This document shows, in pieces, positions 1 through 64,000 of a stretch of 64,000 nucleotides of DNA. How positions within the stretch are numbered: the stretch's first letter is position 1; every line of letters starts with the position of its first letter. The notes beneath the pieces were generated by a model that was given only the letters and a program-made list of their open reading frames with translations, searched no databases and was not told the DNA's origin. This DNA comes from Escherichia phage C6. Location: the sequence record MW679410.1, one strand, 5' to 3'. The position numbers and the translations under genes were made by a program.

Positions 1-37
1 ACATTATACTCCAAGGGAGGAGATTCCTCCCTATGCT

Positions 38-736
38 TTAGAACGAGTGGCTTGAGCCTGCTTCCATAGCCAATACATAAGAAGCTTGTGAACCTTCAAA
101 CTTGGCTGCGAAACGAGCATCTTGACCTTCACCACGAGCCCATAGCAATACATGGTAATCGGCTGGCATCATTTTCATATTGGTTTTGTTGATAATGAAT
201 TTGAATTCAGGGCCATCATGGTCTGCAACCACTAAGGAATACAATGGACGCGCCAGGTCCTTATCATCAACTTGTTTGTAACCATTGATTACAATTTTAC
301 CATTGTCTACAGTGATTGCAAATGTATCAATACTCAGTCCAGAGGACACACGCATCAACTGTTGGTAATCTTCAGCTTTAAGGTCAAAAATAACTTCAGC
401 CACTGGGAACGGAATAGCTTTGCTTGGGAATGCAATTGTGCTTGGGTCGGCAATAGGCCACTTAATAGTTGAACGTTGGTCTTTAATAATTAAAGTGGTT
501 TGGTCTTCACTTACCGAAACTTCAGCACTATCGGATACCAATGACAGAATACTTAAGAAGCCGTTCAAATCATAAATTGCGGCTTCGATATCAAAGGTGT
601 CATTTACAGTAGCTTCACCATAACTTGCACCCGTTACTGAACGAGTTAGAATAGTGTTACCAGGTTTAAGCATGATACCTGGGTTAATACCGGAGAAGTT
701 TTTCAGAATGTTCAGAGTTTCTTTAGAGAATTTCAT
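38..736 (-). CDS. 45: DNA polymerase sliding clamp gp45
   Basis: 232 aa; N-terminus and length match recalled T4 gp45 (MK.SK.T..LKNF..INSGIML); synteny with rpbA/46/47. Confidence 0.95.
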   Translation of the reverse strand: MKFSKETLNILKNFSGINPGIMLKPGNTILTRSVTGASYGEATVNDTFDIEAAIYDLNGFLSILSLVSDSAEVSVSEDQTTLIIKDQRSTIKWPIADPSTIAFPSKAIPFPVAEVIFDLKAEDYQQLMRVSSGLSIDTFAITVDNGKIVINGYKQVDDKDLARPLYSLVVADHDGPEFKFIINKTNMKMMPADYHVLLWARGEGQDARFAAKFEGSQASYVLAMEAGSSHSF

Positions 737-761
737 AATGTTTCCTTATCAAGTCAAATTA

Positions 762-1175
762 TTAAGCAATAACGATCATTTGTTTACGAATGGATTCAGG
801 CAGAGATTCAATATACTCTGGAATCTGGGAAGCAACAATAGCACCAGCTTCAAGCAGTTGTTCGTCAAAATCTACGCAATAATCATCTTCGAGACGTTCA
901 GAACCATCACGGTCGATAACCAGTTTAGCACCTGCGGCCAGTGAATCATTATAGTGGCGACGCATAATTTCTACCCACTTATCGGATACGTCGTTATCAA
1001 TGATACCGTAGAGCATGAACTTAGTTTCTTGTGGAAGAGACTGCAGACGACGTGCAGAGTCGGTATCAATATTCAGTACCCATGATTTACGGATACGGTT
1101 TTGGTTATGTGGGTTGGAATCGGTACGAATGGTTTTAACTTGGATATCTTTAACAGTAATAGCGTTAGCAAACAT
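762..1175 (-). CDS. rpbA: RNA polymerase-binding protein RpbA (by position)
   Basis: Track ORF starts at TTG; trimmed to internal ATG (MFANAITV); lies between 45 and 45.2 as in T4; start uncertain. Confidence 0.5.
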   Translation of the reverse strand: MFANAITVKDIQVKTIRTDSNPHNQNRIRKSWVLNIDTDSARRLQSLPQETKFMLYGIIDNDVSDKWVEIMRRHYNDSLAAGAKLVIDRDGSERLEDDYCVDFDEQLLEAGAIVASQIPEYIESLPESIRKQMIVIA

Positions 1176-1194
1176 AATATTTTCTCTCATTTGG

Positions 1195-1235
1195 TTGGTA
1201 GATGTATTATAAATCAATATTTTAAAGCACTTAAT
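1195..1235 (-). promoter_or_regulatory. Candidate T4 middle promoter (MotA box TGCTTTA plus -10 TATAAT) upstream of rpbA
   Basis: Minus strand reads AAGTGCTTTAAAATATTGATTTATAAT; MotA-box-like element about 12 nt upstream of a -10 hexamer. Confidence 0.4.
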
Positions 1236-1427
1236 TTAATCAAAGTATTCATAAACGAACCAGGCAGGGTTCCTGTTCGACATGATTTTAACATACTCTG
1301 ACTTAAAAGCATTTCGGAGATAATCTTCAGTAACAAGATGTTCGTCACCGGAGAAGTTGTTAACTAAAACATACCGCTTTAGTTCAGGAACGGCCAACAA
1401 ATGCTGGCCTGTTATAAAATCACTCAT
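1236..1427 (-). CDS. Hypothetical protein (45.2-like position)
   Basis: 63 aa ATG ORF; 4-nt overlap with gene 46 stop; synteny. Confidence 0.6.
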   Translation of the reverse strand: MSDFITGQHLLAVPELKRYVLVNNFSGDEHLVTEDYLRNAFKSEYVKIMSNRNPAWFVYEYFD

Positions 1428-3106
1428 TCCATCACCGTGAATCGTCCAACTTTCTTCATTTGAAGATGTTGGCCATAAGCTTGTGGGTCATGGTCTCGGT
1501 GAGAGATAATGAACACGTTCGTATCCTCAAGGCTATTCAAGATGGTTGCAATGGTCTTAACGCCTTCAGCGTCAGTAGCACTGTCAAATACCTCATCAAG
1601 AATTAACGTGCTGATATTAACACCTGATACCTTTGAAGCAATATCACGCCATGTAAAAAGTAGTGCGATATCAATACGTGCTTTCTCACCCTGTGAAAAT
1701 GAAGCATAACTAAAGTCTTCACGTCCACGTGATTTAATCGTCTCATTGAACTCTTCGTCCAGTGTAAAGACGTAGTCGGCTTCCATAATCTTCAAATAAG
1801 AATTTATCTGCTTATTAAAGATAGGAATGTATTTCTTAATAATGGAACCTTTAATACCGGTGTCCTTCAACATTTCTGTCAGAATTCCACGATGATATTT
1901 TTCCATTACTAAGGACGATTTGGTAGAGACGATTTTATCAAGCTCTGCTTGAAGCGTGGCAATCTCTTCGGCGTTACTTACGAACTCAGCAGCTGCTTGG
2001 TCGATTAATACTTTAACTTTTTTAGCTTTCTCTACAGCAGTAATGGCTTGTTGCTTATGAGTAGCTATCTGAGATTTAATAGCCAGCGCTTTATTACGTT
2101 GTTCGGTTACTTGGTCCTTAATGAGCTTGAGTTCTTGGTACTGCTCATTAATCTTATCCAAAGATTTTTGAAGCTCAAAGTTCTTATCCTTAATTTTAGT
2201 AAGGATATTTCCATGCTCTTCCAATCCTTGCATACATGTAGGACAACTACCGCCGGTTTCGTATAATTTCACGACCTTAGTAAAGGTTGCCATATCATTC
2301 TTGATTGCAAATCCTTTATTGCTCAGGTCACTCATAGAGTCGCTAGGGTCATCATCGACGATGACATTGAGTAATTCATCAGTCAGTTTTTCTATGTTGC
2401 CCTTCGCAGTCCTGGCTTCTTTAACGAGCTCATCGTACATTGTTTGTAGACGTGCTGCATTTTCACCAGATAATTTACGCTGACGTTCTTCATTGTCATT
2501 ATAAATTTTAATTTGCTGGGTAATAGAATCCTGTTTAACGTCGATTACTTGGATTTGGCTATTGGTCTCACGAATCAAAGATTTGTTCAACTTGTCCATA
2601 TCCGCTAATACAGAAACCTCTAAGAGGTCTTCCACAAGCTTTCGGCGCGCAGGGGTCGACAAACCCATGAAAGGGGTATACCCTGCTGTACCAAGTACGA
2701 CAATCTGTTTGAAACTGGTATATGACATTCCGATAAGCTGTTCAAATTCTGCTTGGAAGTCTTTACTGCTGGCAGATTCATCAAGACGTTCACCGCCACA
2801 AGAGATTTCAAAAATATTGGGTTTTTGCCCGCGCTTGATATAGTATTCTTTGCCATCATATTCCATCCACAGTTCGACCAAAAGGTCTTTCTTATTACTT
2901 GAGTTAATCAACTGCCCTTTCTTAACATCACGAAAAGGCTTACCGAACAGAGCAAATGTAACGGCTTCAAGGAACGTAGATTTCCCAGCGCCATTTTTAC
3001 CGGTGACTAAGGTCTTTTGGACCTTATCAAGTTGGATTGTAATAGATTGCTGACCTACCGACATAATATTTTTATACGTTACTTTCTTTAACTTAAACGT
3101 TTTCAT
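1424..3106 (-). CDS. 46: Recombination endonuclease subunit gp46 (Rad50/SbcC-like ATPase)
   Basis: 560 aa, same length as T4 gp46; Walker A GKNGAGKST; long coiled-coil middle; C-terminal LILDEVFD signature. Confidence 0.95.
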   Translation of the reverse strand: MKTFKLKKVTYKNIMSVGQQSITIQLDKVQKTLVTGKNGAGKSTFLEAVTFALFGKPFRDVKKGQLINSSNKKDLLVELWMEYDGKEYYIKRGQKPNIFEISCGGERLDESASSKDFQAEFEQLIGMSYTSFKQIVVLGTAGYTPFMGLSTPARRKLVEDLLEVSVLADMDKLNKSLIRETNSQIQVIDVKQDSITQQIKIYNDNEERQRKLSGENAARLQTMYDELVKEARTAKGNIEKLTDELLNVIVDDDPSDSMSDLSNKGFAIKNDMATFTKVVKLYETGGSCPTCMQGLEEHGNILTKIKDKNFELQKSLDKINEQYQELKLIKDQVTEQRNKALAIKSQIATHKQQAITAVEKAKKVKVLIDQAAAEFVSNAEEIATLQAELDKIVSTKSSLVMEKYHRGILTEMLKDTGIKGSIIKKYIPIFNKQINSYLKIMEADYVFTLDEEFNETIKSRGREDFSYASFSQGEKARIDIALLFTWRDIASKVSGVNISTLILDEVFDSATDAEGVKTIATILNSLEDTNVFIISHRDHDPQAYGQHLQMKKVGRFTVME

Positions 3107-3327
3107 GTATTGTTCTCACGAATTGTTTGTTCAGCATATTCTAGCATTTCTTCGGAAGAAGCAAACACGTCGTCAAGTTCCATGGCCCATGAAACACCTT
3201 CAGAATATTCAGAAGTGACATACATAGTTCCGGTATACCAAGAACCATCCACGTCCCATTCTACATTACCGAACCAGCCATCGCCAATATGAAAATCATG
3301 TTTATACATTTTCATCATTATAAGCAT
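3103..3327 (-). CDS. Hypothetical protein (46.1-like)
   Basis: 74 aa; ATG start; 4-nt overlap with neighbours. Confidence 0.5.
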   Translation of the reverse strand: MLIMMKMYKHDFHIGDGWFGNVEWDVDGSWYTGTMYVTSEYSEGVSWAMELDDVFASSEEMLEYAEQTIRENNT

Positions 3328-3565
3328 CCTTGATGCATGATTCAGCCATATGAATTAATGTTTCTGGAGTATCATCTACCATTACATTAAAGCTAAATTC
3401 CACAGCCCAATCAGTAGCAACATAAACTTTAATAAGCTCGTTGGTATCGCGAGTGCTCACGGCTTCAAACCAGAACTTAATTGTATTAGGTTGTCCGTCG
3501 TCATCAATAACGATACAGTCGTGTTCTAGTTCAAGTCCTGATTTTTTGAATTCATCTAAAGTCAT
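3302..3565 (-). CDS. Hypothetical protein (46.2-like)
   Basis: 87 aa; ATG start; translationally coupled to gene 47. Confidence 0.5.
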   Translation of the reverse strand: MTLDEFKKSGLELEHDCIVIDDDGQPNTIKFWFEAVSTRDTNELIKVYVATDWAVEFSFNVMVDDTPETLIHMAESCIKDAYNDENV

Positions 3566-4584
3566 CGTGTAACCTCATTATAAAGTTGTGCAGCCATAGT
3601 CTTAAGGGCTTTAACATCGTCTTCAGTGTGGCCATCAGGAAGGGCATCGATATAATCATACATCATATCCAAGAGGGACTTAACTTCATCTTCCTCTTCA
3701 GAATCATCGATATCAACACTGTTATCTACCTTAGACACGATACGTAAAGAATGGACCACCTTTTCAAGCTCTGATTCGAACTTAGTAAGACCGTCATCAA
3801 TTTTATCGACTATAACACGAACTGCGATATTTGTAAAATCTTTGTAATCGATAGTCGCGTTAGGATAATGAATCTTACGGTGCCAACAGGTTTCATTAAT
3901 GATGAAATCCATCTTATGAGTTTCTGTGTCGAAAATCCAGAATCCGCGAGGGTCGTTCTCGTCACCAGCAGTCAGGGTCCATGGCGTACCAATATACTTA
4001 ACGTTTGCTGCATCAGAAATAGTATGGAAGTGTCCAGACCATACCTGCTTATACTTCTTAAGGAAATCAGGTTCTAAACCATGAGATTTCATTCCTTTAT
4101 AGAAATAGAAACCATTTAATTCCCAGTGACCTATACAGAAATCTGCTGTGGTATTTTTGATATGCTCCATGATATCGGTAGTGTTTTCTTCACACATCCA
4201 TGGAATCAAATCAATTTCGGTGCCATCAAAATTAACCGTAGTAGGTTTCTCAATAACCTTGATATGGTCATATTTACCCAGAACTTCTGAAGCTGCGTTC
4301 GGAGTTAGGGTATTTTTGTAGTGCATATCATGGTTGCCAACGATAGTATACATGGTAATGCCGTTGGCTTTAAGCAAATCGGAGATTTCGCGAGCGAATT
4401 CCATGCACTTGTGGGTAATTGCTTTACGAACGTCAAAGATATCACCGTACTGAATCCAGACAGTAATGCCATTTGCTTTAGAATAATTAATAGCGTCTTG
4501 GATACCTTGACGTTGGATATTTTGTACCCATACATCATCGGCCTTAACTCCAAGGTGCCAGTCACCTGTGTTTAATATTTTCAT
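3562..4584 (-). CDS. 47: Recombination endonuclease subunit gp47 (Mre11/SbcD-like nuclease)
   Basis: Start trimmed to MKILNTGDWHLG, matching the recalled T4 gp47 N-terminus; phosphoesterase motifs GDWHLG, GNHD. Confidence 0.95.
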   Translation of the reverse strand: MKILNTGDWHLGVKADDVWVQNIQRQGIQDAINYSKANGITVWIQYGDIFDVRKAITHKCMEFAREISDLLKANGITMYTIVGNHDMHYKNTLTPNAASEVLGKYDHIKVIEKPTTVNFDGTEIDLIPWMCEENTTDIMEHIKNTTADFCIGHWELNGFYFYKGMKSHGLEPDFLKKYKQVWSGHFHTISDAANVKYIGTPWTLTAGDENDPRGFWIFDTETHKMDFIINETCWHRKIHYPNATIDYKDFTNIAVRVIVDKIDDGLTKFESELEKVVHSLRIVSKVDNSVDIDDSEEEDEVKSLLDMMYDYIDALPDGHTEDDVKALKTMAAQLYNEVTR

Positions 4585-4724
4585 AAGCCAAGCGCCGTTA
4601 TCGCAGTGCAAAATAAAATTATTGAAATGAACCCGTCAGGAGTGGAAAAGAATCCTATCCAACAAGCTCGTGTGAATGTATAGAATGCCATGAATAGCAC
4701 GACATATCCTAAAAATAATTCCAT
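4581..4724 (-). CDS. Small hydrophobic ORF (47 aa), stop overlapping the gene 47 start
   Basis: Read from sequence (MELFLGYVVLFMAFYTFT...); SD GAGGAGAA upstream; below track length cut-off. Confidence 0.3.
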   Translation of the reverse strand: MELFLGYVVLFMAFYTFTRACWIGFFSTPDGFISIILFCTAITALGL

Positions 4725-4763
4725 ATGTTCTCCTCAGTTTAGACTATTGTACTCCGATATACC

Positions 4764-4795
4764 TAAAGCAAAAAAGGAGCCTAAGCTCCTTTACC
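4764..4795 (-). terminator. Rho-independent terminator (minus strand)
   Basis: Minus strand GGAGCTTAGGCTCC hairpin followed by TTTTTT. Confidence 0.5.
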
Positions 4796-5227
4796 AACTA
4801 ATACACCGTACAGAGGTTCGTGATTAGACCTGAACTTGATAGGCTTATATGTAATAGTACCTTCATTTTCTGCTTTAATACGAGCGGCTTCAAATTTAAG
4901 CAACATCTCATTTTTGTCAGATTTAATCTTATCAAAATCCATCGAATTCGTCATTCATACAACCTCTTAAACTTTTTCATATTCGTCATTCATAAGCTTA
5001 AAAATCAGGGTGTTCGTCTTTCATTAGCCACCTGTCCATGTTATCATCGTTGCCACCATTTCTTAAGTTGGTGTGAATCCACCCAAACCTTGGCTACAGG
5101 CTCAATCTGAAAAATACCATCAGAATATTGACCCATCATTTTGTATTCGGTTTCGGACTGCTTAATACAGATATTACCGTATGAGCGAAGTCTAAAGGCG
5201 GCTCCAATAAGAAGCCGTTTAAAGGGT

Positions 5228-5539
5228 TTATTTACTAGAGCCATTGACGATTTCCCAAATTTGTTTGCGGGTAGATTCCCACATCAATTGAACAAGTTCA
5301 TCAGTAACAGGTTGACGGTAAATACCACGTAATTTAATTAAAGCGTACTTATATGCTTCAAAGTTGTTTTCAAGTACAGCGCCTTGGGCATGGAGATTTA
5401 AACGACGGATTTCACGAGCATTCTTCTTAAGAATCTTAGCCGCTTGAGAATTAGCTTCTTTAATATTGTGCTCTTCTAAACGTTGCTGGGCTTCTTCAAT
5501 TTGCTCATCAGTCAATTGAGAAATGTCATGGCTTTGCAT
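5228..5539 (-). CDS. Hypothetical protein
   Basis: 103 aa; ATG with AAGGA SD; occupies the position where T4 has a-gt/47.1. Confidence 0.55.
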   Translation of the reverse strand: MQSHDISQLTDEQIEEAQQRLEEHNIKEANSQAAKILKKNAREIRRLNLHAQGAVLENNFEAYKYALIKLRGIYRQPVTDELVQLMWESTRKQIWEIVNGSSK

Positions 5540-5540
5540 A

Positions 5541-5771
5541 TTAATCCTTTGGAGTCAATTCAATAGTGAAGTAGAAATTAGCGTTCTCAACATGATAACG
5601 ATAATCTACGTTATTGTCAGGAGAAGTGAATTCAATATTCCTGACGTTAAGTGGGTCAATATCAATAGGAAGGCCTTTAACATCCCGTAATATCAATTTA
5701 ATAAAATAAGGGAGTGCTTCGAAGTCTTCCATTCCATCTAAAAGTGGAGTGATATTAATCTGATGTTCCAT
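5541..5771 (-). CDS. Hypothetical protein (start uncertain)
   Basis: Track ORF starts with a non-ATG codon inside gene 55; trimmed to internal Met (MEHQ...); alternative start MEDF at 5732. Confidence 0.4.
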
Positions 5772-6312
5772 ATAAAAAATCCAGTTCGCCAACTTTAGGT
5801 TCGGCACTCTTATCAGACCCTGGTGCTTTAGTTAAAGAGGTTTCATACTGAGTCATTTTGTCGTAGATATCTTGGATAAAGGTTTCATCTGCAATACCTA
5901 CCATGTCGTCATCATTACTGTCATAGACGTTATGGACGAAGTAGCTATATTTCTTTGCCATTTCTTTACGTTCTTTTTTGATACGCTGAACGAAGGCATT
6001 AAAACAAGCCATAGTGATATATGCATGTGGGTTGTCGTATTTTGTTTCGTCGAAGTTGTGAAGACCTTTAATCGAAGCTTCGATTCCGTCAGCAATCATT
6101 TCTTGCTTCCAAGATTGGGTATATCCTGAGAAGTTGAAACGTTTACTTAGTCCTTCAGCAATGAGCATAATAGCCAAGCCAATAACGTCGTTCTGGCGAA
6201 CTATTTTATTAGGATCGGTATTTTCTCTGAGCTCTGTTTTCCATTGGGTAATAGCTTTCAGAAGCTCCTTATTATTTACATAGTTATTTTTAGTCAGTTT
6301 AATTTCGGTCAT
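5755..6312 (-). CDS. 55: Late-transcription sigma factor gp55
   Basis: 185 aa, same length as T4 gp55; long identical blocks to recalled T4 sequence ([57 protein letters not shown]). Confidence 0.95.
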
Positions 6313-6378
6313 TGTTACCTCAGATAACTCAAATCATAGGTCTATTATATCATAGTATTTGAAGACCCTTTTAAAGCA

Positions 6379-6642
6379 TCAACGGAGTAAGCAATAAGCC
6401 TGAAATACTGTTTCAAGGATTTTTTTGAACTCTTCAAAGGAAGGAGCTCCTTCAAACCCTTGGCTTTGAATGTAAAGACAGAATTGTTGGTAAAGGACCA
6501 AATATTCTGATTGGTTATATTTGGAAATATGAGACTTCCATACTTCGGAAGTCTCTCCACAAATAAACTCAACATTCATATAGCTATCTATTAAGAAAAT
6601 CCCTAGTCCTTCGTAGGCGAGGGTAGTGGATACAGGGGTCAT
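6379..6642 (-). CDS. Hypothetical protein
   Basis: 87 aa minus-strand ORF in early block. Confidence 0.45.
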   Translation of the reverse strand: MTPVSTTLAYEGLGIFLIDSYMNVEFICGETSEVWKSHISKYNQSEYLVLYQQFCLYIQSQGFEGAPSFEEFKKILETVFQAYCLLR

Positions 6643-6905
6643 TGTAGGAATCGAGCTCCTTCCAGTGCATCATCAAGATTATCAAACTCATCGACGTAAT
6701 CAACACCGCCAACTTCGTCCTTCGCATACAACCAATACTGGTGGAATTCGTATTCAATAATAAAGTGGTCGCCCTCAATCTGGAGAACCCCATCGCCATT
6801 AAATTGAACTGCATAACCGGTAAAGCGGACATCATTCAGGAGTTCTTCTTTCATAGCAATCATTTCCAAGTTTTTATCGTAATTAGAGAGTTTTATTTTA
6901 ATCAT
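6639..6905 (-). CDS. Hypothetical acidic protein
   Basis: 88 aa; 4-nt overlaps with flanking ORFs. Confidence 0.5.
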   Translation of the reverse strand: MIKIKLSNYDKNLEMIAMKEELLNDVRFTGYAVQFNGDGVLQIEGDHFIIEYEFHQYWLYAKDEVGGVDYVDEFDNLDDALEGARFLQ

Positions 6906-7146
6906 TTAAATAATCCTCAAATTCATTTAATGTCATGCCTTCGTCCCAAGCTGTTTTAGGATTAGGCATTTTCATATAAGTGGTCTCAGAGCTTATAGGA
7001 AATATCCTGAAATCACGACGGATTACACTTAGCCTCTTAGCCGCTTTTATAACAGTTTCAATATTATCCATCATGGGTGTACGTTGGAAACCGGCTAAAG
7101 CTTTAAGGACGATTATAACCGATACACCTTCAGGCAAATTACTCAT
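6898..7146 (-). CDS. Hypothetical protein
   Basis: 82 aa; translationally coupled. Confidence 0.5.
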   Translation of the reverse strand: MSNLPEGVSVIIVLKALAGFQRTPMMDNIETVIKAAKRLSVIRRDFRIFPISSETTYMKMPNPKTAWDEGMTLNEFEDYLND

Positions 7147-7472
7147 TTTGCCGCCTTAACAATTTTAAGGTCGACGAATTTTTTCTTACGTTGGTTTTTC
7201 ATACGACGGATAGTTTTATCCGAGATTTCACCAGGGGCCCAAGCTTTAGATTCTACACCAAAGGCAGCGACATCGAATTCATCAAGGATATATTGAACCA
7301 GGATTTCACGAATACCGTTCTTACCAATTTTCTGGTCTTTAGAGTGCATGATTGGTAACAGTTCAGCAACCCATTGGTCAAGAACCTGAGGAGTTACAAA
7401 ACCGGTTTTCATCAGTTCGTTTACTTTATCGAAAGCGAAAGAGTTCAGTACGTTTTTAATAGCTTGTGACAT
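7143..7472 (-). CDS. Hypothetical protein
   Basis: Track start is TTG upstream of a promoter; trimmed to MSQAIKNV with SD GAGGAAA. Confidence 0.5.
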   Translation of the reverse strand: MSQAIKNVLNSFAFDKVNELMKTGFVTPQVLDQWVAELLPIMHSKDQKIGKNGIREILVQYILDEFDVAAFGVESKAWAPGEISDKTIRRMKNQRKKKFVDLKIVKAAK

Positions 7473-7511
7473 AATAATTTCCTCAGTTTTAAAGTTATAA
7501 TCCGTAGGACC

Positions 7512-7541
7512 ATTATACTCTGGTCCCAAGAGTTTGTAAAC
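7512..7541 (-). promoter_or_regulatory. T4 early-type sigma70 promoter (-35 GTTTAC, -10 TATAAT)
   Basis: Minus strand GTTTACAAACTCTTGGGACCAGAGTATAAT; 18-nt spacer. Confidence 0.55.
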
Positions 7542-7741
7542 TATTTTTGTGCTTTAGCACCTTTCCAACCTTCATACATCATTGCGGCGGAAATTAACAA
7601 AGCACCCGAGCAACTTGAATATTTGTGATTCCAAAACCAGTTTAGAAAAACTTCGTCATCAATACCTTGGGCCATCATATTTTCAAAGAACTGACGACGG
7701 GCTTCAGCAATACGTTGTGATAATTTAGATTCAGGATTCAT
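7541..7741 (-). CDS. Hypothetical protein (start trimmed)
   Basis: Track ORF 7541..7789 overlaps upstream ORF; internal Met chosen. Confidence 0.35.
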   Translation of the reverse strand: MNPESKLSQRIAEARRQFFENMMAQGIDDEVFLNWFWNHKYSSCSGALLISAAMMYEGWKGAKAQK

Positions 7742-7742
7742 T

Positions 7743-7874
7743 TTAAATTTTCCAATTGCCATTTTCATCAATGAATTCAATCCAGTCATTTACTGACCAC
7801 TTGGTTGTATCGCCTTTTGGAGCCACATTTAAAGTATATAACCCTTGCTTAAAAAGCATTCGTTTGATATTCAT
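7743..7874 (-). CDS. Hypothetical small protein (start trimmed)
   Basis: Track ORF 7743..7967 overlaps upstream ORF by 86 nt; internal Met chosen. Confidence 0.3.
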   Translation of the reverse strand: MNIKRMLFKQGLYTLNVAPKGDTTKWSVNDWIEFIDENGNWKI

Positions 7875-7881
7875 ATTTTCC

Positions 7882-8175
7882 TCAGCTGTAACGATAACAT
7901 TCGTTTGATTTACGTTTTGCAACTTGATGAGAAGTATTGTAATCAGGTTCATCGTCGTTGTAAACATCTTTTTTCAGCTTTCTCACTTCTTTACGAAGCT
8001 GGCGATTCATTTCATTCTTAACTTCAGAATCAACACCGCGCATACGTTTCCACTTGTCAGAACGGAAGATATTTTCTTCAACCAAATCCTGACTTACGCC
8101 GTCCGGTGCTTTACGACGTCCGGAATAATAAAAATCTTTTACAGACAATTCTTTACGACGGATAGTTTTACCCAT
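7882..8175 (-). CDS. Hypothetical basic protein
   Basis: 97 aa, Lys/Arg-rich. Confidence 0.45.
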   Translation of the reverse strand: MGKTIRRKELSVKDFYYSGRRKAPDGVSQDLVEENIFRSDKWKRMRGVDSEVKNEMNRQLRKEVRKLKKDVYNDDEPDYNTSHQVAKRKSNECYRYS

Positions 8176-8177
8176 AG

Positions 8178-8432
8178 TTACCTCAGCAGTTTGTATCCAA
8201 TAAGATTTTTAATGTATTGGACATCTTTGACATCCAAATCTAACTTAATATCTTTCAGGCGTTCGGCCAGAGTAAGAAATGTTACACGTTTCCAATTCTT
8301 AACAGGACAGCAATAAGTTTTAGGGCCGTTAGCGATTTCAATATTCTTATCAGTGATGGTGATAAAAATCAAACGTTCATCATCAAGATTAAGGGTGGCG
8401 ACATTTTTCATTGAGTGTAATTTCAGGCTCAT
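8178..8432 (-). CDS. Hypothetical protein
   Basis: 84 aa ATG ORF. Confidence 0.5.
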   Translation of the reverse strand: MSLKLHSMKNVATLNLDDERLIFITITDKNIEIANGPKTYCCPVKNWKRVTFLTLAERLKDIKLDLDVKDVQYIKNLIGYKLLR

Positions 8433-8611
8433 GATTTAATTTCCTTTGCTACTGAACAAAATAAAGAACGGTCGCACACCATCAATGGGGCATCAGGGTG
8501 AGTCAAAGGTTGATACCATACATCAAGATTTGTTACCTTTGTTACTTGAACAGGGTAGCCATTTACTGAATAATACTGGTCGACTTTAATTTCTTTATCT
8601 TGGATAGTCAT
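8429..8611 (-). CDS. Hypothetical protein
   Basis: 60 aa; SD GAGGAG; directly downstream of early promoter. Confidence 0.5.
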   Translation of the reverse strand: MTIQDKEIKVDQYYSVNGYPVQVTKVTNLDVWYQPLTHPDAPLMVCDRSLFCSVAKEIKS

Positions 8612-8640
8612 AATGTTCTCCTCATGTGTTGATAGGATAG

Positions 8641-8669
8641 ACTATAACACGTGAGGAGAGGAAGTAAAC
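8641..8669 (-). promoter_or_regulatory. T4 early-type promoter with inverted repeat that can pair with the downstream SD
   Basis: Minus strand GTTTAC, 17-nt spacer, TATAGT; CTCCTCACGTGTT in spacer is complementary to AACACATGAGGAG at the SD. Confidence 0.5.
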
Positions 8670-8670
8670 A

Positions 8671-8988
8671 CTAATCTTCAATTAAATCTTGGTCATAGCC
8701 AAGTTCAATCAAAAGTGATTTGAAGGCAGGAATATTTTCTATTTTCTTATTATCGACAAAGATGACAGGATAGCGTATCGCTAAGCTCTTGAAGCCTGCA
8801 CGTTTGGCCAATGATACTATAAGAGGCTTGTCATATACTGCGCCTGACGGCGTCTGGTTAATCACAGGATAGAAAGTATGTGGGATAGAAAGGGAATTTA
8901 GGAGCGATAGAACTGCAATGCACCCTGGACAGCGCATGACTGTCTCAGGGATACCGTAAATCTCAATTTTAGTTAACTTTTGGTCCAC
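8671..8988 (-). CDS. Thioredoxin-fold protein (glutaredoxin/NrdH-like, CPGC motif)
   Basis: 105 aa; IYG...CPGC redox-motif context; lies where T4 has nrdH-type genes. Confidence 0.45.
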   Translation of the reverse strand: MDQKLTKIEIYGIPETVMRCPGCIAVLSLLNSLSIPHTFYPVINQTPSGAVYDKPLIVSLAKRAGFKSLAIRYPVIFVDNKKIENIPAFKSLLIELGYDQDLIED

Positions 8989-9265
8989 AGGAAATAACTC
9001 CTTGGTAGTCCCAGGTTTTTAGAACTTCGTCCTCATTAGTTCCATACGGGACGTAAATCTGAATAAGAAAACCAGTGTCATCGAAAGAGAAATAAACAGT
9101 CGGTTTAATACCATGAATCTCTGACAGGGCATAGATGTCCTTGAGGTCTTCTTCCTTACCGACAAAGAATTCCGGGTTCAGGTCACAGTCATGGAAGTAC
9201 CAATCATCACCGAATTTGTCCCATGCGGTCCAATTGGTAGCTACATATTCTTCAAAACGTTTCAT
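8969..9265 (-). CDS. Hypothetical protein
   Basis: 98 aa ATG ORF. Confidence 0.5.
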   Translation of the reverse strand: MKRFEEYVATNWTAWDKFGDDWYFHDCDLNPEFFVGKEEDLKDIYALSEIHGIKPTVYFSFDDTGFLIQIYVPYGTNEDEVLKTWDYQGVISCGPKVN

Positions 9266-9489
9266 TCTTTCACCTTCATCATTTTGGAAATAACACCATG
9301 AACAGACTGGATTCGTTTTTCGAACTCGGACCCTTCAAGACCTTTTTCAGTACTCAGGGCGCCGATAATAACAAACAGTAATCCAAACGGGATGACCAGG
9401 ATTAAAAGGCATACGATAAACAGGGCAAATGTAATATTGGCCAGGATATCAGAAACAGCATTACGAAATTTGTTCATTAAAGAACCCAC
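9262..9489 (-). CDS. Small membrane protein
   Basis: 75 aa with one long hydrophobic helix. Confidence 0.5.
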   Translation of the reverse strand: MGSLMNKFRNAVSDILANITFALFIVCLLILVIPFGLLFVIIGALSTEKGLEGSEFEKRIQSVHGVISKMMKVKE

Positions 9490-9598
9490 ATGTTAGTTAC
9501 AACAAATAACCATTGAGCAGGATACTCAACACCCATAATACGAACCGCATCGTTAAGAGATTCGGCTAAAGCATAAAATGTGTAGCCATAAAAATTAA

Positions 9599-10072
9599 TC
9601 ATTTAAGCGATTTCCTCAGTTGTTTTTTGAATGAATCCACCATTTGTTTCTTAGTGGCAGATTCATTATAAGTCATTCCGTGTGAAAGCATTTCAGCAAT
9701 CATTTCTTCCTTACCTAACCTGCTGAACTCTTTGGTTTTATCAGGAACGAAATTAGGATGAATATTGTTTTCAGTATAATCAGCTTTCAGATAGACCAGC
9801 AAATTCTCTAACCATTCGAGGTAGTCAACGTTTTGACCTTTAAGACCAGAACGGTTGAACTTATGCTTCATTTGTCCTTCTGCTGCATTGCACAGGTTAC
9901 ATAGTAAACCACGAACCTTACCGGCTTTTGGCCCGTTTAACTCGTGGTCGTGGTCAAGGTGGTTACTTTGAACATCAGGGTTTAATTCACGTTTACAAAT
10001 CAAACACTTACCACATTGTGCATCATAAAGTTTTTGTTTTTCTTCTTTGTATAATTTGCCGGTCAACAACAT
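9599..10072 (-). CDS. 49: Endonuclease VII (Holliday junction resolvase) gp49
   Basis: 157 aa, same length as T4 gp49; near-identical to recalled T4 sequence (MLLTGKLYKEEKQK..NHLDHDHELNGPKAGKVRGLLCNLCNAAEGQMKHKFNRSGLKGQ). Confidence 0.95.
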   Translation of the reverse strand: MLLTGKLYKEEKQKLYDAQCGKCLICKRELNPDVQSNHLDHDHELNGPKAGKVRGLLCNLCNAAEGQMKHKFNRSGLKGQNVDYLEWLENLLVYLKADYTENNIHPNFVPDKTKEFSRLGKEEMIAEMLSHGMTYNESATKKQMVDSFKKQLRKSLK

Positions 10073-10079
10073 AATAAAC

Positions 10080-10112
10080 CCTTACCATTATTAGATAAGG
10101 GTATTTATTAAT
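10080..10112 (-). promoter_or_regulatory. Hairpin over the gene 49 translation initiation region with adjacent late-promoter-like AATAAATA
   Basis: Minus strand TAATAAATA-CCCTTA-loop-TAAGGG-TTTATT-ATG; matches known T4 gene 49 arrangement. Confidence 0.35.
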
Positions 10113-10667
10113 ATCCTAATAGTTTAGCAGTGCAACTTAGCACTAACAACAATCCGAATAAAACAACTCCGACCCAAAATACCGTAATAAGGGCATCCAT
10201 ATCAGACCCCATAGAACGAACGATGCAAACGTTTAAATTGACGAATCATCTTTTTAGTAGGACGGGTATATAATCCTATACAGGTGGCCATAAACTGGTC
10301 GGTAGGGCTTCCTTTGATAAGAAGTTTCCAGACCTTATCACCATTCAACTTTTCGGTATAGACTAATTTGGTTTTCATCAGAACGCCTTATCAGCAAAGC
10401 GAAGTTGAGCTTCAAGCCAATGGATATAGTCGGCTGCAGCTTTAATCAAATCGGATTCTAGGTCAGGTAAAGAACCCGAATCCGACAACTCGTAAAGCGA
10501 ATGTTCAATCAGACGGCCTTTGTGAAGGCCAATTTCAATTTTGGTACTCATATCCAAACTCCATATCGATTAAATCATTGTTTGAAGGTTCATTATACTC
10601 TATTTCGGAATCGTTGTAAACCGGTTCCTCTGGCTCGGTAGTTTCCCACCGAGCGACATACCATGGC

Positions 10668-10976
10668 TTAACGGTCACACCACCAACTCGATACTTCAAA
10701 ATCAGGTTCACCGTCTTCCCAATACCAAGGGCCAATTGGGTGCCAATCGCCATGTTCATCTTCTTCAAATTCTTCAGATTCAAGCCCAACGTATTGCCAT
10801 TGGACTTCATAAGCAGTGCCACCAATTACAACGGTGTTCTCACCATACGGGTGAGCTACAACAAAGTCAATACCTTCTGCTTTAGCCAACCAAACCATAT
10901 ATTCGTATAGCTTATATTCCAGGTCATCTTCGGTGCCATCACCTAGAAAAATGGTTTGTTCGTTTAATTCAATCAT
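10668..10976 (-). CDS. Hypothetical acidic protein
   Basis: 102 aa; Glu/Asp/Trp-rich. Confidence 0.45.
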   Translation of the reverse strand: MIELNEQTIFLGDGTEDDLEYKLYEYMVWLAKAEGIDFVVAHPYGENTVVIGGTAYEVQWQYVGLESEEFEEDEHGDWHPIGPWYWEDGEPDFEVSSWWCDR

Positions 10977-11218
10977 AATTCCACCATAAATTCAAATAGC
11001 TGGTCACGTACACAAGTATCAGTCCAACCCCATTCGGTGGCTTCTTCTTTTAACCAATCCGGGAGATTTGCCAATACGGTTTCTTTACTAGGCGCAGGAG
11101 TATCAAACTCTCTTGCGCAGGTTCCATAAGCTATATCAAATTCAGTCATTTGAAGTTCCAGAATGAAGCACCAACCAGAAATAAAGGCCAACAAATCATA
11201 GACGTCAGCCACCAACAA
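10973..11218 (-). CDS. Hypothetical protein
   Basis: 81 aa; coupled to downstream ORF. Confidence 0.45.
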   Translation of the reverse strand: MLVADVYDLLAFISGWCFILELQMTEFDIAYGTCAREFDTPAPSKETVLANLPDWLKEEATEWGWTDTCVRDQLFEFMVEL

Positions 11219-11309
11219 AAGTCACCTGCACCGAAATCATCTAATTTAGCTAGGGTCTTAGCATAACCAATACCGATGATAAGATACAAAATACCCAACA
11301 ATAATTCAA

Positions 11310-11573
11310 TCATTTGAAATACGCTCGCAGTTGGTCAAAGCCACCAATAGAAGTTCCGTCTGGAGCAAATACCTGAGGCATAGTCAAACCCACCTGAGAT
11401 TCGCGACCAAGAGCAGCCAAGAGTTCAGCAATCTTCTCGTCATCAAATACACCTTTTTCCGGCATTACGTTAATGAATTCGTAAGGTTGTTTCTTAACAT
11501 CAAGCAGACGTTTGGCATTATCACAGAAAACACAACGGTGAATATTTGAATCGTAACCATAAACTTTAAACAT
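11310..11573 (-). CDS. nrdC: Thioredoxin (glutaredoxin) NrdC
   Basis: 87 aa; near-identical to recalled T4 thioredoxin (MFKVYGYDSNIH.CV.CDNAKRLL.VKKQP.EFIN.MPEKGVFDDEKIAELL). Confidence 0.95.
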   Translation of the reverse strand: MFKVYGYDSNIHRCVFCDNAKRLLDVKKQPYEFINVMPEKGVFDDEKIAELLAALGRESQVGLTMPQVFAPDGTSIGGFDQLRAYFK

Positions 11574-11574
11574 T

Positions 11575-11811
11575 TTAAATTCCTAATATTTGTTTGAATG
11601 CTTCAGAACGGTCAAGTTCTGTTCCATATTTTTCCATGTGCTCATATTTTAAATCATACACATCAGATAGTATATTATTATACGAGCGAGTTAAAGCAGA
11701 TTTTAAAACTGAATAACTATCCGGGAATTTACCATGCTCTTTATAATAAGCTAGAGTAAGTTCGCGGACTGCCTTATCGGCAGCCTCTACATATTCTTTA
11801 CGCTTTGCCAT
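11575..11811 (-). CDS. Hypothetical protein (start trimmed to MAKRKEY)
   Basis: Track ORF has hydrophobic N-terminal extension overlapping upstream gene. Confidence 0.4.
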
Positions 11812-12139
11812 TTTCGTCTCGCTCAAATTTATGTTTACAATGGCGACATTTGTAACGAAGATTACTAGTCTGCCAATGGACCAATTGAACCTGTTCTGTG
11901 CCGCACTTAGGACAGTTAGGAACATTCTTAGAAGCTTGTTCTCGTCGTGCGACCATAGCCATTACAGCGTCCCAATTAACGACATCACCATAATCATCAC
12001 AGCCATGAATTTTACCAACCAATTCAGCTTCAACATCCGCGGCTTTAATAAATTTTAAAAGACCTTTATTAAGTCCCGCTGCGGGGGCCCATTCTGGAAA
12101 TGCAGTTTCTGCAATATCTTCAGCTAAACGTTGTTTCAT
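11798..12139 (-). CDS. Zinc-ribbon protein
   Basis: 113 aa; CPKCG...CRHC cysteine pairs. Confidence 0.5.
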
Positions 12140-13146
12140 TTCAGCAGCTCCAGAGCCTGTTCAAGACGGTCTAAACGATTGGTAGACTCTTCCCAAAGTT
12201 TCTTGGCAGCGGTATATTGCCCGGTCAGTTTTTTGTTGATAGCCAGGGCATCTTTATACGCTTTTTCTAAGGCAACGATTTCCGGTAACTTGGATTTAGT
12301 AATTGGTGTAGGGGCCATGATAGGGCTGTTCAAGTCGTTAATCAAGTCTTCTAATGTAGCAGGCTCTTTATCAGTATTCACAATTTCCTCACATTTTTCT
12401 TGGTAAATTTCAGCGTCAGTTTTTGGAACAGGGCATTTGATTTCGCGAACTGTTACTAAAGCTTCATATCCTTTCCAGCCTAAGTGGTGTTTGATTTCTT
12501 GAATCTCATATTTCTCTACTGTATCCATCAAAGCTAAAGCCTGTTCTACCATATTCAGGGTATTGTAGGAAATATCTTGGTATTTCGAAACTTCAACTTC
12601 ATCTTTAGGTTTCCAACTAGGCGACCAAATAATAGAAATAAGTACCTTCCCTTTATAGTTGTTTGTTTTAATCATGCCATTAGCCATAGGGTGGATAGTA
12701 CGGCAATCACCCTTTACAAAGGTTTTGGTTGCTGCTTTTAGAATTAATGCAGAGTTAGCCTTAAATTCGCCAGCCCAACGTTGTGGAAATAGGCCCTTAG
12801 GGTCGGTACCTTTAATTTTGACATACCCTTTTAAAACATCACCAAACCATTGGTAGCTAACAACGTGGCTAGAACCTGGATATTTCTCTTTGCCAAACTC
12901 TGAAAGGATGTCCTTATTGACCAGACGCGAAAGCAGTCGAGAACTTTTAAATGTATCTACGATATCAGTAATAAACAAACGACCCGCAATCTTTTCGATT
13001 TCATCTTTGAAACAACCAGATAGTGCTCCATCAATTTGGTCTACCCATTTATTGATATTAGAAACTATTACCACATATGGGGTTAATGGAGGGGTGTTGG
13101 CAGTGATATACGTAGTAAAGGCATTAATGTATTCAGTACGAGTCAT
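12136..13146 (-). CDS. Hypothetical protein with C-terminal coiled coil
   Basis: 336 aa; SD GAGGAGAA; early promoter directly upstream. Confidence 0.6.
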   Translation of the reverse strand: MTRTEYINAFTTYITANTPPLTPYVVIVSNINKWVDQIDGALSGCFKDEIEKIAGRLFITDIVDTFKSSRLLSRLVNKDILSEFGKEKYPGSSHVVSYQWFGDVLKGYVKIKGTDPKGLFPQRWAGEFKANSALILKAATKTFVKGDCRTIHPMANGMIKTNNYKGKVLISIIWSPSWKPKDEVEVSKYQDISYNTLNMVEQALALMDTVEKYEIQEIKHHLGWKGYEALVTVREIKCPVPKTDAEIYQEKCEEIVNTDKEPATLEDLINDLNSPIMAPTPITKSKLPEIVALEKAYKDALAINKKLTGQYTAAKKLWEESTNRLDRLEQALELLK

Positions 13147-13172
13147 GATATTCTCCTCAAGTTGATAGAAAG

Positions 13173-13202
13173 ATTATACTCCATCCATCCTTGGATGTAA
13201 AC
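13173..13202 (-). promoter_or_regulatory. T4 early-type promoter
   Basis: Minus strand GTTTAC, 18-nt spacer, TATAAT. Confidence 0.55.
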
Positions 13203-13203
13203 A

Positions 13204-14109
13204 TTATTTTAGAGCTAATACTGCCGCGCGGAGCTTGTCACGCTGGAGTTCCATGTTCTTGATGCGAATCAATACGTCTTGGATACTCTTTTTCTCATCT
13301 TCGATCTGACCGTTTAAACGGTGGATTGATTCCTGGATGTAGTCCTCATGATACTTCTCGATAGGTTTCATCGTAGGGTTAGTAACCACCATAGAATTAT
13401 CAGGTGCAATTTTCCAATGATATGGTTTGGAATTGAATGGACTCGGCACAGCCGTGGTTTTGAATTTGTCATAGGCTGCATACTGGCCTACACTGTCACA
13501 TGATACTGTAGAAGTAGAGATAGAGATACGTCGTTCCATTTGTGGTTCCTTTTGTTGGGATTGATAAGGGGCATAAGACAAAAGGTATTCGCGAGTTAGT
13601 TTAATATTAAAATAAACTGCATCAGCCCGACCAGAACAATCAGCGTATTCATCGGTTGTAACTTTATATGATTCCACAGCCTTAATACGAGTCATTGCTT
13701 CTCTGAATAAGGTTTCAAATGCTTCACGAAGGGCTTTATTACCTTTTGAGGTAGGACGGAAACGAACTTGAATACCGTCTGCCAAAATATTAATGACCAG
13801 GTTACGAGCCGTAAAATTAATATTCTTGATATTAACAGGAACCGTAGAAATGCGCCCTGCTGTAGCCAAGAGGTCTTTGATATTAGCTCGCAATGTTGCA
13901 CCGAACAGGTGGGCCGGGCAACGGCAATAATCGTTCAAAGAAGAGATATAAGTTCCTTTACGGCCTACGCCATAAGTATAATTACCATTACAAATATGGC
14001 CAAAGTCAGCTAGGCGGTCAATAGCGATACGACGTGTGGTATCAAAATCATATCGGGAATATTCTTTACGTGTTTTAATGTTCATATTAAAGTCCAAATA
14101 ATTTTTCAT
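13204..14109 (-). CDS. Hypothetical protein
   Basis: 301 aa ATG ORF. Confidence 0.6.
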   Translation of the reverse strand: MKNYLDFNMNIKTRKEYSRYDFDTTRRIAIDRLADFGHICNGNYTYGVGRKGTYISSLNDYCRCPAHLFGATLRANIKDLLATAGRISTVPVNIKNINFTARNLVINILADGIQVRFRPTSKGNKALREAFETLFREAMTRIKAVESYKVTTDEYADCSGRADAVYFNIKLTREYLLSYAPYQSQQKEPQMERRISISTSTVSCDSVGQYAAYDKFKTTAVPSPFNSKPYHWKIAPDNSMVVTNPTMKPIEKYHEDYIQESIHRLNGQIEDEKKSIQDVLIRIKNMELQRDKLRAAVLALK

Positions 14110-14290
14110 AGAATTTAGCGATTGGCCAGGTTATAATAAAAACTATCCCAAACATAACAAGAACTGGCCAGATAAAGGTGGCAAACACTGCTTCACCACC
14201 TGAGTTAATTTCCATATGATTACGACCAATAAGGACAGTAATGAATCCTATCACAAGGTATCCAAAAATAAAACTGATAATTATAGCCAT
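14087..14290 (-). CDS. Small membrane protein
   Basis: 67 aa with two hydrophobic helices. Confidence 0.5.
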   Translation of the reverse strand: MAIIISFIFGYLVIGFITVLIGRNHMEINSGGEAVFATFIWPVLVMFGIVFIITWPIAKFYEKLFGL

Positions 14291-14291
14291 A

Positions 14292-15137
14292 TTAATCCTT
14301 AAGAAGATTTAGGATATCGATATATTTTTGACGTTCAGCCTTAGCTTTAGCATTCAGACCAGAGAGTCGGAAAATCTCATCATCTTGTTGTTGGATTGTA
14401 ACATTCAAGCAAGTAAGCAAATTGCTAAAATACTCGATTTGAGATTGATGCTTCTCATTGCTGCGCACTGGCACAGGTTCCATTTTAGGAGCTTGTTCTG
14501 AATGACTTTTAACTTCATTACCTGGCTTAACAAGTTTAATACGCCAGCCTGTACTGGTATTAACATTATCGAAGGTAAGAATACCGCTACGTTCGAGTTC
14601 GGACAAAGCCAATCGAAGATGGAATTTCCAGTTGTCATATTGACAACCACTAAAAGTTGAAGTAAGATACTCGTTTTCGTTACCCGGTTGGTTGACAATA
14701 TTAAAGATAATCCAATCGCCTGAACCATTAGTCTTAAATGGCATTTGCTTATCTTTACCTAAAGCCAGACGAGCACCCAGTGCTAGTAAACGACGTTGGT
14801 TAGTACGAAGGTCTTTAACAACTTCATCAAATGACATCGCCGGGATTAAACGACCATAGAGGTCGTAGCCTTTGTTATAATTTCTAAGAATAATTCTGGC
14901 GTTAGCACGAGTCAACATACCGGCCCTGTGAAGAGATTTCATGACTCGGTCTTCTAACGTAAACAAACCTTTAGTCTTGTCAAAGATTTTAGTGAATTCA
15001 TCTACAGAAATACAAACTTCAAACTTTTCCCACATCATGGCCAAAACCTTTTCAACCACTTCTTTATTCAGTGGAATACGACCAAATTTAATAACCTTTT
15101 TAACTTCAGAACGAATTTGATTAATTGCCTGTGACAT
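14292..15137 (-). CDS. Hypothetical protein
   Basis: 281 aa; its 5' region GAGGAAATTATTATGTCACA is identical to that of ORF 7143..7472. Confidence 0.6.
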   Translation of the reverse strand: MSQAINQIRSEVKKVIKFGRIPLNKEVVEKVLAMMWEKFEVCISVDEFTKIFDKTKGLFTLEDRVMKSLHRAGMLTRANARIILRNYNKGYDLYGRLIPAMSFDEVVKDLRTNQRRLLALGARLALGKDKQMPFKTNGSGDWIIFNIVNQPGNENEYLTSTFSGCQYDNWKFHLRLALSELERSGILTFDNVNTSTGWRIKLVKPGNEVKSHSEQAPKMEPVPVRSNEKHQSQIEYFSNLLTCLNVTIQQQDDEIFRLSGLNAKAKAERQKYIDILNLLKD

Positions 15138-15200
15138 AATAATTTCCTCAGTAAGTAATTAAGAACCTAGAACCATTATACCATCCTTGGTATAAAGCGT

Positions 15201-15725
15201 TTATGCGAGAACCGTCTTTAAACGCTCTTCAAATTTCTGAAGCAGAGCTTGGCGTTCAGCTCGTTGTGATTTGTACTGCTCGATACGACCTGAAGTGAGG
15301 GCGTACTGTTCATTTACTGATTCCCGCATGAATTCAGGAATCTCTTTACAAGCTTTGATTTCGTCAAACTTATCAATAACCGCTTGTTCCTCGGCAATCA
15401 GATTATCGAAATAAGCGATATCAGATTTAACGTTTGCCAGGTCGGATTCGGTAGGCATTAAACGTTTGTTACGTTCAGCTTGATAAGCTTGATTGTTTTC
15501 ACGACTCCAGTAAAGAATACGTTTTTTGTTGGTGTTTTTATAGAGCTCTACAATACCAACTGAATCGATGATAGCAATCCAGTTCCAACGGCTTTTGTAA
15601 ATCTCTCCTCCGGCAACGGTAATCTCATTACCACAAGCAACGTCGTTAAAGAACTTGCTTTGTTTTTCAGATTTGAAATTACCATTATTAAAATTAATCA
15701 GTGAAAAAATATCTTTAGCGTTCAT
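15201..15725 (-). CDS. Hypothetical protein
   Basis: 174 aa; SD GGAGG; early promoter upstream. Confidence 0.6.
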   Translation of the reverse strand: MNAKDIFSLINFNNGNFKSEKQSKFFNDVACGNEITVAGGEIYKSRWNWIAIIDSVGIVELYKNTNKKRILYWSRENNQAYQAERNKRLMPTESDLANVKSDIAYFDNLIAEEQAVIDKFDEIKACKEIPEFMRESVNEQYALTSGRIEQYKSQRAERQALLQKFEERLKTVLA

Positions 15726-15751
15726 GATAACCTCCAGTAGTTGATAGGTCT

Positions 15752-15780
15752 ATAGTATCATTTCTGCCGGAGATGTAAAC
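15752..15780 (-). promoter_or_regulatory. T4 early-type promoter
   Basis: Minus strand GTTTAC, 17-nt spacer, TGATACTAT extended -10. Confidence 0.6.
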
Positions 15781-15782
15781 AA

Positions 15783-16124
15783 CTAATAGAAACTTTTTTC
15801 ACCGGCTTGTCCACTAAACCAAGCGGACTGGGTGTTCTCTTTCCGTCGGTGTTCAATACGAATGCGATATTCATTCCTGATGGCGCAGAGTTCACCTCGG
15901 AAGTCGCCTGCCAACTGTACCTGCTTGCGGTCTAGATTTATTAAGGCTTGGGTCTTCGCTGCCAAGAGCAGTCTCCTGTAGTCTCCTTCTTCACAATCAG
16001 TTTTATAAACTTTATTAGTATATCCGTCGATAAGTTCTTTATCATAGTCCTCGACAGATTGTTTCATAGCTTTGGAAAAAGTCTGACCTGCATTAAAAAG
16101 ATTGTAAATAAATTGTTCGAACAT
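15783..16124 (-). CDS. Hypothetical protein
   Basis: 113 aa ATG ORF. Confidence 0.5.
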   Translation of the reverse strand: MFEQFIYNLFNAGQTFSKAMKQSVEDYDKELIDGYTNKVYKTDCEEGDYRRLLLAAKTQALINLDRKQVQLAGDFRGELCAIRNEYRIRIEHRRKENTQSAWFSGQAGEKSFY

Positions 16125-16134
16125 AATTTCACCT

Positions 16135-17115
16135 TTATTTCAGAAGGGTAACTTCAGCGATTTCGTTCCAGTCATTTTTATCGGTGGCAATGAAGTCCGC
16201 CAGATAAAGAGCTGTACGTAATGATACGTTACGAAGACGAGATACATTAGCCTTCATCCATGCTAAAGCTTGATAAGTCTCAGCATCAGTCAGACCTCGA
16301 TTTTGCATCATATCAGTGGACAGGATAACGTCTTCAACACGAACCATAATCTCTTCGTTAGAGTGAACTCCGAGGTCTAAGTAAACTGAACGAGATACTA
16401 AAGCCTGGAGGTGTGGAGCAAGTTTAGTTCCACGCTCTAATTCACGGTCGATATCAACGTTGGTGATGAACACGATGGTGCCTTCGTATTCGAATTCTTT
16501 ATCGATGTTTTTGTCATCGAGATAAGAACTTGAAGTGCTCCAGCACACCTTACGTTTTTCACCGGTATCCAATGCTGCTTTTAACAGGTTCAGGATATCC
16601 ATATCAGAGAATACATCAACATCATCGATAAGAAGAACACTATTAGGGCCGCGGTTATTCCAAAGCTGCTCGTAAAGACCGATTCCACTAATCTTTCCGT
16701 TGATTGATTTATATTCGATAGTTTCATTTTCGTGGGCATTCTGTAATGCTTTATCCAAAGAATACGTTTTACCAATACCTGCGGCACCAGAGATGATAAG
16801 GGAACGAATTTTACCATCGATGATTCCGTTAGTCATCATGTTCATTACTTTAAAACGTTTGTTGATGCGATGTTTCATTTCTTCAGAGGATTCAGTAACA
16901 ACTGCAGGAGCTTCAGCACCTTCCATTTCAACGTCACATTTGAACACCCATACACCACGTTCAACACCATCAATCTGTACGAATACCTTGCCATCACCGA
17001 GGTGAGCTTCGGATTCATGAATTTTATTAGGGAACCAGGTTTTACCTGAACTCATGAACGTACCAGAGATTTCATTACCGCGATAGATACCTTTGTTGAT
17101 TTTGATAGTTAACAT
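16135..17115 (-). CDS. P-loop NTPase (AAA-like ATPase)
   Basis: Start trimmed to MLTIK (SD GGAGAA); Walker A GAAGIGKT and Walker B-like LLIDDVD. Confidence 0.6.
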   Translation of the reverse strand: MLTIKINKGIYRGNEISGTFMSSGKTWFPNKIHESEAHLGDGKVFVQIDGVERGVWVFKCDVEMEGAEAPAVVTESSEEMKHRINKRFKVMNMMTNGIIDGKIRSLIISGAAGIGKTYSLDKALQNAHENETIEYKSINGKISGIGLYEQLWNNRGPNSVLLIDDVDVFSDMDILNLLKAALDTGEKRKVCWSTSSSYLDDKNIDKEFEYEGTIVFITNVDIDRELERGTKLAPHLQALVSRSVYLDLGVHSNEEIMVRVEDVILSTDMMQNRGLTDAETYQALAWMKANVSRLRNVSLRTALYLADFIATDKNDWNEIAEVTLLK

Positions 17116-17152
17116 TATATTCTCCATTTCACTCAGTAGATTTGATAGGTCC

Positions 17153-17181
17153 ATAATAACATGCTCTACGAGGTTGTAAAC
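17153..17181 (-). promoter_or_regulatory. T4 early-type promoter
   Basis: Minus strand GTTTAC, 17-nt spacer, TATTAT. Confidence 0.55.
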
Positions 17182-17187
17182 TACTTT

Positions 17188-17195
17188 TATAAATA
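17188..17195 (+). promoter_or_regulatory. T4 late promoter TATAAATA
   Basis: Exact TATAAATA about 23 nt upstream of the ATG at 17218. Confidence 0.65.
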
Positions 17196-17217
17196 TTTTA
17201 TTTAAAGGAGAAGGTTT

Positions 17218-17973
17218 ATGATTATATCAGCAAAAACCATCGATGAATTGAACGAGAAGGTCCAGTTAGCATTAGACGATAACTGGCATCTTTTTGGTTC
17301 AACGGTAGTCCTTCCTAATACTGTAACTGATAACAGCGAACGATTCTTTCAAACGATGTCAAAATCAGTTACCCAGATTCCAGGACCTCCTGGACAAAAA
17401 GGTGATAAAGGTGACCCCGGAAATCCTGGCGACCCGGGAGTTCAAGGTGAACCAGGAAAGTCTTCATACCAATTATGGATTGATGAAGGTAATAGTGGAA
17501 CAGTAGATGATTTTTTGACTGCAATAGCAGGAAAGAGAAGAAAATCAGAAGTGTTTTGGAGTGGTATAAACGTTCTATTAACTAATGGTGCGACTTCAAA
17601 CATAATTAGTATTTTAAAGGGGATTCCGCCGACAGCAGGGACTCTATCTCCGTTTTTTAGAACTGCTGATGATAAGATGTGGCCATATAACCAAGACAGA
17701 AGCCTAATGTTTAAACTCAACCTTATTGGTAATTTTACAGGAGTCTCGCAAGCTCGAAGTATAACATTAAATTTCGTTGGAACCAACGGAAACACCTATA
17801 CACAGAACCGTCCAGAAAATGCTACAGATATTTTGTCTTTTACGACGTTCTTTAGCATTGATAAAGATGGGGCAATGGCAACCAATGGTACAGCTATAAC
17901 TGTTACGCCAAATGGCGGCAACTTTACAATAACCTCTGCATTGTTAGTAGCTGAACAAACAGTGACTTCATAA
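17218..17973 (+). CDS. Collagen-like repeat protein, fibre-like, late-expressed
   Basis: 251 aa; strong SD AAAGGAGAA; nine G-X-Y triplets (GPPGQKGDKGDPGNPGDPGVQGEPGKS) followed by SSYQLWIDEGNSGTVDDFL; opposite strand to all neighbours. Confidence 0.7.
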   Translation: MIISAKTIDELNEKVQLALDDNWHLFGSTVVLPNTVTDNSERFFQTMSKSVTQIPGPPGQKGDKGDPGNPGDPGVQGEPGKSSYQLWIDEGNSGTVDDFLTAIAGKRRKSEVFWSGINVLLTNGATSNIISILKGIPPTAGTLSPFFRTADDKMWPYNQDRSLMFKLNLIGNFTGVSQARSITLNFVGTNGNTYTQNRPENATDILSFTTFFSIDKDGAMATNGTAITVTPNGGNFTITSALLVAEQTVTS

Positions 17974-17975
17974 AC

Positions 17976-18000
17976 AAAAAAAGGGCCATATGGCCCTTAG
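17976..18000. terminator. Palindromic hairpin terminator (strong on minus strand)
   Basis: GGGCCATATGGCCC perfect palindrome; minus strand followed by TTTTTTT, plus strand preceded by AAAAAAA. Confidence 0.6.
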
Positions 18001-18236
18001 ATTGCACTCCAAAAATTATGGAATCTTATAGTATTGATAGCCCAGTTAACAAACCTGCGAGTTTGTTTGGGAGTTGGTTTACATACATATTTGACATTGA
18101 CTCGGCGTCCGGTTTCTTTACAGACGGCTTCAAGATACCAACGTCGAGTTTTATGAGGTCTTCCATACGATAGAAAGACGTTAATTTCTTCTTTAGCGGT
18201 AATAAGCGTTGTGGTTGTCAAGGTACACCTCTTCAA
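17997..18236 (-). CDS. Hypothetical basic protein (doubtful)
   Basis: 79 aa; overlaps 3' end of upstream ORF by 44 nt; only one Met. Confidence 0.3.
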   Translation of the reverse strand: MKRCTLTTTTLITAKEEINVFLSYGRPHKTRRWYLEAVCKETGRRVNVKYVCKPTPKQTRRFVNWAINTIRFHNFWSAI

Positions 18237-19203
18237 CGAACTTGTCCCAGAACTTCATATCTACCTTATCAGGCATACCATTCTTAGCGGCCCAGATAGC
18301 ATTAGTTTCGACTTCATCAACGATAGCTTCAAGTTCGGCCTGTACATCTTTAAAAGCATGAAGCCCTTGTTTGATTTCAAGGATAAACGGTGCTGTACGT
18401 AAAGGATATTGGAGGTCGCCTGTTTGATAGATTTCCTTCAACTGATAACCAGCACGATAAGCGTGGCTCAGAGCTTTCCAGTCAATACCTTCATTAGCTT
18501 CAGCTTTACGAGCACGTTCACCGTATTCCGCATCGAGCTTATTCAGAGATTGCTTGAGCTCGATTAATGACAGAGTGGTTTGGTATTTACGTCCGAGAAC
18601 AGTATAGAACGTTTGAGGTCCGGTTTTCTCATGGTTATGGAATACCCATTCACAGAACTCATTTTCAGGGAGTCGATGTTTGATATCTTCTACCTTAGTG
18701 CGACGTTGCTTAGTCGAACCGTCTTCTTGATAATCGACCCACTGTTCAGGAATCTGGTTAACAATAGCCAGTACACCACGCAGAGCAGCCAGTCGAGAAC
18801 CCTTAACGCCATATTTAGAAGCTTGCTTACGGACGTACCCTAAATAGGCTTTCATGTTGGTTGTATAGAACAGAGAACGGTTGCCTTGGATAAATTTCCA
18901 TACATCAGGTAAATCAGATTTAACCACCATTTCAGGTGGAGTGTGAATCATATCCAGAGCAACGGTTTCGCCTTCAGCCGCTAGTTTAAAGAAATATTTC
19001 AGACTGTAAAGCTCGTGGTCAACATCATCTTTAGTGTTTTTGGAAGCGGTGTTATTCGTATTCAGGTTGGTATGGTTCATAGCCGTACCTAACAGAATAT
19101 CACGCGGATGTGGAACAAAGATTTCTTTAAAATCGACATCAGATTCCGGAGTACTTGTTCCGTAAAGATGGCTACCGAAGTAGCCTTTCATAACTGTTCT
19201 CAT
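18193..19203 (-). CDS. Pol-beta superfamily nucleotidyltransferase
   Basis: 336 aa; N-terminal GS-x9-13-DxD motif (GSHLYGTSTPESDVDF). Confidence 0.55.
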   Translation of the reverse strand: MRTVMKGYFGSHLYGTSTPESDVDFKEIFVPHPRDILLGTAMNHTNLNTNNTASKNTKDDVDHELYSLKYFFKLAAEGETVALDMIHTPPEMVVKSDLPDVWKFIQGNRSLFYTTNMKAYLGYVRKQASKYGVKGSRLAALRGVLAIVNQIPEQWVDYQEDGSTKQRRTKVEDIKHRLPENEFCEWVFHNHEKTGPQTFYTVLGRKYQTTLSLIELKQSLNKLDAEYGERARKAEANEGIDWKALSHAYRAGYQLKEIYQTGDLQYPLRTAPFILEIKQGLHAFKDVQAELEAIVDEVETNAIWAAKNGMPDKVDMKFWDKFVEEVYLDNHNAYYR

Positions 19204-19652
19204 TCTTTGTCCTCGAAGTGGATTACCGGACAGACCTTAGATTTACGAGCTTTGATATATTGAATAACGATATTTTCTTTAATTTCCTTTCCTTCACGTT
19301 TAGCTTTAATTAGTTGCCATTCCTTTTCTTCTTTACGTAAATCATACCAGGCCCATAAACTCATTATACAATACACAATACCAACGGCTACCGCTAGAAT
19401 AAGAGCCAGTGTAACCAGTCCTAAAATAAAACCCAAACCCAAACCAACAGGAGTACTCAATACAAAGAACTGCTCCAATATACCGGCACCTGCAACAGTT
19501 AAGCCGAAAATAGTACTACCTGCAAGCACAGAACACATAAAGAACACCCAAACCATTTTCCAGAAGTATGCGCATAATGAGCGCGGACGTGAATAACTGG
19601 CATAAAAACGGTCATGTAGTTTAACGTGCCAAGAGTTTGTATTGATAATCAT
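19200..19652 (-). CDS. Integral membrane protein (about 3 TM helices)
   Basis: 150 aa; hydrophobic helices then Lys/Glu-rich tail; 4-nt overlap with downstream nucleotidyltransferase. Confidence 0.55.
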   Translation of the reverse strand: MIINTNSWHVKLHDRFYASYSRPRSLCAYFWKMVWVFFMCSVLAGSTIFGLTVAGAGILEQFFVLSTPVGLGLGFILGLVTLALILAVAVGIVYCIMSLWAWYDLRKEEKEWQLIKAKREGKEIKENIVIQYIKARKSKVCPVIHFEDKE

Positions 19653-19662
19653 AATATTTTCC

Positions 19663-20223
19663 TTAAGAGTTCATAGTTGGGATAACAGAGTTCAGATAAG
19701 AGACTAAAACTTTTAGCTCGTCCTTAGTAAATACCACTTCATTTTCACCGTCGTGTCTTTGGGTCAAGGATAGCAAATCACGACCCTGATGTTGATACAC
19801 GGTTAATTCAGTATCGTAATCCAGTTCTTCTTCATCACCTTCAAAGGTTTCACTAGAACGAATCACAGCATCTTGGCCTGGGACTTTCCATTCAACTTCT
19901 GGATGGCATTCTTCCTGGAACAGTTTAAAAATACATTTAAAGAAATTAGCAGAATCACTAATGCTTAGACATTCCCCATCCGTTTCCAAATTAAACCCGT
20001 TGTCATGGTTATAAATCTGGGCCCACATATCATCGTTAATATTAAATACACCTCTAAAACTACCCTTAAGATATTCATGTTTGTCCAAAACCTTTAAATC
20101 GTAAAGTGGTTTGATATCTTGGATAGTCAGTACGATTTTATCGTCTTCTTGTGAAAGCACAATTGCATTATCAACTACTTCAGCGGTCAGGTCACCAAAC
20201 AGCCCAGATGTTTCAATAATCAT
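19663..20223 (-). CDS. Hypothetical acidic protein
   Basis: 186 aa ATG ORF. Confidence 0.55.
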   Translation of the reverse strand: MIIETSGLFGDLTAEVVDNAIVLSQEDDKIVLTIQDIKPLYDLKVLDKHEYLKGSFRGVFNINDDMWAQIYNHDNGFNLETDGECLSISDSANFFKCIFKLFQEECHPEVEWKVPGQDAVIRSSETFEGDEEELDYDTELTVYQHQGRDLLSLTQRHDGENEVVFTKDELKVLVSYLNSVIPTMNS

Positions 20224-20233
20224 TTTCTGTTCC

Positions 20234-20416
20234 TCATTTCACATTTTGTTTAATAAAATTTAACAACTCTTTAAGAGCTTCATCTTCTTCTTTAGAAAGC
20301 CTGCTGCATTCACTAGCTGGGTAATCATTGCAAAACGCAGTTTCAAATCTAGCAACTGTACCTGCATAGGCCTCGATAAGCTCTTCAAGCTTTAAATGCT
20401 TTTCTTCGGTTTTCAT
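20234..20416 (-). CDS. Hypothetical small protein
   Basis: 60 aa. Confidence 0.4.
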   Translation of the reverse strand: MKTEEKHLKLEELIEAYAGTVARFETAFCNDYPASECSRLSKEEDEALKELLNFIKQNVK

Positions 20417-20419
20417 AAA

Positions 20420-20638
20420 TCACCGGTTATGTTTTAAAATACTATAAAGCTCTTCGACCTGGCTCGCATTCAGACAAATCATATCATTTTCTTGTTGGAG
20501 CGTAATTCCACCTTTTTCTTCCCAATCTTTAACAAAGATGTCATCGTCAGATTCTTCAACATCTGCCAAGAGGACAATAATACCATCTTCAGAATTACCA
20601 CTCGGATCATATAACATTACAGTTTCCTCGCTAACCAT
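20420..20638 (-). CDS. Hypothetical acidic protein (start trimmed)
   Basis: Track ORF 20420..20692; internal Met MVSEE chosen. Confidence 0.4.
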   Translation of the reverse strand: MVSEETVMLYDPSGNSEDGIIVLLADVEESDDDIFVKDWEEKGGITLQQENDMICLNASQVEELYSILKHNR

Positions 20639-20737
20639 GAAAAGAATAAACCAATTAAAACGGGCCCTACAACCATTGTTAACCAAGCCCAAGGTTCAAG
20701 ATAGTAAATCATCTTCATGCTCCTGTGCCATCGGCCA

Positions 20738-20920
20738 TTATGCTTTCAACTCATTAAGATACTCAACCAAGGCCGCTTTAGAGTTAGCCAAATCTCGTTT
20801 ACACTGCTCTATTCCGGAATATGAATAGCCTTCGCAATGTTCTACTGCAATATCATAAGAATCCCGTTCAATAGCAGTGGCTAGTTTAAGGATTTGTTCA
20901 ATCTGTTCAGTAGTTAACAT
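20738..20920 (-). CDS. Hypothetical small protein
   Basis: 60 aa. Confidence 0.4.
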   Translation of the reverse strand: MLTTEQIEQILKLATAIERDSYDIAVEHCEGYSYSGIEQCKRDLANSKAALVEYLNELKA

Positions 20921-20924
20921 AATA

Positions 20925-21161
20925 TCACCAGTATTTGTTGATGGTAGAAATTAATTCTTGGACCTGGGCTGTATTCAGTTTACACCCACAACCCTTTAAT
21001 GTGTCTTTAAGGAGCCACGGTTCCTTGAGCTCGTCCTTTTCCAGACGAATTCTGTATCCTCGATAATCGGCAAAGATACTTCGGTCGTCGAATATCTTAA
21101 TCTCAAGGATACGACCGTTGATTTCATATTCTAATGAAACCGTAGTACTTGCAAGTTTCAT
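20925..21161 (-). CDS. Hypothetical protein
   Basis: 78 aa; SD GAGGAAAA; downstream of early promoter. Confidence 0.5.
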   Translation of the reverse strand: MKLASTTVSLEYEINGRILEIKIFDDRSIFADYRGYRIRLEKDELKEPWLLKDTLKGCGCKLNTAQVQELISTINKYW

Positions 21162-21188
21162 ACTGTTTTCCTCATTAGTTGATAGGTC

Positions 21189-21217
21189 TATAGTATCATG
21201 TTCCTAGAGGATGTAAA
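21189..21217 (-). promoter_or_regulatory. T4 early-type promoter
   Basis: Minus strand GTTTAC, 17-nt spacer, TGATACTAT; conserved GATAGGTCTATAGTATCATG block. Confidence 0.6.
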
Positions 21218-21259
21218 CACTAAAAATGAAAAAAGGTCCCACCGAAGTGAGACCTTTGA

Positions 21260-21643
21260 TTATTCTAACGTCAGCAAATACTTAGTCTGGTAAAAGACGC
21301 CAGTGATATCGTCCAAAGTCGACTGGATGGCCTTAGGAAGGGTGTCATAGATTTTATCAGATGCTTTAAGAAGCTCGTCAAGAAAATCTACCGGGTCCTT
21401 AGGCAAGTCTGAAGCAGACGGTAATGATGCTTTATATTCTTTGCCACTGAATCCAAGATATTGCTCACTAAATTGGTCCAGAGGTCCTTGAACTTCTACA
21501 TAATAGAAGTCATACGCTTTGTGTCTTGCATAGCTTTTGGTTTCTAAATGGGCTGACTTAAAATAGGCTAAAGAAACCAGTAGCCAACCAATATAAGAAT
21601 CCACTTCAGACCCTCGACCGGGTACGAAATCATTGAACTTCAT
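21260..21643 (-). CDS. Hypothetical protein
   Basis: 127 aa ATG ORF. Confidence 0.5.
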   Translation of the reverse strand: MKFNDFVPGRGSEVDSYIGWLLVSLAYFKSAHLETKSYARHKAYDFYYVEVQGPLDQFSEQYLGFSGKEYKASLPSASDLPKDPVDFLDELLKASDKIYDTLPKAIQSTLDDITGVFYQTKYLLTLE

Positions 21644-21923
21644 CTTCCACCTTCATTAGTTTTACATAACGCTCTCCGATGGCGCGACCTTCAATTGAGC
21701 ATGCTTCTATAGTCCGACAACTTGAATTCTTCCAGGAAGCCGTAACATAGGCCCAATAGTCTTCGGAGGCCTTTACGCTAGGTCTACTCATTTGCGCATA
21801 AACAGGCATCGCACTACTAGCAAACGCGTCCATCAATTTATCATTGGTATCATTTGCTAGTGAAACTGAAGGGCCTAAACATCCCGCCATAAGGATACAA
21901 GCCGCTGTACGGAAAATATCCAT
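21630..21923 (-). CDS. rI: Lysis-inhibition regulator RI-like protein
   Basis: 97 aa as T4 RI; N-terminal signal-anchor; C-terminal similarity to recalled RI; position upstream of tk. Confidence 0.5.
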   Translation of the reverse strand: MDIFRTAACILMAGCLGPSVSLANDTNDKLMDAFASSAMPVYAQMSRPSVKASEDYWAYVTASWKNSSCRTIEACSIEGRAIGERYVKLMKVEDEVQ

Positions 21924-22015
21924 ACAAATGTCCTTTGTTGTTTTATACTATTTGCCTTTCGGCCTTAACCGATAGCGATTACCAAAAGCTAAAGCTCTAC
22001 GGTTAGTATTATTAT

Positions 22016-22294
22016 TTATAGCTTTTTAAGCTTACGACAATAAGAATAGAACACGTCGTTAAAATTATATTCAACCCAATTCCTCTGTATAGGCGAGGTA
22101 ATGGAAAGCATATAATGCGCTTTAATTAAATCCATCCCATTTTTATTAGGACACTCTTTATTATTAGCATTATACGTCGCTGCTACAACCTCTATCTCTC
22201 TTTTGTAAGCCACACCATCCATGATAGGCAAAAGAACAATATAAGAAATAGCCACAGCGAACGCTAGAATTAAAATCTTTGAATTTAGGTCCAT
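22016..22294 (-). CDS. Membrane-anchored hypothetical protein
   Basis: 92 aa with N-terminal hydrophobic segment. Confidence 0.45.
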   Translation of the reverse strand: MDLNSKILILAFAVAISYIVLLPIMDGVAYKREIEVVAATYNANNKECPNKNGMDLIKAHYMLSITSPIQRNWVEYNFNDVFYSYCRKLKKL

Positions 22295-22301
22295 AGTACC
22301 C

Positions 22302-22874
22302 TCAACTCGTTATTTCTATCCAGTGCTTCCTGCACAATGACACGTAAGAATCGTTGCCACCTATAGAAACTTGGGCTCCGTCCTTAATTGCGATACCATC
22401 TTGGATACGAGCCGTCATAGTAGCTTTACGGCCGCAATGGCACACACCTTTGTACTCAACGAGTTTATCTGCTGTAGCGAGTAATTCAGCAGAGCCAGGA
22501 AACAGTTTACCCTGAAAATCAGTTCTTAGTCCATAGCACATAACCGGAACATTATAATTGTCTACTATCTTTGCCAGTTGTTTTATCTGTACAGGTTCTA
22601 AGAATTGCGCTTCATCCACAAACACACAGTGGATATCTTTTTGAGATTCAGCCCAACGATAGAACTCGTATAGGTCCATATTCGGAGTCACTGCATTAGC
22701 CTCTTGGCTAATCCCTATACGAGACGAAATGCTATGGCTTGATTCTCTATTGTCTATCGCAGGCTTTAAAAGAAGTACGCCCATACCACGTTCTTTGTAG
22801 TTATGAGCGGCTGTTAGCAATGAAGCAGTCTTTCCAGAATTCATTGCAGCATAGTGAAAATAAAGTTGGGCCAT
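22302..22874 (-). CDS. tk: Thymidine kinase
   Basis: 190 aa; P-loop NSGKT; VDEAQF; C-terminal zinc motif CHCGRKA...C. Confidence 0.9.
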   Translation of the reverse strand: MAQLYFHYAAMNSGKTASLLTAAHNYKERGMGVLLLKPAIDNRESSHSISSRIGISQEANAVTPNMDLYEFYRWAESQKDIHCVFVDEAQFLEPVQIKQLAKIVDNYNVPVMCYGLRTDFQGKLFPGSAELLATADKLVEYKGVCHCGRKATMTARIQDGIAIKDGAQVSIGGNDSYVSLCRKHWIEITS

Positions 22875-22883
22875 ATTACCTTC

Positions 22884-23090
22884 TTAAAGACTATTTACAT
22901 AAGCTATTAATTCATTTTCTTTCTCATCAAATCGATTGGCAAATTCTTCCTGATGTTCGGGAGATAGCGGGCCGTATTCATCATAAAAGGCGTTTGCTTC
23001 TGTATGCTCGTCCAAAAGCTCATGGATAAGCTCAAACAATTTATCTTTCTGTTCTTTACTCAGACTCATAACCATTGCACCTTTAAGCAA
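22884..23090 (-). CDS. Hypothetical acidic protein
   Basis: 68 aa. Confidence 0.4.
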   Translation of the reverse strand: MLKGAMVMSLSKEQKDKLFELIHELLDEHTEANAFYDEYGPLSPEHQEEFANRFDEKENELIAYVNSL

Positions 23091-23278
23091 TATTCTTCTA
23101 CATGCTGTTTACGTTTATTTTTATCTATAAAAGTATATTCAACATATTCACCGATATACCATTTATCGGTGTTGTGTTGACTTTTTATAGGGCATTTAGT
23201 TACTCGGGTTTCGGTCCAGTGTCGAATAATTTCCGCTTTGTTTTTAGGGTCAAACGGATGCGGGTAATGGGCTTTCAT
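23066..23278 (-). CDS. Hypothetical protein
   Basis: 70 aa. Confidence 0.4.
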   Translation of the reverse strand: MKAHYPHPFDPKNKAEIIRHWTETRVTKCPIKSQHNTDKWYIGEYVEYTFIDKNKRKQHVEEYCLKVQWL

Positions 23279-23717
23279 AATCTACCACCACTAAATTAAT
23301 ATCAGGAGTAAACAAATTAATCAATTGATAAACCTTGTCCCAATCACCACCAGCAATACCACAACCAATGCGAGGAATATAAATTCTTGGTTTAAACAAA
23401 AGACCTTTTGCGGTACGGTTTAATTCTATCATACAGTTTACTAAAGCACCATAATCAAGATTAGGGCCTGGTTCATATTGGGTATATAAATTATAGCAAA
23501 TTTGGCCGTTATTACCTGTGGCTTGAGTAAACGTGCCAAGTTTTTCCAAATTGCCTAAATAAGTGGTTTTATCGATAGCGAGAATAGGTGGATAAGCCTT
23601 AGCCAATTGTCCGGCTACACCTGAACCCATTGTGTGGAAACAGTTACACCCGTGTGCAACATTATTACCTTGAAGAAATAGGGCGACGATATCGCCCTTA
23701 ATATAATCAATAATCAT
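23250..23717 (-). CDS. Macro-domain protein (TARG1/DarG-like ADP-ribose hydrolase fold)
   Basis: 155 aa; GDIVALFLQGNNVAHGCNCFHTMGSGVAGQLAKAYP and PRIGCGIAGGDWDKV resemble TARG1-type macro-domain motifs. Confidence 0.55.
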   Translation of the reverse strand: MIIDYIKGDIVALFLQGNNVAHGCNCFHTMGSGVAGQLAKAYPPILAIDKTTYLGNLEKLGTFTQATGNNGQICYNLYTQYEPGPNLDYGALVNCMIELNRTAKGLLFKPRIYIPRIGCGIAGGDWDKVYQLINLFTPDINLVVVDYESPLPASV

Positions 23718-24070
23718 TTAGAGTTTAATCCTCGATTGTAAGAATCAACGAGTCTGTCTACCATAGACGCGCACATTTCTTTGTACTTTTTATCAGATGG
23801 AATACATTCAGTAACGTTTAGACGTTGCTCGTATCTTTTAGAAAGAGTTTTCTCTTTCATTCTGCGATGCTCTACGTCGTTCTGTCCATCTTTAAAAGCA
23901 GCTGTGATTTTTGAACTGAATTCGATAACGCATTCAGTATTACTTGGATGACAATAATCTTTTGCTGTACGGGTAGCATACTCAACAATTGAATTATTGC
24001 TATCATCAACTTGTGACGCTAATACTCCCGGAGCGATCAACATAAGCGCTATAGTCATCTGTTTAATCAT
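23714..24070 (-). CDS. Secreted small protein (vs-like by position)
   Basis: 118 aa; N-terminal signal peptide MIKQMTIALMLIAPGVLAS. Confidence 0.45.
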   Translation of the reverse strand: MIKQMTIALMLIAPGVLASQVDDSNNSIVEYATRTAKDYCHPSNTECVIEFSSKITAAFKDGQNDVEHRRMKEKTLSKRYEQRLNVTECIPSDKKYKEMCASMVDRLVDSYNRGLNSK

Positions 24071-24610
24071 TTAATATACCGCCTCAAACATCTTTTTAGA
24101 TTTTAGGTAATTGGCCTTTTCTAGAACTTCAGAAGCATATTTACTGCCTGCTTTGACGTTCCAGCCCGCATTATAAGAAGCAATCGCTTTTCTCAGGTCA
24201 CCTTTGTGAACATCAATCCAATAAGACAGTTCAATGTAGGCCCAAGAGGCACTGTTCTGTCGTTTTTGGACCATACGAATTATTTCTTTGTCAGACATCT
24301 TCCAACCTACCTGTTGAACACGACTTCTTAACGTAGGCAAGTAATTTTGGAACATGCCATAAGCATGGTGCTTATCTTTATTTAAACCTTGATTAATTCC
24401 GGCGGATGATTCCTGCCATAGTAATCCGGCCATGATATATCCTAATCCTTTTTGATTAGGGTTTTCTTTGAACTTTCCCGACTTTTGGTATTGTTCACCG
24501 AAAGCATACGCATAATGTAAATTATCGAGTTGTTCATTACTGAAAGTAGGCTCTACGCTATGGGCAGACATACTAACTGTCAATAGTAAAGTGGCTAATA
24601 CTTTTTTCAT
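24071..24610 (-). CDS. Secreted lytic transglycosylase (SLT domain)
   Basis: 179 aa; signal peptide MKKVLATLLLTVSMSAHS; SLT motifs ES...AYGMFQ and SYNAG. Confidence 0.6.
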   Translation of the reverse strand: MKKVLATLLLTVSMSAHSVEPTFSNEQLDNLHYAYAFGEQYQKSGKFKENPNQKGLGYIMAGLLWQESSAGINQGLNKDKHHAYGMFQNYLPTLRSRVQQVGWKMSDKEIIRMVQKRQNSASWAYIELSYWIDVHKGDLRKAIASYNAGWNVKAGSKYASEVLEKANYLKSKKMFEAVY

Positions 24611-24622
24611 GAGACCTCATTA

Positions 24623-25081
24623 TTAAAGATAGATTACTTTAGTGCTTGTTTTACCTTCTAAACGTTTAGAGTTAACAAATGCCATACGGCATTTAAGGGA
24701 ATATCCTTTATCAGGATGTTTACGGTCTACTGTCATACCTAGCCATAAGGTTTTATCGGTAATTTCGAGACGCAATGGACGATACACTTTACCAGGGACA
24801 ATTTCAGATTCTACATCAGGCAGAGGTTCCTGGATTAAGAATTCATGGATTTCTTTAACATGGTTATGGAGTTGCTTGAATAAAGCAAAAACGTATTTTT
24901 CGTCGATTTCACGTTGGATAGCACGGTCCAACAAATGATTAGAGTACTTAATAAAGAAGGCTGGGACTCCGCTCTTAATGGCGGCTTTTTTGATGGACGC
25001 ATTCAGTTCACGGAATTCGGTTTCGAACTGACGACGTAATTTGTTGCGGCGGATGAATACTTCTGAATTAATTTCTGACAT
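24623..25081 (-). CDS. regB: RegB site-specific endoribonuclease
   Basis: 152 aa; strong match to recalled T4 RegB (EVFIRRNKLRR.FE.EFR...HLLDRAIQREIDE.YVF). Confidence 0.9.
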   Translation of the reverse strand: MSEINSEVFIRRNKLRRQFETEFRELNASIKKAAIKSGVPAFFIKYSNHLLDRAIQREIDEKYVFALFKQLHNHVKEIHEFLIQEPLPDVESEIVPGKVYRPLRLEITDKTLWLGMTVDRKHPDKGYSLKCRMAFVNSKRLEGKTSTKVIYL

Positions 25082-25109
25082 TTTGTAATCTCCTGTAGTT
25101 GATAGGTTT

Positions 25110-25138
25110 ATAGTATCATGTCTACAGGAGATGTAAAC
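25110..25138 (-). promoter_or_regulatory. T4 early-type promoter upstream of regB, with spacer/SD inverted repeat
   Basis: Minus strand GTTTAC, 17-nt spacer, TGATACTAT; 9-bp CTCCTGTAG in spacer is the perfect complement of CTACAGGAG at the regB SD. Confidence 0.6.
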
Positions 25139-25142
25139 TGCT

Positions 25143-25394
25143 TTATTCTTGGAATGGGGTAAGTTTTCCAGCAGCTGAACAAATTTCTACCAGTACAGGG
25201 TAAAACTCTTTCACTTGTTCAAGGCGTTGGGCGGCATACTGTACTTCGCCTTCTTCGAGACAAGCCAATTGGTCGTCAAGCAAGTATTTGTGGTAACCAG
25301 TACAGGCTTCACCGACGATACGCTGGAAATCTTGTAAACTTTCAATTTTCATCAGTATTTTTCCTCGGGTTGGAAAACGGAACGGCACGCCCAC
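25143..25394 (-). CDS. Hypothetical protein
   Basis: 83 aa. Confidence 0.45.
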   Translation of the reverse strand: MGVPFRFPTRGKILMKIESLQDFQRIVGEACTGYHKYLLDDQLACLEEGEVQYAAQRLEQVKEFYPVLVEICSAAGKLTPFQE

Positions 25395-25630
25395 ATGCTT
25401 GCTTCTTTCAAGCGTTCGATTGCTGTACGAATCTGGGCTAGGCGTTCATGGGTGAGGTTAAATTCTTCATCACTCATTTTATCAACACCCGAGCATGTAA
25501 AGGCTTCAACATATTCTTCTTCCAAGGCTTTAAAGATTAACCCCAATCGAACTTCAGCATCTTTAATCGCATTCACTTTACTGATTTTGTCGTCGGTATG
25601 CGGTTTGTAACCCTTGATATCTTCAATCAT
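25352..25630 (-). CDS. Hypothetical helical protein
   Basis: 92 aa; in the vs.3-vs.8 equivalent interval. Confidence 0.45.
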   Translation of the reverse strand: MIEDIKGYKPHTDDKISKVNAIKDAEVRLGLIFKALEEEYVEAFTCSGVDKMSDEEFNLTHERLAQIRTAIERLKEASMWACRSVFQPEEKY

Positions 25631-25845
25631 TTCACTTCCTCATCAGATGCAGTATCATATTCTACCAAACGAAGCCCATCATATCCACCACTAACAGAGA
25701 TATATGTGCTCGGATAAACGGTTTCTTTACCATTCCATTGTCCACCATCCCAGCATTCCAAAAAGCCTTGTTCGCCCTGTTCGTGGAACCAGTCAACAAA
25801 CATCTTCAGAGCTTCATCAGAGCCTTCAATTGTCAATTTAGACAT
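25627..25845 (-). CDS. Hypothetical protein
   Basis: 72 aa. Confidence 0.45.
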   Translation of the reverse strand: MSKLTIEGSDEALKMFVDWFHEQGEQGFLECWDGGQWNGKETVYPSTYISVSGGYDGLRLVEYDTASDEEVK

Positions 25846-26182
25846 ATTTCTTCCAGTCAGAAATCATATGAATCTCTTGGTCATAAGTTAAGAGACTGCG
25901 AGTAATAATACCCTTACAAGGCCCTGAGATGAACTCGAGAGTGAAGTAAGGAACCTGTTTCATTAATCGGATACTTGGGGCATGACATCTAAAACGAGAG
26001 CCCTTAAAGGGCCCTGTCATGAACACGTATTCTAGTGGGTAAAAATAAGCATATTCAAAATTCGCGGTAAGGTCCTCTCTTCGAACCTTACGTGAGAAAT
26101 AACAGAACTCAAAAAGTTCTTCATCAGTCATCATTGCATTCCTATCACAAAGAACAGAGGCAAAGGTTTGTCGCCTTGGCAC
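25838..26182 (-). CDS. Hypothetical protein
   Basis: 114 aa. Confidence 0.45.
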   Translation of the reverse strand: MPRRQTFASVLCDRNAMMTDEELFEFCYFSRKVRREDLTANFEYAYFYPLEYVFMTGPFKGSRFRCHAPSIRLMKQVPYFTLEFISGPCKGIITRSLLTYDQEIHMISDWKKYV

Positions 26183-26658
26183 ATAAATTTATTAATCATT
26201 ACCTGATAAGCTTCATAGAACTTATCCATTGCCGGAAGGCGCATCGGCTCTTCGATAATAATCAATAATCGAGTAACAGATAGTCCACGATACTTATGGA
26301 AATGGTCTTCATCAAGGAAACTGCGCACAGTATCATAGACAATAAAACCAGGACCTTCGACTTGGAGATGTGGTTGTGCCTTAGAAACCTGTTTTATTAC
26401 ATTACAAATTTCCCGCGAGCGATGCGAAGAACTTGACATAACAATCACATCATTACCTTTGGAAACCCAATCAGCTGCGAACTGAGCAAGGGCACTTGTT
26501 TTACCTGTTTGGCGTCCGCCATCAAGTCGAAGAGTACCAAACTCTTGCATTCTTGAAGCAGGTTCGTACCAGGTATATTGGTCTGAGTCTAAACGTTCAA
26601 TGGCGCGTTCAGCGAAGGCGTGCATTAAGGTTAGATAAATGGGAGTTAAAAATTTCAT
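26131..26658 (-). CDS. P-loop protein
   Basis: 175 aa; Walker A-like GGRQTGKTSA. Confidence 0.5.
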   Translation of the reverse strand: MKFLTPIYLTLMHAFAERAIERLDSDQYTWYEPASRMQEFGTLRLDGGRQTGKTSALAQFAADWVSKGNDVIVMSSSSHRSREICNVIKQVSKAQPHLQVEGPGFIVYDTVRSFLDEDHFHKYRGLSVTRLLIIIEEPMRLPAMDKFYEAYQVMINKFMCQGDKPLPLFFVIGMQ

Positions 26659-26819
26659 AGTAGTCTCTTAGTGGTGGGGCCATTCCTTGGCACATTAAGT
26701 CATCCATGTATCCGTATGTAAACCCTTTACCGCACTTGGGCTCGACCTTATTACAGGTAGGGAAAGGCCCATCACTCAGAGGACACGACGTTCATGAGGA
26801 GAGGGTCGGCTTGCCTTTA

Positions 26820-27119
26820 TTAGAAAGAACCAGAACCTTTAATTGTGTTCTGACGACCTTTATTTTCTAATTCAGAGTGGTCGATTTCATATGCTTGTGC
26901 TACGCCAAAGGCCTTTTTAACTTTAGCTAAAGAACCTTTAGATGTAACAATATTAAAAGTATTACCTTTGGTAAAATCAACCAAATCCACTTGTACACCC
27001 TGTTTACCGAGGCTTGCTACAATAGCATCAACATATTCTTGGTCTAAATTGCCTTGAACTCCAATTTGAAATGCTTTAGGAGCTTTGGCTTCTGTAATAA
27101 ATTCTTGATAAGTTTTCAT
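26820..27119 (-). CDS. Internal-protein-like protein with capsid-targeting sequence
   Basis: 99 aa; N-terminus MKTYQEFITEA matches the T4 internal-protein CTS. Confidence 0.65.
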   Translation of the reverse strand: MKTYQEFITEAKAPKAFQIGVQGNLDQEYVDAIVASLGKQGVQVDLVDFTKGNTFNIVTSKGSLAKVKKAFGVAQAYEIDHSELENKGRQNTIKGSGSF

Positions 27120-27144
27120 TGTTATTCCTTAAGTTGATAGAAGT

Positions 27145-27174
27145 ATTCTATCACGGATTTAATTAAGCGTAAAT
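27145..27174 (-). promoter_or_regulatory. Candidate early promoter
   Basis: Minus strand ATTTAC, 18-nt spacer, TAGAAT. Confidence 0.35.
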
Positions 27175-27579
27175 AGCCTTGCCATAATGTTTGTACCAGG
27201 TAGGACGCTGTGCAATTTTTTCGTCCAAACGGGCCTGAGATATAGCAATAGAAGCTTCGTGTGGAGTATAGTCACCACGGAATTCCTGAGGAATATCACT
27301 AATGTCCTGGACCGTAGTATCCTTGATATTAAAACCACGTTTTAAACATTCCGCTATAAGCTCGATTTGACGTTTACGTAAAAATTCAAGCTTATCATAA
27401 AAGAAAGTAACATGGCCGGTACCAAGGATAAAAGTAGAGCTAATTTTAAAATCACGAACACGTTTACCATTAGCAACATGCTTACGAACTGCACCGAAAA
27501 CACGTGGTAATTCGCGATATTCAGCCATTAAGTGTTGGTCGGCCAATTCAGATACTAAGGTAAGGTTAATACGAGTCAT
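27163..27579 (-). CDS. denV: Endonuclease V (pyrimidine-dimer DNA glycosylase) DenV
   Basis: Start trimmed to MTRINL (138 aa); near-identical to recalled T4 DenV. Confidence 0.95.
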
Positions 27580-27639
27580 TTTAGTGTTCTCCATGTTTGT
27601 GTGAGAACACTATATCACAGCTATTGTAAAAGTAAACTG

Positions 27640-27942
27640 TTATTTACCTTTAATTGCTTTAGCTGCTTCGGTAGCCGCTTGCTGAAGGTCATCCATAGAC
27701 ATACCAAACTTAGAAGCAAAGTTATCAATTTTCTTTTCGACAGAATTCAAAGGCTTGGCCTGTTTACCTTCATTAGCGCCCGGGAGAGCGAGAATACGCT
27801 CTTTCTCAATATAAAGGCTTACAAGTTTCTTACGGTCTTTATCTGGCAAATCATGAAATGAATGGGCCTTTTTATTTACGGCGGCTTCTAATTTACCTGC
27901 AGTTACGCGGGCTTCAGTGATAAATTCTTGATAGGTTTTCAT
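27640..27942 (-). CDS. ipII: Internal protein II
   Basis: 100 aa; CTS MKTYQEFITEA; position between denV and ipIII as in T4. Confidence 0.8.
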   Translation of the reverse strand: MKTYQEFITEARVTAGKLEAAVNKKAHSFHDLPDKDRKKLVSLYIEKERILALPGANEGKQAKPLNSVEKKIDNFASKFGMSMDDLQQAATEAAKAIKGK

Positions 27943-27983
27943 ATGTTTCCTTTAAAGGTAAATAGGTCTAAGTATTCGCTTTA

Positions 27984-28580
27984 TTAATTACCACGGGCCG
28001 CATTAGCAACGGCGTAAGCGTACTGGATATTAGCGTCTTTAAACGTACCTTTAGAGGTATCTAGTTCTGCCTTAAAGCCAGCTTTAGTCATAACATCAGC
28101 GAATTCTTTACGGAAAGCCATTGTATCAAGACCTTTCCATGTTGATTTGTGCTTGGCAAATTCAAGACCAGCGAAGTTGACAGCCTTAGCCAATTTATTA
28201 TCAATAGCCCATTTACCTGCTTTAGGTACAAATACCGGGCCTTTCTGTTTAGAGAACAGTTTTAAATTCCAGCGACGAAGGTCACCGTCGGCTTTAATAA
28301 AAGCTGCGTCCAAGTTACTAGCAACAACATCTTGGATATGGCCAAATTTAAGTCCATCAGCTTCAATATTTAGGTCGTTACGCCAGCGAAGTCCTTCCCA
28401 GGCGAAAGCTTTAAAGTCGGAAGCCTTTGTAGCTAAATACCGTTCAATAGGAGCTGTTTTAGCGTCAAAACCGTTTCCTGGGTTGTCAACGCCGTTTCCT
28501 CGGTAAGTCCACTCATCTTTATTAATGCCTTGGACCTTTCCTACAGAAGCTTCGGCGATAAATTCTTTATACGTTTTCAT
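27984..28580 (-). CDS. ipIII: Internal protein III
   Basis: 198 aa; CTS MKTYKEFIAEA; matches recalled T4 IPIII length and sequence blocks. Confidence 0.8.
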   Translation of the reverse strand: MKTYKEFIAEASVGKVQGINKDEWTYRGNGVDNPGNGFDAKTAPIERYLATKASDFKAFAWEGLRWRNDLNIEADGLKFGHIQDVVASNLDAAFIKADGDLRRWNLKLFSKQKGPVFVPKAGKWAIDNKLAKAVNFAGLEFAKHKSTWKGLDTMAFRKEFADVMTKAGFKAELDTSKGTFKDANIQYAYAVANAARGN

Positions 28581-28633
28581 ACGGGTTCCTTAAAGGTAAA
28601 TATTTTAATTGGTATGTTCAAGTAACTGTAGAT

Positions 28634-28662
28634 ATACTATCACAATTCTAGGAGATGTAAAC
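28634..28662 (-). promoter_or_regulatory. T4 early-type promoter upstream of ipIII
   Basis: Minus strand GTTTAC, 17-nt spacer, TAGTAT. Confidence 0.5.
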
Positions 28663-29061
28663 TTATTTGTAGGTTTTCATCCAATTCTTGAACAAAGCCG
28701 CGACGTCTTTCTCTTTAACGTTCAGTTTAACGTCCAACATTTTACCACCCGCTGCTCTCGTTTGGCGAATCTTAGCAGTACCGGTTTCACCATTCCACTC
28801 AACATAATACTGTCCAGTGTTCATTGCAATACCGTCACCGTAGTCTTCATTTTTAGAAGTGGTGAAGGCCAGCTTCATAGTCTTAGAGACGCGAGCCTGC
28901 ATGCCTGTCTGCAGAGCGTTACGAACTCGAATAACCTGAGGAGTGGCCTGGGTCAGGTTCTCATTCAGTTCTTCAGTGAACTCTTCAGATTCAAACATAT
29001 CCAAAAGTTCTTTAGATGCAGGAATTACATTCTCTGCGATAAATTCATTATAAGTTTTCAT
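28663..29061 (-). CDS. Additional CTS-bearing internal-protein-like protein
   Basis: 132 aa; N-terminus [11 protein letters not shown]; C-terminus ends ...NWMKTYK, a vestigial CTS start. Confidence 0.6.
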
Positions 29062-29542
29062 ATGCTTTCCAAGTACCTGTTTTAAATGTAGAAATCACGC
29101 GCTTAGCACGATTAGGAGTTTGTCTATACCAACGAGATTGGGCCAGGTTAACTGCCGCATCGTCCCAACGTTTCTGTTGGAGCATACGTAAAGAGTTAGT
29201 GAACCCGGCTACACCTGCTTCACCCATCTGGAAGACCATGTTAATTAAAGCACAACGACGAACTTCGTCCAGCACATCATAAACAGGTTTCAATTTAGGA
29301 TTACGCAGAATAGCTCTACGAGCATTTTCAACCGATCGGTTAAAGAGTTGCTCAGCTTCAGCCATAGTAATACGGCCATTACAAACCCGGCCCATAAGCT
29401 TATCAAGTTCAGCGCGAGCAACATCTTTAGATGGGTTCTTGGTAACCAACTGACCAATCCCAATAGTCCAATAACCTTCGGTGTCTTTATAAAGATTTAA
29501 ATCAAGACCTTCGTCTTGACGTAACATATCAAAAATATCCAT
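29048..29542 (-). CDS. e: Lysozyme (endolysin) gene e
   Basis: 164 aa, same as T4 lysozyme; extensive identity to recalled T4L (IFEMLR.DEGL.L.IYKDTEGY.TIGIG...[32 protein letters not shown]). Confidence 0.97.
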
Positions 29543-29572
29543 AATACCTCCTGAGTATAGGAGGTATTTATA
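29543..29572 (-). promoter_or_regulatory. Gene e hairpin sequestering the SD, with embedded late promoter TATAAATA
   Basis: 10-bp inverted repeat AATACCTCCT/AGGAGGTATT includes the SD; minus-strand TATAAATA overlaps the 5' arm; known T4 gene e arrangement. Confidence 0.7.
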
Positions 29573-30022
29573 TCAAAAGAGCGAATCTAAAACCTTAAAC
29601 ATCGACGGGCCCATGACATATTCCCATTGTGGACGTTTAATCAAAGCGAATGCATCGAATTCAGGAATCGTGCGACCGTCAGGGAATGTATGGTAAGCTG
29701 TACATTTGCAATCCTTGAACTGCTCGTGTTCCACAGGCACAGTATATAAGAACAGGTGTAGATTCTTATTGCTTGAATATTTGAACTCACCTAGGTCTTT
29801 CAGGAACGCAGGGTCGTATGCTGTGAATCCAATCTCTTCTTCGGTTTCACGCATCGCCGCTTGAATAGGCTCTTCGCCTGGTTCTACATGACCTTTAGGG
29901 ATGTCCCATTTATGACGCATATTCTCTGGATTACGAGAGCCTGTTACACGGCCCATGACCAGTTCTTTATCAACGGTCATGAATAAAATACCTGCCGATA
30001 ATTCTTTCGCTTTCTTACTCAT
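29573..30022 (-). CDS. nudE: Nudix hydrolase NudE
   Basis: Start trimmed to MSKKAKE; Nudix box GHVEPGEEPIQAAMRETEEEIGF. Confidence 0.85.
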   Translation of the reverse strand: MSKKAKELSAGILFMTVDKELVMGRVTGSRNPENMRHKWDIPKGHVEPGEEPIQAAMRETEEEIGFTAYDPAFLKDLGEFKYSSNKNLHLFLYTVPVEHEQFKDCKCTAYHTFPDGRTIPEFDAFALIKRPQWEYVMGPSMFKVLDSLF

Positions 30023-30260
30023 CGTCTCGTTCCCATGATTGTTTAAAAATATCTCGTATAATAATTTCAACACACGTTTCTGTTGACGGACTTTCACTAT
30101 CAGATATTTGGACCATATAATCAGAAATAGGTCGGAACATATCCAAGTCGCTTTCTAAATCTTCTTTGATTTTCTCTTCTGATGTTCCGGTGTCATAGGA
30201 ATACAGATAAGAATCACATGACTCGGATTTAATATAAATTGCAATACTCATTTGCGGCAT
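30015..30260 (-). CDS. Hypothetical acidic protein (doubtful start)
   Basis: 81 aa; overlaps nudE start region. Confidence 0.3.
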   Translation of the reverse strand: MPQMSIAIYIKSESCDSYLYSYDTGTSEEKIKEDLESDLDMFRPISDYMVQISDSESPSTETCVEIIIRDIFKQSWERDDE

Positions 30261-30835
30261 TCCTCAATAAAGGAGTTCAATGTATTTTTCTTGGTGTTAT
30301 CATCATATACCTTTTTAACTTTAGAAATACGAAAAGGTACTTCGATAACCGAGGTCCATAAAAATGATGCAATAAGACCCGAGATAGCTGCAGACATCGC
30401 TGAAGCAAATACACAAATAGGCAGGTCATTATCTGTTGTCAGGAAAAACCAAAGGAGTGGAAAAAATAATATTCCCATCCAAACATAGAACCTAGAACTC
30501 ACTAATTTGTCATATTCGTCACTCCATGCACGAAAGCCGTATTTTTTGCTATAACAAATCAATGGGTCAGGTGTCTGTTCTTTGAGCGGTTCTGGTTGCC
30601 AACCGTTTACAATATAGCCCATTTTATATTCCTCAATTAAAAGCCGTTTCATTTCAGCAGTACAACCTGACCAATCTATCGTACTAGCTGGAATTCCTTC
30701 ATCACCATCATCAATATTTCGCCAGGACTTTTTAATAATCATATGCTCACCACTTGGGATAATAATTCCGGCATTTTCCGACCGACGGATGAAGTTTGTA
30801 TCAATGCCCATACACCCGGGTTCATAAAGGGCCAT
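30248..30835 (-). CDS. Membrane protein
   Basis: 195 aa; hydrophobic helices in C-terminal half. Confidence 0.5.
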   Translation of the reverse strand: MALYEPGCMGIDTNFIRRSENAGIIIPSGEHMIIKKSWRNIDDGDEGIPASTIDWSGCTAEMKRLLIEEYKMGYIVNGWQPEPLKEQTPDPLICYSKKYGFRAWSDEYDKLVSSRFYVWMGILFFPLLWFFLTTDNDLPICVFASAMSAAISGLIASFLWTSVIEVPFRISKVKKVYDDNTKKNTLNSFIEECRK

Positions 30836-31524
30836 TACCAGCCCTCCATAGGGAATTCCAGATATACTTGAGCATTAACACGGATTTCATTAGTAATCTT
30901 TTTAACACGGTCGGTATTACGAGACACACGACCAAACCAGCGCCAACCGTTACTTACTGCACGAGAACCCGTATGCCATGTCTGCCAATCAAACTGGAGC
31001 AACGTGCGGTCAGGAGCATCCCACTTGGTTAATTCATTAGACTCAATTTTTTCCAGAACTTCTTTATGCCACTGACGATAGATAAGTTCGCCTTCAGGAA
31101 TCTGGCTAAATTGCGCAGTTCCGGTTGCAAAATGGGTAGGACACACATCAGCGTTAACAAGACCAAGAATATGTTCAGAATGGTAACGAGGATTATCATA
31201 ATCAGGCTGCCCTGCGGTAATAAAGTGTTGACCGACCGGAATATCCGGGCGTGGTACATCATCATGGTGGAAGCCTGGAATTGCAGGGTACCAGCCGGGC
31301 ATTAACATGTGTACACGGGAATCAAATACAATATCAGGGCCACATTGCCAATCTTCAGGCAGGTTTTCAATAAAGCTACGAGTAATAGGACCGCCGTGTT
31401 TATGAGCAAAATAAGCATCGCAATTAAAGAACATAGGCTCATTTTTAATCATATCATTACTGATATCTTGAGCAAAATTACCTACTATAGAAGCTTTAGA
31501 ATTAAAAGTTTTTGGGCCATTCAT
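30835..31524 (-). CDS. Hypothetical protein
   Basis: 229 aa; His/Asp-rich motifs; no confident family assignment. Confidence 0.5.
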   Translation of the reverse strand: MNGPKTFNSKASIVGNFAQDISNDMIKNEPMFFNCDAYFAHKHGGPITRSFIENLPEDWQCGPDIVFDSRVHMLMPGWYPAIPGFHHDDVPRPDIPVGQHFITAGQPDYDNPRYHSEHILGLVNADVCPTHFATGTAQFSQIPEGELIYRQWHKEVLEKIESNELTKWDAPDRTLLQFDWQTWHTGSRAVSNGWRWFGRVSRNTDRVKKITNEIRVNAQVYLEFPMEGW

Positions 31525-31538
31525 AATATTTTCCTCAC

Positions 31539-31751
31539 TTACTTTTTGTTGAAAAAGTACATTTTACCTTTAGGGGATAAGGATACACGAAGTGCGTTAC
31601 CAATACCAACTGAACATTTAACCAGGTCAGCAGATTTCAATTCACCAAATGCTTGACGAAGGTCACCGTCACGAGTGTTAACCATCAGGCATTTAGCACC
31701 AGCTGCACGAACTTCGTTTAACATGTTGATTGCTTGGTTAGAAAGTTTCAT
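31539..31751 (-). CDS. Hypothetical protein (start trimmed to MKLSNQ)
   Basis: Track start lies upstream of the promoter; internal ATG with SD GGAGAA. Confidence 0.45.
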   Translation of the reverse strand: MKLSNQAINMLNEVRAAGAKCLMVNTRDGDLRQAFGELKSADLVKCSVGIGNALRVSLSPKGKMYFFNKK

Positions 31752-31788
31752 TTTATTCTCCGTTTCACTCTGTTGTTTTGATAGGTCT

Positions 31789-31817
31789 ATAGTATCATGC
31801 CTATAGACCTTGTAAAC
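31789..31817 (-). promoter_or_regulatory. T4 early-type promoter with 10-bp dyad
   Basis: Minus strand GTTTAC, 17-nt spacer, TACTAT; AGGTCTATAG...CTATAGACCT dyad; 45-bp block identical to the one near 40790. Confidence 0.6.
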
Positions 31818-31829
31818 AATTTTATGCAA

Positions 31830-32789
31830 TTATTTTTCGAAAGGACGAATTAAATGATGATTATCTTGGAAACGCTTGATGTAGTCGTTTTCACCTAAAG
31901 TCTTGTACATATTAACCACAGCTTGGTAGTTTTCCCAGGCATACTCGCGGAACCAACCTGAAGTGATTGAGGTACACACTTTCTCAAGGGCCATATAGAA
32001 ACTTAATGATGGTGAAATATTGAAGTCATTAGGAACCTGTGAACGTTCTAGTGCCAGGACACAAGTTTCTTCATACACACCAGCCAATTTAATAGCTTCA
32101 GGCAAAGCCTCGAACTTCTCACGAGAAGTCATGACTTCAGAACCTTCCTTCATATAAAAGGTATATGCAGGGCGTCCGGCCAATGCCACAGCTTCATGGA
32201 TAGAGTCATGGTCTAGGGTATAAATGGTGTCATTAAAGAACGATGATTTGTTTACATCTAATTTAGGATGAGAATAGCTCAACGTTTCTTTTTGACGTTG
32301 CAGCATAATTTCCTGGAGTTCTTCATTCAGGGTGATACCTTTATTACGAAGGTATTTGATGTGGGACATAGTTTTCAGGAAGAACGGATTATTCTTCAGG
32401 AAACGATGAGAGGTTTTGATAGCCAGACAGATATCAGGCGTAGCCCAATAGAAACCTGTAAGACGGTCCTTTTTAATATGATTTTCAGCATATTTCAGGA
32501 GACGATAACTTGAGGTGAAATCTTCGTCTTGGAGCTCACCAGTGATTTCACGTACGTTAGTCAGAGCACGAACGATATATGCTTCAAAATAGGTTTCTTT
32601 ACCGTTGTACATGCATTTAAAAGCCTGGACATCAGGGTTATCCACAGGAACATGGGCGCCGAACATCCGAGCTTTAAAGTGATTCCATGAGCCTTGGTCG
32701 GCAATGAAATCCCAATCAGAATTTTCGATATACTTATTTTCAATCAGACCAGCGTGGTGCAGTGCACGAGAACCAATAACTAGCATCAT
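31830..32789 (-). CDS. Hypothetical protein
   Basis: Start trimmed to MMLVIGS with SD GAGGAAA; 319 aa. Confidence 0.55.
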   Translation of the reverse strand: MMLVIGSRALHHAGLIENKYIENSDWDFIADQGSWNHFKARMFGAHVPVDNPDVQAFKCMYNGKETYFEAYIVRALTNVREITGELQDEDFTSSYRLLKYAENHIKKDRLTGFYWATPDICLAIKTSHRFLKNNPFFLKTMSHIKYLRNKGITLNEELQEIMLQRQKETLSYSHPKLDVNKSSFFNDTIYTLDHDSIHEAVALAGRPAYTFYMKEGSEVMTSREKFEALPEAIKLAGVYEETCVLALERSQVPNDFNISPSLSFYMALEKVCTSITSGWFREYAWENYQAVVNMYKTLGENDYIKRFQDNHHLIRPFEK

Positions 32790-32808
32790 AATATTTTCCT
32801 CAGTAAAC

Positions 32809-33048
32809 TTAAATTTCGGCAACGTAAGTGTTATGCAATTCCCACATATCATTGGAATTACTCTCAACGATAGGAATTATCTCATTAGAAATTTCTTCTG
32901 CATAAGGGTCATTGATACAGTGAGCATCTTCAAAACGAACACCGTAATCAGACTTCTTATAAGCAAAGCCATAAATCTTTTTAAACTTGGCACGAGTAAT
33001 GCGTACTGGTTCATTAGACTTATCGGACATCGGAGCGTAATACCACAT
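32809..33048 (-). CDS. Hypothetical protein
   Basis: 79 aa. Confidence 0.45.
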   Translation of the reverse strand: MWYYAPMSDKSNEPVRITRAKFKKIYGFAYKKSDYGVRFEDAHCINDPYAEEISNEIIPIVESNSNDMWELHNTYVAEI

Positions 33049-33091
33049 ATGTTCTCCTCATGTTTGTGTAGGGTAATAGTAACACGTATTT

Positions 33092-33421
33092 TTAGAGTTG
33101 TACATCACTTCTGCAATATTCTAAAAATAATTTATCGTTGTCTACCGTATCCCAACGACGCCAAGATGGATTCCAGACCAAAGCGTTGTCACCACAATCA
33201 TTGAGCTTAAAATGGTCGTAGTACATAGCTATACGTCTAGTTTCGTCACCAGAGAACCCCAGTATAGGCTCGCCATGGGTGTGATACATATGATGGTGCA
33301 TTGAGAGGTCGCATTTGTAAAACATCTCACGTTTACCACGAACGAACAAGAAAGCTTGCCCATTCATATAGAATTCTTTATCTGTTTTCAAAAGATATTT
33401 GAATACTGAATCTTTATGCAT
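33092..33421 (-). CDS. Hypothetical His-rich protein (start trimmed)
   Basis: Track ORF 33092..33442; internal Met MHKDS chosen. Confidence 0.4.
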   Translation of the reverse strand: MHKDSVFKYLLKTDKEFYMNGQAFLFVRGKREMFYKCDLSMHHHMYHTHGEPILGFSGDETRRIAMYYDHFKLNDCGDNALVWNPSWRRWDTVDNDKLFLEYCRSDVQL

Positions 33422-33451
33422 AAATCCTCCTACCACATCCATGTGGTTAAA

Positions 33452-33679
33452 TTATTTTCCTAACGAAACACGAGTAGGTTTTTTACCAAAATAGTCTTCA
33501 TAAGAACCATCTAAACGGCCTGCTTTAGACCGACAATACGAATCATACTTTTTGTAATAAGTCATCTCGGTATTATAACGTGGGTGTCTATCGGCCATAA
33601 TAATACTTAGTGGCCAACCTTTGGCATAATCGCGAAGACTGTTTATTTTACGAATGTATCGTTTTTTCAATTTTAGCAT
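33452..33679 (-). CDS. Hypothetical basic protein
   Basis: 75 aa. Confidence 0.4.
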   Translation of the reverse strand: MLKLKKRYIRKINSLRDYAKGWPLSIIMADRHPRYNTEMTYYKKYDSYCRSKAGRLDGSYEDYFGKKPTRVSLGK

Positions 33680-33897
33680 GAGCTTGGGTACCAGATTTCA
33701 CCATCGGCACGAGCAACGAAGGTACGACCAGCTTCTTCACCATAACAAGAGCTGTTCAGCCAATCTTCGAGACGAACTTCGCCGTCATAATCGTCGAGCT
33801 CAACACCAAAATCCTGAGCAGAAGCCATATCTTTTACTTTCTTATACAGTGCAGCCAGTTCAAGTGCCGCTTTTTCTAATTCATTAATAGTAGTCAT
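33673..33897 (-). CDS. C-terminal W-x-S-S-C-tail family, member A
   Basis: Start trimmed to MTTINELEK (SD AAGGTGA); ends GEIWYPSSC-stop. Confidence 0.5.
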   Translation of the reverse strand: MTTINELEKAALELAALYKKVKDMASAQDFGVELDDYDGEVRLEDWLNSSCYGEEAGRTFVARADGEIWYPSSC

Positions 33898-33907
33898 TTT
33901 TATCACC

Positions 33908-34117
33908 TTAGCAAGACATAGAGGATGTAAACCAGAAACCTTCACCTTCTGGAATACCGTAATCATCACGGACCCATTCGTAATCATCATATTCCGGACT
34001 AGAAGCTGGAATATATTCTTCGCCACCAGCGTGGAAGTGCTGACCTGTTTCGTCAGCCACGGACTGGCCTTTACGTACTAATTCGCGGATTTGTTTTTCA
34101 ATTTCATCAATAGTCAT
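33908..34117 (-). CDS. C-terminal W-x-S-S-C-tail family, member B
   Basis: Start trimmed to MTIDEIEK (SD AAGGAAA); ends GFWFTSSMSC-stop. Confidence 0.5.
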   Translation of the reverse strand: MTIDEIEKQIRELVRKGQSVADETGQHFHAGGEEYIPASSPEYDDYEWVRDDYGIPEGEGFWFTSSMSC

Positions 34118-34127
34118 TTTTATTTCC

Positions 34128-34325
34128 TTAGCATTCGTAAGAGGAGGACACCCAAGAGGTACCACTAATAGTAATACAACCGTTATAAAGCGTGATATGT
34201 CGTTCTAGGTCACGAACACCATCGATATAGATATCAGCTTCTTCGCGTTCTTCTTTACAAATCTGGATAACGTTTTCAATAGCTGCCGCGGCAGTACGGA
34301 TTGCACAATCTAGTTCACGAGACAT
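34128..34325 (-). CDS. C-terminal W-x-S-S-C-tail family, member C
   Basis: 65 aa; SD AAGGAA; ends TSWVSSSYEC-stop. Confidence 0.5.
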   Translation of the reverse strand: MSRELDCAIRTAAAAIENVIQICKEEREEADIYIDGVRDLERHITLYNGCITISGTSWVSSSYEC

Positions 34326-34334
34326 AATAATTCC

Positions 34335-34616
34335 TTAACATTCAGAAGAAGAGGATACCCATCCACCATTTTCTAGGCTGGTAGTGTAATCATGTTGGTT
34401 TACAATAGCGTACTGAGCTTCACCGTATTCTTCCCAGTGGGCAAGGTCGGCTTTCAGGGCGCCAGGAGAATAATAGTCACCGCCCATACCGCGAGCAGGG
34501 TATATATTAAAATGAGTCTCATATTTGTTAGCAATTTCCTCAGCACGACGAATAGCTTTATGGATATCATTTACTGCTTCAGCCAGTTCTTTATTTTTAC
34601 GGTAATCATTCATCAT
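34335..34616 (-). CDS. C-terminal W-x-S-S-C-tail family, member D
   Basis: 93 aa; SD AAGGAAA; ends GGWVSSSSEC-stop. Confidence 0.55.
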   Translation of the reverse strand: MMNDYRKNKELAEAVNDIHKAIRRAEEIANKYETHFNIYPARGMGGDYYSPGALKADLAHWEEYGEAQYAIVNQHDYTTSLENGGWVSSSSEC

Positions 34617-34625
34617 AGCGTTTCC

Positions 34626-34916
34626 TTAGCACATTGCTGAAGAGGAGACCCAAGCACCAACTGTAACGACGCCGTTTTCAACTTCACCGCCGTTGTTTTC
34701 AATTTCATCTTTAAACCACTGGGAGCATTCATAACCGACAGGATAATATGTACGGCCTGAACCATAATCACCGGTACCGAATTGGATACCATACTTATCG
34801 GCAATAGCTTCACATTCATGTTCGATGGTATTCACTTTACGCAACAGGTCATAGATGGCTTTTTCTGCAGATTTTTCGTCGTTGTGTTCTGGGATTTCAA
34901 TTTCAATTTTATTCAT
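34626..34916 (-). CDS. C-terminal W-x-S-S-C-tail family, member E
   Basis: 96 aa; SD AGGAA; ends GAWVSSSAMC-stop. Confidence 0.55.
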   Translation of the reverse strand: MNKIEIEIPEHNDEKSAEKAIYDLLRKVNTIEHECEAIADKYGIQFGTGDYGSGRTYYPVGYECSQWFKDEIENNGGEVENGVVTVGAWVSSSAMC

Positions 34917-35266
34917 GATTTACATTCCTTAATAAAGATTTCAAGGTCATTACGTTTAGTTTGATTTACATACTCATTATAATTAGCCATCTCTAAAGCA
35001 TATCTCTTACGGATGGGAGCATTCAAAGCGTTTGTATGGCAAATATCATACACAACAGGGATAAAATAAGCCACGACAGCAGGAGCGATTATCATATAGA
35101 AACCCATCTCAATAGGCATGACTCCTTCGATTGCCGCCATAACCGTGGTCATTACCAGACCAACCAGACCTCCTAGCATACCGGTGACAATTCCCATAAA
35201 TAAGGAAATAGCAATATCATATTCAGCCAATTGATAAACATGTGATGAAAGACTAGGCCGTTCCAT
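34913..35266 (-). CDS. Small membrane protein (start trimmed to MERPS)
   Basis: 117 aa; two hydrophobic helices; stop overlaps ATG of family member E. Confidence 0.45.
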   Translation of the reverse strand: MERPSLSSHVYQLAEYDIAISLFMGIVTGMLGGLVGLVMTTVMAAIEGVMPIEMGFYMIIAPAVVAYFIPVVYDICHTNALNAPIRKRYALEMANYNEYVNQTKRNDLEIFIKECKS

Positions 35267-35795
35267 TTTGAACCTCTTTAGCGTATTCGCGACATTCAGC
35301 AATAAAACGATTAAGCTTCCGTTGTTGTTTTCGAATCTCTGATGTATACTCATTAGCCAAAATAATAAGCTCATCTTTATCGTAATTTTTAATATCCGAA
35401 TAACTCGGGCGGCGGTCGACCATACCAAAGTGGTCACCATTTTCTAACATCAAATAGCATACTAAATGGTAATCATCGTCAGCATCAACAAGCTGTTTAC
35501 AATCACTTGGTTCATTTAAAGCGTATACTGAATAGCATAATCCAGAGAATTCCACTCGTTGAATACCCAGATTTAAGTCAATAATTTCTAAAGCTTCTGC
35601 AAAAGAAAGGTCCTCAGCTAAAGCAAAGATAAAAGGTAATTTGCTAGTGTATCCACGGCTATTTGTTCGACTTAAGAAATCATTGGAATAACCTAAGTCT
35701 TGGCGAATTCTATAAAGAACTGAATTAGTTTCATGTGAAAGACCACTATGCTTAAACCAATCAATATTTGATATCAGGTCATCATATAAACTCAT
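35253..35795 (-). CDS. Hypothetical protein
   Basis: 180 aa ATG ORF. Confidence 0.55.
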   Translation of the reverse strand: MSLYDDLISNIDWFKHSGLSHETNSVLYRIRQDLGYSNDFLSRTNSRGYTSKLPFIFALAEDLSFAEALEIIDLNLGIQRVEFSGLCYSVYALNEPSDCKQLVDADDDYHLVCYLMLENGDHFGMVDRRPSYSDIKNYDKDELIILANEYTSEIRKQQRKLNRFIAECREYAKEVQNGTA

Positions 35796-35843
35796 AATAT
35801 TCTCCTCTCCTCCAAATAGGGAGACCGAAGTCTCCCGGTAACA

Positions 35844-36437
35844 TTACTTAAGTGAATTAATGTAGTCGTCGATATCAGCAGAAGTCGTATCCATTCCAAC
35901 TTGTGGGCCTTTAAATGTTTCTACACGCAGCAGGGTATCTTCAATATCAATCTTAGTCAATGCAGCGATTTCAACAACATCATCGGCAGTAGCAATACCA
36001 AGGGCAGCCATATTACGAGTTTCACGGATGTACTCGAGCTTAACGGCTAGTTCCTGACGAGAGTCATCAAGTTCCTTGACCTTCAGTTTAATTTCATTAC
36101 GCATTTCGATATAATCATCGGCTTTCTTACGAAGCTGAGTAGCTGTACGACGATAAAGGAGACCGAGTTTAGCATGTACCTGGACATCAGCGCCTTCGGC
36201 AATCAGTTTACGAATTTCACGTTCTTTAGAAGCAGCGAGCTGGTCTTTTTCATTAGCCAACGCACGAATACGTTTTTCTTCATTCACAGACTTAACATGA
36301 GCAGTCTGGAGTTCAGTGATTTTATCAATCAGGGTAGAAGCAGCTTTAGTATACTGGTCTTCGATTGACAGGTTCTGAGTCATTGCGGTGCCCAGTTTAG
36401 AACGAATGAATTCAACGAGTTTCTTTAAAGTGTTCAT
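35844..36437 (-). CDS. Coiled-coil protein (PspA-like character, tentative)
   Basis: 197 aa; heptad-rich helical sequence; SD AAGGAAA. Confidence 0.5.
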
Positions 36438-36479
36438 AGTATTTCCTTCAGTTGATTAAGATTTATAATCCATGAGGAC

Positions 36480-36509
36480 ATTATACCCTGTCCTCTGAGG
36501 GTTGTAAAC
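36480..36509 (-). promoter_or_regulatory. T4 early-type promoter
   Basis: Minus strand GTTTAC, 18-nt spacer, TATAAT; GAGGACA...TGTCCTC dyad around the -10. Confidence 0.55.
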
Positions 36510-36512
36510 ATT

Positions 36513-36785
36513 TTATTTCATTTTTGCTAGGCAGATTTCATTGGCTTCCCATTGAGCTTGCTTAATAATAGCTTTGGATACAGGAGCCCTTTGGCCATAA
36601 GTTTTTGACGTTGAGAGAACAATACATTTGTTTGCTTCATTATGCCAGCCCCATGATTTTTCGCCATGGGTACCTTTAACTACAGCTGACACCTCAACAG
36701 AGCAACCACCATCAGAAATCTTGGTTTCGACAATCCATTCATTTCTCTCGGCTGCTTCAAGTTCTAATCTAGTTTTTTTCTTCAT
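36513..36785 (-). CDS. Hypothetical protein
   Basis: 90 aa. Confidence 0.5.
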   Translation of the reverse strand: MKKKTRLELEAAERNEWIVETKISDGGCSVEVSAVVKGTHGEKSWGWHNEANKCIVLSTSKTYGQRAPVSKAIIKQAQWEANEICLAKMK

Positions 36786-36969
36786 ACATGGCAGCCCAAT
36801 CAGTTTTTGCCAAGTTGAAAGTAAGAGCTTTCTCTAATTCTTTGGCAGCTTTTTGTTGTTCAGGTGTTAATGAATTATACAACTCTTGCATTTCTTTATC
36901 TTCGATATTCATTATGTTCTCCTCAAATTACGGGCTCATAATATCTTAATCATGAGCCCATGTAAACTT

Positions 36970-37233
36970 TTATTTCATATTATTGAAATAATCTTCCGCA
37001 TCAAAATCGTTATCATGATAAACTTTGGTAGACGATTTGGCGTAACCTTCAGCTGAGAACATATTAATCACAACTTTAATTGTATACCACTGTCCATCTT
37101 CATTACCCATTACTGCATAGGTTTCATACACTGGGTGTTCAGGACCGATAACCTTAATATCGTTAACTGTGGCACCAAATTCTTCCGGAACGCATTTCAT
37201 AAAGAAATTAAACAATTCACCATAATTATCCAT
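36970..37233 (-). CDS. Hypothetical protein (start trimmed to MDNYGELF)
   Basis: Track start is GTG; internal ATG with SD AAGGAGA. Confidence 0.5.
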   Translation of the reverse strand: MDNYGELFNFFMKCVPEEFGATVNDIKVIGPEHPVYETYAVMGNEDGQWYTIKVVINMFSAEGYAKSSTKVYHDNDFDAEDYFNNMK

Positions 37234-37268
37234 TTTACTCTCCTTCACTCTGTTGTTTTGATAGGTCT

Positions 37269-37297
37269 ATAGTATCATGTTTAAAGTAGGTGTAAAC
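37269..37297 (-). promoter_or_regulatory. T4 early-type promoter
   Basis: Minus strand GTTTAC, 17-nt spacer, TGATACTAT. Confidence 0.6.
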
Positions 37298-37356
37298 AAC
37301 TTTGTGAAATTATTTTTAGTCTAAACCCCCAAAAAGGAGACCGAAGTCTCCTTTCA

Positions 37357-37974
37357 TTATTTACGGGTCTTTTCGAACTGAGCGGCGTCACCAGCAAGGC
37401 GGCGTGCTTGACGAAGTTTGTTGTCGATTTCTTCGTGCATAGGCTGGGTATACTTAAGGCCTTCAACCGTCAGATAGAGACGATAAAGGTCTGGGGTATC
37501 CAGGTTGTTAATGTGCTGTCCGTTACGAAGAGCATTGAACTCTCGAACGAGTTGTTTAGTTTCAGATTCGATTTCCGAAACCAAAGAAGCCAGTTGATTA
37601 TATTTTTTAACTATAGTGCTGGTGTCAAACTTGATTTTAGGTTTAGGAGCTTCTTTTACCGGTTCGGCTTTAGGCGTTGGTTTCGGCGCTGCAACTTTGG
37701 TCTGGGCCACAGGTTTAGCAACAGGAGCTTTAGCTGGTTTAGCAGGCTTAGTAGCGCCGCCAGCTACGATATCTTTAAAAGCTTTGGAAGCTTTGTAATA
37801 TTCTTTCTGGTTACTAGTATCAAAACCATACATATCATAAACGTTTTTAAAGAACTCAGTACTAGTTTTAGCCCCAGAAATTTTATCATAAGCGGCTTGC
37901 CACATATCTTTAGTCATGCGCACGCCGGCTTCAGTCAGAATGTTTTCGTTCAAAAATTCATTGTAAGTTTTCAT
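37357..37974 (-). CDS. CTS-bearing internal-protein-like protein with Pro/Ala/Lys-rich linker
   Basis: 205 aa; N-terminus MKTYNEFLNEN; low-complexity KPAKPAKAPVAKPVAQTKVAAPKPTPKAEPVKEAPKPK segment. Confidence 0.6.
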   Translation of the reverse strand: MKTYNEFLNENILTEAGVRMTKDMWQAAYDKISGAKTSTEFFKNVYDMYGFDTSNQKEYYKASKAFKDIVAGGATKPAKPAKAPVAKPVAQTKVAAPKPTPKAEPVKEAPKPKIKFDTSTIVKKYNQLASLVSEIESETKQLVREFNALRNGQHINNLDTPDLYRLYLTVEGLKYTQPMHEEIDNKLRQARRLAGDAAQFEKTRK

Positions 37975-38007
37975 TATTGTTTCCTGTGTTAATTAACTTA
38001 TCTATTT

Positions 38008-38040
38008 ATACAAAAAAGGCCCAACCTTTCGGAAGGGCCT
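38008..38040 (-). terminator. Rho-independent terminator ending the tRNA transcript
   Basis: Minus strand AAAGGCCC-loop-GGGCCTTTTTTG. Confidence 0.55.
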
Positions 38041-38217
38041 TTAACCTAGGGTAACCTTGTCGGGGTTCCACCTGCTAGGCAAGTGTTCAAAAATAAGGTG
38101 CGCCGTTTCAGCTGTGAGATAAGGGACTTTAAGAGGAACTCATGTACGCCTTAAAGTCGGGTCTTATTCAGGGAACTTCAGTCCGACGACTTACCGGTAG
38201 CGACCCGGTTTCTTGTT
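38041..38217 (-). ncRNA. Candidate structured small RNA downstream of tRNA-Arg
   Basis: About 175 nt without a protein ORF; several stem-loops (e.g. GACTTTAAG...CTTAAAGTC); no tRNA cloverleaf found. Confidence 0.25.
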
Positions 38218-38293
38218 TGGCCGAGACAGTAGGGATCGAACCTACGACCCAGGACTTAGAAGGTCCTTGCTCTTCCTTCTGAGCTATGCCTCG
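38218..38293 (-). tRNA. tRNA-Arg (anticodon UCU)
   Basis: Manual cloverleaf: 7-bp acceptor, GGTTCGATCC T-arm, anticodon loop CTTCTAA, encoded CCA. Confidence 0.75.
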
Positions 38294-38297
38294 TATT

Positions 38298-38372
38298 TGG
38301 CGGACATGCATGGATTCGAACCATGGACCAATTGATTAACAGTCAACTGCTCTGCCACTGAGCTACACATCC
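38298..38372 (-). tRNA. tRNA-Asn (anticodon GUU), putative
   Basis: Manual cloverleaf: T-loop TTCGAAT, anticodon loop CTGTTAA, encoded CCA; acceptor has two G-U pairs. Confidence 0.55.
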
Positions 38373-38376
38373 AAAT

Positions 38377-38450
38377 TGGTGGCCCTGGGTGGAATCGAAC
38401 CACCATCCAGCGATTATGAGTCGCTCGCTTGACCGTCCAGCTACAGGGCC
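38377..38450 (-). tRNA. tRNA-Ile/Met (anticodon CAU)
   Basis: Manual cloverleaf: perfect 7-bp acceptor, T-loop TTCGATT, anticodon loop CTCATAA, encoded CCA; T4 tRNA-Ile also uses CAU. Confidence 0.75.
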
Positions 38451-38455
38451 TTAAT

Positions 38456-38728
38456 TTAAATTACAAATCCAGCAGGAGCATTATCATCTTTAGCCATGTG
38501 CTGAATTGTATGATAAGTCATTTCTTCAGGAGCAACCAGATAAGCCGCAGCGTTAACTAGTGGAATTATTTTTGGTTTAGCGAATGTGCTATCGGCAATT
38601 GTCATAAAGGGCTCGCCGTCGGTCTCAACTTCGCCAAATTGACATTCATATGAAATAGAACAACGTTTGGTAGTTGTTGTCTTGGTTTCCGGGTCATAAA
38701 AAGCTAATTTTAATACTAACATAAACAC
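38456..38728 (-). CDS. Hypothetical protein
   Basis: 90 aa. Confidence 0.45.
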   Translation of the reverse strand: MFMLVLKLAFYDPETKTTTTKRCSISYECQFGEVETDGEPFMTIADSTFAKPKIIPLVNAAAYLVAPEEMTYHTIQHMAKDDNAPAGFVI

Positions 38729-38852
38729 CTCAAATAAAAATTAAGTAAAGTAAGTTTGATTAATAGACCTTGTCTATTATGAAAGGTTCTTTGAGGGAAG
38801 AACCTTTGGTAATAGAGGGTATTAATGATAGAGTAATAATATCACATAATTC

Positions 38853-39338
38853 TTAAAGCATATCAAGTGCTTTAACACTAGGTATTTGGATTTCTTCTTC
38901 AACGATGTACAGCTTAACATAAGAAATTACGCGCATGAAATCGCCGTCATATTCACAAGCCATACCAAGGAGCTCAGTAAGGGCTTCATTCAAGTAGTAT
39001 GCTTCTTCATCGTCATTCAACAAGGCTTCTAAGTCTTGAATACCTAGGACCTTATCCAAAAATTCAGGAGTCAACTGACCGGATTTTACACCAGATTCAA
39101 TGTGAGCAATAACCAAATGCTTAACTACGTCCCAGTCTTCGTTACCACATTTATTGTGGTTGTTGCAATGCGAACCATGGAAAAGTTCTAAGATGTATTT
39201 GTACTGTTGGATTTCCTGTTCTTCTACACCAAATACAGTCTGGGTTTTATAGTTATCACCATCATTTTCCCAAGTTTCGATTTCAAGAACATAACCTTTA
39301 GGAATAACTTGTCCAAATTTAATATTCATTGTGGCCAC
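38853..39338 (-). CDS. Hypothetical acidic protein
   Basis: 161 aa ATG ORF. Confidence 0.55.
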   Translation of the reverse strand: MATMNIKFGQVIPKGYVLEIETWENDGDNYKTQTVFGVEEQEIQQYKYILELFHGSHCNNHNKCGNEDWDVVKHLVIAHIESGVKSGQLTPEFLDKVLGIQDLEALLNDDEEAYYLNEALTELLGMACEYDGDFMRVISYVKLYIVEEEIQIPSVKALDML

Positions 39339-39616
39339 ATATTAATGTAATCAAGTTTAATAGAAGCAATCTTCAAAGGATTTTTAAATATGTCATATTC
39401 GACCAATCCGTTTTCAGTTGCGGTATAAAAAGTAAAGTTAACAGAATTATAACGATGGCTGTTAACTTTGAGTTTAACATCACTTGAACTACGGCCAATA
39501 TTAACCTGTTGAACATCAAGCACAGCATCTTTGCCGTAATTTCGAATCAACAACTCGGCTGCAACCTGATCGGATTTATAGCCATTCTCTGGATTAGTAA
39601 CCTTAACGTATAGCAT
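39326..39616 (-). CDS. Hypothetical protein
   Basis: 96 aa. Confidence 0.5.
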   Translation of the reverse strand: MLYVKVTNPENGYKSDQVAAELLIRNYGKDAVLDVQQVNIGRSSSDVKLKVNSHRYNSVNFTFYTATENGLVEYDIFKNPLKIASIKLDYINMWPQ

Positions 39617-39997
39617 TTAACCCTCGTCTACAATTGTGTGGGTATTGGCATTAACAATTTGCCACCAGTCAAAACGATTAGACCCATATTGAGGCTTATT
39701 CTCGTTTTCTTTAATGATATCACGTAGTTCATCTTCAGTAGCAGCTTTTGCGATTAAGTCGGCATAGCCGCCACGAGGATAATAGTTATCACCTGCGAAA
39801 AGTAAAAAGTTTGTTTTGATATTATTGAACTCTTCAAGAGTAATAACCGTTCCGTTTGGTTGAACAATATCTATATAACTATATCCTAATTTCTGAGCTT
39901 CGGAAACCGCTTCAAGCAGGGTATCATGGGCCCATCCAATTTGACAATCGGGTTTTTCGGATGGATTAGCTTGGTAGTCCGCATACACTTTATACAT
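39617..39997 (-). CDS. Hypothetical protein (start trimmed to MYKVYADY)
   Basis: Track ORF 39617..40045; internal Met avoids overlap with upstream gene. Confidence 0.45.
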   Translation of the reverse strand: MYKVYADYQANPSEKPDCQIGWAHDTLLEAVSEAQKLGYSYIDIVQPNGTVITLEEFNNIKTNFLLFAGDNYYPRGGYADLIAKAATEDELRDIIKENENKPQYGSNRFDWWQIVNANTHTIVDEG

Positions 39998-39998
39998 T

Positions 39999-40184
39999 TT
40001 ACTCACCTTTAGAGATTTTATCCATAACAAAAGAGATTGAACCAATTAAAAATGCCACTACTAAAGAGATTATATTCTCGGAAGTTGAAAGCATATCGAG
40101 CATGAATCCTGCAAACATACTAAAGCCAAAAGCAGTAACGGCGGCCAGTGCAGTAACATTTCTAATTAATTCACAACGTTTCAT
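39999..40184 (-). CDS. Small membrane protein (start trimmed to MKRCE)
   Basis: SD GGAGAA; two hydrophobic helices. Confidence 0.45.
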   Translation of the reverse strand: MKRCELIRNVTALAAVTAFGFSMFAGFMLDMLSTSENIISLVVAFLIGSISFVMDKISKGE

Positions 40185-40220
40185 TTTATTCTCCAATCAC
40201 TCATTTGTTTTGATAGGGCT

Positions 40221-40250
40221 ATAGTACCATCACTAGAGCCCGTTGTAAAC
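40221..40250 (-). promoter_or_regulatory. T4 early-type promoter with covarying dyad
   Basis: Minus strand GTTTAC, 18-nt spacer, TACTAT; dyad GGGCTCTAGT/ACTATAGCCC in the same position as the AGGTCTATAG dyads. Confidence 0.5.
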
Positions 40251-40252
40251 AA

Positions 40253-40525
40253 TTATTTTAAATAAATTGCATACTTTTTATAACCAGCCGTTTCGTGACG
40301 CAGCCCTTTTTCATTAGCAAAACGTTCAATATTGTTAATTTGATTCCGGTCAAGCTCTGAAGTATCAAAAACAAAAAAATTTCGCTTATTGCCTAAAGTT
40401 ACGTGATTAGTCAAATCAATGTTATAGAGATGATTTATATCATCAATCATAGTCTTAACAGATTTGTTAATTTTTACTTCCTCATTAAGAATAGATTCAG
40501 AGATAAATTCTTGATAAGTTTTCAT
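40253..40525 (-). CDS. CTS-bearing internal-protein-like protein (ipI-locus position)
   Basis: 90 aa; N-terminus MKTYQEFISES. Confidence 0.6.
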   Translation of the reverse strand: MKTYQEFISESILNEEVKINKSVKTMIDDINHLYNIDLTNHVTLGNKRNFFVFDTSELDRNQINNIERFANEKGLRHETAGYKKYAIYLK

Positions 40526-40526
40526 T

Positions 40527-40752
40527 TTATTCTACGCCAGCGGCTTTCAAAAGTTTTTTAAGATTGGCCGTGCCTTGAGCAGAAAATGTGACCTTGCCGT
40601 CTTTTTCGCCGATACTCCCGGTCAATTTAGCAAGTTTATCACTAGGGATTTTTTTAAAATCAGCCAATGTACCGTCAAAGGTTTTTGTAACAACTGGCAG
40701 TTGGTCTTCGTGTTTTTTTAGCTTCGGTAATAAATTCTTGATAAGTTTTCAT
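40527..40752 (-). pseudogene. Frameshifted CTS-bearing gene (A7/T7 homopolymer)
   Basis: ATG-MKTYQEFITEAKK then stop after 25 codons; removing one base of the 7-nt homopolymer near 40713-40719 restores a 74-aa ORF ending at 40527; no intact ORF in the track. Confidence 0.5.
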
Positions 40753-40789
40753 TTTGATTTCCGTTTGGTTAGTTTGTTTTGATAGGTCT

Positions 40790-40818
40790 ATAGTATCATG
40801 CCTATAGACCTTGTAAAC
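40790..40818 (-). promoter_or_regulatory. T4 early-type promoter with 10-bp dyad
   Basis: Identical 45-bp block to the one at 31777-31820. Confidence 0.6.
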
Positions 40819-40825
40819 AACTTTT

Positions 40826-41503
<678 letters not shown>

Positions 41504-41511
<8 letters not shown>

Positions 41512-42265
41512 TTTTATTTCCTAATAATTTATCAATAGTAGTGTATAGTTCAGAAAGAGTGCCGTTATTTTCAACAACAACGTCACCAGGTAAAATTGGT
41601 AGACCCGCTTCAGTGATGTGCGAGTCTTGTACTTGACCGGTTTCAGAGCGAACCACATGAATAATCGTAGCACCCATCGCTCTGAGCGAATCAATTTCGT
41701 GTGTTTGACGAACATCAGGTACGACATAGTATTTCGCATCAGAGTATATTTTATCAAAATAGTCTAAAGCGAACAACTTAACCCAATACATCTTATCAAA
41801 TTGGTTAACAATAATATCAGTCCCAAGGGTCTGCATGAGACGACGTACTGACCAATTGTTATTTTTATTTATTACTTCAAACAGTTGGTCTTTTGTTTCT
41901 TCAGACAGATACTGGACTGGGGTAAGACCATAATGATATGCGGTACGAACATCCATTCCTGGAATAGGAAGGATATTATTCAGTTTGACAATAGCATTTT
42001 CAAAGATATCAATCACATCATATGGTTTTAAAGGAAGGATTTCTTCACGGTCGTAACCTATACCTTCAAAACAGTTAAAATCGAGTTTAGGCATATAACT
42101 ACGGTCGAATACAGGGTCATCAGAGATGTATTCATAAGCTTCAGCCAGATACTTTTTAATAGGACCTGCGAGCTGAAATTTTACCGAATCCATATTTTCG
42201 ATTACATAGTTAGCAACGGTATCCTTACCGCTACGTTTGATTCCTACAATTGATATTAGTTTCAT
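41504..42265 (-). CDS. 1: Deoxynucleoside monophosphate kinase, gene 1
   Basis: 253 aa; P-loop GIKRSGKDT; blocks matching recalled T4 gp1 (WSVRRLMQ.LGTD.IVN.FD.MYWVKLFALDY, ATIIHVVR). Confidence 0.9.
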
Positions 42266-42855
42266 TATTTTCTCATAGATGGATGCATAGACATACGAGC
42301 CACTCGTTGTTCGGCATACGAATCAATTTGTGGACGACCTGTAACTATTGTACCATCTATTTCTACAGCAAACGATTTGAAGTTGAATGTTGCTGTGGCA
42401 ATTATCGCTGGGTCAGAATCCTCTTTATAAGAGTACTGGATTTCCGAGAGGTCGGATGGCCAACCACCGTAGTAATGAATGCTCATTACTATTTTCTGTT
42501 TGTTGTTATCAAGGATGTGGAGGGTGATAGCTTCTGGTTGACCTTTAGGATGCCAGGCTTCTGAATCATGGGTTACGTAGTTGTTTAATGACAACATCCA
42601 CTTATAAACGTCAAGCCATGATTTCAATTCACGGTCTACAAGAAAGTTCACAATCAATGGGTCGAATTCTACAGTAGAACCTGGAAGCTTAGCACGATGT
42701 ATACCCTGGGTCGATCCTGGGACGTCTGAGATCGGAATATGGATACCAGGTAGTGTTACATCTTGCACGTTCAATTTGAATGCCTGCGTCATTCCTGCAT
42801 CACTAACCTCTAAGATAAAGTTGGTGGTGTTAGTTTGGTTAAATAAACCGTTCAT
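42265..42855 (-). CDS. 3: Tail completion / sheath stabiliser gp3
   Basis: Position between gene 1 and gene 2; size near T4 gp3; start may be the internal Met. Confidence 0.7.
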   Translation of the reverse strand: MNGLFNQTNTTNFILEVSDAGMTQAFKLNVQDVTLPGIHIPISDVPGSTQGIHRAKLPGSTVEFDPLIVNFLVDRELKSWLDVYKWMLSLNNYVTHDSEAWHPKGQPEAITLHILDNNKQKIVMSIHYYGGWPSDLSEIQYSYKEDSDPAIIATATFNFKSFAVEIDGTIVTGRPQIDSYAEQRVARMSMHPSMRK

Positions 42856-43603
42856 AGGATTCCTATATTGCTTAAGTCCCAGACAGTGTATAATGGTCCT
42901 AGGTCTGTTCCATTCAATAACTGGCTGGGATAATAGATTATTTTATAAATTCACGTAGTCTTACTGGTGTCATAAAAGGCCATTTGGCTATAGTTGGTTT
43001 TATCCAGTATCTTTCGTGACATGTAGCTTTAAATGCCCGAACCATATCTTTGGCCTCTTCTATAGTATCCACACCAAATTGTTCACAAGTTTCCTTTCTG
43101 GCTTTATCCCATCTCCTTTTAGAAAGCTCTGATTGGAGTTCTTTATTGGCAAAATGGCCATTATTCCTATTATGAGTGGTTCCTTTTGTAGGACTCCATC
43201 CTCGTCCCTTTACAAATCCTTCAGGAATCGGTTCACCCGGAAACAGCTTAATACACTTCTTGCCATTATTATAATAAACCTTTCCTGTTTGGGTTGCCGT
43301 GATATTCTCAGAGTGCTTACGTTTAAGCCAGCCGTAAAGCTTATTATAACGACGAGGGCCTTGAGTCATTGTCATAGCTGCAAAAGTTAGACCAGGATGT
43401 CCTGGATGCATTTTAACTAATAGTTGATGTGCTAAATAATGTTCTTCAGGAGTTAAATCAACTAAGTTTGTAGATTCATCACCTCCACCCATACATCTAG
43501 GTAAAATATGATGAGATTCGGTATAACAGGATAGTGCTCGTCCTTGAGCACGTGTAATTAATGAAGAATATATTTTCTGGTAATTCATTATGCATTCTTC
43601 CAA
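42856..43603 (-). mobile_element. Free-standing HNH homing-endonuclease insertion between genes 3 and 2
   Basis: Genes 3 and 2 are adjacent in T4 as I recall; here an HNH ORF lies between them. Confidence 0.55.
42938..43588 (-). CDS. HNH homing endonuclease
   Basis: Start trimmed to MNYQKIY (ATG overlaps gene 2 stop); HNH motif HHILPRCMGGGDESTNLVDLTPEEHYLAH. Confidence 0.75.
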   Translation of the reverse strand: MNYQKIYSSLITRAQGRALSCYTESHHILPRCMGGGDESTNLVDLTPEEHYLAHQLLVKMHPGHPGLTFAAMTMTQGPRRYNKLYGWLKRKHSENITATQTGKVYYNNGKKCIKLFPGEPIPEGFVKGRGWSPTKGTTHNRNNGHFANKELQSELSKRRWDKARKETCEQFGVDTIEEAKDMVRAFKATCHERYWIKPTIAKWPFMTPVRLREFIK

Positions 43604-44415
43604 ACTTTCTGAGCTGAGTAACGCTTGCCTTTCGATACAAATTGCTGAAGTGGTAATCCTATTACATTAGCCCAATCAGCAGGTTTTATCTCTACTAAAG
43701 GTCCTTTAATATTTCCAGGGATATAAGCCTTAATCATCACGTCGGCTCCAGCGAATCCTTTTACCTTACTCCAATCGATTTTTAATTTAGTCGAGTTCGT
43801 AATGGTAGGCGTACTCGCGTATTGCTTCAGCAATTCTTCCAGAAATTGTTGGCGTGCTTTAGGCGGGATATAGTGTAAGTTCAGCCCGTACATTAAATTA
43901 TGCTTACCTAACCCAAGATAAATGATTAAAGGATATTTGTCCCAGTATGGTAGGGTATCCTTATGTTTGGCATCATAGATATAAGCATAAAGCTTACCGG
44001 GAGATGGTTTAGATACCTGGTGTCCACGAATTCCTTTCTTTAATGTTTCTGTAAACCATTTAGCTGATTTATTGTTTACAGCGGCGCCTTCGTTAGCAAT
44101 CTTATCACGAATACTCTTTCTAAAACTATTCACCAAAATTAATTGGCGTTCGGCTTTGGTTAATTTATTGCCAGGTTTATTCTGAAGTTTTTCAACCTGT
44201 ACAGCAGTTTTAATTCGACTCGAATATCGAGACATCGCAGATGTAAAGCTAGAATATTTAATGCCTTTATCTTCAGCGAATTTCTTAGCCGAGACACCTT
44301 TAGCCTTAGCTTTAGCGTATTCAACACCTAAAGCTATCCATTGTTGTTCTGAACGGGTAGGCTTGGAACCCTTTGTGGTTTCAGTAGCCTCATTGATGTA
44401 GGAAAATATACTCAT
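43588..44415 (-). CDS. 2: DNA end protector gp2
   Basis: Start trimmed to MSIFSYI (275 aa); position between 3 and 4. Confidence 0.8.
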
Positions 44416-44861
44416 CCTTTCCATCCTAATTTTTTCAGTGAATGTTCGGTAATCAATCTAAAGGTGATACCCATTTTATCTGCTGTAGCTTTAGCTGCTT
44501 TCCACTTATCAGTATTAACAGACCAAGTATAATGTTCGTTGATATATCTCTTTTTAGCAGCTGTAGTCATTTTAACAGGCACCGCAGGAGCATGGGTTTC
44601 TTTAAAAGGTTTGACTTCAAAAAAGAATTGTTGGCCTGTATCAAATTTAACCCAGAAGTCCATAAAATATCGTCTTTTCTTTCCTTCGGCATTGCAAAAG
44701 TATGGGATAACCACCTCTTCTGAATTCCACTGGACTACATTAGGATGGTTGTCAAGCCAACGCATAAACCATGCTTCCCAAGAGGAACGATATTGGATTT
44801 TCTTCCAATCACCTTTATATTTTTGTAAGTTTGTAGGTTTAAATTTCCCTGAGTAAGCCAT
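44412..44861 (-). CDS. 4: Head completion protein gp4
   Basis: 149 aa (T4 gp4 about 150 aa); divergent to gene 53. Confidence 0.8.
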
Positions 44862-44872
44862 AGTTGCCTCCT

Positions 44873-44880
44873 TATAAATA
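44873..44880 (+). promoter_or_regulatory. T4 late promoter TATAAATA for gene 53
   Basis: Exact TATAAATA 28 nt upstream of ATG 44908. Confidence 0.7.
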
Positions 44881-44887
44881 TTAATAT

Positions 44888-44895
44888 TATTTATA
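44888..44895 (-). promoter_or_regulatory. T4 late promoter TATAAATA for genes 4-2-3 (divergent)
   Basis: Plus-strand TATTTATA, i.e. TATAAATA on minus, upstream of gene 4 start at 44861. Confidence 0.6.
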
Positions 44896-44907
44896 CTCGG
44901 AGGCCCT

Positions 44908-45510
44908 ATGCTCTTCTCATTTTTCGATCCTATCGATTACGAATCAAAAACAGTCAAGCCGGATTCGGGCTCATTAACAAATGCCGATGTACTGAGCGTG
45001 CCGATGACTGATATATTTAGAAATTATAAAGAATATTTTGATAAAGTGGCTAAAAATTATACACTAAAGACTTATTATATCAACGGGGCTCCTCGTCCAG
45101 AAGAATTGGCCAATCAACTTTATGGCAACGTCCAATTATATTGGGTTTTATTGATGTGCAATAATATATATGACCCCTATTACGGCTGGATTACAGGTCA
45201 AGAAGTTGCATATCAAGCGGCAATCCAAAGATATTCTACTGCAGGTGGTAATCAAGTTCTTTATCACGTTAATGAAAAGGGTGAGAAATTCTGGAATCTT
45301 GTTAATACTCCAGAAAACCCGTATACTTGGTATGATAAAGGCGATACAGAAAAACGTTATCCTCAATATGAGGGCCCTTTGGCCGCAGTAGATATTTACG
45401 AGGATGCTATTCGTAAAAATGAATATAAGCGCGAAATAAAGATTGTAGACCCTAATGATATTGAGTCCTTTATTTCTGCCCTTATTCGCGAAATGGAGAA
45501 AGCCCTCTAA
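44908..45510 (+). CDS. 53: Baseplate wedge protein gp53
   Basis: 200 aa; position before gene 5; late promoter. Confidence 0.85.
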   Translation: MLFSFFDPIDYESKTVKPDSGSLTNADVLSVPMTDIFRNYKEYFDKVAKNYTLKTYYINGAPRPEELANQLYGNVQLYWVLLMCNNIYDPYYGWITGQEVAYQAAIQRYSTAGGNQVLYHVNEKGEKFWNLVNTPENPYTWYDKGDTEKRYPQYEGPLAAVDIYEDAIRKNEYKREIKIVDPNDIESFISALIREMEKAL

Positions 45511-47252
45511 TGATTAACATGTCTGATAATGTAAGTTGGTTCGTCGGTGTAGTTGAAGACCGAATGGACCCACTCAAACAGGGCCGCGTGCGTGTACGCG
45601 TATGGGGTATGCATCCCTATGAAAAAGTACAGGGCCCTGTAAAAGGCCTTCGTACAGAAGATTTACCATGGATGTCGGTATTAATGCCTACATCTTCTGC
45701 CTCTGTTTCTGGTATACAAACCGCTATGACTGGTATGGTCCCTGGTACACAAGTTTATGGCCACTTTCTTGATAAATGGAAATTAAACGGGCTTGTCCTT
45801 GGTACATACGGTTCCGCTTCAAAACAAAAAGCAAACCCTAATGAAGGCTTTAGTGACCCAACAGGCCAATATCCGCTTTATTTAGGTAACGATGCCGCTG
45901 CACTAAACCGAGGTGGTGAAGTTGGATATGATGCAACTTCTAACGTAATACAAGATGCAAACACTGATGTAGGTATTAATCCTGATGGTTTAGATTTAAG
46001 TCAAGTCAAGCCTGACGATAATCCTAATTTCACAATAGAAAACATGCTTCATCGTGATGAAGGGCTTAGACTGAAGGTATATTGGGACACTGAAGGATAT
46101 CCTACTATAGGTATAGGTCACCTTATTACGCCACAACCTATTAGAGATATGAACCAGATAAACAAAATATTATCTAATCAGGTAGGTCGAGAAGTTAAAG
46201 GTAACCCTGGTGCAATATCAATGGACGAGGCTTCTAAATTATTCCAAGAAGACCTTAAAAAAGTCCAAAACGATATAGGCAGGCATAGTGTTGTAGGTCC
46301 TGTTTACAATAAAGAAAACCGTTCAAGGCAAATGGCTCTTGAAAACATGGCTTTCCAAATGGGATTAGGTGGATTGGCTAAATTCCGTGGTATGCTCAGT
46401 GCTATGTTAATAGGTGATTATAAAAAGGCATTTGAGGAAGCTCGTAATTCAGTGTGGTTTAACCAAACTAAAGGACGTGCATCAAGGGTGTCAATGATTA
46501 TCCTCACAGGTAACATGGAATCATATGGTATTATGGCCCCTAAAGAAAGGTCATTTAAAGGGCGTTCGTATAGAATGATTCAAACCTTTGCAGCCCCTAC
46601 AAATTCAGACCCTGCCGACCCATGGACTCCAGAAGATACAAGGATTCTTTTTAAAGAACCCGATTCTAGTTATAAAGGCGAATATCCATATGTCCAAACC
46701 ATGCAAACTGAAGGTGGACATGTCCAAGAATTTGATAACACCCCAGGTCAAGAACGTTATCGTTTAATCCATCCAACCGGTAGTTATGAAGAAGTTGCTC
46801 CTGATGGTCGCAAAACTTCTAAGACGGTAGCCGATGGGTATTATATGACCCAAGGCGATTCTAATACTTATGTTGGTGGTAATAATAAAGTCAACATAGG
46901 TGGTGATGAAACCTATTATAATATGGCAAACGTGCGCCGTCAAACTGACGGGTCCGAAAGCATCCATATTCGTGGTAATGAAACCAAAACAGTAGAAGGT
47001 GATGGAACCCTTATTGTTAAAGGAAACGTTACGGTTATTGTCGAGGGTAATGCAGATATAACTGTTAAGGGTGATGCAAAAACACTAGTTGAAGGCAACC
47101 ATGATTATACAGTAAATGGAAACGTTAAATGGTCGGTAAATGGAAACGTTGATATGACTGTTGCAGGCAATTGGTCTGAAACTATGTCAACCATGAGTTC
47201 TATCGCATCAGGTCAATATACTATTGATGGTTCGAGGATTGACATTGGCTAA
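45510..47252 (+). CDS. 5: Baseplate hub and tail lysozyme gp5
   Basis: 580 aa; N-terminus matches recalled T4 gp5; central T4-lysozyme-like domain (EGLRLKVYWDTEGYPTIGIGHLIT); C-terminal beta-helix repeats. Confidence 0.95.
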   Translation: MINMSDNVSWFVGVVEDRMDPLKQGRVRVRVWGMHPYEKVQGPVKGLRTEDLPWMSVLMPTSSASVSGIQTAMTGMVPGTQVYGHFLDKWKLNGLVLGTYGSASKQKANPNEGFSDPTGQYPLYLGNDAAALNRGGEVGYDATSNVIQDANTDVGINPDGLDLSQVKPDDNPNFTIENMLHRDEGLRLKVYWDTEGYPTIGIGHLITPQPIRDMNQINKILSNQVGREVKGNPGAISMDEASKLFQEDLKKVQNDIGRHSVVGPVYNKENRSRQMALENMAFQMGLGGLAKFRGMLSAMLIGDYKKAFEEARNSVWFNQTKGRASRVSMIILTGNMESYGIMAPKERSFKGRSYRMIQTFAAPTNSDPADPWTPEDTRILFKEPDSSYKGEYPYVQTMQTEGGHVQEFDNTPGQERYRLIHPTGSYEEVAPDGRKTSKTVADGYYMTQGDSNTYVGGNNKVNIGGDETYYNMANVRRQTDGSESIHIRGNETKTVEGDGTLIVKGNVTVIVEGNADITVKGDAKTLVEGNHDYTVNGNVKWSVNGNVDMTVAGNWSETMSTMSSIASGQYTIDGSRIDIG

Positions 47253-47286
47253 TATTTTACCTATGAGCACAGATTTAGGAGACTCC

Positions 47287-47784
47287 ATGGAAGGAAGCTC
47301 TATCGATGTTACGTTTACCGCTCAATTAGAAACAAACGAAACATTAGTTGAAATAAATATAACAGAATATGAGCCTACAGAAGGCATTATTGTCGATGGG
47401 GCCCGTTTATATGGAACCTATGAATCAGTATTTGGATTCTCTGAGGATGCATTAAAATACCGATTAAATGATGAATTTAAAACTGCAGGCTCATGGAAAG
47501 ATTTACCAGAGGACAAGAGCACTCAATTATACCTCTGGAAAGCTCCTAGTAATCTCCAGAAGACGTTTTCTTACACAGTCACATTAACCTATGACTTTCA
47601 AGAAGAGTCATCAGGAGGTGATACAGGGAGCTCAGGAGGGAGTAATTCTAGAGCCGGTAACGAAACAGACCCTCCTCCAGCACCTGTAAGAAAAACCCTT
47701 ACTAAGGTTTATACCAAGGTTATAGTGGGTAATTGGAGCAAGTGGGCTTCACAATTAAGAGAATATGTATACGCGAGGCCATAA
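47287..47784 (+). CDS. 5.1: gp5.1
   Basis: Start trimmed to MEGSS with SD AGGAGA; position after gene 5. Confidence 0.6.
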
Positions 47785-48077
47785 TGTCAGGCTTAAGTTA
47801 TAACCAATGTATAACAGCAGGTCATGAAGCATGGCCTCCTACAGTAATAAATGCCACCCAAGGTAAAGTATTTACAGGTGGTATTCCTGTATTAGTTGCA
47901 GGAGACCCTATTACAGAACACACAGAAATTAAAAAACCATATGAAACCCACGGTGGGGTAACCCAACCTAGAACATCTAAGGTATATGTTACAGGCAAAA
48001 AGGCTGTCCAGATGGCAGACCCTATTTCATGCGGAGATACAGTCGCACAAGCCTCATCCAAAGTATTCATAAAATAG
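47784..48077 (+). CDS. 5.4: PAAR-repeat spike tip protein gp5.4
   Basis: Start trimmed to MSGLSYNQC (97 aa as T4 gp5.4). Confidence 0.8.
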
Positions 48078-48085
48078 GAATTAAA

Positions 48086-50044
48086 ATGGCTACTCCTACG
48101 AATTACCAATTAACAAGAACCGTTAACGCTATCCCAAAAGTATTTGTGGGAGCTACGTTTGAAGAAATTAAAAAGAATATTATAGATTGGCTTTCTAGCC
48201 AGGACGAATTTAAGGATTATGATTTCGTTGGTTCTCGAATGAATATCCTTATTGATATGCTTGCTTATAATACCCTTTATATGCAACAGTTTGCTAACAC
48301 CGCGCTCTATGAATCATTTATTGGTACGGCTAACATGCGTTCTTCAGTAGTCCAGGCTGCACAAGATAATGGGTATCTTCCTAGTTCTAAATCAGCGGCA
48401 AAAACCACCGTAATGCTTACGTGTACTCAAGCCCTTAATGAAAAGAATATTCGTATTCCACGTGGTACTAAATTCCTGGCTTATGCTCGTGATACATCCG
48501 CCGATCCATATGCTTTTGTGACCACTGATAACGTTATTGCAGTTCGTGATGTTAATAACCAGTATTGGCCCATTGTTTCTCTGGCTCAAGGACGTATTAT
48601 TCGTACCGAACTTAAATATGACCCTAAAACTCCTATTCTTATTCGTGACCCGGATATTGATAGACAAGAAGTTAAACTTTATGTTGATGGTGCAGAATGG
48701 ATTAACTGGACCAATAAATCAATGGTTCATGCTGGTAGCACCTCGACAATTTACTATATGCGCGAAACCGTAGATGGTAATACTGAATTCTTCTTTGGTG
48801 AGGGTGAAGCCGAGAAATCTGTTGCAGGTGGAGTATTAGAAGCTAATTATATTGGCGGTCTAAAACCTGTTAAAGATTCTACCATTGTTATAGAATACCT
48901 TCGTACAGATGGTGAAGTTGCAAACGGTGCTGTCGACTTCAGTTATGCCGACTCCTTGGCTTATATTACTGTAGAAAAAATTACCGAAAACTATAACGAC
49001 GACCCTGATTATGTTGGCGCCGATGGTGGTGGTGACCCTGAAGATATTGAACGTATTCGCGAGTTGGCTGTAGTTAAGCGCGAAGCCCAGATGCGTGCTG
49101 TAACAGGAACCGACTACGATACATTCGTATCCGAACGTTTTGGTTCTATTGTACAAGCAGTACAAACCTTTACAGACCCAAATAAACCAGGTTATGCTTT
49201 TGTAACCATTAAACCTAAATCAGGGTTGTATTTGACCGCGGTCCAACGTGAAGATATTCAAGACTACCTAAAAGAATTTAACTTGGCCCCTATTACCGCT
49301 TCTGTTATTTCTCCCGATTATTTGTTCTTAAAGCATAAAATTAAGGTTTCGTATGCCTTGAATAAATTACAGGAATCTGAACAGTGGTTATCGGCTCAAA
49401 TTCTTTCTCAGATAGACCGTTATTATATTAACGAAGTAGAAATTTTTAACCATGGATTTGCCAAGTCAAAAATGCTGACTTATATTGATAATGCTGACCA
49501 TAGTATTTTAGGCTCCTCTGCTACCATAACAATGGTTCGTGAAGTATTGAACTTTTTCAAAACCCCTGAATCAGGTATTAAATACTATAATCAATACACT
49601 AACCGTTCTGTGGTTTCTAGTGAATTTGAGTTTGTCCCTACTATCGTTTCTGAAGACAGCCTGGCATATAATGTCAGAATTGCGGCTACAGATAAAGACG
49701 AACGTGGTGATGGTAAAATTGTTATTGGTCCTTTCCGTCCCGGAGATGTAATCGAAAACCAATATATTAAACCATATACAGGAAATGACTTTGATAAAAT
49801 GCCTGCTCCTGCAGACCAATCCGTTTATTACGTTATAGGTGAAATTGATTATTATTCAGATTTCATTTTCTGGGACATTGCGGCTATCGGTTTATCGTCC
49901 GATCGTTTTGAAGTTCAATCTATAGAACTTTATGCGGGACCTGACCAAGACAACATCTTTACCAAAGACGGTTCGTTAATCGTATTTGAAGATGACCTCC
50001 GCCCTCAATACACGACCATTGAATTAGAACCTATTACAATATAA
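48086..50044 (+). CDS. 6: Baseplate wedge protein gp6
   Basis: Start trimmed to MATPTNYQL with SD; about 652 aa versus T4 660 aa; synteny. Confidence 0.9.
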   Translation: MATPTNYQLTRTVNAIPKVFVGATFEEIKKNIIDWLSSQDEFKDYDFVGSRMNILIDMLAYNTLYMQQFANTALYESFIGTANMRSSVVQAAQDNGYLPSSKSAAKTTVMLTCTQALNEKNIRIPRGTKFLAYARDTSADPYAFVTTDNVIAVRDVNNQYWPIVSLAQGRIIRTELKYDPKTPILIRDPDIDRQEVKLYVDGAEWINWTNKSMVHAGSTSTIYYMRETVDGNTEFFFGEGEAEKSVAGGVLEANYIGGLKPVKDSTIVIEYLRTDGEVANGAVDFSYADSLAYITVEKITENYNDDPDYVGADGGGDPEDIERIRELAVVKREAQMRAVTGTDYDTFVSERFGSIVQAVQTFTDPNKPGYAFVTIKPKSGLYLTAVQREDIQDYLKEFNLAPITASVISPDYLFLKHKIKVSYALNKLQESEQWLSAQILSQIDRYYINEVEIFNHGFAKSKMLTYIDNADHSILGSSATITMVREVLNFFKTPESGIKYYNQYTNRSVVSSEFEFVPTIVSEDSLAYNVRIAATDKDERGDGKIVIGPFRPGDVIENQYIKPYTGNDFDKMPAPADQSVYYVIGEIDYYSDFIFWDIAAIGLSSDRFEVQSIELYAGPDQDNIFTKDGSLIVFEDDLRPQYTTIELEPITI

Positions 50045-50072
50045 GCCTCTTAGGAGGCTTTGAGGAGATTTA

Positions 50073-53000
50073 ATGTCTGTGCAAGCGCCTTCCGTTACTA
50101 GTTTGAGAATTGATAAACTCTCGGCTAACCATGTAAGTATTCTTTGGGATGACGTAGGCGCCAATTTCTATTATTTCGTAGAACTGGCCCAAACCAAGGA
50201 TGCGGGTGAATCTATACCCGATGATAAGTTATTTTGGAGAAATTTAGGTTACACCCCGAACAATAACTGGTTCGAAGAAAGATTTATTTCTCCTAATTCG
50301 TTTTATAAAATGCGTGTCGCTGTAGCTGCTCAAGGATTTGAACAATCCGACTGGGTTTATACAGAAGAATTCGAGACATTTTCTACTAACGCATATACCT
50401 TCGAGCATATGCGTGAATTCACTTTATCCAATAAATTCATTGAAGAAAAATTTACCAAAAATAACCAGAGTTACGTGGATTTTAATAGTGATGCCATTAT
50501 GGCTTCTATGATGACCGAAGATTTTACTTGGACTCCGGCATATTCACACCTTTCTTCAATTTCCAATTATGTATTAAAAGCCGACCGCTTCCACGAGATT
50601 CAAGGAAGTATCCAAGCTGTTTGTAAAGACCCTAATCGTTCTATTTTAATGGAGCTTGGTGGCGTACTTTACCTTTTAGAAAGATTCCAGAACACTGCTA
50701 AGGTATCTAACGATAAGGCCCAGAACTGGCATTATATCCGTTTGTTTAATGATAGAGTAGGTAATCCGGTTTCACGTACGGCTCATTATCAAACAGACAC
50801 GACAACTTATGTTCTAGGTTATGACCGTATATTTTACGGACGTAAATCAAGTGATATTCGTTGGTCTGCTGATGATGTACGATTTAGCTCACAAGACGTG
50901 ACATTTGCCAAAATTGGTAGTGATATCGACCTGGACTTTGAAATCGAAATTTTCGGTTCTTATGCTCGTTTACCATTAGCTATTTCTACTATCGCAGAAG
51001 CTATGTGCGCTTCGGATGATTTTATTTACGTTGCTGCTCGTGACAGAGTTTATAAAGCAAAAACTACTGATGCCCCTATTGATACCGACCCGGGTTCTCC
51101 TACTTATGGTGAAAAAATATTTGAAAGCGGATATTCGACAATAACCGGTAATCCTAAAGCAGTTTGTTATAAATTGGATTCTATCCAAGGAAATACCTTT
51201 GCCTTAATTACGGGTGAAGTTAAAGAAGAAAGAATGGACCCTACTAAAGAAGAAAACGTGGTTGATTCCGAATCTAAAGGTGTTTATTGGTTGGATGTCG
51301 AAACTGATACATGGACCCGAGTATTTGGTAATACTGAAGAAGAGAGACGTCGTATTGAGCATGGTTATACTAGCATGTCTACCGATGGCGAAGAAATATT
51401 CTTTAGCTCAAGTAACTTCAAATATGAAGTAGAAGTTGATAACGAATTACCTTTGGAATACCCTATTATGGCTTCAGCGGTAAAATACGTTAAGGACGAA
51501 CAGTGGATTCACGATAAACATTATCTGATGATGAGCTTTAGAGCTAACAGTAAGTCAGATTTTAAAGAATTCAAACCTGGTCGAATGGCCTATTATGCTG
51601 AACCATTCTTTAGTTGGTCTAGACGTGACGGGACCCGTTCTTGGATTACCACAAGTAATCATGCAATGGTTGTTTATAATGATGCCTTGTATCAGAAAAT
51701 TATTGATTTAAACAGTGGTTCTTCTCCTGAACGTATTATTCGTGAAATTTGGGATAAAGGCTTTTGTACCGTAACATGTCCTAACATCGAATTCAATGGG
51801 TTTAAAAAATACTCTTCAGGTATAATGATTCACAAATCATCGGGTGAATTGGTTGGATATTTCGAGTTCGACTACCGAGTTCGAGATGAAGTTAGAATAA
51901 TCTGGAAGCCTAAAGAAATAATGTTTACGGCTGAACTTCAAAACCAAGAGCATGAAATTCCATGGACCCCTAAAGAGGAAACCGGCGAACAAGACCCAGA
52001 TTTGCGTCCTTTATTGGTTAAAATGGTTCCTGATAGTTATTTGCTTCAAGATTCTAACTTTGAAAAATTCTGCGAATATTACCTCCAGTTTATTAGTGAT
52101 GGCTCCGGCACTCATTATAATAATCTATTAAATCTTATTCGTAACCAATACCCTAGAGAAGAAGATGCGTGGGAATACTTATGGTCTGAAATCTATAAAC
52201 GCAATATCTATTTGTCTAAAGAAAAACGCGACGAAGTAGTTCGTTTCTTCCAAGCAAGACAATCGGATTTCTGGTCTACAAAAGGTACCGAAGCTTCATA
52301 TAAATTCCTGTTTAAATTGCTTTATAACGAAGATGTTGAAATTGACATCGAGTCCAAGAACTCGATTGAATATGATATCATCGTAGAATCCGACAATATC
52401 AGTGAAGATATCGTAGGCCAAACGATTTATACCCCTACAGGAAGAAGTAATGTTACTTATATAGAACGAAATTACAAAGATGGTAAATTGCAATGGCGTT
52501 TAACCATTCACAATCTTTTAGGCCGTTTTATAGTTGGACAAGAGATTAAATCTGAACGCACCTCATTTAAAGGTATGATAGTGCAGGGTGTACGCGGTAA
52601 AGAATTGTTAAGTAACAATATCGATTATATTAACCGTAACCGTTCTTATTATGTTATGACTATTAAATCCAACCTCCCTACTTCTCGATACCGTAATGAC
52701 GTGTTGAGATTTGTCCACCCTGTAGGATTTGGTTTTATAGGTATTACGTTGCTTTCTATGTTTGTTAATGTTGGTTTGACATTAAAGCACACGGAAACCA
52801 TTATTAATATACTTAAGAACTATAAGTGGGACTCAGGTCTTCCGTCCGAGTGGTACGATAGAGTTGCTGTAATCGGATTTGATGGTAATATAGAAAGAGA
52901 CCCTAGAACAGGACTTCCGGTTTATAACGTTGGACCTAAAGCAGGCGAGCCGTTCCCTATTCCTGTTGATTATGATGCAGAAAATGATTTCTCTGTATTC

Positions 53001-53165
53001 CAAGGTCAATTACCTCATGAACGTATTAAAAAGCATAGTCCTTTATTTGACCAAAGTGCAGTAACATTTTCAAAATGGCGTGCTTTAGTTGATGACAGAC
53101 TTAAAGCTGATATTGGAAACCCTAGAGACCCGCAAGACCCAACTCAGGTAAAAATTGATGATTAA
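50073..53165 (+). CDS. 7: Baseplate wedge initiator gp7
   Basis: 1030 aa (T4 gp7 about 1032 aa); synteny. Confidence 0.9.
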   Translation: MSVQAPSVTSLRIDKLSANHVSILWDDVGANFYYFVELAQTKDAGESIPDDKLFWRNLGYTPNNNWFEERFISPNSFYKMRVAVAAQGFEQSDWVYTEEFETFSTNAYTFEHMREFTLSNKFIEEKFTKNNQSYVDFNSDAIMASMMTEDFTWTPAYSHLSSISNYVLKADRFHEIQGSIQAVCKDPNRSILMELGGVLYLLERFQNTAKVSNDKAQNWHYIRLFNDRVGNPVSRTAHYQTDTTTYVLGYDRIFYGRKSSDIRWSADDVRFSSQDVTFAKIGSDIDLDFEIEIFGSYARLPLAISTIAEAMCASDDFIYVAARDRVYKAKTTDAPIDTDPGSPTYGEKIFESGYSTITGNPKAVCYKLDSIQGNTFALITGEVKEERMDPTKEENVVDSESKGVYWLDVETDTWTRVFGNTEEERRRIEHGYTSMSTDGEEIFFSSSNFKYEVEVDNELPLEYPIMASAVKYVKDEQWIHDKHYLMMSFRANSKSDFKEFKPGRMAYYAEPFFSWSRRDGTRSWITTSNHAMVVYNDALYQKIIDLNSGSSPERIIREIWDKGFCTVTCPNIEFNGFKKYSSGIMIHKSSGELVGYFEFDYRVRDEVRIIWKPKEIMFTAELQNQEHEIPWTPKEETGEQDPDLRPLLVKMVPDSYLLQDSNFEKFCEYYLQFISDGSGTHYNNLLNLIRNQYPREEDAWEYLWSEIYKRNIYLSKEKRDEVVRFFQARQSDFWSTKGTEASYKFLFKLLYNEDVEIDIESKNSIEYDIIVESDNISEDIVGQTIYTPTGRSNVTYIERNYKDGKLQWRLTIHNLLGRFIVGQEIKSERTSFKGMIVQGVRGKELLSNNIDYINRNRSYYVMTIKSNLPTSRYRNDVLRFVHPVGFGFIGITLLSMFVNVGLTLKHTETIINILKNYKWDSGLPSEWYDRVAVIGFDGNIERDPRTGLPVYNVGPKAGEPFPIPVDYDAENDFSVFQGQLPHERIKKHSPLFDQSAVTFSKWRALVDDRLKADIGNPRDPQDPTQVKIDD

Positions 53166-54162
53166 TTCAACAGTAATATACCGTTCTATTGTTACTTCTA
53201 AATTTAGAACGGAAAAGATGTATAACTTTTACAGAACAATCGGTGATGGTGAAGACCAGAACACGATGTATGTATCTTTCGGGAGAGCCCAACCATGGGC
53301 TCCTAACGAAAACGACCCAGGCTTTGCACCACCTTATCCTGTAGATGATTCTGAGGGCGTAGAAGACGTCTGGACAAACATGATGGGTTGTGTTAAGGTT
53401 TATAAGAGTATGTTGGATTGTGTTGTTCCTCGCAAAGACTGGGGCGATACCTCTTATCCTAACCCTTTCACTTTCCAAATCGGTGAAATTGTAGTGGCTA
53501 ACAGCCAACCTCAAAACCGTACTGATGTTGGTGCAGGTTGGATGGTTTATCGTTGTGTAGACGTGCCTGAATCAGGAGCATGTTCTATTTTATCTCTTGA
53601 TAACAAAACCGAGTGTATTAAACTTGGCGGTAAATGGACTGCTAACGTTCCTTCAGTTAAAGCTCCAGCAGGACAAGGCGATACGGAAGGTATGGTAGAC
53701 ACTGGTGATGGTTATCTTTGGGAATACCTTTATGAGATTCCACCTGATGTAAGTATCAACCGTTGCACTAATGAATATATTGTGGTTCCATGGCCAGAAG
53801 AAATTGCTGAAGACCCTGAACGTTGGGGATACGAGAATAACCTTACTTGGCAGCAAGATGATTATGGTTTAATTTATCGTATTAAAGGCAATACTATTCG
53901 TTTTAAAGCATTCTTGGATTCAGTTTACTTCCCTGAATTTAGTCTGCCTGGTAACAAAGGGTTTAGACAGCTTTCGATAATTTCTAACCCGTTAGAAGCT
54001 AAAGCTCACCCATCCGATCCGATCATTAAAGCTGAAAAAGAGTACTATGATGTTATAGACCTCTCCCGCCATTCAGGTGAAATGATTTATATGGAAAACC
54101 GTCCTCCGGTTATTCGTTCCATGGACCAAACAGAAGAAATTAACATTATCTTCGAATTCTAA
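53158..54162 (+). CDS. 8: Baseplate wedge protein gp8
   Basis: Start trimmed to second Met (334 aa); extensive identity to recalled T4 gp8. Confidence 0.95.
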   Translation: MINSTVIYRSIVTSKFRTEKMYNFYRTIGDGEDQNTMYVSFGRAQPWAPNENDPGFAPPYPVDDSEGVEDVWTNMMGCVKVYKSMLDCVVPRKDWGDTSYPNPFTFQIGEIVVANSQPQNRTDVGAGWMVYRCVDVPESGACSILSLDNKTECIKLGGKWTANVPSVKAPAGQGDTEGMVDTGDGYLWEYLYEIPPDVSINRCTNEYIVVPWPEEIAEDPERWGYENNLTWQQDDYGLIYRIKGNTIRFKAFLDSVYFPEFSLPGNKGFRQLSIISNPLEAKAHPSDPIIKAEKEYYDVIDLSRHSGEMIYMENRPPVIRSMDQTEEINIIFEF

Positions 54163-54188
54163 TAAGGGCCGCAAGGCCCTTTCGGGGG
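54163..54188 (+). terminator. Hairpin terminator after gene 8
   Basis: AGGGCC-GCAA-GGCCCT followed by TTT. Confidence 0.45.
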
Positions 54189-54196
54189 TATAAATA
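54189..54196 (+). promoter_or_regulatory. T4 late promoter TATAAATA for gene 9
   Basis: Exact TATAAATA about 27 nt upstream of ATG 54223. Confidence 0.7.
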
Positions 54197-54222
54197 CATT
54201 ATATCAATAATGAGGCATACCT

Positions 54223-55083
54223 ATGATTAAGCAAACTGGTAAGTTACTAATTGACGTCGGTGAGATTGGTAATGCCAGCACCGGCGACATCTTATATGAC
54301 GGTGGTGTTAAACTGAACACCGACTTAAACAACATCTATAATACTTTTGGCGACCAACGTAAAACAGCCCTTACAGGCGAAACTACCGGTCAAAAATTAC
54401 ATGCCACTGGATACTATCAAAAATTCGGTGATACTGACCAAGCAGGTTCTGTTGATTTAGGCTCTTTGGTGGATGTCGATGCTTCTACGGGTTCTATAGT
54501 TTTAACAACTGTAAAAGGAGCTGTGGGCGAAGGTATTGAAATAATTAACTCTAATGGAAGTATTTCAGCTACCAACTATCTTGAAATCCGTATATTGGAT
54601 TCGTTTTTGAACCATCCTACATCAAGCTTAAGAATAGTAACTCCTTATACTCGAATTCTTTTATGGTGTGTAAGTGATATAAATGGTATAGCTGTATGGG
54701 ATTATTCTATTGAGAGTATGTTTGGTGACAAACGAGTACCATTAAATAGAACATATAACATTTCTAACGTACCTAGAGATATCCCAGTGGTTTTTTCAGG
54801 TCAATATTCTTTAGTTAAGCTTTTAGTTACGGCAGTAAATGCCAATGAAACCATTTATAAAGCTTCTGAATATCTTTTGTTTATGGATAACCAAGCTAAA
54901 AAAATATATTCTACGGAATACGCTGTTATCCGTCGTGGACAAGCCACTGATGAAGACGAAATTTACAATCTCGATTTTAAATTTGATACATCCAACTATA
55001 TAGTGGCTACGGCATCATCTGAAATCCCTATGAGATTGGCAATTAAAGTCGTAGATACCCAAACTATTGGAGTCCCAGTATAA
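54223..55083 (+). CDS. 9: Baseplate protein gp9 (long tail fibre socket)
   Basis: 286 aa (T4 288 aa); synteny. Confidence 0.9.
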   Translation: MIKQTGKLLIDVGEIGNASTGDILYDGGVKLNTDLNNIYNTFGDQRKTALTGETTGQKLHATGYYQKFGDTDQAGSVDLGSLVDVDASTGSIVLTTVKGAVGEGIEIINSNGSISATNYLEIRILDSFLNHPTSSLRIVTPYTRILLWCVSDINGIAVWDYSIESMFGDKRVPLNRTYNISNVPRDIPVVFSGQYSLVKLLVTAVNANETIYKASEYLLFMDNQAKKIYSTEYAVIRRGQATDEDEIYNLDFKFDTSNYIVATASSEIPMRLAIKVVDTQTIGVPV

Positions 55084-56894
55084 TGAAACAAGAATTAAAA
55101 ATCGGCCAGGCCGTTGACGATGGCTCCGGAGATTACCTGCGCGCAGGTGGTCTAAAAATCAATAATAACTTTAATGAGTTATATTATCAATTAGGTGATG
55201 GAGATAATCCACACGCTGCTGGTGCCTGGAAACAATATTCTACTGCAGACGGTCCTTTACTTAATGCCGTTATGGGTCATAGCTATACATTGAATACTCA
55301 AGGTGGAAGGATTAACGTTCAACTTCCTAAAGGCACCCCATCAGAATATAACTTTGTAATTCGTTTACGTGACGTTTATTCCTCTTGGCAAGCTAACCCT
55401 GTGACTATTATACCGGCCCCAGGCGATACAATTAAAGGTTCCGCTGTACAGGTTGAAATAGCTCGTAATTTTGCTGACCTTGAACTTGTTTACTGTGCCC
55501 CAGGACGTTGGGAATATGTTGAGAACAAGCAAGTTAACCGTATTCCAAATAACGACCTCGCTACTGTAGCAACTAAACAGTTTATTGCCACTGAAGGCCA
55601 GACCGATTTCTTGGATATTTTCCCAGGTCTAACCTATAATATTTCAAGTCTTAGCGTTATCCAACGTGGTAACAACTTGTTCTACGGTGTGGATGATGTA
55701 TTTGATGAAGCTACTTCTGAGTTTGGTAGCCCAGGCGCAAACCCGGGTGAATTAGTTGAATTGAACGGTAAAGATATCCGTTTGAAATATCCTTGTGAAG
55801 CTGGCGATACGGTAATTATTAAATCATATAACGATGGATTGGCCCAATGGCGTAGTTCTTATAATCGTCGCGATATTACTATTTTAGATAGAACCCTGAC
55901 CCATGAAACCACAGTTAATGGTTCTAAAGTAGTATTAGACCTTTCTACTATACAGACTATTACATCGGCAGAATTAAACGTTTCTCCTACAAGCCCTATT
56001 AACCCTAATGCTTGTCAGGTAATGCTTAACAGTACTTTATTGCATCAAGCTGGTACTGCAGGGTTCCCTGCTTTCTATTGTGAAGGTGTTGATACAGATG
56101 ATGCAGGCCTTTGTGCAGATTCAGGTGGTGTATGGACCCAATCTAAATCTGATTATATTTTGAATATAGCAGATGATGACAAAATAGAGTCATTTGAATT
56201 TGGACGTAAACTGGAACATGGCGATATCCTTACTGTGATTTGGTATAATAACGATATCGGTACCACTATGACTATTGATGAGATTTTAGATACCACAAAC
56301 GATATCTATATTTCTCAAGGTCCTTCGGTATCTTTGACTGGCCAGGTTCGTATTACTGATGTGGATAATCCATTTTCTCCTAACTTTGAACCTGTAGCAG
56401 AATCTGAAGTTTCTATTAATACGGCAGCAGTGATGTTTGATTTGTTCCACCCTATTGGAACGATTTATGAGAACACCGTGAACCCTAATAACCCTGCAAC
56501 TTATATGGGTATGGGTAGCTGGAAACGTCTGTCTGATAGTTTCCTTGTAGGTTGGTCTCCGGATGCTGACTCGTTGTTCAATGCGAACAATAATGATTTA
56601 GACTCTGGTGGTGTTCCTAAATCTACTGCAGGCGGTACAGGTGGTTCTCATAATATTTCCATTAAATATGAAAACGTTCCTGAACTTAATACAGACGACA
56701 ATGTATTAGTTGCTGATGATAATGGCCCTATTGTTATTGGTGGTTGTTTGGTAGACCCGGATGCCCAAGGCCCGGCTTATACAAAATATCGTGAAGATAA
56801 AGCTACGATAAACAAACAGCAATCTACATCGCCTATTCCTATTGATACTTTGCCTCCATATACAACCGTTTATCGCTGGGTGAGGATTGCGTAA
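55083..56894 (+). CDS. 10: Baseplate wedge protein gp10
   Basis: 603 aa (T4 602 aa); synteny. Confidence 0.9.
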   Translation: MKQELKIGQAVDDGSGDYLRAGGLKINNNFNELYYQLGDGDNPHAAGAWKQYSTADGPLLNAVMGHSYTLNTQGGRINVQLPKGTPSEYNFVIRLRDVYSSWQANPVTIIPAPGDTIKGSAVQVEIARNFADLELVYCAPGRWEYVENKQVNRIPNNDLATVATKQFIATEGQTDFLDIFPGLTYNISSLSVIQRGNNLFYGVDDVFDEATSEFGSPGANPGELVELNGKDIRLKYPCEAGDTVIIKSYNDGLAQWRSSYNRRDITILDRTLTHETTVNGSKVVLDLSTIQTITSAELNVSPTSPINPNACQVMLNSTLLHQAGTAGFPAFYCEGVDTDDAGLCADSGGVWTQSKSDYILNIADDDKIESFEFGRKLEHGDILTVIWYNNDIGTTMTIDEILDTTNDIYISQGPSVSLTGQVRITDVDNPFSPNFEPVAESEVSINTAAVMFDLFHPIGTIYENTVNPNNPATYMGMGSWKRLSDSFLVGWSPDADSLFNANNNDLDSGGVPKSTAGGTGGSHNISIKYENVPELNTDDNVLVADDNGPIVIGGCLVDPDAQGPAYTKYREDKATINKQQSTSPIPIDTLPPYTTVYRWVRIA

Positions 56895-57559
56895 TGACTT
56901 TAACAGAAATGAAAAGCGGGTTAAAATCCCGCCTTGCCGACTTTTTAGAATTTTCTTTTACAACTAATCAACCTGCCGCAGTGGCAGGTCAACGCCCTAT
57001 TGGTGGTCCATCGGCAAACCAAACCCAAAAAGGCGTTTATTATCCTACAGTCCAAAGTGCTATTGATGATATTGCTTTCCGTGCAGAACTTCCCGTTAAT
57101 GCAGTGATAACTACTACTGAAAACAGGGCACCTGGCTTTATTCAACAATCAGATAAATTAACTTTCTCTGGCTCCATTTCTTCTGGTGGCGAATTAGGCG
57201 ATACGGTTATTATTAAGGTATTCGGTTTGCCTGTTGAAGTTATTGTAGGTGATTCTTCGGTCCTGGTTGCTTCTAAAGTTAACGATGCTTTTATAAGCGC
57301 TATTGCCGATAGTTATATTTTGGCAGAAACGTCTATCGACCCTCTAGACCAGTCTACTTTAAACATTAAATATAATGACTACCAAAACCATATTTTTGAG
57401 CCATTTAAACAAGCAGGATGCACCATTTCTCAGACTATAGTTCAAGAGCCTCGTGCAGGTTATGGATACTGGGAATATTTAGGTTCTACTACAGAATCTA
57501 TGACAGGTGGAACCGTAAATGGAACAACAACCTTATATCACTATAAGCGAGTAAGTTAA
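56894..57559 (+). CDS. 11: Baseplate wedge protein gp11
   Basis: 221 aa (T4 219 aa); synteny. Confidence 0.9.
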   Translation: MTLTEMKSGLKSRLADFLEFSFTTNQPAAVAGQRPIGGPSANQTQKGVYYPTVQSAIDDIAFRAELPVNAVITTTENRAPGFIQQSDKLTFSGSISSGGELGDTVIIKVFGLPVEVIVGDSSVLVASKVNDAFISAIADSYILAETSIDPLDQSTLNIKYNDYQNHIFEPFKQAGCTISQTIVQEPRAGYGYWEYLGSTTESMTGGTVNGTTTLYHYKRVS

Positions 57560-59091
57560 TGTCTACAAATACACTAAAACACATAAGTGATAAATCAGAA
57601 TTTAAAACATTCGACCCTACCGGGTCGAATTTTGACCCCTCTATTACTAATGTCCAGGATGCATTGGCGTCTATTTCCGCTATAGGTGTTACAGGTAATA
57701 TACCTTCGGCTTCTGAAACAGAACAGGGTATTATTAGATTAGCGACCCAACAAGAAGTTATTGATGGCACTGATACTTTCTCTGCGGTAACTCCGGCCAC
57801 TTTAAAAGGCCGTTTAGATATTCCTACTCAAGCAACAGAAACTTATGTAGGTATCACCCGTTACGCCACTAATGCTGAAGCCATTGCTGGGACAGAAACC
57901 CAGGCTGCAATCGTAGCATCGTCTTTGAAAGCTACTATAGATTATACGTTCACCAATCGTTTAGCCACAGAGAACACTACAGGCGTACTCAAGATTTCAA
58001 CCCTGCCGGCTGCTCTAGCAGGTACAGACGATACAACGGCAATGACACCTCTGAAAACCGCTCAGGCAATTGGTGCCGCTACATCCGCATTACCGACTTA
58101 TGCCAGTGCTACTCAAACTACTGAGGGTATTGTTAGAATCGCAACAAATGCCGAAGTGGCAAGTGGGTCGTTAACTAATGGTGTGGCTATTTCTCCATCA
58201 GGGCTTATTTCTTTAACTTCTAATACTTCTCGACGTGGACTGGTTCAATTAGCCACTGGAGCTGAAGTTTCAGCCGGAACTGACCCTAATAAAGCTATTA
58301 CACCTCAAACACTTTTGTCAAGAACAGGTAATACCGGTAGAATAGGCCTTCTTAAAACCACAACTACCGTAGGTTCTGGTGATAGTAATACGGCATTGGC
58401 ATATAATGCTAACGTTATTTCTACCACAGGCGGCACCATTAATGGTACTTTAAACGTTAACGGTACTTTACGTCGCAATGGGCGTGATGTTGTTACTATC
58501 GACCAATTAAAAGATTCTGTCCCTATCGGTACTATTGTTATGTGGGGAGGCCAGATTAATAATATCCCTGCAGGTTGGGCTGTTTGTGATGGTGGTAACT
58601 CCGGTGAACAAGGATTCCGAAATGTAGTTGGTAGTAAATGGGGTTCAACCGGCGCTCGTCCTGATTTCCGTGGATTATATCCTCGCGGTGCAAACCAAAC
58701 TAATGACGGTGGATTAAAAGAATGGGACGCTAACGTCAGAATTAGAGATGCCAAAGGTAATGATGCCAAAGGTAAACCTAAATTAGGTGTAGGTTGTGGT
58801 TCATATGGCCATGGTACTGTACAAGCCCAGCAACTTCGTTTCCATAAACACGCCGGCGGCTTTGGTGAACATGACAATGCGGGTGCATTTGGTAATACCG
58901 TTCGTTCCAACTTTGCTGGTACTCGTAAAGGCCTGGACTGGGATAACCGTTCTTACTTTACAAACGAAGGATACGAAATTGACGGTTCAGGTTCACGAGA
59001 TTCAAGAACTACTCTAAACAGCGAAGGGTTGGTTGGTAACGAAAACCGTCCTTGGACTATGTCCATCCTATTCATTATTAAAGTTGCTTAA
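57559..59091 (+). CDS. 12: Short tail fibre gp12
   Basis: 510 aa; Thr/Ala/Gly-rich repeats typical of gp12; synteny. Confidence 0.9.
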   Translation: MSTNTLKHISDKSEFKTFDPTGSNFDPSITNVQDALASISAIGVTGNIPSASETEQGIIRLATQQEVIDGTDTFSAVTPATLKGRLDIPTQATETYVGITRYATNAEAIAGTETQAAIVASSLKATIDYTFTNRLATENTTGVLKISTLPAALAGTDDTTAMTPLKTAQAIGAATSALPTYASATQTTEGIVRIATNAEVASGSLTNGVAISPSGLISLTSNTSRRGLVQLATGAEVSAGTDPNKAITPQTLLSRTGNTGRIGLLKTTTTVGSGDSNTALAYNANVISTTGGTINGTLNVNGTLRRNGRDVVTIDQLKDSVPIGTIVMWGGQINNIPAGWAVCDGGNSGEQGFRNVVGSKWGSTGARPDFRGLYPRGANQTNDGGLKEWDANVRIRDAKGNDAKGKPKLGVGCGSYGHGTVQAQQLRFHKHAGGFGEHDNAGAFGNTVRSNFAGTRKGLDWDNRSYFTNEGYEIDGSGSRDSRTTLNSEGLVGNENRPWTMSILFIIKVA

Positions 59092-59100
59092 GGAAATAAA

Positions 59101-60645
59101 ATGATTGACAAACTGAGTATTAAAGAACTTCCGTTTGTCGATGGTGTACCCGATGCATCCCAAGAGCGTATCCGTTGGATACGCAATGGAGAATGTATTG
59201 AAGGAGCCACGACTAAATACGGTCACGACGGTAATTTGAATGCCCCTGCTTTAGGAGTACAAACCAACGTAGTTAGATTAGAAGAAAACAGTATAGCTTC
59301 TAAAGACAAAATTAACGAGCTTGTGGATAACGTTAATTTGATTAATGAAGCCCTAGATATTTCTACTGATACGGGTGTTATTCAGCAAATTGAAAAGAAC
59401 CGAGTTGATATACTGGCTGTGGATGAAAAGGCTTCCGAAACTAAACAAGAATTGGGTGACTTAACCGTTAATTTTAATTTTTTAGAAGAAGATGTAGGTT
59501 ATTACGACCCGTCTTTAGATGGCCCATATCTCACCGTCAGAGAAAATATAAATCTTCTTAAATCTGAAATTGGTCATTATGCGAACCAGGATATAAACAG
59601 CCAACCGCTTCCTCCAGGTGAAACTTCTGAAGCCACCGGCATGAAACGTCGCATTATGGATAATACCAGTGCTATTGTCGACCATTCACAACGTATAGAT
59701 ACCCTTGAAAAGAATTACGAAGATTCTGATGTAGGGCAACTTGGGCTTAAGATTAACGAAATTCGTGAAGAACTCGGCCCTCATATCGATACCGTAGGTA
59801 AACAACCAGCGTATACCAGGATTTCTACTCTTGAAACTGCTGCTATAAGCTTTAACGAATCAATAGATTCTATCAAAACCAGTATAGGTTTTAATAAAGG
59901 CCCTATTGATACAAGAGTAACCACGCTGGAAACTAAAACTTCCACTTTAGAAAACACGGTTAATAACGGTTTGGTTCCTAGAGTTACTGCGGTGGAAACC
60001 GCTATCGGTGCGGCAGATACCCCTACTTCTATTAACGGTAGATTAGGTGGCTTACGTACCGATGTTAATGAACTAAAAACTATAGTAGGTGCTAGTTCAT
60101 CCGAAGGGCTTCGTTTCCAGGTTTCCGATATAGACCGTAAAATTGGTGCCGATGTAAGTCCGGCTGCGGGAACAATTAATAAACGTTTGAATGACCTTAC
60201 GACTCAAGGTAATACTTCAGCCTCAACTATTCAGGATTTACAGGCTGAAATTGGTAACAACCAAACGGGTATTAAAGGTTCTATTCTTAAAATTACCAAC
60301 CAAATTGAAGGAACAAACCCTAACGGTAGTACTGTAGAAGAACGAGGGTTAATAAATTCTGTTAAAGGCCTTGAAGCTCAAATGCCTACTAAATTGAGTG
60401 ATGCTCCTGCCGATGGTAAATTATACGGACGTAAAGATGCGGCTTGGGCTGAAATCCTTGGCACTACAGAAATTGATACAGTCAAAGCTTCTTTATTGGT
60501 GGCTGAAGGTAAAATCACTGCACTAGAAACTGAGTTGGCTAAACGCCCTCCTGTTGCTCCTGTGGCTGACGGACTTCCGTATGTTCTGGTTGATAACGCA
60601 TGGGTACTATTGTCAGATTTTGTGACTTTAAACCCAGCACCATAA
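59101..60645 (+). CDS. wac: Fibritin (whisker) Wac
   Basis: 514 aa; long coiled-coil heptads; C-terminal foldon-like GLPYVLVDNAWVLLSDF. Confidence 0.9.
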   Translation: MIDKLSIKELPFVDGVPDASQERIRWIRNGECIEGATTKYGHDGNLNAPALGVQTNVVRLEENSIASKDKINELVDNVNLINEALDISTDTGVIQQIEKNRVDILAVDEKASETKQELGDLTVNFNFLEEDVGYYDPSLDGPYLTVRENINLLKSEIGHYANQDINSQPLPPGETSEATGMKRRIMDNTSAIVDHSQRIDTLEKNYEDSDVGQLGLKINEIREELGPHIDTVGKQPAYTRISTLETAAISFNESIDSIKTSIGFNKGPIDTRVTTLETKTSTLENTVNNGLVPRVTAVETAIGAADTPTSINGRLGGLRTDVNELKTIVGASSSEGLRFQVSDIDRKIGADVSPAAGTINKRLNDLTTQGNTSASTIQDLQAEIGNNQTGIKGSILKITNQIEGTNPNGSTVEERGLINSVKGLEAQMPTKLSDAPADGKLYGRKDAAWAEILGTTEIDTVKASLLVAEGKITALETELAKRPPVAPVADGLPYVLVDNAWVLLSDFVTLNPAP

Positions 60646-60646
60646 T

Positions 60647-60670
60647 AAAAGGGCTTCGGCCCTTTTTTGC
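60647..60670 (+). terminator. Rho-independent terminator after wac
   Basis: AAGGGC-TTCG-GCCCTT followed by TTTTTT. Confidence 0.7.
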
Positions 60671-60678
60671 TATAAATA
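60671..60678 (+). promoter_or_regulatory. T4 late promoter TATAAATA for gene 13
   Basis: Exact TATAAATA 22 nt upstream of ATG 60700. Confidence 0.7.
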
Positions 60679-60699
60679 CGGTTATTAGAGGAATAAAAC

Positions 60700-61632
60700 A
60701 TGGCAAGCGAATCATTTAACCCTAAGCAACTCAAGGACGCTATCCTGCGCCGCCTGGGTGCGCCGATTACAAATATTGAAGTAACTACAGACCAAGTATA
60801 CGATTGCATCCAGCGAGCCCTAGAGCTCTACGGTGAGTATCATTATAACGGGTATAACAAAGGTTATCAGGCTTTTTATATCGGTCATGACGATGAAGAA
60901 AAATTCCGTAATGGGGTATTTGACCTTAAAGGCCGTAATATATTTGCAGTGACACAAATTTTGAGAACCAATGTAGGTTCTTTAACATCTATGGACGGGC
61001 AAGCAACTTATCCATGGTTTACTGATTTTGTATTAGGCCTAGCCGGAATTAATGGTGGGTTAGGGTCTTCGTGTAACAGTTTCGGACCTAATGCCTTCGG
61101 TGCTGACCTTGGTTATTTTACCCAACTAATGCAATATCGTTCTATGATGCAGGACCTTTTGGTTCCACTACCTGATTATTGGTATAATGATGCCACTGAA
61201 CAGTTGAAGGTAATGGGTAACTTTGTTAAAGGCGATTTTATTGTAATTGAAGTTTATACTCGCTCTTTTAATGGGGTTGATTCTATGGTAGGAAATACCG
61301 TAGGATACGGTTATGCTTCAGCTTGTGGTGAAGATGCATGGAGCCCGGGTGCTATTTGGGATAATCCAGCGCGTCGTATTTCTGGTATGCGTGTAGGTGA
61401 GGACCTTGGTCTTCAAGATGGTGCATATAATAACCGTTGGGTTAAAGATTATGCTACGGCATTGGTTAAAGAAGTCAATGGTAATATTTTGGCCAAACAC
61501 CAAGGCATGCAACTTGCAGGTGGAACCACCGTGGATGGTATTCGATTGATTGAAGAAGCTCGTTTAGAAAAAGAACGTCTTCGTGAAGAATTAGATTTGC
61601 TCGACCCACCAACACCTATTTTAATTGGATAA
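60700..61632 (+). CDS. 13: Neck protein gp13
   Basis: 310 aa (T4 309 aa); synteny. Confidence 0.9.
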
Positions 61633-61634
61633 TT

Positions 61635-62408
61635 ATGGCTACTTTCGATTCGAGTTTATTCGCTAAGCTAGAAGATAATACTGGCTATGCTAATACGAAC
61701 GAAACTGAAATAATGAACCCTTTCGTCAACTTTTATCGCCATGAGAATACCCAAACATTGGCTGATGCTTTAGTTGCTGAGTCTATTCAAATGCGTGGTA
61801 TTGAGCTTTATTATATACCACGTGAATACGTTAAACCAGACCAGCTATTTGGCGAAGACCTTCAGAACAAATTTACTAAAGCCTGGAAGTTTGCAGGATA
61901 TTTGGATTCCTTTGAAGGTTATTCCGGTGACAATACTTATTTCAGTAAGTTCGGTATGATGGTTAATGATGAAGTAACAATCACAATTAACCCTAACCTT
62001 TTTAAACATCAATGCAATGGCACTGAACCTGTTTCAGGCGACTTGATTTATTTCCCAATGGACAACAGCCTATTCGAAATTAACTGGGTACAACCTTACG
62101 ACCCATTCTATCAAGTGGGTGCTAACGTCCAGCGTCGAATCACTGCTACCAAGTTCATTTACAATGGTGAAGAACTTCGTCCTGAATTACAGAGAAATGA
62201 AGGTATTAATATTCCTGAGTTTAGTGAGCTTGATTTAATGCCTGTTAAGAATATCGACGGGTTGGCTGATATCTCTGACATTCAATACGAAGAGGTCAAT
62301 GAGATTAATGCTGAAGCGGCTGAATTCGTACATCCTTATGTTGTAATTAATGGACGAGGAGAAAATGCTCCTCCTACAGCATTTGATGATGCTTTTTTAG
62401 ATGATTAA
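61635..62408 (+). CDS. 14: Neck protein gp14
   Basis: 257 aa (T4 256 aa); synteny. Confidence 0.9.
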
Positions 62409-62446
62409 ATAATACATGGCGCATGGTGCGCCATTTAGGAGGTTTG

Positions 62447-63313
62447 ATGTTTGGACATTGGTATAATAGTTCGCTACGTCGCTATATTGTTTTGATGGGT
62501 GATTTATTTTCCCATGTTCAAGTAGCACGTCAAAGAGAAGATACAGGACTTAAATTTATTAAGGTTCCTATTACGTATGCTTCTAAAGAAAGATTTATGG
62601 CAAATTTGGGTAAATGGACTGCTGTTCAAAATATTCCAAACCCTAATATGTCTCCTAAAGAACGAGCTGAACAAAAAGCTAAAGTGGAAACAGTTCTTCC
62701 ACGTATGAACCTTCAAATGGTTGATATGCTTTATAACTCACAATACAAAACAGCTCTTCAGAACAGAACCCAAATTCAATTTGAGAATGGTGACCCGAGA
62801 AAACGAGTTAGCCAATATTCTCCTACTCCGGTTAAAATGATTTTCGAACTGGGTATTTACACTAGAACCCAAGATGATATGTTCCAAATTGTGGAACAGA
62901 TTATGCCTTATTTCCAACCTCATTTTAATACTACAATTACCGAACTCTATACAAACGAGATTAAATTTGACCGTGATATTCGTATTGTGTTCCAGTCTAT
63001 TGCAATGGACGAACAATTAGAAGGTGATACCTCTTCTCGTCGTCGTTTAGAATGGTCTATGATGTTTGAGGTTAACGGGTGGTTATATCCTCCAGTTAAA
63101 GAAATGGAAGGCGAAATTAAAACCATTTATCTTGATTTCTTTGCTAATTCAAAGGAACTCGCTCCTGAAGGTAATTTCGAATCGGTTGATAGCGAAGTGG
63201 TTCCGAGAAATGTAGAACAAACAGAATGGGATGGAAGCTCCGTTCAAACATATTCACAAGATATTCCAGTGCCTGTCGAGCCCGCGCCTCCAGCACCAAG
63301 GAGAAACCCATGA
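62447..63313 (+). CDS. 15: Tail sheath stabiliser / tail completion gp15
   Basis: Start trimmed to MFGHWYNSS; strong match to recalled T4 gp15. Confidence 0.9.
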
Positions 63314-63801
63314 GCGATTTAGATATCAGTAAATTAATGGATATTACCGACCTCCCTGGAGTGACCGGGGAGGAAGTTACAGCCTATGAACCAATAGTAT
63401 TAAAAGAAGTAGAAAGTAATCCACAGAACCGTACTCCTGATTTGGAAGACGACTATTCTGTGGTTCGTAGAAATCTCCATTTTCAACAGCAAATGTTAAT
63501 GGATGCCGGTAAAATATTTTTAGAAGTCGCTAAGAACGCTGAATCGCCGCGTCATATGGAAGTATTTGCCACATTAATGGGACAGATGACTACCACTAAC
63601 AAAGAGCTTTTAAAACTTCATAAAGAAATGAAAGATATTACCGCTGAACAAATCGGTACTAAAGGTGGAGAGCCTAATCAAACTAATATCCAAAATGCCA
63701 CTATTTTTATGGGTTCACCGACCGATTTAATGGATGAAGTGGGCGACGCTTATGAAGCCCAGGAAGAACGTGAGAAGGTAATTAATGGAACAACCAGTTA
63801 A
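63310..63801 (+). CDS. 16: Terminase small subunit gp16
   Basis: Start trimmed to MSDLDISKL (163 aa); near-identical blocks to recalled T4 gp16; ATGA overlap with gene 15 stop. Confidence 0.95.
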
Positions 63802-64000
63802 CGTATTAAGCGATGACCATCCACTAAACGAAGGCAAGACTATAGTCATTAAGCCACCGGGTTCGCTTGAACGTAAAACAGAAGAAGGTATCAATTGGAT
63901 TAAATCCCAATGGGACGACAAATGGTACCCTGAAAAGTTTAGTGATTATTTACGCATCCATAAAATAGTTAAAATTCCTAATAACGGGGACCGTCCAAAC
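63785..64000 (+). CDS. 17: Terminase large subunit gp17 (5' partial, runs off window)
   Basis: [15 protein letters not shown]...[28 protein letters not shown] matches recalled T4 gp17 N-terminus. Confidence 0.95.

Follow-up and report, generated by a model that had tools for sequence, protein, structure and literature searches.

Early-promoter spacers complementary to their own downstream sequence in Escherichia phage C6 and other T4-like phages: possible hairpins in read-through transcripts

A block of about 45 bp recurs in a 64,000-nucleotide stretch of Escherichia phage C6 DNA (MW679410.1; this whole stretch is referred to as the window), and several copies contain an inverted repeat. What is the block, and what might its symmetry do? 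The window is assigned to a T4-like Dhakavirus, with DNA identity to Dhakavirus phages of 92-95% and the gene order nrdC-tk-regB-denV-ip-e-tRNA-57B. From its anatomy (GTTTACA, 16-17 nt, TGnTACTAT, AGACCTATCAA) the repeated block is predicted to be a sigma-70-type early promoter of a T4-like phage, served by the host sigma-70. The conserved letters spell the standard T4-type elements, namely an A/T-rich upstream element, a -35 GTTTAC(A/T) (here GTTTACA), a 16-17 nt spacer, TGn, a -10 TAnnAT and the start region CTATCAA. All three copies flagged by an earlier, sequence-only reading have TTGTTTACA, N16-17, TGa or TGg and TACTAT with an A-rich stretch upstream, and they lie in the correct orientation upstream of a trna.4 orthologue, an internal-protein (IP)-like gene and a small ORF. 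Among the sister promoters, one (25137) precedes the regB orthologue and others precede ORFs of the vs-denV-ip region. The 20-mer GATAGGTCTATAGTATCATG was read directly on the plus strand at 31780-31799 and 40781-40800; at ≤3 mismatches it has eight copies in the window (starting at 15743, 17144, 21181, 25101, 31780, 37260, 40212 and 40781), compared with none in 100 shuffles. The sequence-only reading was right to assign a promoter with an extended -10, which is TGATACTAT. It had also claimed that most minus-strand early promoters share the block; the sharing was confirmed, but it extends to 8 of about 18 candidates, nearer half than most.

Two types of dyad were distinguished: in type A, which includes the flagged copies, the 3' arm lies over the -10 region and discriminator, and in type B it lies over the Shine-Dalgarno sequence. 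For two of the flagged copies, described as identical over roughly 45 bp, the identity spans exactly 47 bp (31773-31819 and 40774-40820, minus strand). Copy 1 (31773-31819) has its -35 TTTACA at 31811-31816 and its -10 TACTAT at 31789-31794, preceded by TGa; it would start transcripts at about 31782 and drive a 70-aa ORF with its ATG at 31751. A consensus scan also classed it as promoter-like with TG. Its dyad (31783-31810, minus strand) consists of a 5' arm in the spacer, AGGTCTATAG (31801-31810), and a 3' arm over the -10 and discriminator, CTATAGACCT (31783-31792). The 10-bp dyad reported for the identical copies is indeed perfect, with an 8-nt loop and arms at -28 to -19 and -10 to -1; folded as RNA it reaches -15.4 kcal/mol (z = -5.4), and 0 of 200 shuffles were as good. 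Copy 2 (40774-40820; -35 at 40812-40817, -10 at 40790-40795, arms at 40802-40811 and 40784-40793) lies 8 nt past the stop codon of a 57B-like ORF, and the ORF that it drives resembles an internal-protein gene (MKTYQEFITE...). This gene is not the same in phage C6 as in JS10, where a different IP gene stands behind the same cassette. Copy 3, the promoter of the trna.4 orthologue (40216-40249, minus strand; -35 at 40244-40249, -10 at 40221-40226), has minus-strand arms GGGCTCTAGTG (40231-40241) and TACTATAGCCC (40216-40226), and its stem is one position off because the spacer is 17 nt rather than 16 nt. The stem comprises 5 bp, a 1x1 mismatch and 5 bp around a 4-nt loop (-12.9 kcal/mol, z = -2.6). 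Copy 3 had been said to preserve the symmetry by compensatory changes; in a strict comparison with copies 1 and 2, one pair is truly compensated (T:A to G:C), but one position is unpaired. When spacers were shuffled, the dyads gave P = 0.001, 0.0005 and 0.016 for copies 1, 2 and 3, respectively. The flagged type A stems lie 3-13 nt past the upstream gene's stop codon and end at about -1. Covariation from these three copies alone is thin; it became strong when relatives were added.

Analysis of the other promoters revealed that the dyad is not a peculiarity of three copies but general in T4-like early promoters, T4 included. Dyads exceeded chance: in 10 of the 17 distinct window promoters the spacer was complementary to its own downstream sequence (spacer-shuffle P ≤ 0.05), compared with 0.85 expected, and Fisher's combined P was 1.7e-12. 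We extended the comparison to 100 promoter families from T4, JS10 and IMG/VR loci (T4 plus about 1 Mb of T4-like contigs), of which 31 reached P ≤ 0.05 (5 expected) and 21 reached P ≤ 0.01 (1 expected). At decoy -10-like sites a dyad was present in 6.6%. Cognate spacer/downstream pairs had a mean energy of -6.43 kcal/mol compared with -4.04 kcal/mol for non-cognate pairs (z = -11.5), and T4 promoter candidates from the same pattern search showed the same dyads. The dyad is nevertheless optional, with about two thirds of the families lacking a significant one.

The arms themselves vary in step. Discriminators and their spacer partners included AGACCT-AGGTCT, AGCCCT-AGGGCT, AACCC-GGGTT, AGCCTT-AAGGCT, AGCACT-AGTGCT and TACCCT-AGGGTA, and further GGTCCT-GGGACC, GCTCCT-GGGAGC and GCTCTC-GAGAGC, so that the same promoter positions hold many unrelated arm sequences. 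In a register-matched alignment 94.4% of cells were paired, compared with 26-50% when the partners were slid; both sides changed in 3 of 11 pairs, and the covariation score was reached by 0 of 500 shuffles. Pairing is broken in some orthologues, for example L090:4017, which has AGGTCT with AGCCCT. The advantage of cognate pairs and the covariation support selection on pairing rather than on sequence.

Further minus-strand promoters in the window illustrate both types. A type A promoter at 36931-36966 (-10 TATTAT) has arms unrelated to those above, TGGGCTCATGAT (36949-36960) pairing with ATTATGAGCCCG (36931-36942) at -19.7 kcal/mol (z = -6.3, spacer-shuffle P = 0.0005). Others lie at 36470-36508, with GAGGACA/TGTCCTC around a TATAAT -10 (P = 0.014), and at 7501-7540, where TCTTGGGACCA pairs with TGGTCCTACGGA around TATAAT (P = 0.012) and relatives sharing this backbone have GGGAGC/GCTCCT and GAGAGC/GCTCTC. 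Among type B promoters, the spacer at 25089-25137 contains TCTCCTGTAG, which pairs with CTACAGGAGA, the Shine-Dalgarno sequence of the downstream regB-like gene (a 152-aa ORF, ATG at 25081; regB in JS10), at -18.9 kcal/mol (z = -5.9, P = 0.0005). At 8617-8668 (TTTACT, 16 nt, TATAGT; P = 0.0005), TCTCCTCACGTGTT in the spacer (8646-8659) pairs with AACACATGAGGAGA (8617-8630) in the Shine-Dalgarno region. At 15731-15779, TCTCCGGCAG in the spacer pairs with CTACTGGAGG via G.U pairs (P = 0.043), and relatives have a perfect version, TCTCCAGTAG/CTACTGGAG. The dyad at 13158-13201 is imperfect, its spacer being complementary to the discriminator and start region (P = 0.013), and the promoter at 21217 (21169-21254) has a weak spacer/Shine-Dalgarno dyad, TCCTC/GAGGA (P = 0.022). 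The latter is preceded by a UUCG-loop intrinsic terminator (21235-21254, then TTTTTT), a layout of the PeSL (promoter-early stem-loop) type. The promoter at 37296 (37269-37354) has the same -10/+1 block without a dyad (P = 0.57) and likewise a UUCG-loop terminator hairpin upstream (37333-37354); these two are the only true upstream terminators in the window. The promoter at 28661 retains the 5' arm seen at the T4 ipII promoter but has lost the 3' arm.

To compare the two strands we counted G.U pairs, which are predicted in equal numbers from base composition: the mRNA-sense strand had 28 and the antisense strand 12 (P = 0.017). Of 35 significant promoters, 25 folded more stably in sense and 8 more stably in antisense (Wilcoxon P = 0.019); the number of significant families was 29 by antisense folds compared with 31 by sense folds. 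The strand bias is moderate (P about 0.02), and most pairs are Watson-Crick. Dyads were also associated with upstream context: of 23 promoters behind an intrinsic terminator 2 had a dyad, compared with 29 of the other 77 (Fisher P = 0.009). The median distance from the upstream stop codon was 5 nt for dyad promoters and 33 nt for the others, and all 31 dyad promoters had a co-oriented upstream ORF. The dyads themselves do not look like intrinsic terminators, and termination at these sites found no support: neither strand has a U tract after the stem, the sequence directly after it is AUCAAAACAA, and a consensus scan listed no terminator-like site at the dyads. Matches to Rfam at the gathering score between 14000 and 43000 comprised three tRNAs only, with no described family at the dyads in that interval.

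Because of the sense bias in G.U pairs, the rarity of dyads behind terminators and the closeness of dyad promoters to the upstream gene, we favor a hairpin in read-through RNA. We estimate at roughly 55% the probability that a design shared across the family lets free promoter positions pair with one another and so form an RNA hairpin only in read-through transcripts. Positions left free by the polymerase (the spacer, and the discriminator or 5' leader) would be written so that the spacer complements what follows. In all cases the 5' arm lies within the spacer, upstream of the start site expected from the -10 position, and therefore no hairpin is expected in RNA begun there; it would form only in RNA begun further upstream that reads through the promoter. 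Promoter anatomy, surplus complementarity, covariation, strand bias and the link to upstream context are shown by the sequence; hairpin formation in vivo and its function, as well as start sites and the extent of read-through, we infer from it. For type B promoters, the spacer would pair with the Shine-Dalgarno sequence, making read-through RNA poorly translatable, and the gene would be expressed from its own promoter. The predicted unpaired probability of the segment from the Shine-Dalgarno to the AUG was 0.29 in read-through RNA compared with 0.61 in the promoter's own transcript, the Shine-Dalgarno being covered by the 3' arm in promoters 25137, 8668, 15779 and 21217. In T4, type B dyads precede regB, denV, dexA and nrdC.8. 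For type A the corresponding values were 0.61 and 0.64, and in this comparison the 3' strand of the flagged copies did not mask the Shine-Dalgarno or AUG. Type A dyads neither mask a ribosome-binding site nor resemble a terminator. Their stem would close over the -10 region just past the upstream stop codon, replacing the terminator hairpin that other cassettes bear before the promoter; the role we propose as most likely is that of a stem-loop between cistrons, which would mark or protect the preceding message on its 3' side or insulate one cistron from the other.

On the strength of covariation, the sequence-only reading had offered three possibilities: a cruciform, a hairpin in read-through RNA and a dimeric binding site. 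The hairpin is the best fit of the three, given the G.U counts, the depletion behind terminators and the sister promoters that mask the Shine-Dalgarno from the same 5' arm position; the other two fared poorly. The inverted repeat could act at the DNA level, as duplex or while transiently single-stranded, whether as an extruded or structure-specific target, such as the recombination hot-spot proposed for PeSL, or by modulating promoter melting; even jointly we consider these variants unlikely. They accord with the predominance of pure Watson-Crick stems, with antisense folds that detect nearly as many families, and with cassettes repeated in a hyperplastic region where the gene of copy 2 differs between phage C6 and JS10, in keeping with the shuffling that has been ascribed to PeSL and to IP-locus repeats (PMC2839356, PMC4122927). 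The exclusivity with upstream terminator hairpins would also follow if each cassette were limited to a single DNA palindrome, because those terminators are inverted repeats too. G.U pairs, however, are favored on the sense strand, the exact coincidence of type B dyad ends with the Shine-Dalgarno would be meaningful only in RNA, and stems of 6-14 bp with G.T pairs and loops of 3 to >20 nt make poor cruciform formers. An open complex would melt only the 3' arm, so no hairpin should arise there.

The dyads would be a neutral by-product, a very unlikely case, if quasi-palindrome template switching and gene conversion between copies had produced them without selection. Template switching in T4 quasi-palindromes is reportedly established (Ripley), and both the identical 47-bp copies 9 kb apart and the large family of near-identical -10/+1 blocks indicate concerted evolution. 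Yet template switching predicts perfect complements rather than a sense-biased G.U excess, and it predicts neither depletion behind terminators, nor a closely abutting upstream ORF, nor 3' arms that land on the Shine-Dalgarno; decoy sites showed no comparable excess. Slightly less probable again is a hairpin acting in plus-strand RNA, for example to stop or stabilize antisense transcripts entering the early region. That strand folds as stably (-16.2 and -14.8 kcal/mol), and the A-rich upstream element reads as T-rich downstream of the stem, but the T-rich stretch begins 9-10 nt past the stem and was not terminator-like in the consensus scan, G.U pairs favor the other strand, and the arms track the promoter and Shine-Dalgarno of minus-strand genes. 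We give the least credence, and very little, to an operator for a dimeric sequence-specific protein such as an early-transcription shut-off factor. The dyad does overlap the spacer and -10, and, as reviewed, it is still unexplained how T4 early promoters are switched off (PMC2988021); against this, arm sequences are unrelated between promoters while complementarity is kept, leaving no conserved half-site, arm position and loop length vary, and two thirds of early promoters have no dyad.

The proposed read-through hairpin would be, by analogy, a variant on known T4 themes: PeSL promoter/stem-loop cassettes and translational control by a promoter within a hairpin. The phage C6 promoters match T4-type early promoters, described as UP, -35 GTTTAC, TGn and -10 plus extra conserved positions (PMC2988021; logos in PMC1524935), in elements, spacing and start region, and both stand before early genes (trna.4, regB, internal-protein genes). 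Older primary papers aside, the reviews and the five-genome comparison consulted give consensus letters only and tie no hairpin, stem-loop, dyad, palindrome or inverted repeat to early promoters. PeSL cassettes are described for RB49/phi1, PST/T4 and nt-1/KVP40, and the same literature also records T-even IP-locus repeats and notes that stem-loops at these loci are AT-rich and vary in size (PMC2839356, PMC4122927; Repoila 1994 as cited there). Like PeSL, the phage C6 cassettes repeat a conserved early promoter in hyperplastic regions beside variable small genes, with identical 47-bp copies, one of them before an internal-protein gene that differs from that of JS10. Recombination yielding mini-circles and indels is a further PeSL trait, of which the different IP gene behind the cassette in JS10 would be at most an indirect sign. 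In PeSL, however, the stem-loop lies just upstream of the promoter and is an effective terminator, whereas the phage C6 stem sits within the promoter and lacks a U tract, and it is rarer at promoters preceded by a terminator; covariation and two 3'-arm targets also go beyond the descriptions in the PeSL papers. In T4 e, soc, 49 and I-TevI, the 5' strand of a hairpin lies upstream of an internal promoter (PMC3014915). Here, too, the 5' strand is upstream of the internal start, so that only upstream-initiated RNA would fold, and type B promoters of phage C6 and T4 similarly would mask the Shine-Dalgarno. Those genes embed late (or middle) promoters, which delays expression; phage C6 embeds an early promoter, which would confine expression to transcripts begun at that promoter, and its flagged type A copies mask no ribosome-binding site. 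Intrinsic terminators and U-less intercistronic stabilizer hairpins belong to the general mRNA biology of bacteria and phages. Unlike the former, phage C6 dyads have no U tract; like both, they place a stable stem a few nucleotides past a stop codon, and at a given junction they and a canonical terminator exclude each other.

The interval 30000-42000 of the window is 92-95% identical to the Dhakavirus phages IME281, JS10, JS98 and IME08, which are T4-like Straboviridae. By the JS10 annotation the window runs nrdC - tk - regB - denV - ipIII - e - tRNA - 57B/57A/1/3/2/4 and then into baseplate genes; in T4-type genomes this is the classical hyperplastic early region, with its genes on the minus strand. 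The plus-strand 20-mer GATAGGTCTATAGTATCATG was found in eight copies at <=3 mismatches in the window, compared with 0 in 100 shuffles. Read on the minus strand, all eight copies form a T4-type early promoter, in which an A-rich stretch precedes (T)GTTTACA, the spacer of 16-17 nt has TGa/TGg at its end, and TACTAT and AGACCTATCAA follow, with a Shine-Dalgarno (SD) sequence and ATG 25-40 nt further on. These elements are those of an ordinary T4-type early promoter (PMC2988021, PMC1524935). The sequence-only reading had assigned the block to most minus-strand early promoters; the block itself was recovered, but its share is nearer half (8 of about 18).

Two copies of this block, previously described as identical over about 45 bp, are identical over exactly 47 bp (copy 1, 31773-31819; copy 2, 40774-40820; both minus strand). 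Both contain a perfect 10-bp dyad, AGGTCTATAG / CTATAGACCT, with a loop of 8 nt; counting the start site as 7 nt past the -10, its arms occupy -28..-19 (spacer) and -10..-1. RNA folding of this stem gave -15.4 kcal/mol (z -5.4). Copy 3 (40216-40249, minus strand; -35 at 40244-40249, 17-nt spacer) forms the stem GGGCTCTAGTG / TACTATAGCCC, in which 5 bp, a mismatch and another 5 bp close a 4-nt loop; this stem is offset by one position from those of copies 1 and 2 and folds at -12.9 kcal/mol (z -2.6). Copies 1, 2 and 3 lie 13, 8 and 3 nt past the upstream stop codon, respectively. The initial description of the dyad copies was correct on sequence and fold check, with two qualifications: the share of promoters given above and the extent of covariation. 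The compensatory changes proposed for copy 3 comprise one genuine pair (T:A to G:C) and one position that is unpaired, and covariation from the three copies alone amounts to a single pair.

Dyads were scored across the early promoters of the window as the best duplex that a spacer forms with the -10-to-ATG segment of the same promoter, with spacer shuffles as the null. The promoter pattern was TTTAC, N16-17, TA[ACT]N[AT]T, plus an SD sequence and start codon. By this score the dyads exceeded chance, with 10 of 17 distinct promoters at p <= 0.05 compared with 0.85 expected (Fisher combined 1.7e-12); such fractions are approximate, as the pattern overlooks some promoters (e.g. that at 8668, with TATAGT) and lets in false ones. 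The 3' arm lies either on the -10/discriminator (type A) or on the SD sequence (type B). The type A geometry recurs with unrelated arms at minus-strand promoters 36966 (GGGCTCAT / ATGAGCCC), 36508 (GAGGAC / GTCCTC) and 7540 (GGGACC / GGTCCT), each named by its position. Pairing between spacer and SD region was identified at minus-strand promoters 25137 (TCTCCTGTAG / CTACAGGAGA) and 8668 (TCTCCTCACGTGTT / AACACATGAGGAGA), with weaker pairing at 15779 and 21217, also on the minus strand. The dimeric binding site over the promoter that the sequence-only reading had offered as one explanation did not survive this comparison: arm sequences are unrelated from promoter to promoter, and a dimeric operator is barely credible.

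T4 early promoters have the same dyad design. At the T4 ipII promoter a perfect stem of 14 bp, TCCTAGAATTGTGA / TCACAATTCTAGGA, encloses the -10 in its loop, the ipI promoter has the stem TGATGAGGTA / TACCTCATCA, and in the denV, regB, nrdC.8 and dexA promoters the spacer is complementary to the SD sequence. Promoter 28661 of the window (28580-28661, minus strand), which precedes a 198-aa IP-like gene, has kept the spacer TCTCCTAGAATTGTGA, which in the T4 ipII promoter (T4 65798) is the 5' arm of the stem, and has lost the matching 3' arm (p 0.29), which suggests a dyad that has decayed or is recombinant.

A scan of IMG/VR with the pattern GTTTACA, N16-17, TACTAT, NNNN, CTATCAA yielded 111 loci, which amount to about 1 Mb of T4-like DNA. 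Once T4, JS10 and the window were added, there were 327 promoter candidates (265 unique), which fell into 100 families at 80% identity. Among the 100 family representatives, 31 reached p <= 0.05 and 21 reached p <= 0.01 (5 and 1 expected), and the rate at decoys, which were random -10-like sites, was 6.6%. Cognate duplexes averaged -6.43 kcal/mol, compared with -4.04 kcal/mol for spacers paired with the downstream segments of other families (z = -11.5); because non-cognate duplexes are far weaker, composition and the common conserved block do not explain the pairing. Chance or composition as the origin of the dyads is thus ruled out by spacer shuffles, cross-pairing and decoys.

Promoters that share one backbone carry differing yet matched arms. 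The discriminators (3' arm) AGACCT, AGCCCT, AACCC, AGCCTT, AGCACT, TACCCT, TACCTCATCA and GAGCCC / GAGCCT occur with the spacers (5' arm) AGGTCT, AGGGCT, GGGTT, AAGGCT, AGTGCT, AGGGTA, TGATGAGGTA and GGGCTC / AGGCTC, respectively, and the backbone AACTCTTG......AGAG TATAAT carries the arm pairs GGTCCT/GGGACC, GCTCCT/GGGAGC and GCTCTC/GAGAGC. In an alignment of 13 sequences with one common stem register, 94.4% of cells were paired and 3 of 11 pairs were altered on both sides; the covariation score was matched by 0 of 500 shuffles, and sliding the partners reduced pairing to only 26-50%. Exceptions to the pairing include a recombinant-looking copy in which AGGTCT faces AGCCCT and promoter 28661 of the window. 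A neutral quasi-palindrome or gene-conversion product is a very unlikely source of the dyads. Where the spacer of a type A stem is 17 nt long, the extended -10 (gTGa) in many cases forms a 4-nt loop, GUGA, of the GNRA tetraloop type, and the entire TACTAT lies in the 3' arm, paired with spacer (A/G)T(A/G)GTA via G.U.

Type A, which takes in the three flagged copies, accounts for about 20 of the 31 significant families, with the 3' arm ending near -1, and type B for about 11. Accessibility of the SD..AUG region was taken from partition-function folding, as its mean probability of being unpaired. For type B this was 0.29 in read-through RNA and 0.61 in the promoter's own transcript; for type A it was 0.61 and 0.64. 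On these probabilities the ribosome-binding site is masked in type B but not in type A, and a test for masking by the flagged copies found none. We also observed lower SD accessibility in read-through RNA among promoters of the 100 families that have no significant dyad (0.48 compared with 0.62 in their own transcripts, p 3.5e-9), a difference that could reflect either a mere effect of length or masking that is weak but widespread.

Since most of the pairing is Watson-Crick, the stems could in principle act in RNA or in DNA. Of 35 significant promoters, 25 had the more stable fold on the sense strand and 8 on the antisense strand (Wilcoxon p 0.019). Sense folds contained 28 G.U pairs compared with 12 in antisense folds (p 0.017), where composition predicts equal numbers, and a hairpin of the antisense strand is highly improbable. 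Dyads were present in 2 of 23 families with an upstream canonical intrinsic terminator, mostly a UUCG-loop hairpin plus U run, compared with 29 of 77 without one (Fisher p 0.009). Because the upstream terminators are DNA palindromes themselves, a limit of one palindrome to each cassette would also account for this exclusivity. Dyad promoters had their -35 a median 5 nt past the upstream stop codon, compared with 33 nt for the others (p 0.03), a co-oriented upstream ORF was present at every dyad promoter, and the flagged copies fit this pattern of abutting the upstream gene. Strand bias, terminator exclusivity and upstream context favour RNA of the mRNA sense, and a DNA-level structure or recombination target is unlikely. 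In a consensus scan neither strand had a terminator-like site at the dyads, and the terminator reading was rejected; a known RNA family was likewise rejected, since Rfam matched tRNAs alone within 14000-43000.

We therefore prefer an RNA hairpin specific to read-through transcripts, with a probability of roughly 0.55. The 5' arm lies upstream of the promoter's own predicted start site; because the arm precedes that site, the promoter's own RNA would lack it and only read-through RNA started upstream would fold. In type B, the embedded early promoter would tie translation to its own short-lived activity. The type A hairpin lies directly 3' of the upstream stop codon, has no U tract and leaves the downstream ribosome-binding site open; it would be an intercistronic stem-loop that protects the upstream message on its 3' side, defines that side or insulates the cistrons, fitted into the free positions of the promoter where a separate terminator hairpin has no room. 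Such a stabiliser or insulator role is possible within the read-through reading, at odds short of even. A wider generalization, which we consider doubtful, is that T4-like early promoters are dual-coded, with the positions that RNA polymerase leaves unread, in spacer, discriminator and leader, encoding a read-through-only hairpin as a general layer of temporal control undescribed so far. The promoter would then be a switch between its own transcript and one from upstream, with type B gating translation to make it immediate-early-only and type A handling the 3' side of the upstream message while transcription continues.

In T4 e, soc, 49 and I-TevI, the promoter lies within a helix that, in longer transcripts, masks the ribosome-binding site (PMC3014915). 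Type B would follow the same established logic, but with an early promoter embedded. PeSLs are repeated promoter-plus-stem-loop cassettes of hyperplastic regions, described with the stem-loop just upstream of the promoter and acting as a terminator, and analogous AT-rich stem-loops are known at T-even internal-protein loci (PMC2839356, PMC4122927). Unlike a PeSL stem-loop, the present stem sits inside the promoter itself; it is no terminator and is rarer where a terminator exists. Reviews and comparative papers made no mention of a dyad or hairpin in early promoters, although older primary literature lay outside this scope and may hold a prior description; a literature search on T4 transcript-end maps or dyad-bearing early promoters found nothing relevant. 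We regard the dyad inside an early promoter as a new variation on known T4 designs.

T4 biology has long distinguished genes whose expression comes solely from an early promoter of their own from genes that longer transcripts express as well. Should the hairpins function in the proposed way, they would provide a mutable handle on this distinction, and one 45-bp element would be both a strong DNA promoter and a regulatory RNA stem-loop. This would account for conservation of T4-like early promoters well past the polymerase contacts and would allow tightly packed early genes to be insulated without space for terminators. It would also refine the PeSL picture of shuffling cassettes, the T-even-like stem-loop often being within the promoter, and would warn annotators and phage engineers that neighbouring genes may behave differently at the RNA level once a promoter spacer is changed.

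The window also contains the terminator-promoter order that is classical for PeSLs, with UUCG-tetraloop hairpins, each followed by a U run, on the minus strand directly 5' of promoters 21217 (21235-21254) and 37296 (37333-37354); the dyad is weak at the former and absent at the latter. The gene behind copy 2 (40527-40752, minus strand) begins with the internal-protein leader MKTYQEFITE and stops after 25 aa, and the remainder of the ~75-aa protein (KKHEDQLPVVTKTF...AAGVE) is in the +1 frame, past an A7 run at 40714-40720; the break could stem from a sequencing error in the homopolymer, or the gene could carry a genuine frameshift or be a pseudogene. When window 40527-40820 was compared with JS10 28100-28440, the same promoter cassette in JS10 preceded a different internal-protein-like ORF (MKTYQEFIKESTDLYS...), unannotated in the record. 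The difference resembles a cassette swap with the conserved promoter and leader as its boundary, of the kind reported at T-even IP loci. Upstream of the tRNA cluster (tRNAs 38221-38450, minus strand), a 19-nt inverted repeat, TCTATTATGAAAGGTTCTT / AAGAACCTTTGGTAATAGA, was identified at 38773-38816 (89% complementary, 6-nt loop).

Follow-up and report, generated by a model that had tools for sequence, protein, structure and literature searches.

Enzymes with a nucleotidyltransferase (NTase) fold that modify Ser or Tyr residues of proteins are established, and MntA-HepT, which performs poly-AMPylation, CitX/MdcG, which load the serine of an acyl carrier, and GlnD/GlnE are protein-modifying enzymes of this kind. 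In the MenAT1 (MenA1-MenT1) system of Mycobacterium tuberculosis, MenT1 is under the control of an upstream-encoded protein of 68 amino acids (PMC10435456), and MenT-family enzymes are reported to transfer phosphate onto their own Ser/Thr residues (PMC11375011). Some phage NTases, termed MNT-like, synthesize competitor cyclic dinucleotides (Ho et al., bioRxiv 10.1101/2022.06.09.495361). Furthermore, the early regions of T4-type phages contain many co-inherited unrelated small genes (PMC1524935).

The window analyzed here, a 64 kb stretch of Escherichia phage C6 DNA, belongs to a JS98-like T4-type phage (Dhakavirus). Five consecutive minus-strand ORFs (33673-34916), for which the initial annotation had claimed a common Cys-terminated tail, are indeed found there, and each ends in W-x-x-S-S-(x-x)-C directly followed by a TAA stop. 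A six-frame scan finds this terminal motif in these five ORFs only, while 200 shuffles of the window average 0.15 hits, with no more than 2 in any of them. The tail codons vary synonymously among the copies (GTC/GTA/GTG; TCC/TCT/TCA/AGC; TGC/TGT), in agreement with the earlier view that conservation acts at the protein level. Each gene has its own AAGGA-type Shine-Dalgarno (SD) sequence, as had also been proposed, and those of genes B to E overlap the stop codon of the preceding gene (TG[CT]TAAGGAA).

Gene A (34916-34626, minus strand) encodes 96 amino acids of the canonical GDYGSGRTYYP type and ends in AWVSSSAMC; it matches phrog_899 (E 3e-23) and the family HMM (E 3e-35). Gene B (34616-34335, minus strand; 93 amino acids) is of the G-M-G-G-D-Y-Y-S-P type, ends in GWVSSSSEC and matches the same two profiles with E 3e-20 and 3e-25, respectively. 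Gene C (34325-34128, minus strand; 65 amino acids) is devoid of the YG.GG loop, ends in SWVSSSYEC, and matches phrog_4882 (E 2e-36) and the family HMM (E 3e-6). Gene D (34117-33908, minus strand; 69 amino acids) ends in FWFTSSMSC, with E-values of 9e-13 for phrog_899 and 1e-23 for the family HMM; its counterpart is unannotated in the JS98 record. Gene E (33897-33673, minus strand; 74 amino acids) carries the motif twice, as DWLNSSC-YGE and as the terminal IWYPSSC, and matches phrog_899 (E 8e-10) and the family HMM (E 2e-4). The array genes are real because codon changes relative to JS98 are mostly synonymous (synonymous/nonsynonymous: A 18/6, C 5/0, D 5/1, E 14/5), gene B being more variable (19/17). 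The five products have net charges of -6 to -11 and pI values of 4.2-5.1.

Judged by their alignments, A to E are paralogues that share a single domain over their full length, and not unrelated proteins with a common tag. The initial annotation had described divergent N-terminal regions in front of a conserved tail; the tail is conserved as stated, but the N-termini are not unrelated, since the alignments display a common A..IAD helix and, in most members, a YG.GG.YYP loop (HMM E-values 1e-4 to 1e-35). Genes C and E are without this loop and retain helix and tail. We define the family by a C-terminal G-x-W-x-S-S-S-x-x-C, an acidic protein of 65-110 amino acids, and the N-terminal A..IAD helix. 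A to E belong to it by alignment, tail statistics and charge, and all five lie upstream of, and co-directional with, a gene encoding a DUF7277-DUF7275 protein. A profile search retrieves 511 clusters, with proteins of 70-110 amino acids and a mean net charge of -8. B-type orthologues are present in other T4-like genera and E-type relatives in other phages. Purifying selection has preserved A, B, D and E across genera as separate, ancient paralogue types, which suggests distinct roles on one common handle.

The motif had not been recognized as that of a described family. The family is in fact already catalogued, as phrog_899 and phrog_4882, both of unknown function. The five array proteins have no significant match in Pfam, NCBIfam or PADLOC, 10 distant family members were without a match in Pfam, and single-sequence and profile searches of the PDB returned just generic helix matches (E >= 0.02). 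We found neither the family nor its pairing with an NTase described in the literature. As none of these sources gives the proteins a function, it is still most sensible to read the tail as a terminal signal for recognition or modification, in line with the initial proposal.

Across the 511 clusters the terminus is nearly invariant. W, S and S are each conserved in 183 of 186 family sequences, Cys is the final residue in 186 of 196 (most others are one residue longer), and in 103 of 186 it is the sole cysteine. N-terminal extensions occur among family members, C-terminal ones essentially never. Orthologues retain the tail, as do hundreds of distant relatives, at a nearly invariant C-terminal position. 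An AF2 model of gene A is confident overall (pLDDT 91.6) and places the tail inside the fold, as a strand (88-91) and a short helix (92-95) with pLDDT of about 79, so that part of the tail conservation may be structural.

The main clue to function is a companion gene that the initial annotation had missed. It lies at 31830..32789 on the minus strand and encodes a predicted nucleotidyltransferase of 319 amino acids with a DUF7277 N-domain and a DUF7275 C-domain (92.7 and 259.9 bits, respectively, at a Pfam gathering cut-off of 27) and a MenT/ANT-like fold. The protein belongs to phrog_2141, and the DUF7277-DUF7275 family comprises more than 2,000 proteins. Its pol-beta NTase catalytic signature (G-S ... 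D-x-D) is complete, with G6-S7, 16 intervening residues, S24-D-W-D27, and E69 as third acidic residue 42 residues on. Conservation is unusually strong: 52 sequences with identities down to 41% share 57 invariant columns. With an intact signature and such conservation, the enzyme looks active. The closest folds are the MenT NTase toxins MenT1, MenT3 and MenT4; a sequence match to DUF1814/AbiEii is absent, and comparison of 52 homologues with NTase Pfam families (E up to 1) gave nothing beyond DUF7275/DUF7277. The partner as a whole is not basic but mildly acidic (pI about 6.2), which makes nucleic-acid mimicry a conceivable reading at most.

Related loci were searched with sub-alignments A3 and A4 as queries, and the linkage holds in both directions. 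Of 45 loci identified through their tail genes, 43 have the NTase gene downstream and in the same orientation, the two exceptions being contig ends; starting from the partner, one to six tail genes are found in 75 of 80 loci (72 by HMM and 3 by eye). All 161 tail ORFs are on the strand of the partner, and 160 of them are upstream of it. Tail gene and NTase gene abut or overlap in many unrelated contigs (e.g. L011, L016, L019 and L135); in Dhakavirus three unrelated small ORFs (32809..33679, minus strand; 79, 116 and 75 amino acids; phrog_3723, 9796 and 7065) separate them. Neighbor clustering of 24 loci identifies the tail family and the NTase as the sole gene families recurring throughout, and no conserved third gene beyond lineage-specific T4-type genes. 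The linkage spans contigs of 60-390 kb, with hosts from enterics to Acinetobacter and Aeromonas, and MAG-derived contigs. Three loci were found among 100,044 species genomes, and in each of them a tail ORF immediately precedes the partner gene. The module is essentially confined to phages, and plasmids and bacterial genomes are virtually free of it. It was not found in the 76 kb of T4 examined, which would help explain why it has gone unstudied.

One clade (L110, L111, L114 and L124) has an intact NTase that retains 54 of 57 invariants, yet a tail gene is missing within 4 kb of it, and in a further genome (L074) the tail genes are lost while all 57 invariants are kept. Hence, the enzyme can function without tail genes. 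Distant NTase homologues without tail genes keep the catalytic core and have lost T140, H174-P175, C272, S277 and F280-R281.

The array sits in a leftward gene block of early type, close to the ipIII/e region. The best sigma-70-like promoter match (36480..36508, minus strand; TTTACA-17-TATAAT, 11/12) is located upstream of e.6 and, as a consensus match only, marks a possible start of an early unit that would cover the array and extend as far as the NTase. Neither the late promoter TATAAATA nor a minus-strand terminator-like site was detected between 31.5 and 36.6 kb.

As the family is almost always encoded just upstream of the NTase gene, the tail is probably a handle recognized by that enzyme. 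The MenT fold of the partner and the precedent of MenT1 also count in favor of such an engagement, as do the invariance of the terminus, the active-looking partner, the specific residues lost in distant homologues without tail genes, and the ancient paralogue types. Points against it are the three ORFs between array and NTase in Dhakavirus, the intact enzymes in loci without tail genes, the placement of the tail inside the AF2 fold, the lack of fold similarity of the small proteins to any antitoxin, and the missing sequence match of the partner to DUF1814/AbiEii. We give about even chances to the hypothesis that the tail is the element by which these presumably early, cytoplasmic, acidic small proteins engage the downstream-encoded nucleotidyltransferase. 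Our best reading, which we infer from synteny, is that the tail docks the small protein on the NTase as a regulator, adaptor or acceptor substrate. In the predicted fold, a long N-terminal helix would pack against a small beta-sheet, and Trp would anchor the final strand, leaving the Ser-Ser-Ser-x-x-Cys end accessible with its free carboxylate and thiol. This end might then dock in the conserved cleft or the C-domain of the NTase, with the divalent-metal site or the clade-specific K-V-C-T-S-I-T-S-G-W-F-R helix possibly within its reach, and the variable acidic body would set the role of each paralogue. We favor interchangeable regulatory or specificity subunits (a pseudo-substrate plug or adaptor), with acceptor substrates that undergo Ser-O-nucleotidylation as a close second.

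According to the acceptor hypothesis, the NTase would covalently modify the tail, by O-nucleotidylation or phosphorylation of an invariant Ser or by chemistry at the terminal Cys, and the paralogues would be alternative substrates or carriers. One enzyme gene accompanies one to six small-protein genes, invariant hydroxyl residues adjoin the invariant terminus, the catalytic residues of the NTase are intact, and modification of protein Ser/Tyr by the NTase fold is established elsewhere; all of this is in line with the hypothesis. The transfer of phosphate to own Ser/Thr that is reported for MenT-family enzymes (PMC11375011) points in the same direction. However, the NTase is conserved without tail genes in one clade, in one genome and in distant homologues that never had them, so that the tail proteins cannot be its sole substrate. 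We therefore regard covalent modification as a tentative explanation, and put the same limited trust in its specific form, in which SSSxxC-COOH is a dedicated acceptor site, nucleotidylated or activated by a phage MenT-like NTase on small acidic carriers. If true, this would constitute a new early protein-tail modification system of large virulent phages, for example one whose modified products act as decoys or effectors against host defences that target tRNA or are nucleotide-based.

A pair resembling toxin and antitoxin is a doubtful alternative, in which the NTase would be a MenT-like tRNA-modifying toxin directed against the host and the small proteins its inhibitors, with the tail plugging the active site; in a variant, they might also block host defence toxins of the AbiE/MenT type. 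The position of the small genes upstream of the NTase, with some overlaps, the fold neighbors MenT1, MenT3 and MenT4, and the precedent of MenA1 agree with such a pair, and the acidic body could conceivably mimic a tRNA acceptor stem. On the other hand, several paralogue types are kept across genera, which redundant inhibitors of one enzyme would not predict, and the module hardly ever occurs in plasmids and bacterial genomes, the home of toxin-antitoxin modules. The persistence of the enzyme without small proteins, its mildly acidic character and the missing DUF1814 sequence signature also speak against this alternative.

It appears unlikely that the tail does no more than complete the structure of a small domain whose function is independent of the NTase (binding, for example, a host protein or a metal via Cys), with synteny reflecting a shared history in a hyperplastic early region. 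The incorporation of the tail into the AF2 fold, the wealth of co-inherited unrelated small genes in T4-type early regions (PMC1524935) and the three unrelated ORFs that intervene in C6 are compatible with this notion. Yet synteny persists in very different phages in which all other neighbors differ.

Two further ideas are highly improbable. The AviCys-forming end of epidermin has the spacing Ser(-3)...Cys(0)-COOH, with which the tail agrees, and multiple precursor-like genes lie beside a single enzyme gene, but a RiPP-like conversion of the terminal S-x-x-C into a lanthionine or aminovinyl-cysteine ring is at odds with neighbors that match only DUF or PHROG families of unknown function (no dehydratase, cyclase or LanD/HFCD flavoprotein family among those scanned), with bodies that are folded domains of 65-100 amino acids, and with conservation in the tail instead of the N-terminal part, the reverse of precursors ("core" conserved, "leader" variable); lanthipeptide/AviCys precursors were rejected as a class. 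Likewise, a C-terminal capsid-targeting or packaging tag, suggested earlier as a mirrored form of the N-terminal capsid-targeting sequence that T4 internal proteins use, would suit a tandem diversifying family near ipIII/e, but T4 internal proteins are basic whereas these proteins are strongly acidic (pI 4.2-5.1), their orientation is that of early genes, TATAAATA is absent within 31.5-36.6 kb, and phages distant from T4 encode the family as well, always linked to the NTase and not to head genes; an assignment as T4 internal proteins is not supported.

Hundreds of sequenced large phages, T4-type and others, carry the module; their hosts are Escherichia, Klebsiella, Enterobacter, Aeromonas, Acinetobacter and Pseudomonas, and therapeutic candidates are among them. 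Its description unites in one testable unit two large families so far listed as "unknown", phrog_899/phrog_4882 (at least 511 clusters) and DUF7277-DUF7275, and places a MenT-like nucleotidyltransferase, hitherto known as a bacterial toxin, in what would be a phage early program. An eight-residue invariant C-terminal peptide with a free Cys offers a biochemical hook for mutation, extension and mass spectrometry. Whether adaptor, plug or acceptor, the outcome would assign a function to several conserved early genes and possibly reveal a new way to control or use NTase-fold enzymes.

The phage enzymes of Ho et al. (10.1101/2022.06.09.495361), which are located in anti-defence neighborhoods, are like the partner phage-encoded pol-beta NTases with an S-D-W-D motif. 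Their signature, GS-x-AY[GAN]T-x4-SDxD with NP-x-h2[DE] about 60 residues downstream, is unmatched by the partner, and linked Cys-tailed proteins are not described for them (10.1101/2022.06.09.495361). Identity with these cyclic-dinucleotide synthases was rejected, the motif indicating a different family. The phrog_899 and phrog_4882 entries are without function, motif description or a link to the NTase phrog_2141.

As in MntA-HepT and CitX/MdcG, the NTase gene adjoins a gene for a small protein with an invariant hydroxyl residue, and as in ACPs, the putative substrate or carrier is small and acidic. In contrast to MntA-HepT, CitX/MdcG and GlnD/GlnE, with which no homology was found, the putative acceptor is part of a Cys-terminated tail at the C-terminus.

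In the type IV/VII systems AbiE (AbiEi/AbiEii), MenAT3 and MenAT4, antitoxins of about 200-290 amino acids (COG5340/AbiEi) induce autophosphorylation of the toxin; the C6 module has nothing similar to an AbiEi/COG5340-like or MenA1-type antitoxin, and the small proteins show no fold likeness to MenA1 or any antitoxin. The partner shares the pol-beta NTase fold and the G-S ... D-x-D motifs of MenAT/AbiE toxins but not their DUF1814/AbiEii sequence with motifs III and IV. The gene order would suit a cognate gene upstream, yet here one to six genes are upstream, and in C6 three unrelated ORFs lie in between. In comparison with MenAT1, the C6-type module resides in phages, with bacterial genomes and plasmids virtually devoid of it, and each enzyme gene is accompanied by one to six genes for small proteins. 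Unlike MenA1, its Cys-tailed proteins have an unrelated alpha+beta fold with an invariant terminal W-x-S-S-S-x-x-C, and unlike MenT1, its partner lacks the DUF1814 signature and carries an extra, highly conserved C-domain (DUF7275).

The window derives from a JS98-like T4-type phage of the genus Dhakavirus, and its bases 33000-36000 share 96.8% identity with phage IME281 and 91% with JS98. Five tandem minus-strand genes encode small acidic proteins (net charge -6 to -11, pI 4.2-5.1): A (34916-34626, 96 aa, ending AWVSSSAMC), B (34616-34335, 93 aa, GWVSSSSEC), C (34325-34128, 65 aa, SWVSSSYEC), D (34117-33908, 69 aa, FWFTSSMSC) and E (33897-33673, 74 aa, EIWYPSSC). TAA directly follows the Cys codon in all of them. 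A six-frame scan of the 64 kb confines this terminal pattern to A-E, with a mean of 0.15 matches in shuffled sequences (n=200). The five ORFs with a common tail described in the initial annotation are thus borne out in every detail of coordinates, endings and stops, as is conservation at the protein level instead of a DNA repeat, since the tail codons vary synonymously between copies. Codon changes relative to JS98 (synonymous/nonsynonymous: A 18/6, B 19/17, C 5/0, D 5/1, E 14/5) are mainly synonymous, which identifies A-E as expressed, selected genes. The JS98 counterpart of D (locus L001, 6908-7117; 69 aa, ending FWFSSSMSC; window 33908-34117) is unannotated in the RefSeq record; the gene is conserved, with mostly synonymous changes.

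The Shine-Dalgarno sequences of B-E include the stop codon of the preceding gene (TG[CT]TAAGGAA, junctions within 33897-34626), and a membrane-like ORF upstream of A (34913-35440, phrog_2330) shares ATGA with the start of A (34913-34916). These overlaps suggest translational coupling along the array. By consensus matching, e.6 is preceded by a strong sigma-70-like promoter match (36508-36480), and neither a minus-strand terminator-like site nor the late-promoter TATAAATA was found within 31.5-36.6 kb. Together with the leftward orientation, this points to probable early expression.

Judged from their alignments, A-E are paralogues of one small domain rather than unrelated proteins with a common tag. 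The common plan consists of an N-terminal helix terminating in A-x-x-I-A-D, followed by F-x-x-x-x-Y-G-[SM]-G-[RG]-T-Y-Y-P, a variable acidic loop with many D, E, W, Y and S, and finally G-x-W-x-S-S-S-x-x-C. The N-terminal regions, described initially as divergent, are not unrelated, the homology spanning the whole proteins. The YG.GG loop has been lost from C and E, which retain helix and tail. In E the motif is present in two copies (DWLNSSC-YGE... and ...IWYPSSC), and the E-type subfamily with internal W-x-x-S-S-C-Y-G-E and terminal W-x-x-S-S-C includes, besides window 33673-33897, copies in other phage loci (L015 6120-6359, L078 3709-3954, L119 3432-3677, L080 3328-3561). Degenerate W-[DE]-S-S repeats occur in the acidic loop of other members, e.g. 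the retrieved protein P0082 with WESSSEGWESSSEGWVSSSSQC. An AF2 model of A, built from a 38-sequence alignment, is confident (pLDDT 91.6, pTM 0.78) and predicts a helix (14-42), two short strands, a helix (66-74) and three strands, the last of which (88-91) contains the tail Trp and precedes a short terminal helix (92-95).

Pfam, NCBIfam and PADLOC gave no match for the tail-family proteins. The PHROG families matched are phrog_899 (A, B, D and E) and phrog_4882 (C), each listed as of "unknown function"; the family, whose motif was initially not recognised as that of a described one, was thus catalogued already, with its function unassigned. Searching 1.84 billion representative proteins with the profile gave 511 clusters at E <= 0.001, nearly all of 70-110 aa with the match reaching the final residue. 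The tail is present in 194 of 196 retrieved sequences shorter than 200 aa. Of these 196, 186 end in Cys, and most of the other ten have one extra residue after it; among the 186, W, S and S are each kept in 183, and 103 contain no further Cys. Mean net charge of the retrieved family is -8.3, and longer members are extended N-terminally only. The repetitive, 949-aa P0184 has seven profile matches at positions 29-66 (YG.GG.YYP region) and is probably an unrelated repeat. In the RB69 reference genome the A-type copy (P0043, ORF139c) is truncated to 71 aa and ends ...QWYEK without the tail, and other RB69-like phages encode the full protein of 101 aa ending AWVSSSALC (L028 5989-6294; L061 2876-3181); the truncated copy may have lost its function in the laboratory RB69 strain.

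All ORFs of 24 diverse loci fetched via the tail family were clustered, and the sole other cluster recurring throughout (23/24 loci) encodes a protein of 300-340 aa. This partner, which the initial account of the array overlooked, is the 319-aa minus-strand gene at 31830-32789 (JS98 gp122; RB69 ORF134c). In 43 of 45 tail-anchored loci the partner follows the tail genes on their own strand; in the two exceptions the contig ends just past the tail gene. Conversely, 72 of 80 partner-anchored loci contain tail ORFs by HMM, plus three with divergent E-type copies; 161/161 of these ORFs are on the partner strand and 160/161 upstream, with one to six copies per locus. The genes abut or overlap in many unrelated contigs of 60-390 kb; in Dhakavirus, three lineage-specific small ORFs separate array and partner. 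Among 100,044 bacterial/archaeal species (one genome each) only three loci were found, all on MAG contigs of 73-87 kb with tail genes directly upstream of the partner, and 72,556 plasmids yielded merely three weak C-domain matches. Given this two-sided synteny and rarity outside phages, one to six genes for Cys-tailed proteins and the single enzyme gene behind them form a phage-specific module. Neither gene was found in T4 1-76000, including the syntenic e-tRNA region. In Acinetobacter phage Ac42 (L048 2650-4666), two tail-type genes (one of 143 aa ending ...WEPSSQSC, the second ending ...WTSSSMNC) lie directly upstream of a longer partner (411 aa), between genes 41 and 61; this different neighbourhood indicates that the module moves as a unit.

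The partner matches DUF7277 (residues 2-101), DUF7275 (120-305) and phrog_2141, and is mildly acidic (pI about 6.2). By tblastn it occurs in 733 phage records; its >2,000 homologues are unnamed or "hypothetical", with one mislabelled "prohead assembly scaffold protein". Across 52 sequences (identity down to 41%) 57 columns are invariant, including the pol-beta nucleotidyltransferase (NTase) signature G6-S7, D25-x-D27 and E69, and, in the C-domain, K125, H128, R165, E168, H174, D193-H-D195, H198, E240-E241, C272 and S277-G-x-F-R. With a well-scored AF2 model (pLDDT 92, pTM 0.86), it is a highly conserved, catalytically intact predicted NTase. Its sequence matched neither DUF1814/AbiEii nor another named NTase family, and T4 nrdC.11 (L133 5435-6445), annotated "nucleotidyltransferase", showed no similarity to the partner by tblastn or profile search.

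Some partners stand without tail genes. In a clade of metagenomic phage contigs (L110/L111/L114/L124; partner at about 3650-4710) 54/57 invariants are kept and no tail-family ORF lies closer than 4 kb; its place directly upstream is taken by a conserved ORF of 179 aa. In a Karamvirus-like phage (L074, 165.5 kb) the tail genes are deleted, the last codons (...YTSSC) at 3439-3573 being their sole remnant upstream of an NTase (3935-4915) with 57/57 invariants. Distant homologues (25-33% identity, shorter N-terminal part) in Vibrio phage phi-pp2 (L049), Streptomyces phage Wakanda (L050) and Gordonia phage Culver (L051) belong to lineages that never had tail genes. The Culver gene adjoins a large cluster of tRNA genes, a setting shared with the module of T4-type phages. 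These distant homologues keep the catalytic core and lose T140, H174-P175, C272, S277 and F280-R281, residues which thereby mark a candidate docking surface.

The small proteins fold into an acidic domain whose W-x-S-S-S-x-x-C end is invariant and strictly terminal, and their genes stand in near-obligate directional synteny with that of the NTase across very different phages. From synteny, fold and conservation we infer the function of the module, in which the small proteins would engage the enzyme by means of the tail. Paralogue-type conservation and persistence of the enzyme without tail genes favour a role of the small proteins as interchangeable subunits for regulation or specificity, which would dock through the tail. 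The docked tail may act as pseudo-substrate or adaptor, with its free thiol and carboxylate as possible ligands of a metal in the active site or C-domain. A close second reading has the NTase modify the tail serines covalently, but tail proteins are unlikely to be its only substrate, as it persists with its invariants in tail-less phages. Simple redundancy, i.e. several inhibitors of one enzyme, is opposed by types A, B, D and E each being kept across genera under purifying selection. RiPP/AviCys processing of the tail and capsid targeting by it are both improbable.

The finding is real and more interesting than its earlier framing: the array is one half, the visible one, of a two-component phage module that is widespread and undescribed, and the searchable literature does not mention family, motif or pairing. 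NTase-fold enzymes modify small proteins in MntA-HepT and CitX/MdcG-ACP; the phage module would have this logic in common with them, but no homology was detected. Phage MNT-like NTases making competitor cyclic dinucleotides have a motif unlike that of the partner. MenT-family NTases are under control of upstream-encoded proteins, the 68-aa MenA1 blocking the MenT1 active site (PMC10435456), and other antitoxins are reported to induce phosphotransfer to toxin Ser/Thr (PMC11375011). The Cys-tail module resides in virulent phages and not on bacterial chromosomes or plasmids, and neither the DUF1814 signature nor the antitoxin type of MenAT/AbiE pairs was found in it. Without being classed as a member, the module would work most like a MenAT1-type pair of a small upstream protein and a pol-beta NTase.

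Follow-up and report, generated by a model that had tools for sequence, protein, structure and literature searches.

The internal head proteins (IPs) of phage T4 are basic proteins, present at about 300 copies each, that bind DNA at low salt and of which the lysines alone contact the DNA phosphates. The first 10 residues of IPIII (MKTYQEFIAE) are enough for packaging, and in this capsid targeting sequence (CTS) positions 4 and 7 were shown experimentally to serve targeting and positions 8 and 10 to serve processing (PMC9026906). Gp21 cleaves after L/I-x-E, and the propeptides of the T4 IPs measure 10-19 residues (PMC9026906, a review of the work of L. Black). For two of these proteins a role in infection has been described, as IPI inhibits GmrSD and IPIII is needed for infecting the E. 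coli strain ECOR17. A second described system is formed by the PeSLs, the promoter-terminator cassettes of the hyperplastic regions of T4-type phages, in which a stem-loop and a promoter stand on either side of a gene (Arbiol et al. 2010; Comeau et al. 2014; PMC2839356, PMC4122927). The definition of PeSLs comes from RB49/phi1, PST and nt-1, and not from Dhakavirus (PMC2839356, PMC4122927).

Here a gene from a Dhakavirus phage is compared with both systems. Its product is probably an internal head protein of the T4 type from a family without a name, a reading for which the probability is put at about 0.7. The reading is based on a CTS with L-x-E sites in the 205-residue product, on a conserved late promoter and on the finding of an ortholog in purified virions.

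Position and transcription signals of the gene

The window, i.e. the whole stretch of 64 kb of DNA that was analysed, originates from a T4-type coliphage that resembles JS98 and belongs to Dhakavirus; the 3 kb around the gene are 94% identical at the nucleotide level to JS98 and IME281. The gene is complete (37357..37974, minus strand) and comprises 205 codons followed by a TAA stop. Its product of 205 amino acids starts with MKTYNEFLNENILTEAG. The gene is the ortholog of JS98 orf135 (YP_001595264). With its orthologs in Dhakavirus it shares 94-96% identity, and every record examined lists it as "hypothetical protein". The protein was assigned to phrog_2280 (E 1.8e-58), described as "unknown function", and no Pfam domain was found in its 205 residues. 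The neighbours of the gene, an e.8 homolog (36970-37248) and a tRNA-Met/Asn/Arg cluster (38218-38450), are all located on the minus strand. As for the T4 IPs, this position lies in the e-to-tRNA-to-57B hyperplastic region, which is the home of ipI/ipII/ipIII-type genes.

In the sequence-only reading of this DNA, the strand of the ORF at 37357..37974, which is the minus strand, had been left unstated. An overlapping ORF is present on the plus strand (37408-37992). It was rejected as an antisense artefact of the low-complexity tract, because the homology, the Shine-Dalgarno sequence, the late promoter and the hairpins on both sides are those of the gene on the minus strand, which is real.

A Shine-Dalgarno sequence, AGGAAA, was read directly in the sequence 5 nt 5' of the ATG (37980..37985, minus strand). 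The T4-type late promoter TATAAATA begins 36 nt 5' of the ATG, which lies at 37974 (38003..38010, minus strand). In the window as a whole this motif is not significantly enriched (8 found versus 7.6 expected). At -35 to -43, (T/G/C)ATAAATA was present in all eight other loci with available upstream sequence (JS98, JS09, CHI14, Kosakonia 305, PG7, MY02, IME523 and the metagenome locus L009), which represent six named genera and one metagenome contig. Since the window-wide enrichment carries no weight, it is this positional conservation of TATAAATA that suggests that the gene is expressed late, in time for prohead assembly. Late expression would be a property shared with the T4 IPs.

Upstream of the promoter a hairpin with a GNRA loop, GGCCCTTCCGAAAGGTTGGGCC, followed by T6, was found (38012..38039, minus strand; -17.8 kcal/mol, z -3.0). 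For the non-coding stretch 5' of the gene no Rfam family was found. The hairpin appears terminator-like and would close the tRNA/small-RNA unit and insulate the late gene. Directly past the stop codon a second terminator-like hairpin, AAAGGAGAC-UUCG-GUCUCCUUU, is situated (37333..37354, minus strand; -13.9 kcal/mol, z -2.9). It is followed by a T4-type early promoter of the downstream e.8 gene (37255..37296, minus strand), in which TTTACA, 16 nt and TACTAT are combined with the extended repeat TACTATAGACCTATCAAAAC. This repeat occurs in 7 minus-strand copies versus 0.03 expected. Together, the upstream hairpin, TATAAATA, the Shine-Dalgarno sequence, the ORF and the downstream hairpin would constitute an autonomous late transcription unit.

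Judged by these elements, the downstream hairpin and the early promoter would delimit the gene as a cassette of terminator and promoter that resembles a PeSL. The likeness to PeSLs includes the stem-loop and promoter on either side, the downstream hairpin with an early promoter that carries a repeated extended sequence, and the cassette replacement between close relatives described below. Unlike in a PeSL, the upstream element carries the late promoter (TATAAATA) and not an early one. In JS98 the upstream hairpin and the promoter are duplicated and flank an inserted gene on either side.

Leader, and detection of an ortholog in virions

The propeptide of the product comprises residues 1-15 (MKTYNEFLNE-NILTE; 37930..37974, minus strand), of which residues 1-10 form the CTS and in which the L-x-E motifs for gp21 end at E10 and E15. 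Seven of the 10 residues in MKTYNEFLNE are identical to T4 MKTYQEFIAE and the match includes the functionally mapped positions 4, 7, 8 and 10, with Tyr4, Phe7, Leu8 and Glu10 all present. The product has in common with the T4 IPs an MKTYQEFIAE-type leader, L/I-x-E motifs and a propeptide within the range of 10-19 residues. LNE (ending at 10) and LTE (ending at 15) are the only [LI]-x-E motifs in the whole 205-residue protein. This implies that the mature form should survive the prohead protease. The predicted mature protein has 190 residues, a mass of 21.3 kDa, a pI of 9.7 and a net charge of +12; as a basic protein of ~21 kDa it equals IPIII in size.

The leader pattern is conserved in the family, with E15/A16 invariant or nearly so and leaders of 9-19 residues. 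In nearly all of 41 aligned relatives an [LIVM]-x-E motif ends at position 9-10, and in most of them a second one ends at 14-19, directly N-terminal to the conserved domain. Leaders of canonical length have Tyr or Phe at position 4 and Phe or Ile at position 7; in leaders that are one residue shorter both are found one position earlier. Outside Dhakavirus non-canonical leaders occur (MLNFKEF.., MLKFKDIL.., MYTFNEF..), and most genera of the family differ in this respect from the T4 IPs. The member in PG7 has a non-canonical leader although the other CTS proteins of this phage keep MKTYNEF or MKTYQEF. The leaders of the other genera are considered putative CTSs on the conservation of the pattern.

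The window contains seven ORFs that start with MKTY[QNK]EF, including the gene studied. Four of the five other CTS ORFs that were scanned belong to PHROGs of internal head or virion proteins; the sixth, an ORF of 25 residues, was left out of the scan. Among the seven are IPII- and IPIII-like genes (27640-28580). When the protein was compared by BLASTP with the IPII-like, IPIII-like and other CTS proteins of the window, the alignments covered only residues 1-15, or up to 1-31. In addition, phrog_2280 is distinct from the IP PHROGs 2667, 7857, 5341 and 7673. Membership in the IPI, IPII or IPIII families was rejected on the grounds of this lack of homology in the mature region and the separate PHROG.

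Evidence from virions is available for a relative, the Mosigvirus vB_Eco_mar005P1, so that the likeness to the T4 IPs in virion presence is by ortholog. Its protein MAR005P1_00015 has 208 residues, is 64.9% identical in amino acid sequence to the window protein and is encoded in the same genomic slot; the gene is 100% identical in nucleotide sequence to that in locus L015. The leader of MAR005P1_00015 is of the non-canonical type (MYTFNEFLAETEVITE), and its GenBank note reads "confirmed structural protein by MS". In CsCl-purified mar005P1 virions nanoLC-MS/MS detected only five proteins, of which MAR005P1_00015 was one, next to the tail sheath, the major capsid protein, a prohead core protein and the packaged ADP-ribosyltransferase (PMC6563131). 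With five proteins the study was shallow, and it reports presence in the virion and not the position within the head.

That the protein is packaged, as the sequence-only reading had proposed, is well supported by the CTS match at the mapped positions, the conserved late promoter and the 65%-identical ortholog in purified virions. The same reading had named absence from virions as a finding that would speak against it, and for a close relative this is contradicted by the detection of MAR005P1_00015 by MS. One could still suppose that the product is a late protein of the cytoplasm with a CTS-like N-terminus, which is not packaged, and that its ortholog was detected by carry-over. The shallowness of the mar005P1 proteome is compatible with this. 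In the part of the virion proteome tables of the Jiaodavirus ValerieMcCarty that was consulted no family peptides were found, an outcome that carries no weight, as the copy examined (01) is truncated and does not belong to the two phages analysed by MS. However, the CTS pattern and the cleavage motifs have been kept across genera, the late promoter is conserved and the CsCl-purified particles in which the ortholog was found yielded, apart from it, four genuine virion proteins (the packaged enzyme Alt among them) and no other contaminant. Carry-over of an unpackaged protein is therefore regarded as very improbable, and the product is very probably carried within the head of the phage, from where it enters the host along with the DNA.

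The Lys/Pro/Ala-rich tract

The tract quoted in the sequence-only reading, KPAKPAKAPVAKPVAQTKVAAPKPTPKAEPVKEAPKPK, corresponds to residues 76-113 and is part of a Lys/Pro/Ala-rich linker at residues 74-113 (37636..37755, minus strand), which is predicted to be disordered and has a net charge of +8. The 39 residues 75-113 consist of 10 K, 10 P, 9 A, 4 V, 3 T, 2 E and 1 Q and lack R. The 29 residues that are P, A or K have a binomial probability of 7e-15 against a P+A+K background of 17%, as calculated from the 50 long ORFs of the window, and 29 is the maximum for any stretch of 39 residues among these ORFs. The DNA that encodes the linker has a GC content of 53%, versus ~35% in the flanks, and contains a 9-nt repeat of 2.6 copies that encodes a KPA unit (37729-37751). 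This repeat matches, and would underlie, the length polymorphism of 202 or 205 residues in Dhakavirus.

A basic K/P/A tract between two helical parts was found in about 60 relatives from several genera. Its maintenance as a feature in these homologs indicates that it is neither a chance composition nor an antisense artefact. The tracts range from 11 to 43 residues in length, or from about 5 to 43 when all members are counted, and from +1 to +9 in net charge (+2 or more in all but one); they contain 0-3 acidic residues and none has an Arg. P0063 is the sole member with almost no K/P/A tract. Between the window protein and its Mosigvirus ortholog the identity is 83% in the N domain, 40% in the linker and 76% in the C domain. 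The sign of the charge and the composition are constant where the sequence is variable, which suggests that composition and charge sign are selected and the sequence is not.

The linker had been described as histone-H1-like. This holds for its composition, since like the tail of histone H1 and like the bacterial H1-like proteins AlgP and Hc1/Hc2 it is a disordered stretch of low complexity in which Lys, Ala and Pro dominate and the basic residues are Lys instead of Arg. The remaining characteristics of H1 are not shared: in the protein no H15/winged-helix domain, which is the globular domain of H1, no S/TPKK motifs and no long KPAA/SPKK tandem repeats were found. The linker also differs from H1 and H1-like proteins in having only ~40 residues, ~26% Lys and no repeat other than the one of 9 nt x 2.6. 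H1 tails have ~40% Lys and a charge density of roughly twice that of the linker (~+0.2 per residue). The likeness to H1 is a compositional analogy and not homology.

Another comparison is offered by the Pro-rich spacer of TonB and the Ala/Pro linkers of 2-oxoacid dehydrogenase E2, which like the present linker are rich in X-Pro and join two folded domains. In both of these, Pro/Lys/Ala tracts act as pure spacers. The match to TonB (NF008084; E 0.0046, 16.9 bits versus a cut-off of 315) covered the Pro-rich tract only and that of the linker to E2 (E 2.8) was of low complexity. A relation to TonB or E2 was rejected, as the scores are far below the family thresholds and the flanking domains, the location and the biology differ.

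By analogy with such proteins, the product could be a packaged internal protein in which the tract is a flexible or semi-rigid spacer and a recombination-tolerant joint, and in which the charge serves only to avoid repulsion from the packed DNA. This explanation is a serious possibility that falls short of even odds. It agrees with the predicted disorder of the tract, with its being the least conserved and most length-variable segment of the protein, with the near absence of the tract in P0063, with the observation that its sole database matches are low-complexity ones to the spacers of TonB, IcmG/DotF and E2, and with the independent exchange of the flanking domains, for which the breakpoint between Q7622 and PG7 lies at the boundary of N domain and linker (see below). 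A neutral spacer would, however, not need to be net positive in every member, poor in acidic residues and devoid of Arg, and the surroundings of this tract would be DNA at ~500 mg/ml, in which the lysines of the T4 IPs have been seen on DNA phosphates. The strictly conserved positive charge, carried by Lys only, thus leans toward an interaction of the tract with DNA over a pure spacer. A putative association of the K/P/A tract with DNA, as proposed in the sequence-only reading, is plausible, on the analogy with the T4 IPs and on the basic character of the mature protein (pI 9.7, net +12) and of the tract.

Domain exchange and the proposed role of the protein

The structure of the protein was modelled by AlphaFold2 with an alignment of 41 sequences. 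Residues 16-73 (37756..37929, minus strand) form a small three-helix domain, N1, with helices at 22-30, 38-49 and 56-71, a pLDDT of ~83 and the conserved residues R19, T21, W25, G50, Y59, A65 and K67. Residues 74-109 of the linker have a pLDDT of ~33, on which the prediction of disorder is based. The C1 domain, residues 114-205 (37360..37635, minus strand), consists of three long helices (119-150, 161-174 and 177-203) with a pLDDT >90 and contains the conserved loop NGQHINNLDTPDLY. The earlier description of an ORF with a CTS, a short N domain, a low-complexity tract of ~40 residues and a helical C domain was borne out by sequence, composition and AlphaFold2 model. Fold and profile searches with the N and C domains gave no match that points to any activity and no specific match to C1, and none of the 41 family members had a Pfam match above threshold.

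The family proved to be narrow in a word-indexed search and in an HMM search, in which 1.84 billion representatives gave 22 matches only. The full-length matches were family members or domain-swapped variants; the remaining ones included several short fragments and two low-complexity matches in giant proteins. All members that were traced to their source contig came from T4-type phage records or were located beside T4-type genes. In tblastn searches the window protein retrieved 138 phage records and the PG7 homolog 189. The genera represented are Dhakavirus, Mosigvirus, Winklervirus, Kanagawavirus, Karamvirus, Marfavirus and Jiaodavirus. In the Klebsiella phage ValerieMcCarty01 the copy of the gene is truncated (a pseudogene).

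For the analysis of domain combinations the proteins were cut at the linker and the halves were clustered, by which 59 were classified, 58 of them with an N part. N1 was present in 53 of these 58. The combination N1-C1 was the most frequent (39), followed by N1-C2 (13) and N2-C2 (2), while N1-C3, N3-C1, N4-C1 and N5-C1 were each found once. Some relatives carry C2 or C3, which are unrelated to C1, in its place. Taken together, the combinations comprise at least 5 types of N and 3 types of C, which have been swapped independently of one another between T4-type phages of different genera. An e.8-type gene (Phage_T4_Y16K) was located directly 3' in two of the three variants of which the source contig was examined, which places these in the same slot.

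The exchange can be followed at the DNA level. Between the Kanagawaviruses 305 (N1-C1) and IME523 (N1-C2) both flanks are 89-95% identical; the similarity ends 68 nt into the gene, past the leader, and resumes ~40 nt past the stop codon. In a blastn comparison of the gene and its immediate flanks, the Kanagawavirus Q7622 and the Karamvirus PG7 have codons 16-73 (N1) alone in common (87%), and the match between the proteins stops at residue 76, where the linker starts. In these alignments the DNA breakpoints of the shuffling lie past the CTS, at the linker and past the stop codon. Such modular exchange has been described for the hyperplastic regions with their PeSL cassettes (PMC2839356, PMC4122927) and fits the known hypervariability of IPs. 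The architecture of two domains with a long disordered Lys/Pro/Ala linker, and its shuffling within the family, distinguish the product from the T4 IPs.

This variability also bears on the possibility that, rather than being an injected effector, the protein mainly serves morphogenesis in the prohead core, either as an accessory scaffold such as gp67/gp68 or in an assembly role of the kind that has been ascribed to IPIII. The protein is all-helical, with weak coiled-coil (COMP) matches in the first helix of the C domain in 7 of 41 members, and the detection of its ortholog among only five virion proteins implies a high abundance. Moreover, IPIII mutants with head assembly defects have been described and IPs co-purify with gp22 (PMC9026906). 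Against this stand the absence of the gene from many T4-type phages (a tblastn match in 138 records versus 753 that match the 3-kb neighbourhood), its truncation in ValerieMcCarty01 and the replacement of its domains by unrelated ones in close relatives. As absence, truncation and modularity are the marks of a dispensable accessory gene, a scaffolding role is considered improbable.

For an internal head protein the following course of events may be envisaged. By analogy with T4 IPI, IPII and IPIII, the leader would bind the gp22 scaffolding core and the protein would thereby be built into the prohead. Gp21 would then cut after Glu15, possibly first after Glu10, by which the leader of 15 residues is lost. 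The freed basic protein of 190 residues and 21 kDa would stay in the head among the DNA, where the lysines of the extended linker may rest on DNA phosphates as in the T4 IPs. During infection it would leave with the DNA via the portal and the tail, in the shape of two slender helix bundles joined by a thread, and would subsequently act in the cytoplasm of the host.

With regard to this action, the terminal domains most likely represent a host-directed effector with a role in anti-defence or host take-over. This is suggested by the location of the gene in a hyperplastic slot, where phages of different genera have swapped N and C domains, and by the described activities of IPI on GmrSD and of IPIII on ECOR17. 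The anti-defence role is proposed on this analogy and on the plasticity of the locus. A more elaborate proposal is that a combinatorial effector of two modules, injected into the host, occupies the slot between e.8 and the tRNA genes. In this effector the linker would be both a hold on the DNA for co-injection and a low-complexity, frame-tolerant recombination joint, and the modules would target host defence. This proposal is tentative and, taken in full, rather unlikely to be correct.

CTS targeting, the hypervariability of IPs and cassette shuffling were known already and no new principle is involved. What the gene provides is a case of presumably injected proteins that exchange cassettes at the level of domains. 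As a natural two-domain cargo with a basic tether it is also relevant to T4-type capsids that are engineered for protein delivery. IPs are the first phage proteins in the host cytoplasm, and the known ones neutralise host defences. The family is present in many coliphages that are therapeutic candidates and also in phages of Klebsiella and Enterobacter, and this modular and very probably packaged protein is a candidate determinant of host range or anti-defence.

Intact and split ORFs with a capsid targeting sequence

Besides the target gene, which encodes a putative internal head protein, five more intact ORFs that start with MKTY[QNK]EF, the pattern of the T4-type capsid targeting sequence (CTS), were found on the minus strand of the window, in 26820-29061 and 40253-40525. 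These are the ORFs at 26820-27119, 27640-27942 (IPII-like), 27984-28580 (IPIII-like), 28663-29061 (phrog_15461, of unknown function) and 40253-40525. Therefore, the number of putative packaged proteins encoded by the phage is at least six, and two of them (the product of 28663-29061 and that of the target gene) are not annotated as such. Another CTS-bearing ORF, at 40527-40752 on the minus strand, is split by a frameshift. Its 5' piece (40675-40752; MKTYQEFITEAKK...) runs for 25 codons to a stop, and the remainder of the protein (..HEDQLPVVTKTFDGTLADFKKIPSDKLAKLTGSIGEKDGKVTFSAQGTANLKKLLKAAGVE) is read in a different frame down to 40527. The junction between the two frames is an A7 run (GCTAAAAAAACACG). 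The split may reflect decay of an internal-protein gene into a pseudogene, an error in sequencing, or slippage during transcription or translation.

Promoter and hairpin elements

The extended early-promoter repeat TACTATAGNCCTATCAAAAC was present in seven copies on the minus strand of the window (at 15738, 17139, 21176, 31775, 37255, 40207 and 40776), where 0.03 were expected by chance. Several of these, among them the one at the boundary of the target gene, directly follow a hairpin, a layout like that of the promoter/stem-loop (PeSL) cassettes. In the JS98 locus (L001; region 7500-8170, compared with 37950-38039 of the window) an additional gene, orf136, is inserted between tRNA-Arg and orf135. 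Its product of 184 amino acids has a hydrophobic N-terminus and no CTS. On either side of the insert lies a copy of one and the same hairpin plus TATAAATA element. Whereas the PeSL cassettes of T4-type phages, which mediate gene insertion, combine an early promoter with a stem-loop, the element flanking orf136 contains a late promoter; it is a late-promoter counterpart of these cassettes.

The stretch 3' of tRNA-Arg

About 175 nt of non-coding sequence (38042-38217, minus strand) lie directly 3' of tRNA-Arg and end in the GNRA hairpin followed by T6. This stretch is conserved in JS98 and partly in JS09 (78% over 38099-38218). No Rfam family was found for it, and its fold z-score was only -1.9. 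The stretch may be an unannotated small RNA, because it is placed where the stable RNAs C/D adjoin tRNA-Arg in T4.

A truncated family member

In Klebsiella phage ValerieMcCarty01 the member of the target-gene family (2501-2677 of its locus, L014) is cut down to 58 codons. This piece is a remnant of the three-helix N-terminal (N1) domain and is followed by stop codons in every frame, which shows that the family gene is dispensable in this Jiaodavirus.

Follow-up and report, generated by a model that had tools for sequence, protein, structure and literature searches.

The three tRNA genes of the window (the whole 64,000-nucleotide stretch of phage DNA analysed here) and the roughly 175 nt that follow them very probably make up the distal part of a tRNA operon of the T4 type, in a JS98-like phage of the genus Dhakavirus. 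We regard the first 120 nt of that following stretch, positions 38097-38216, as almost certainly a direct orthologue of T4 rnaD. A single minus-strand transcript would carry three tRNAs for codons heavily used by the AT-rich phage (AUA, AAY and AGA), then the rnaD orthologue, a conserved trailer and an intrinsic terminator, with rnaC absent (Table 1). The new element is the unannotated rnaD orthologue; as a kind of element it is ordinary and already known.

Table 1. Positions in the window of the tRNA genes, the rnaD orthologue with its parts, and the operon trailer
Feature	Position	Strand	Basis
tRNA, anticodon CAU	38377-38450	minus	ARAGORN; Rfam RF00005, 62.6 bits; encoded CCA; most likely tRNA-Ile2, labelled tRNA-Met by ARAGORN and in the JS98 record
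tRNA-Asn (GUU)	38298-38372	minus	ARAGORN; Rfam RF00005, 70.1 bits; encoded CCA
tRNA-Arg (UCU, reads AGA)	38218-38293	minus	ARAGORN; Rfam RF00005, 62.4 bits; encoded CCA
Almost certain rnaD orthologue (T4 species 2 small stable RNA), about 120 nt	38097-38216	minus	Alignment with T4 and JS98; covariance model, 130 bits
rnaD P1: 5-bp hairpin ACCGG/CCGGU with invariant 7-nt loop GUCGCUA	38193-38209	minus	Consensus fold; closing pair covaries
rnaD P2 5' strand (GUCGUCG, 38190-38184) and 5' side of the internal loop (GACUGA, 38183-38178)	38178-38190	minus	Invariant in the alignment, nearly so in BLAST-chosen relatives
rnaD apical hairpin P4, type A (Dhakavirus type)	38123-38163	minus	Unrelated in sequence to types B (T4) and C
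rnaD 3' core: P2b 3' strand (AGCU, 38113-38110), loop (GAAA, 38109-38106) and P2 3' strand (CGGCGCAC, 38105-38098)	38098-38113	minus	Consensus fold
U-rich linker UUAUUUUUGA, which includes an 8-nt insertion that JS98 and locus L010 lack	38087-38096	minus	Alignments
34-nt trailer ACACUUGCCUAGCAGGUGGAACCCCGACAAGGUU with two predicted hairpins	38053-38086	minus	Nearly invariant in relatives
Small hairpin ACC-CUA-GGU	38044-38052	minus	Sequence and RNAalifold
Intrinsic terminator GGCCCUUCC-GAAA-GGUUGGGCC (38039-38018), then U6 (38017-38012)	38012-38039	minus	GGCCC..GAAA..GGGCC hairpin

The three-tRNA cluster

ARAGORN called three tRNA genes and no others in the 64-kb window, each of them on the minus strand, and all three cloverleaves scored above the gathering score of 29 of the Rfam tRNA family RF00005. 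The two programs agree with the sequence-only reading, in which three minus-strand tRNAs with anticodons CAU, GUU and UCU and encoded CCA ends had been folded by hand; the GUU tRNA was accepted by ARAGORN and reached 70.1 bits with Rfam. That reading had also stated eight tRNAs and no tRNA-Asn for T4, which the T4 map bears out (Gln, Leu, Gly, Pro, Ser, Thr, Ile and Arg), as do published tRNA gene counts of 8 for T4 and 3 each for JS98 and JS10 (PMC2993671, Table 2). Its conclusion that the complement differs from that of T4 therefore stands, but the complement is not new and is already known from JS98-type phages. The JS98 record holds the same three tRNAs, annotated Met, Asn and Arg, and the set Met(CAU), Asn and Arg of JS98/JS10-type Dhakavirus comprises the same genes in the same order as in the window. 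A tRNA-Asn(GTT) adjoining a tRNA-Arg(TCT) is common in other T-even relatives as well, for example Shigella phage Sf25.

Over positions 37500-39000 the window shares 94.6% identity with Escherichia phage JS98, a member of Dhakavirus in the subfamily Tevenvirinae; JS98 carries orf136 downstream and the window does not. Within the cluster, the CAU tRNA matches its JS98 counterpart at 74 of 74 positions and the tRNA-Asn at 73 of 75 (74 of 75 against the tRNA-Asn of Sf25). The tRNA-Arg is identical to that of JS98 at 68 of 76 positions, with the differences clustered in the anticodon stem, and to that of T4 at 51 of 68. In the long open reading frames of the window, AUA is used 9.5 times, AGA 7.1 times and AAU plus AAC 57 times per 1,000 codons, the values for AUA and AGA being two to three times those of E. 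coli. This codon use is consistent with phage tRNAs supplementing the decoding of codons that are rare in E. coli.

For the CAU tRNA the most likely identity is tRNA-Ile2 of the lysidine type, a reader of AUA, and not tRNA-Met. We aligned it with E. coli ileY, metT and metZ and with T4 tRNA-Ile, and found its first six acceptor pairs (GGCCCU/AGGGCC) to be those of ileY tRNA-Ile(CAU) and its anticodon stem-loop (GCGAC-UCAUAA-UCGC) to be wholly identical to that of ileY, whereas it was unlike both the elongator metT and the initiator metZ. The shared acceptor pairs include C4-G69 and C5-G68, which are determinants of TilS, the enzyme that makes the k2C-A-U anticodon of E. coli tRNA-Ile2 (ileX/ileY). 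The best E. coli matches of the CAU tRNA are annotated tRNA-Ile, as is the CAU tRNA of T4 itself. Because of the ileY-like acceptor and anticodon stems and the tRNA-Ile annotations of its matches, we read it as a lysidine-dependent AUA decoder. Its D arm and T arm differ from those of E. coli tRNA-Ile2, and both the lysidine modification and charging by IleRS are predictions here.

The rnaD orthologue and its predicted fold

The sequence-only reading had likened the whole 175-nt stretch to the T4 species 1 and species 2 RNAs. For the first 120 nt the relation is closer than a likeness, as they are almost certainly orthologous to rnaD (species 2), but species 1 is missing: in an alignment with T4, rnaC was absent from both the window and JS98. 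The last 55 nt or so are a separately conserved trailer and not part of rnaD.

In T4, rnaD (NC_000866, 71053-71171; positions 3054-3172 of the T4 locus, where it is described as 'small, stable RNA; species 2 RNA') lies directly after tRNA-Arg. The window copy begins 2 nt past the tRNA-Arg CCA, as in T4 and JS98. MAFFT alignment of the window and T4 sequences showed the 5' 45 nt or so and the 3' 25 nt or so to be nearly identical, with core blocks that are fully identical and a middle that is unrelated. The two thus share their position 3' of tRNA-Arg(UCU), their strand, a length of about 120 nt and a predicted fold. They differ in the apical hairpin, which is of type B in T4 and of type A in the window, with unrelated sequences, and at the 3' end, where the window copy lacks a following CCA and passes directly into the trailer, whereas T4 rnaD is followed by rnaC. 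An e.8 homologue occupies positions 36970-37248, and rnaD lies upstream of the e.8-side genes on the strand of tRNA-Arg(UCU), in agreement with the T4 and JS98 maps. A covariance model of the rnaD family scored the window copy at 130 bits and T4 at 127 bits; as the model was built with both sequences included, the pairwise alignment is the independent evidence. Scanning the window with this model revealed no second copy. The JS98 record has no feature annotated over the homologous stretch.

In an Rfam scan the three tRNAs were matched, but no family was found for the 175 nt, with only sub-threshold matches of sRNA and terminator models on the trailer. The rnaD segment itself (38097-38216) had no family match in Rfam 15, either at gathering scores or at E values up to 10, and T4 rnaC and rnaD likewise gave only sub-threshold, chance-level matches and no family.

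To describe the family we used a main set of 28 loci with 24 distinct sequences, collected by pattern scans of IMG/VR and metagenomes and supplemented with T4, JS98 and the window, together with six relatives from Mosigvirus, Tequatrovirus and Dhakavirus that were chosen by blastn independently of the patterns and agree with the main set. Across the 29 distinct relatives the rnaD core, made up of P1, the closing stem P2 and a 6x4 internal loop, is almost invariant and the apical hairpin occurs in three unrelated sequence types, with the apparent invariance inflated by the gathering of 22 of the 28 main-set loci through exact patterns inside the core, a bias that the six BLAST sequences remove only partly. 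The consensus fold comprises, in order, P1, an unpaired AA junction, P2 (5-7 bp), a 6x4 internal loop, P2b (four base pairs), a CCC bulge, P3a with P3, and P4. From P2 to P4 this is one long, irregular hairpin, and its purine-rich internal loop is invariant, with GACUGA opposite GAAA.

Five of the 22 consensus pairs covary, and 98.6% of cells are paired, a value reached in none of 500 shuffles; as a control, sliding the partner by 1-3 columns reduced pairing to 28-49%. The closing pair of P1 is A-U in 16 sequences, G-C in 5 and G-U in 2, and a P2b pair (columns 42/114) is U-A in 13 and A-U in 8. The two outermost pairs of P2 are broken in two of the six BLAST-chosen relatives. Much of the core is invariant, so that most pairs are uninformative about structure. 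We accept the structure of rnaD because of this comparative evidence and not because of thermodynamic stability, as the minimum free energy was within the range of chance for both the window copy (z = -1.36) and T4 (z = -0.97). The several stem-loops proposed earlier are present; those of rnaD are backed by covariation, but their stability does not exceed chance.

Each of the three P4 types folds as a hairpin of 10-14 bp despite the unrelated sequences. Type A is found in the window, JS98 and IME281, type B in T4 and most other relatives, and type C in four loci (L006, L011, L102 and L106). As one type can occur in more than one genus and one genus can hold more than one type, recombination has exchanged them across genus boundaries. 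The longest unpaired invariant runs in rnaD are only 6-7 nt.

Several motif readings of the internal loop were considered. By inspection, CUGA and GAAA could pair as tandem G.A beside P2b, but the loop is 6x4, whereas a K-turn consists of a 3-nt bulge and tandem sheared G.A pairs against the canonical stem (3+0). On inspection the loop fits neither the K-turn nor the sarcin-ricin consensus, and a K-turn or box C/D-like motif is at most a weak candidate. A hammerhead-like reading of CUGA...GAAA was also discarded, as the topology is wrong and no Rfam ribozyme model matched. The only Rfam match of this kind, by the C/D-box model sR22 on T4, was at chance level (E = 9.1). Paralogy between rnaD and rnaC was not significant, with 82 of 500 shuffles scoring as high, and neither was the similarity of rnaD to a 66-nt 'mini' element of loci L009-L011 (42 of 500 shuffles).

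Distribution of rnaD and the operon trailer

With blastn we found the rnaD region in 743 phage records, nearly all of them phages of Escherichia, Shigella, Yersinia, Salmonella, Citrobacter or Serratia. The family thus appears to be limited to enterobacterial Tevenvirinae, and its core is frozen across four genera of that subfamily. The immediate context varies: rnaD directly follows tRNA-Arg in T4 and the window, follows an inserted protein-coding gene in Mosigvirus and many Tequatrovirus, and lies about 75 nt after a T4-type tRNA-Arg in loci L009-L011. Neither rnaC nor the trailer always accompanies it. Shigella phage Sf25 has a natural internal deletion in rnaD and keeps rnaC.

Searches further afield returned no additional relatives. 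We found no host homologue in 5,426 E. coli genomes by blastn, a search to which short seeds are invisible. A degenerate loop pattern gave four matches in 185,579 bacterial and archaeal genomes, none of them an rnaD relative (best 9 bits, E = 1.1), and we read these as chance. The same pattern in a wider phage search yielded only two extra matches, both attributable to chance, and single-block patterns in IMG/VR gave mostly GC-rich chance matches. A search by the e.8 neighbour protein produced no contigs beyond those already collected.

The trailer is present and nearly invariant in 26 of the 28 loci, whether rnaC or rnaD precedes it. In T4, where rnaC belongs to the same operon tail as rnaD, it is located after rnaC, so that the trailer after T4 rnaC is the trailer after the window's rnaD; rnaC itself differs from rnaD in having a tRNA-like acceptor/T-arm module. 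RNAalifold predicted the two trailer hairpins without covariation, whereas one terminator pair covaries (C-G in 9 sequences, G-C in 3). Trailer and terminator together gave a modest z-score of -2.29. The terminator at 38039-38012 escaped a simple terminator scan because of an internal UU/UU mismatch. The U-rich linker at 38087-38096 is likely to be a single-stranded region of endonuclease (RNase E-type) cleavage.

The trailer can be compared with E. coli 3'ETS-leuZ, a tRNA-operon trailer that acts as an sRNA sponge and ends in the operon terminator. This likeness is architectural only, and blastn found no sequence similarity between the two.

Possible roles of rnaD and the trailer

First observed in the 1970s, rnaC and rnaD belong to the longest-known phage RNAs without a known function, and papers of 2022-2025 still call them 'unknown'. 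The literature on the function of rnaD yielded only statements that it is unknown, and T4 RNAC and RNAD are reported as discrete late RNAs (PMC9697503; PMC3014915). We tentatively favour the possibility that rnaD is a processed, stable, trans-acting, protein-binding RNA that is dispensable on laboratory hosts and important on some natural hosts. In such a scheme, endonucleolytic cuts in A/U-rich single-stranded stretches, one past the tRNA-Arg CCA and one in the U-rich linker, would free rnaD, which by extrapolation from T4 would accumulate as a stable RNA of about 120 nt. It might then work in trans by binding protein, as a scaffold or decoy, with the invariant core as recognition surface and the apical hairpin as a structural extension, and its benefit would be non-essential and host-dependent. 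Action in trans is favoured because the core is kept across genomic contexts and because the T4 RNAs were detected as discrete species. Protein binding seems preferable to base pairing because the invariant positions lie mostly in short loops and in helices without sequence drift, and because the unpaired invariant runs are short. The natural internal deletion in Sf25 suggests that rnaD is non-essential. The invariance at the nucleotide level could also come from a constraint at the DNA level or from recent horizontal spread.

A role in cis is doubtful by comparison. Here rnaD would be a 3' trailer that guides processing by RNase E/P and exonucleases, shields tRNA-Arg from 3' decay and terminates the transcript, with species 2 RNA as a long-lived by-product. 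Such a role would suit the 2-nt spacing from the tRNA-Arg CCA in T4, JS98 and the window, the terminator in which the stretch finishes, the dispensability in nature suggested by Sf25 and the roughly 50 years that have passed without a function being found (PMC3014915; PMC9697503). It is harder to reconcile with the many relatives in which a protein gene separates tRNA-Arg from rnaD, or in which no tRNA lies immediately upstream, and in which the core is nevertheless invariant. The core, with its identical blocks, is also far more conserved between T4 and the window than the tRNA-Arg that it would protect, and a T4-like phage adapting to a semi-permissive E. coli strain is reported to have gained a single convergent, adaptive SNP in rnaD (PMC12685909). 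Judging by its coordinates we place this SNP, with some uncertainty, roughly 41 nt before the 3' end and so in the apical hairpin. Still less probable is a base-pairing RNA, in which either the loops of rnaD would serve as seeds or the trailer and terminator (about 38086-38012) would form an Hfq- or ProQ-bound RNA of the 3'ETS type. A near-invariant 34-nt trailer followed by a terminator hairpin and U-tail is the usual architecture of an Hfq-dependent sRNA, an A/U-rich linker precedes it, it is retained after either rnaC or rnaD, and it bears a weak likeness to generic sRNA models (20.7 bits with BjrC68, whose gathering score is 39). On the other side, the Rfam matches are all below threshold, the trailer hairpins show no covariation, the unpaired invariant stretches are short and blastn, which is blind to short seeds, found no homology to E. 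coli sequence.

That the 175 nt might hold a degenerate or tRNA-like molecule, either a pseudo-tRNA or a mimic whose acceptor end could be aminoacylated or extended with CCA, is very improbable and largely refuted. The idea gains some appeal from the 3' end of T4 rnaD (...GCGCACCA), from the acceptor and T-arm module of the neighbouring rnaC (tRNA-Sec model, 17.5 bits, E = 0.66) and from P1, whose 5-bp stem and 7-nt loop resemble an anticodon arm or T arm. Yet P1 stands outside the closing stem, on its 5' side, which is not a cloverleaf topology, and its loop GUCGCUA does not fit the T-loop consensus; conservation does not extend to the 3' CCA, for which the window has CCU and JS98 CAG. We rejected a tRNA-like reading, as ARAGORN made no call over the 175 nt and no model of the Rfam tRNA clan matched at E values up to 10 in 37990-38225. 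Least probable of all, to the point of being negligible, is a small protein encoded by the region, even though many GenBank records place a 'hypothetical protein' under the homologous stretch by automatic annotation. As the sequence-only reading had noted, the stretch between tRNA-Arg and the terminator contains no open reading frame of its own: those of at least 25 aa that touch it either extend into the tRNA genes or are antisense to them. The lengths of rnaD among relatives (117, 118, 120, 121, 122 and 124 nt) differ by amounts that are not multiples of three and would break any frame, its central segment has been swapped for unrelated sequence with RNA pairing retained, and the T4 experiments identified an RNA product.

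A bolder reading is that rnaD is a host-range or anti-defence RNA, with a core (the P1 loop and GACUGA/GAAA) that would capture a host factor, as binding partner or decoy, and an exchangeable apical hairpin that would tune specificity between hosts. A second, lesser possibility is that the trailer and terminator form a separate regulatory RNA of the 3'ETS type. We consider the bolder reading a long shot; if true, it would explain the frozen core, the three apical types, the dispensability in the laboratory and the convergent SNP. The frozen core, the modular apical hairpin in its three types, the independent presence of rnaC and rnaD and the separately conserved trailer offer handles for mutagenesis and pull-downs. 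For annotation the result is minor: the locus gains the rnaD orthologue and a probable relabelling of one tRNA from Met to Ile2, in a tRNA complement of known JS98 type, and the comparative data would support an Rfam family for rnaD.

rnaD, rnaC and a short element of similar layout

The natural internal deletion of rnaD, the T4 species 2 small RNA, in Shigella phage Sf25 leaves rnaC (the T4 species 1 RNA) and the trailer intact beside it, and thus at least one circulating phage can dispense with rnaD. The 3′ part of T4 rnaC (CCGGGUUCGAAUCCCGG) contains a tRNA-like acceptor stem and T arm and scores weakly, at 17.5 bits (E = 0.66), against the tRNA-Sec model, whereas rnaD has nothing resembling these two elements.

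Three rnaD-bearing relatives (L009, L010 and L011) contain an extra element of around 66 nt, flanked by a T4-type tRNA-Arg and rnaD, which repeats the rnaD layout on a smaller scale, with a 5′ hairpin followed by AA and then a closing stem (GCCGUCG...GACUGA...CGGCGC). Its sequence similarity to rnaD was not significant, with 42 of 500 shuffles scoring as high, and our covariance model of the rnaD family did not match the element in any of the three. Near the 3′ end of rnaD, the window differs from JS98 and L010, both otherwise near-identical, by a U-rich insertion that those two lack.

Features of the window and of related loci
Feature	Location	Strand	Remark
Internal rnaD deletion, AAGAAACCGGGTCG / CACAGCAGAAACGGCGCACC	Sf25 (L115) 1320-1350		natural
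rnaC	T4 (L001) 2909-3002	-	
Extra element, ~66 nt	L009 ~1041-1106	-	
Extra element, ~66 nt	L010 ~325-390	+	
Extra element, ~66 nt	L011 ~248-313	+	
U-rich 8-nt insertion, CUUAUUUU	window 38089-38096	-	between rnaD 3′ end and trailer
Putative middle promoter, TGCTTTA + 12 nt + TATTAT	window 38836-38860	-	motif likeness
T4 late-promoter motif, TATAAATA	window 38003-38010	-	directly past terminator U-tract

Promoter-like motifs around the operon

Upstream of an ORF at 38728-38456 lies a site resembling a T4 middle (MotA-dependent) promoter; a sigma-70 scan also flagged an overlapping site. The promoter-like site could drive a unit comprising the ORF, the tRNAs and rnaD. At the other end, the late-promoter motif precedes the ATG at 37974 by around 28 nt, and most related loci likewise have it after their terminator; across the whole window the motif is about as frequent as chance predicts (8 occurrences against 7.6 expected).

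Flanking tRNAs and the downstream gene

Of the 76 positions of the window's tRNA-Arg (38218-38293), 8 differ from the tRNA-Arg of the Dhakavirus JS98 (L002 2707-2779), and these changes cluster in the anticodon stem (AAGGACC...GUCCUGG versus AACGGUC...ACCGUAG), whereas the CAU tRNA is identical in the two phages. Past the terminator, comparison of window ~37975-38011 with JS98 3016-3570 revealed an extra JS98 gene, orf136, similar to RB43 ORF080w and absent from the window, in which the first gene after the terminator is an orf135 homologue (37974-37357).

In E. coli, the phage CAU tRNA has its closest match in strain 504838 (L109 301-611), within a cluster of four tRNAs (Ile, Arg, Thr and Gly) directly preceded by a DNA-methyltransferase gene; this cluster looks prophage-borne rather than core chromosomal.
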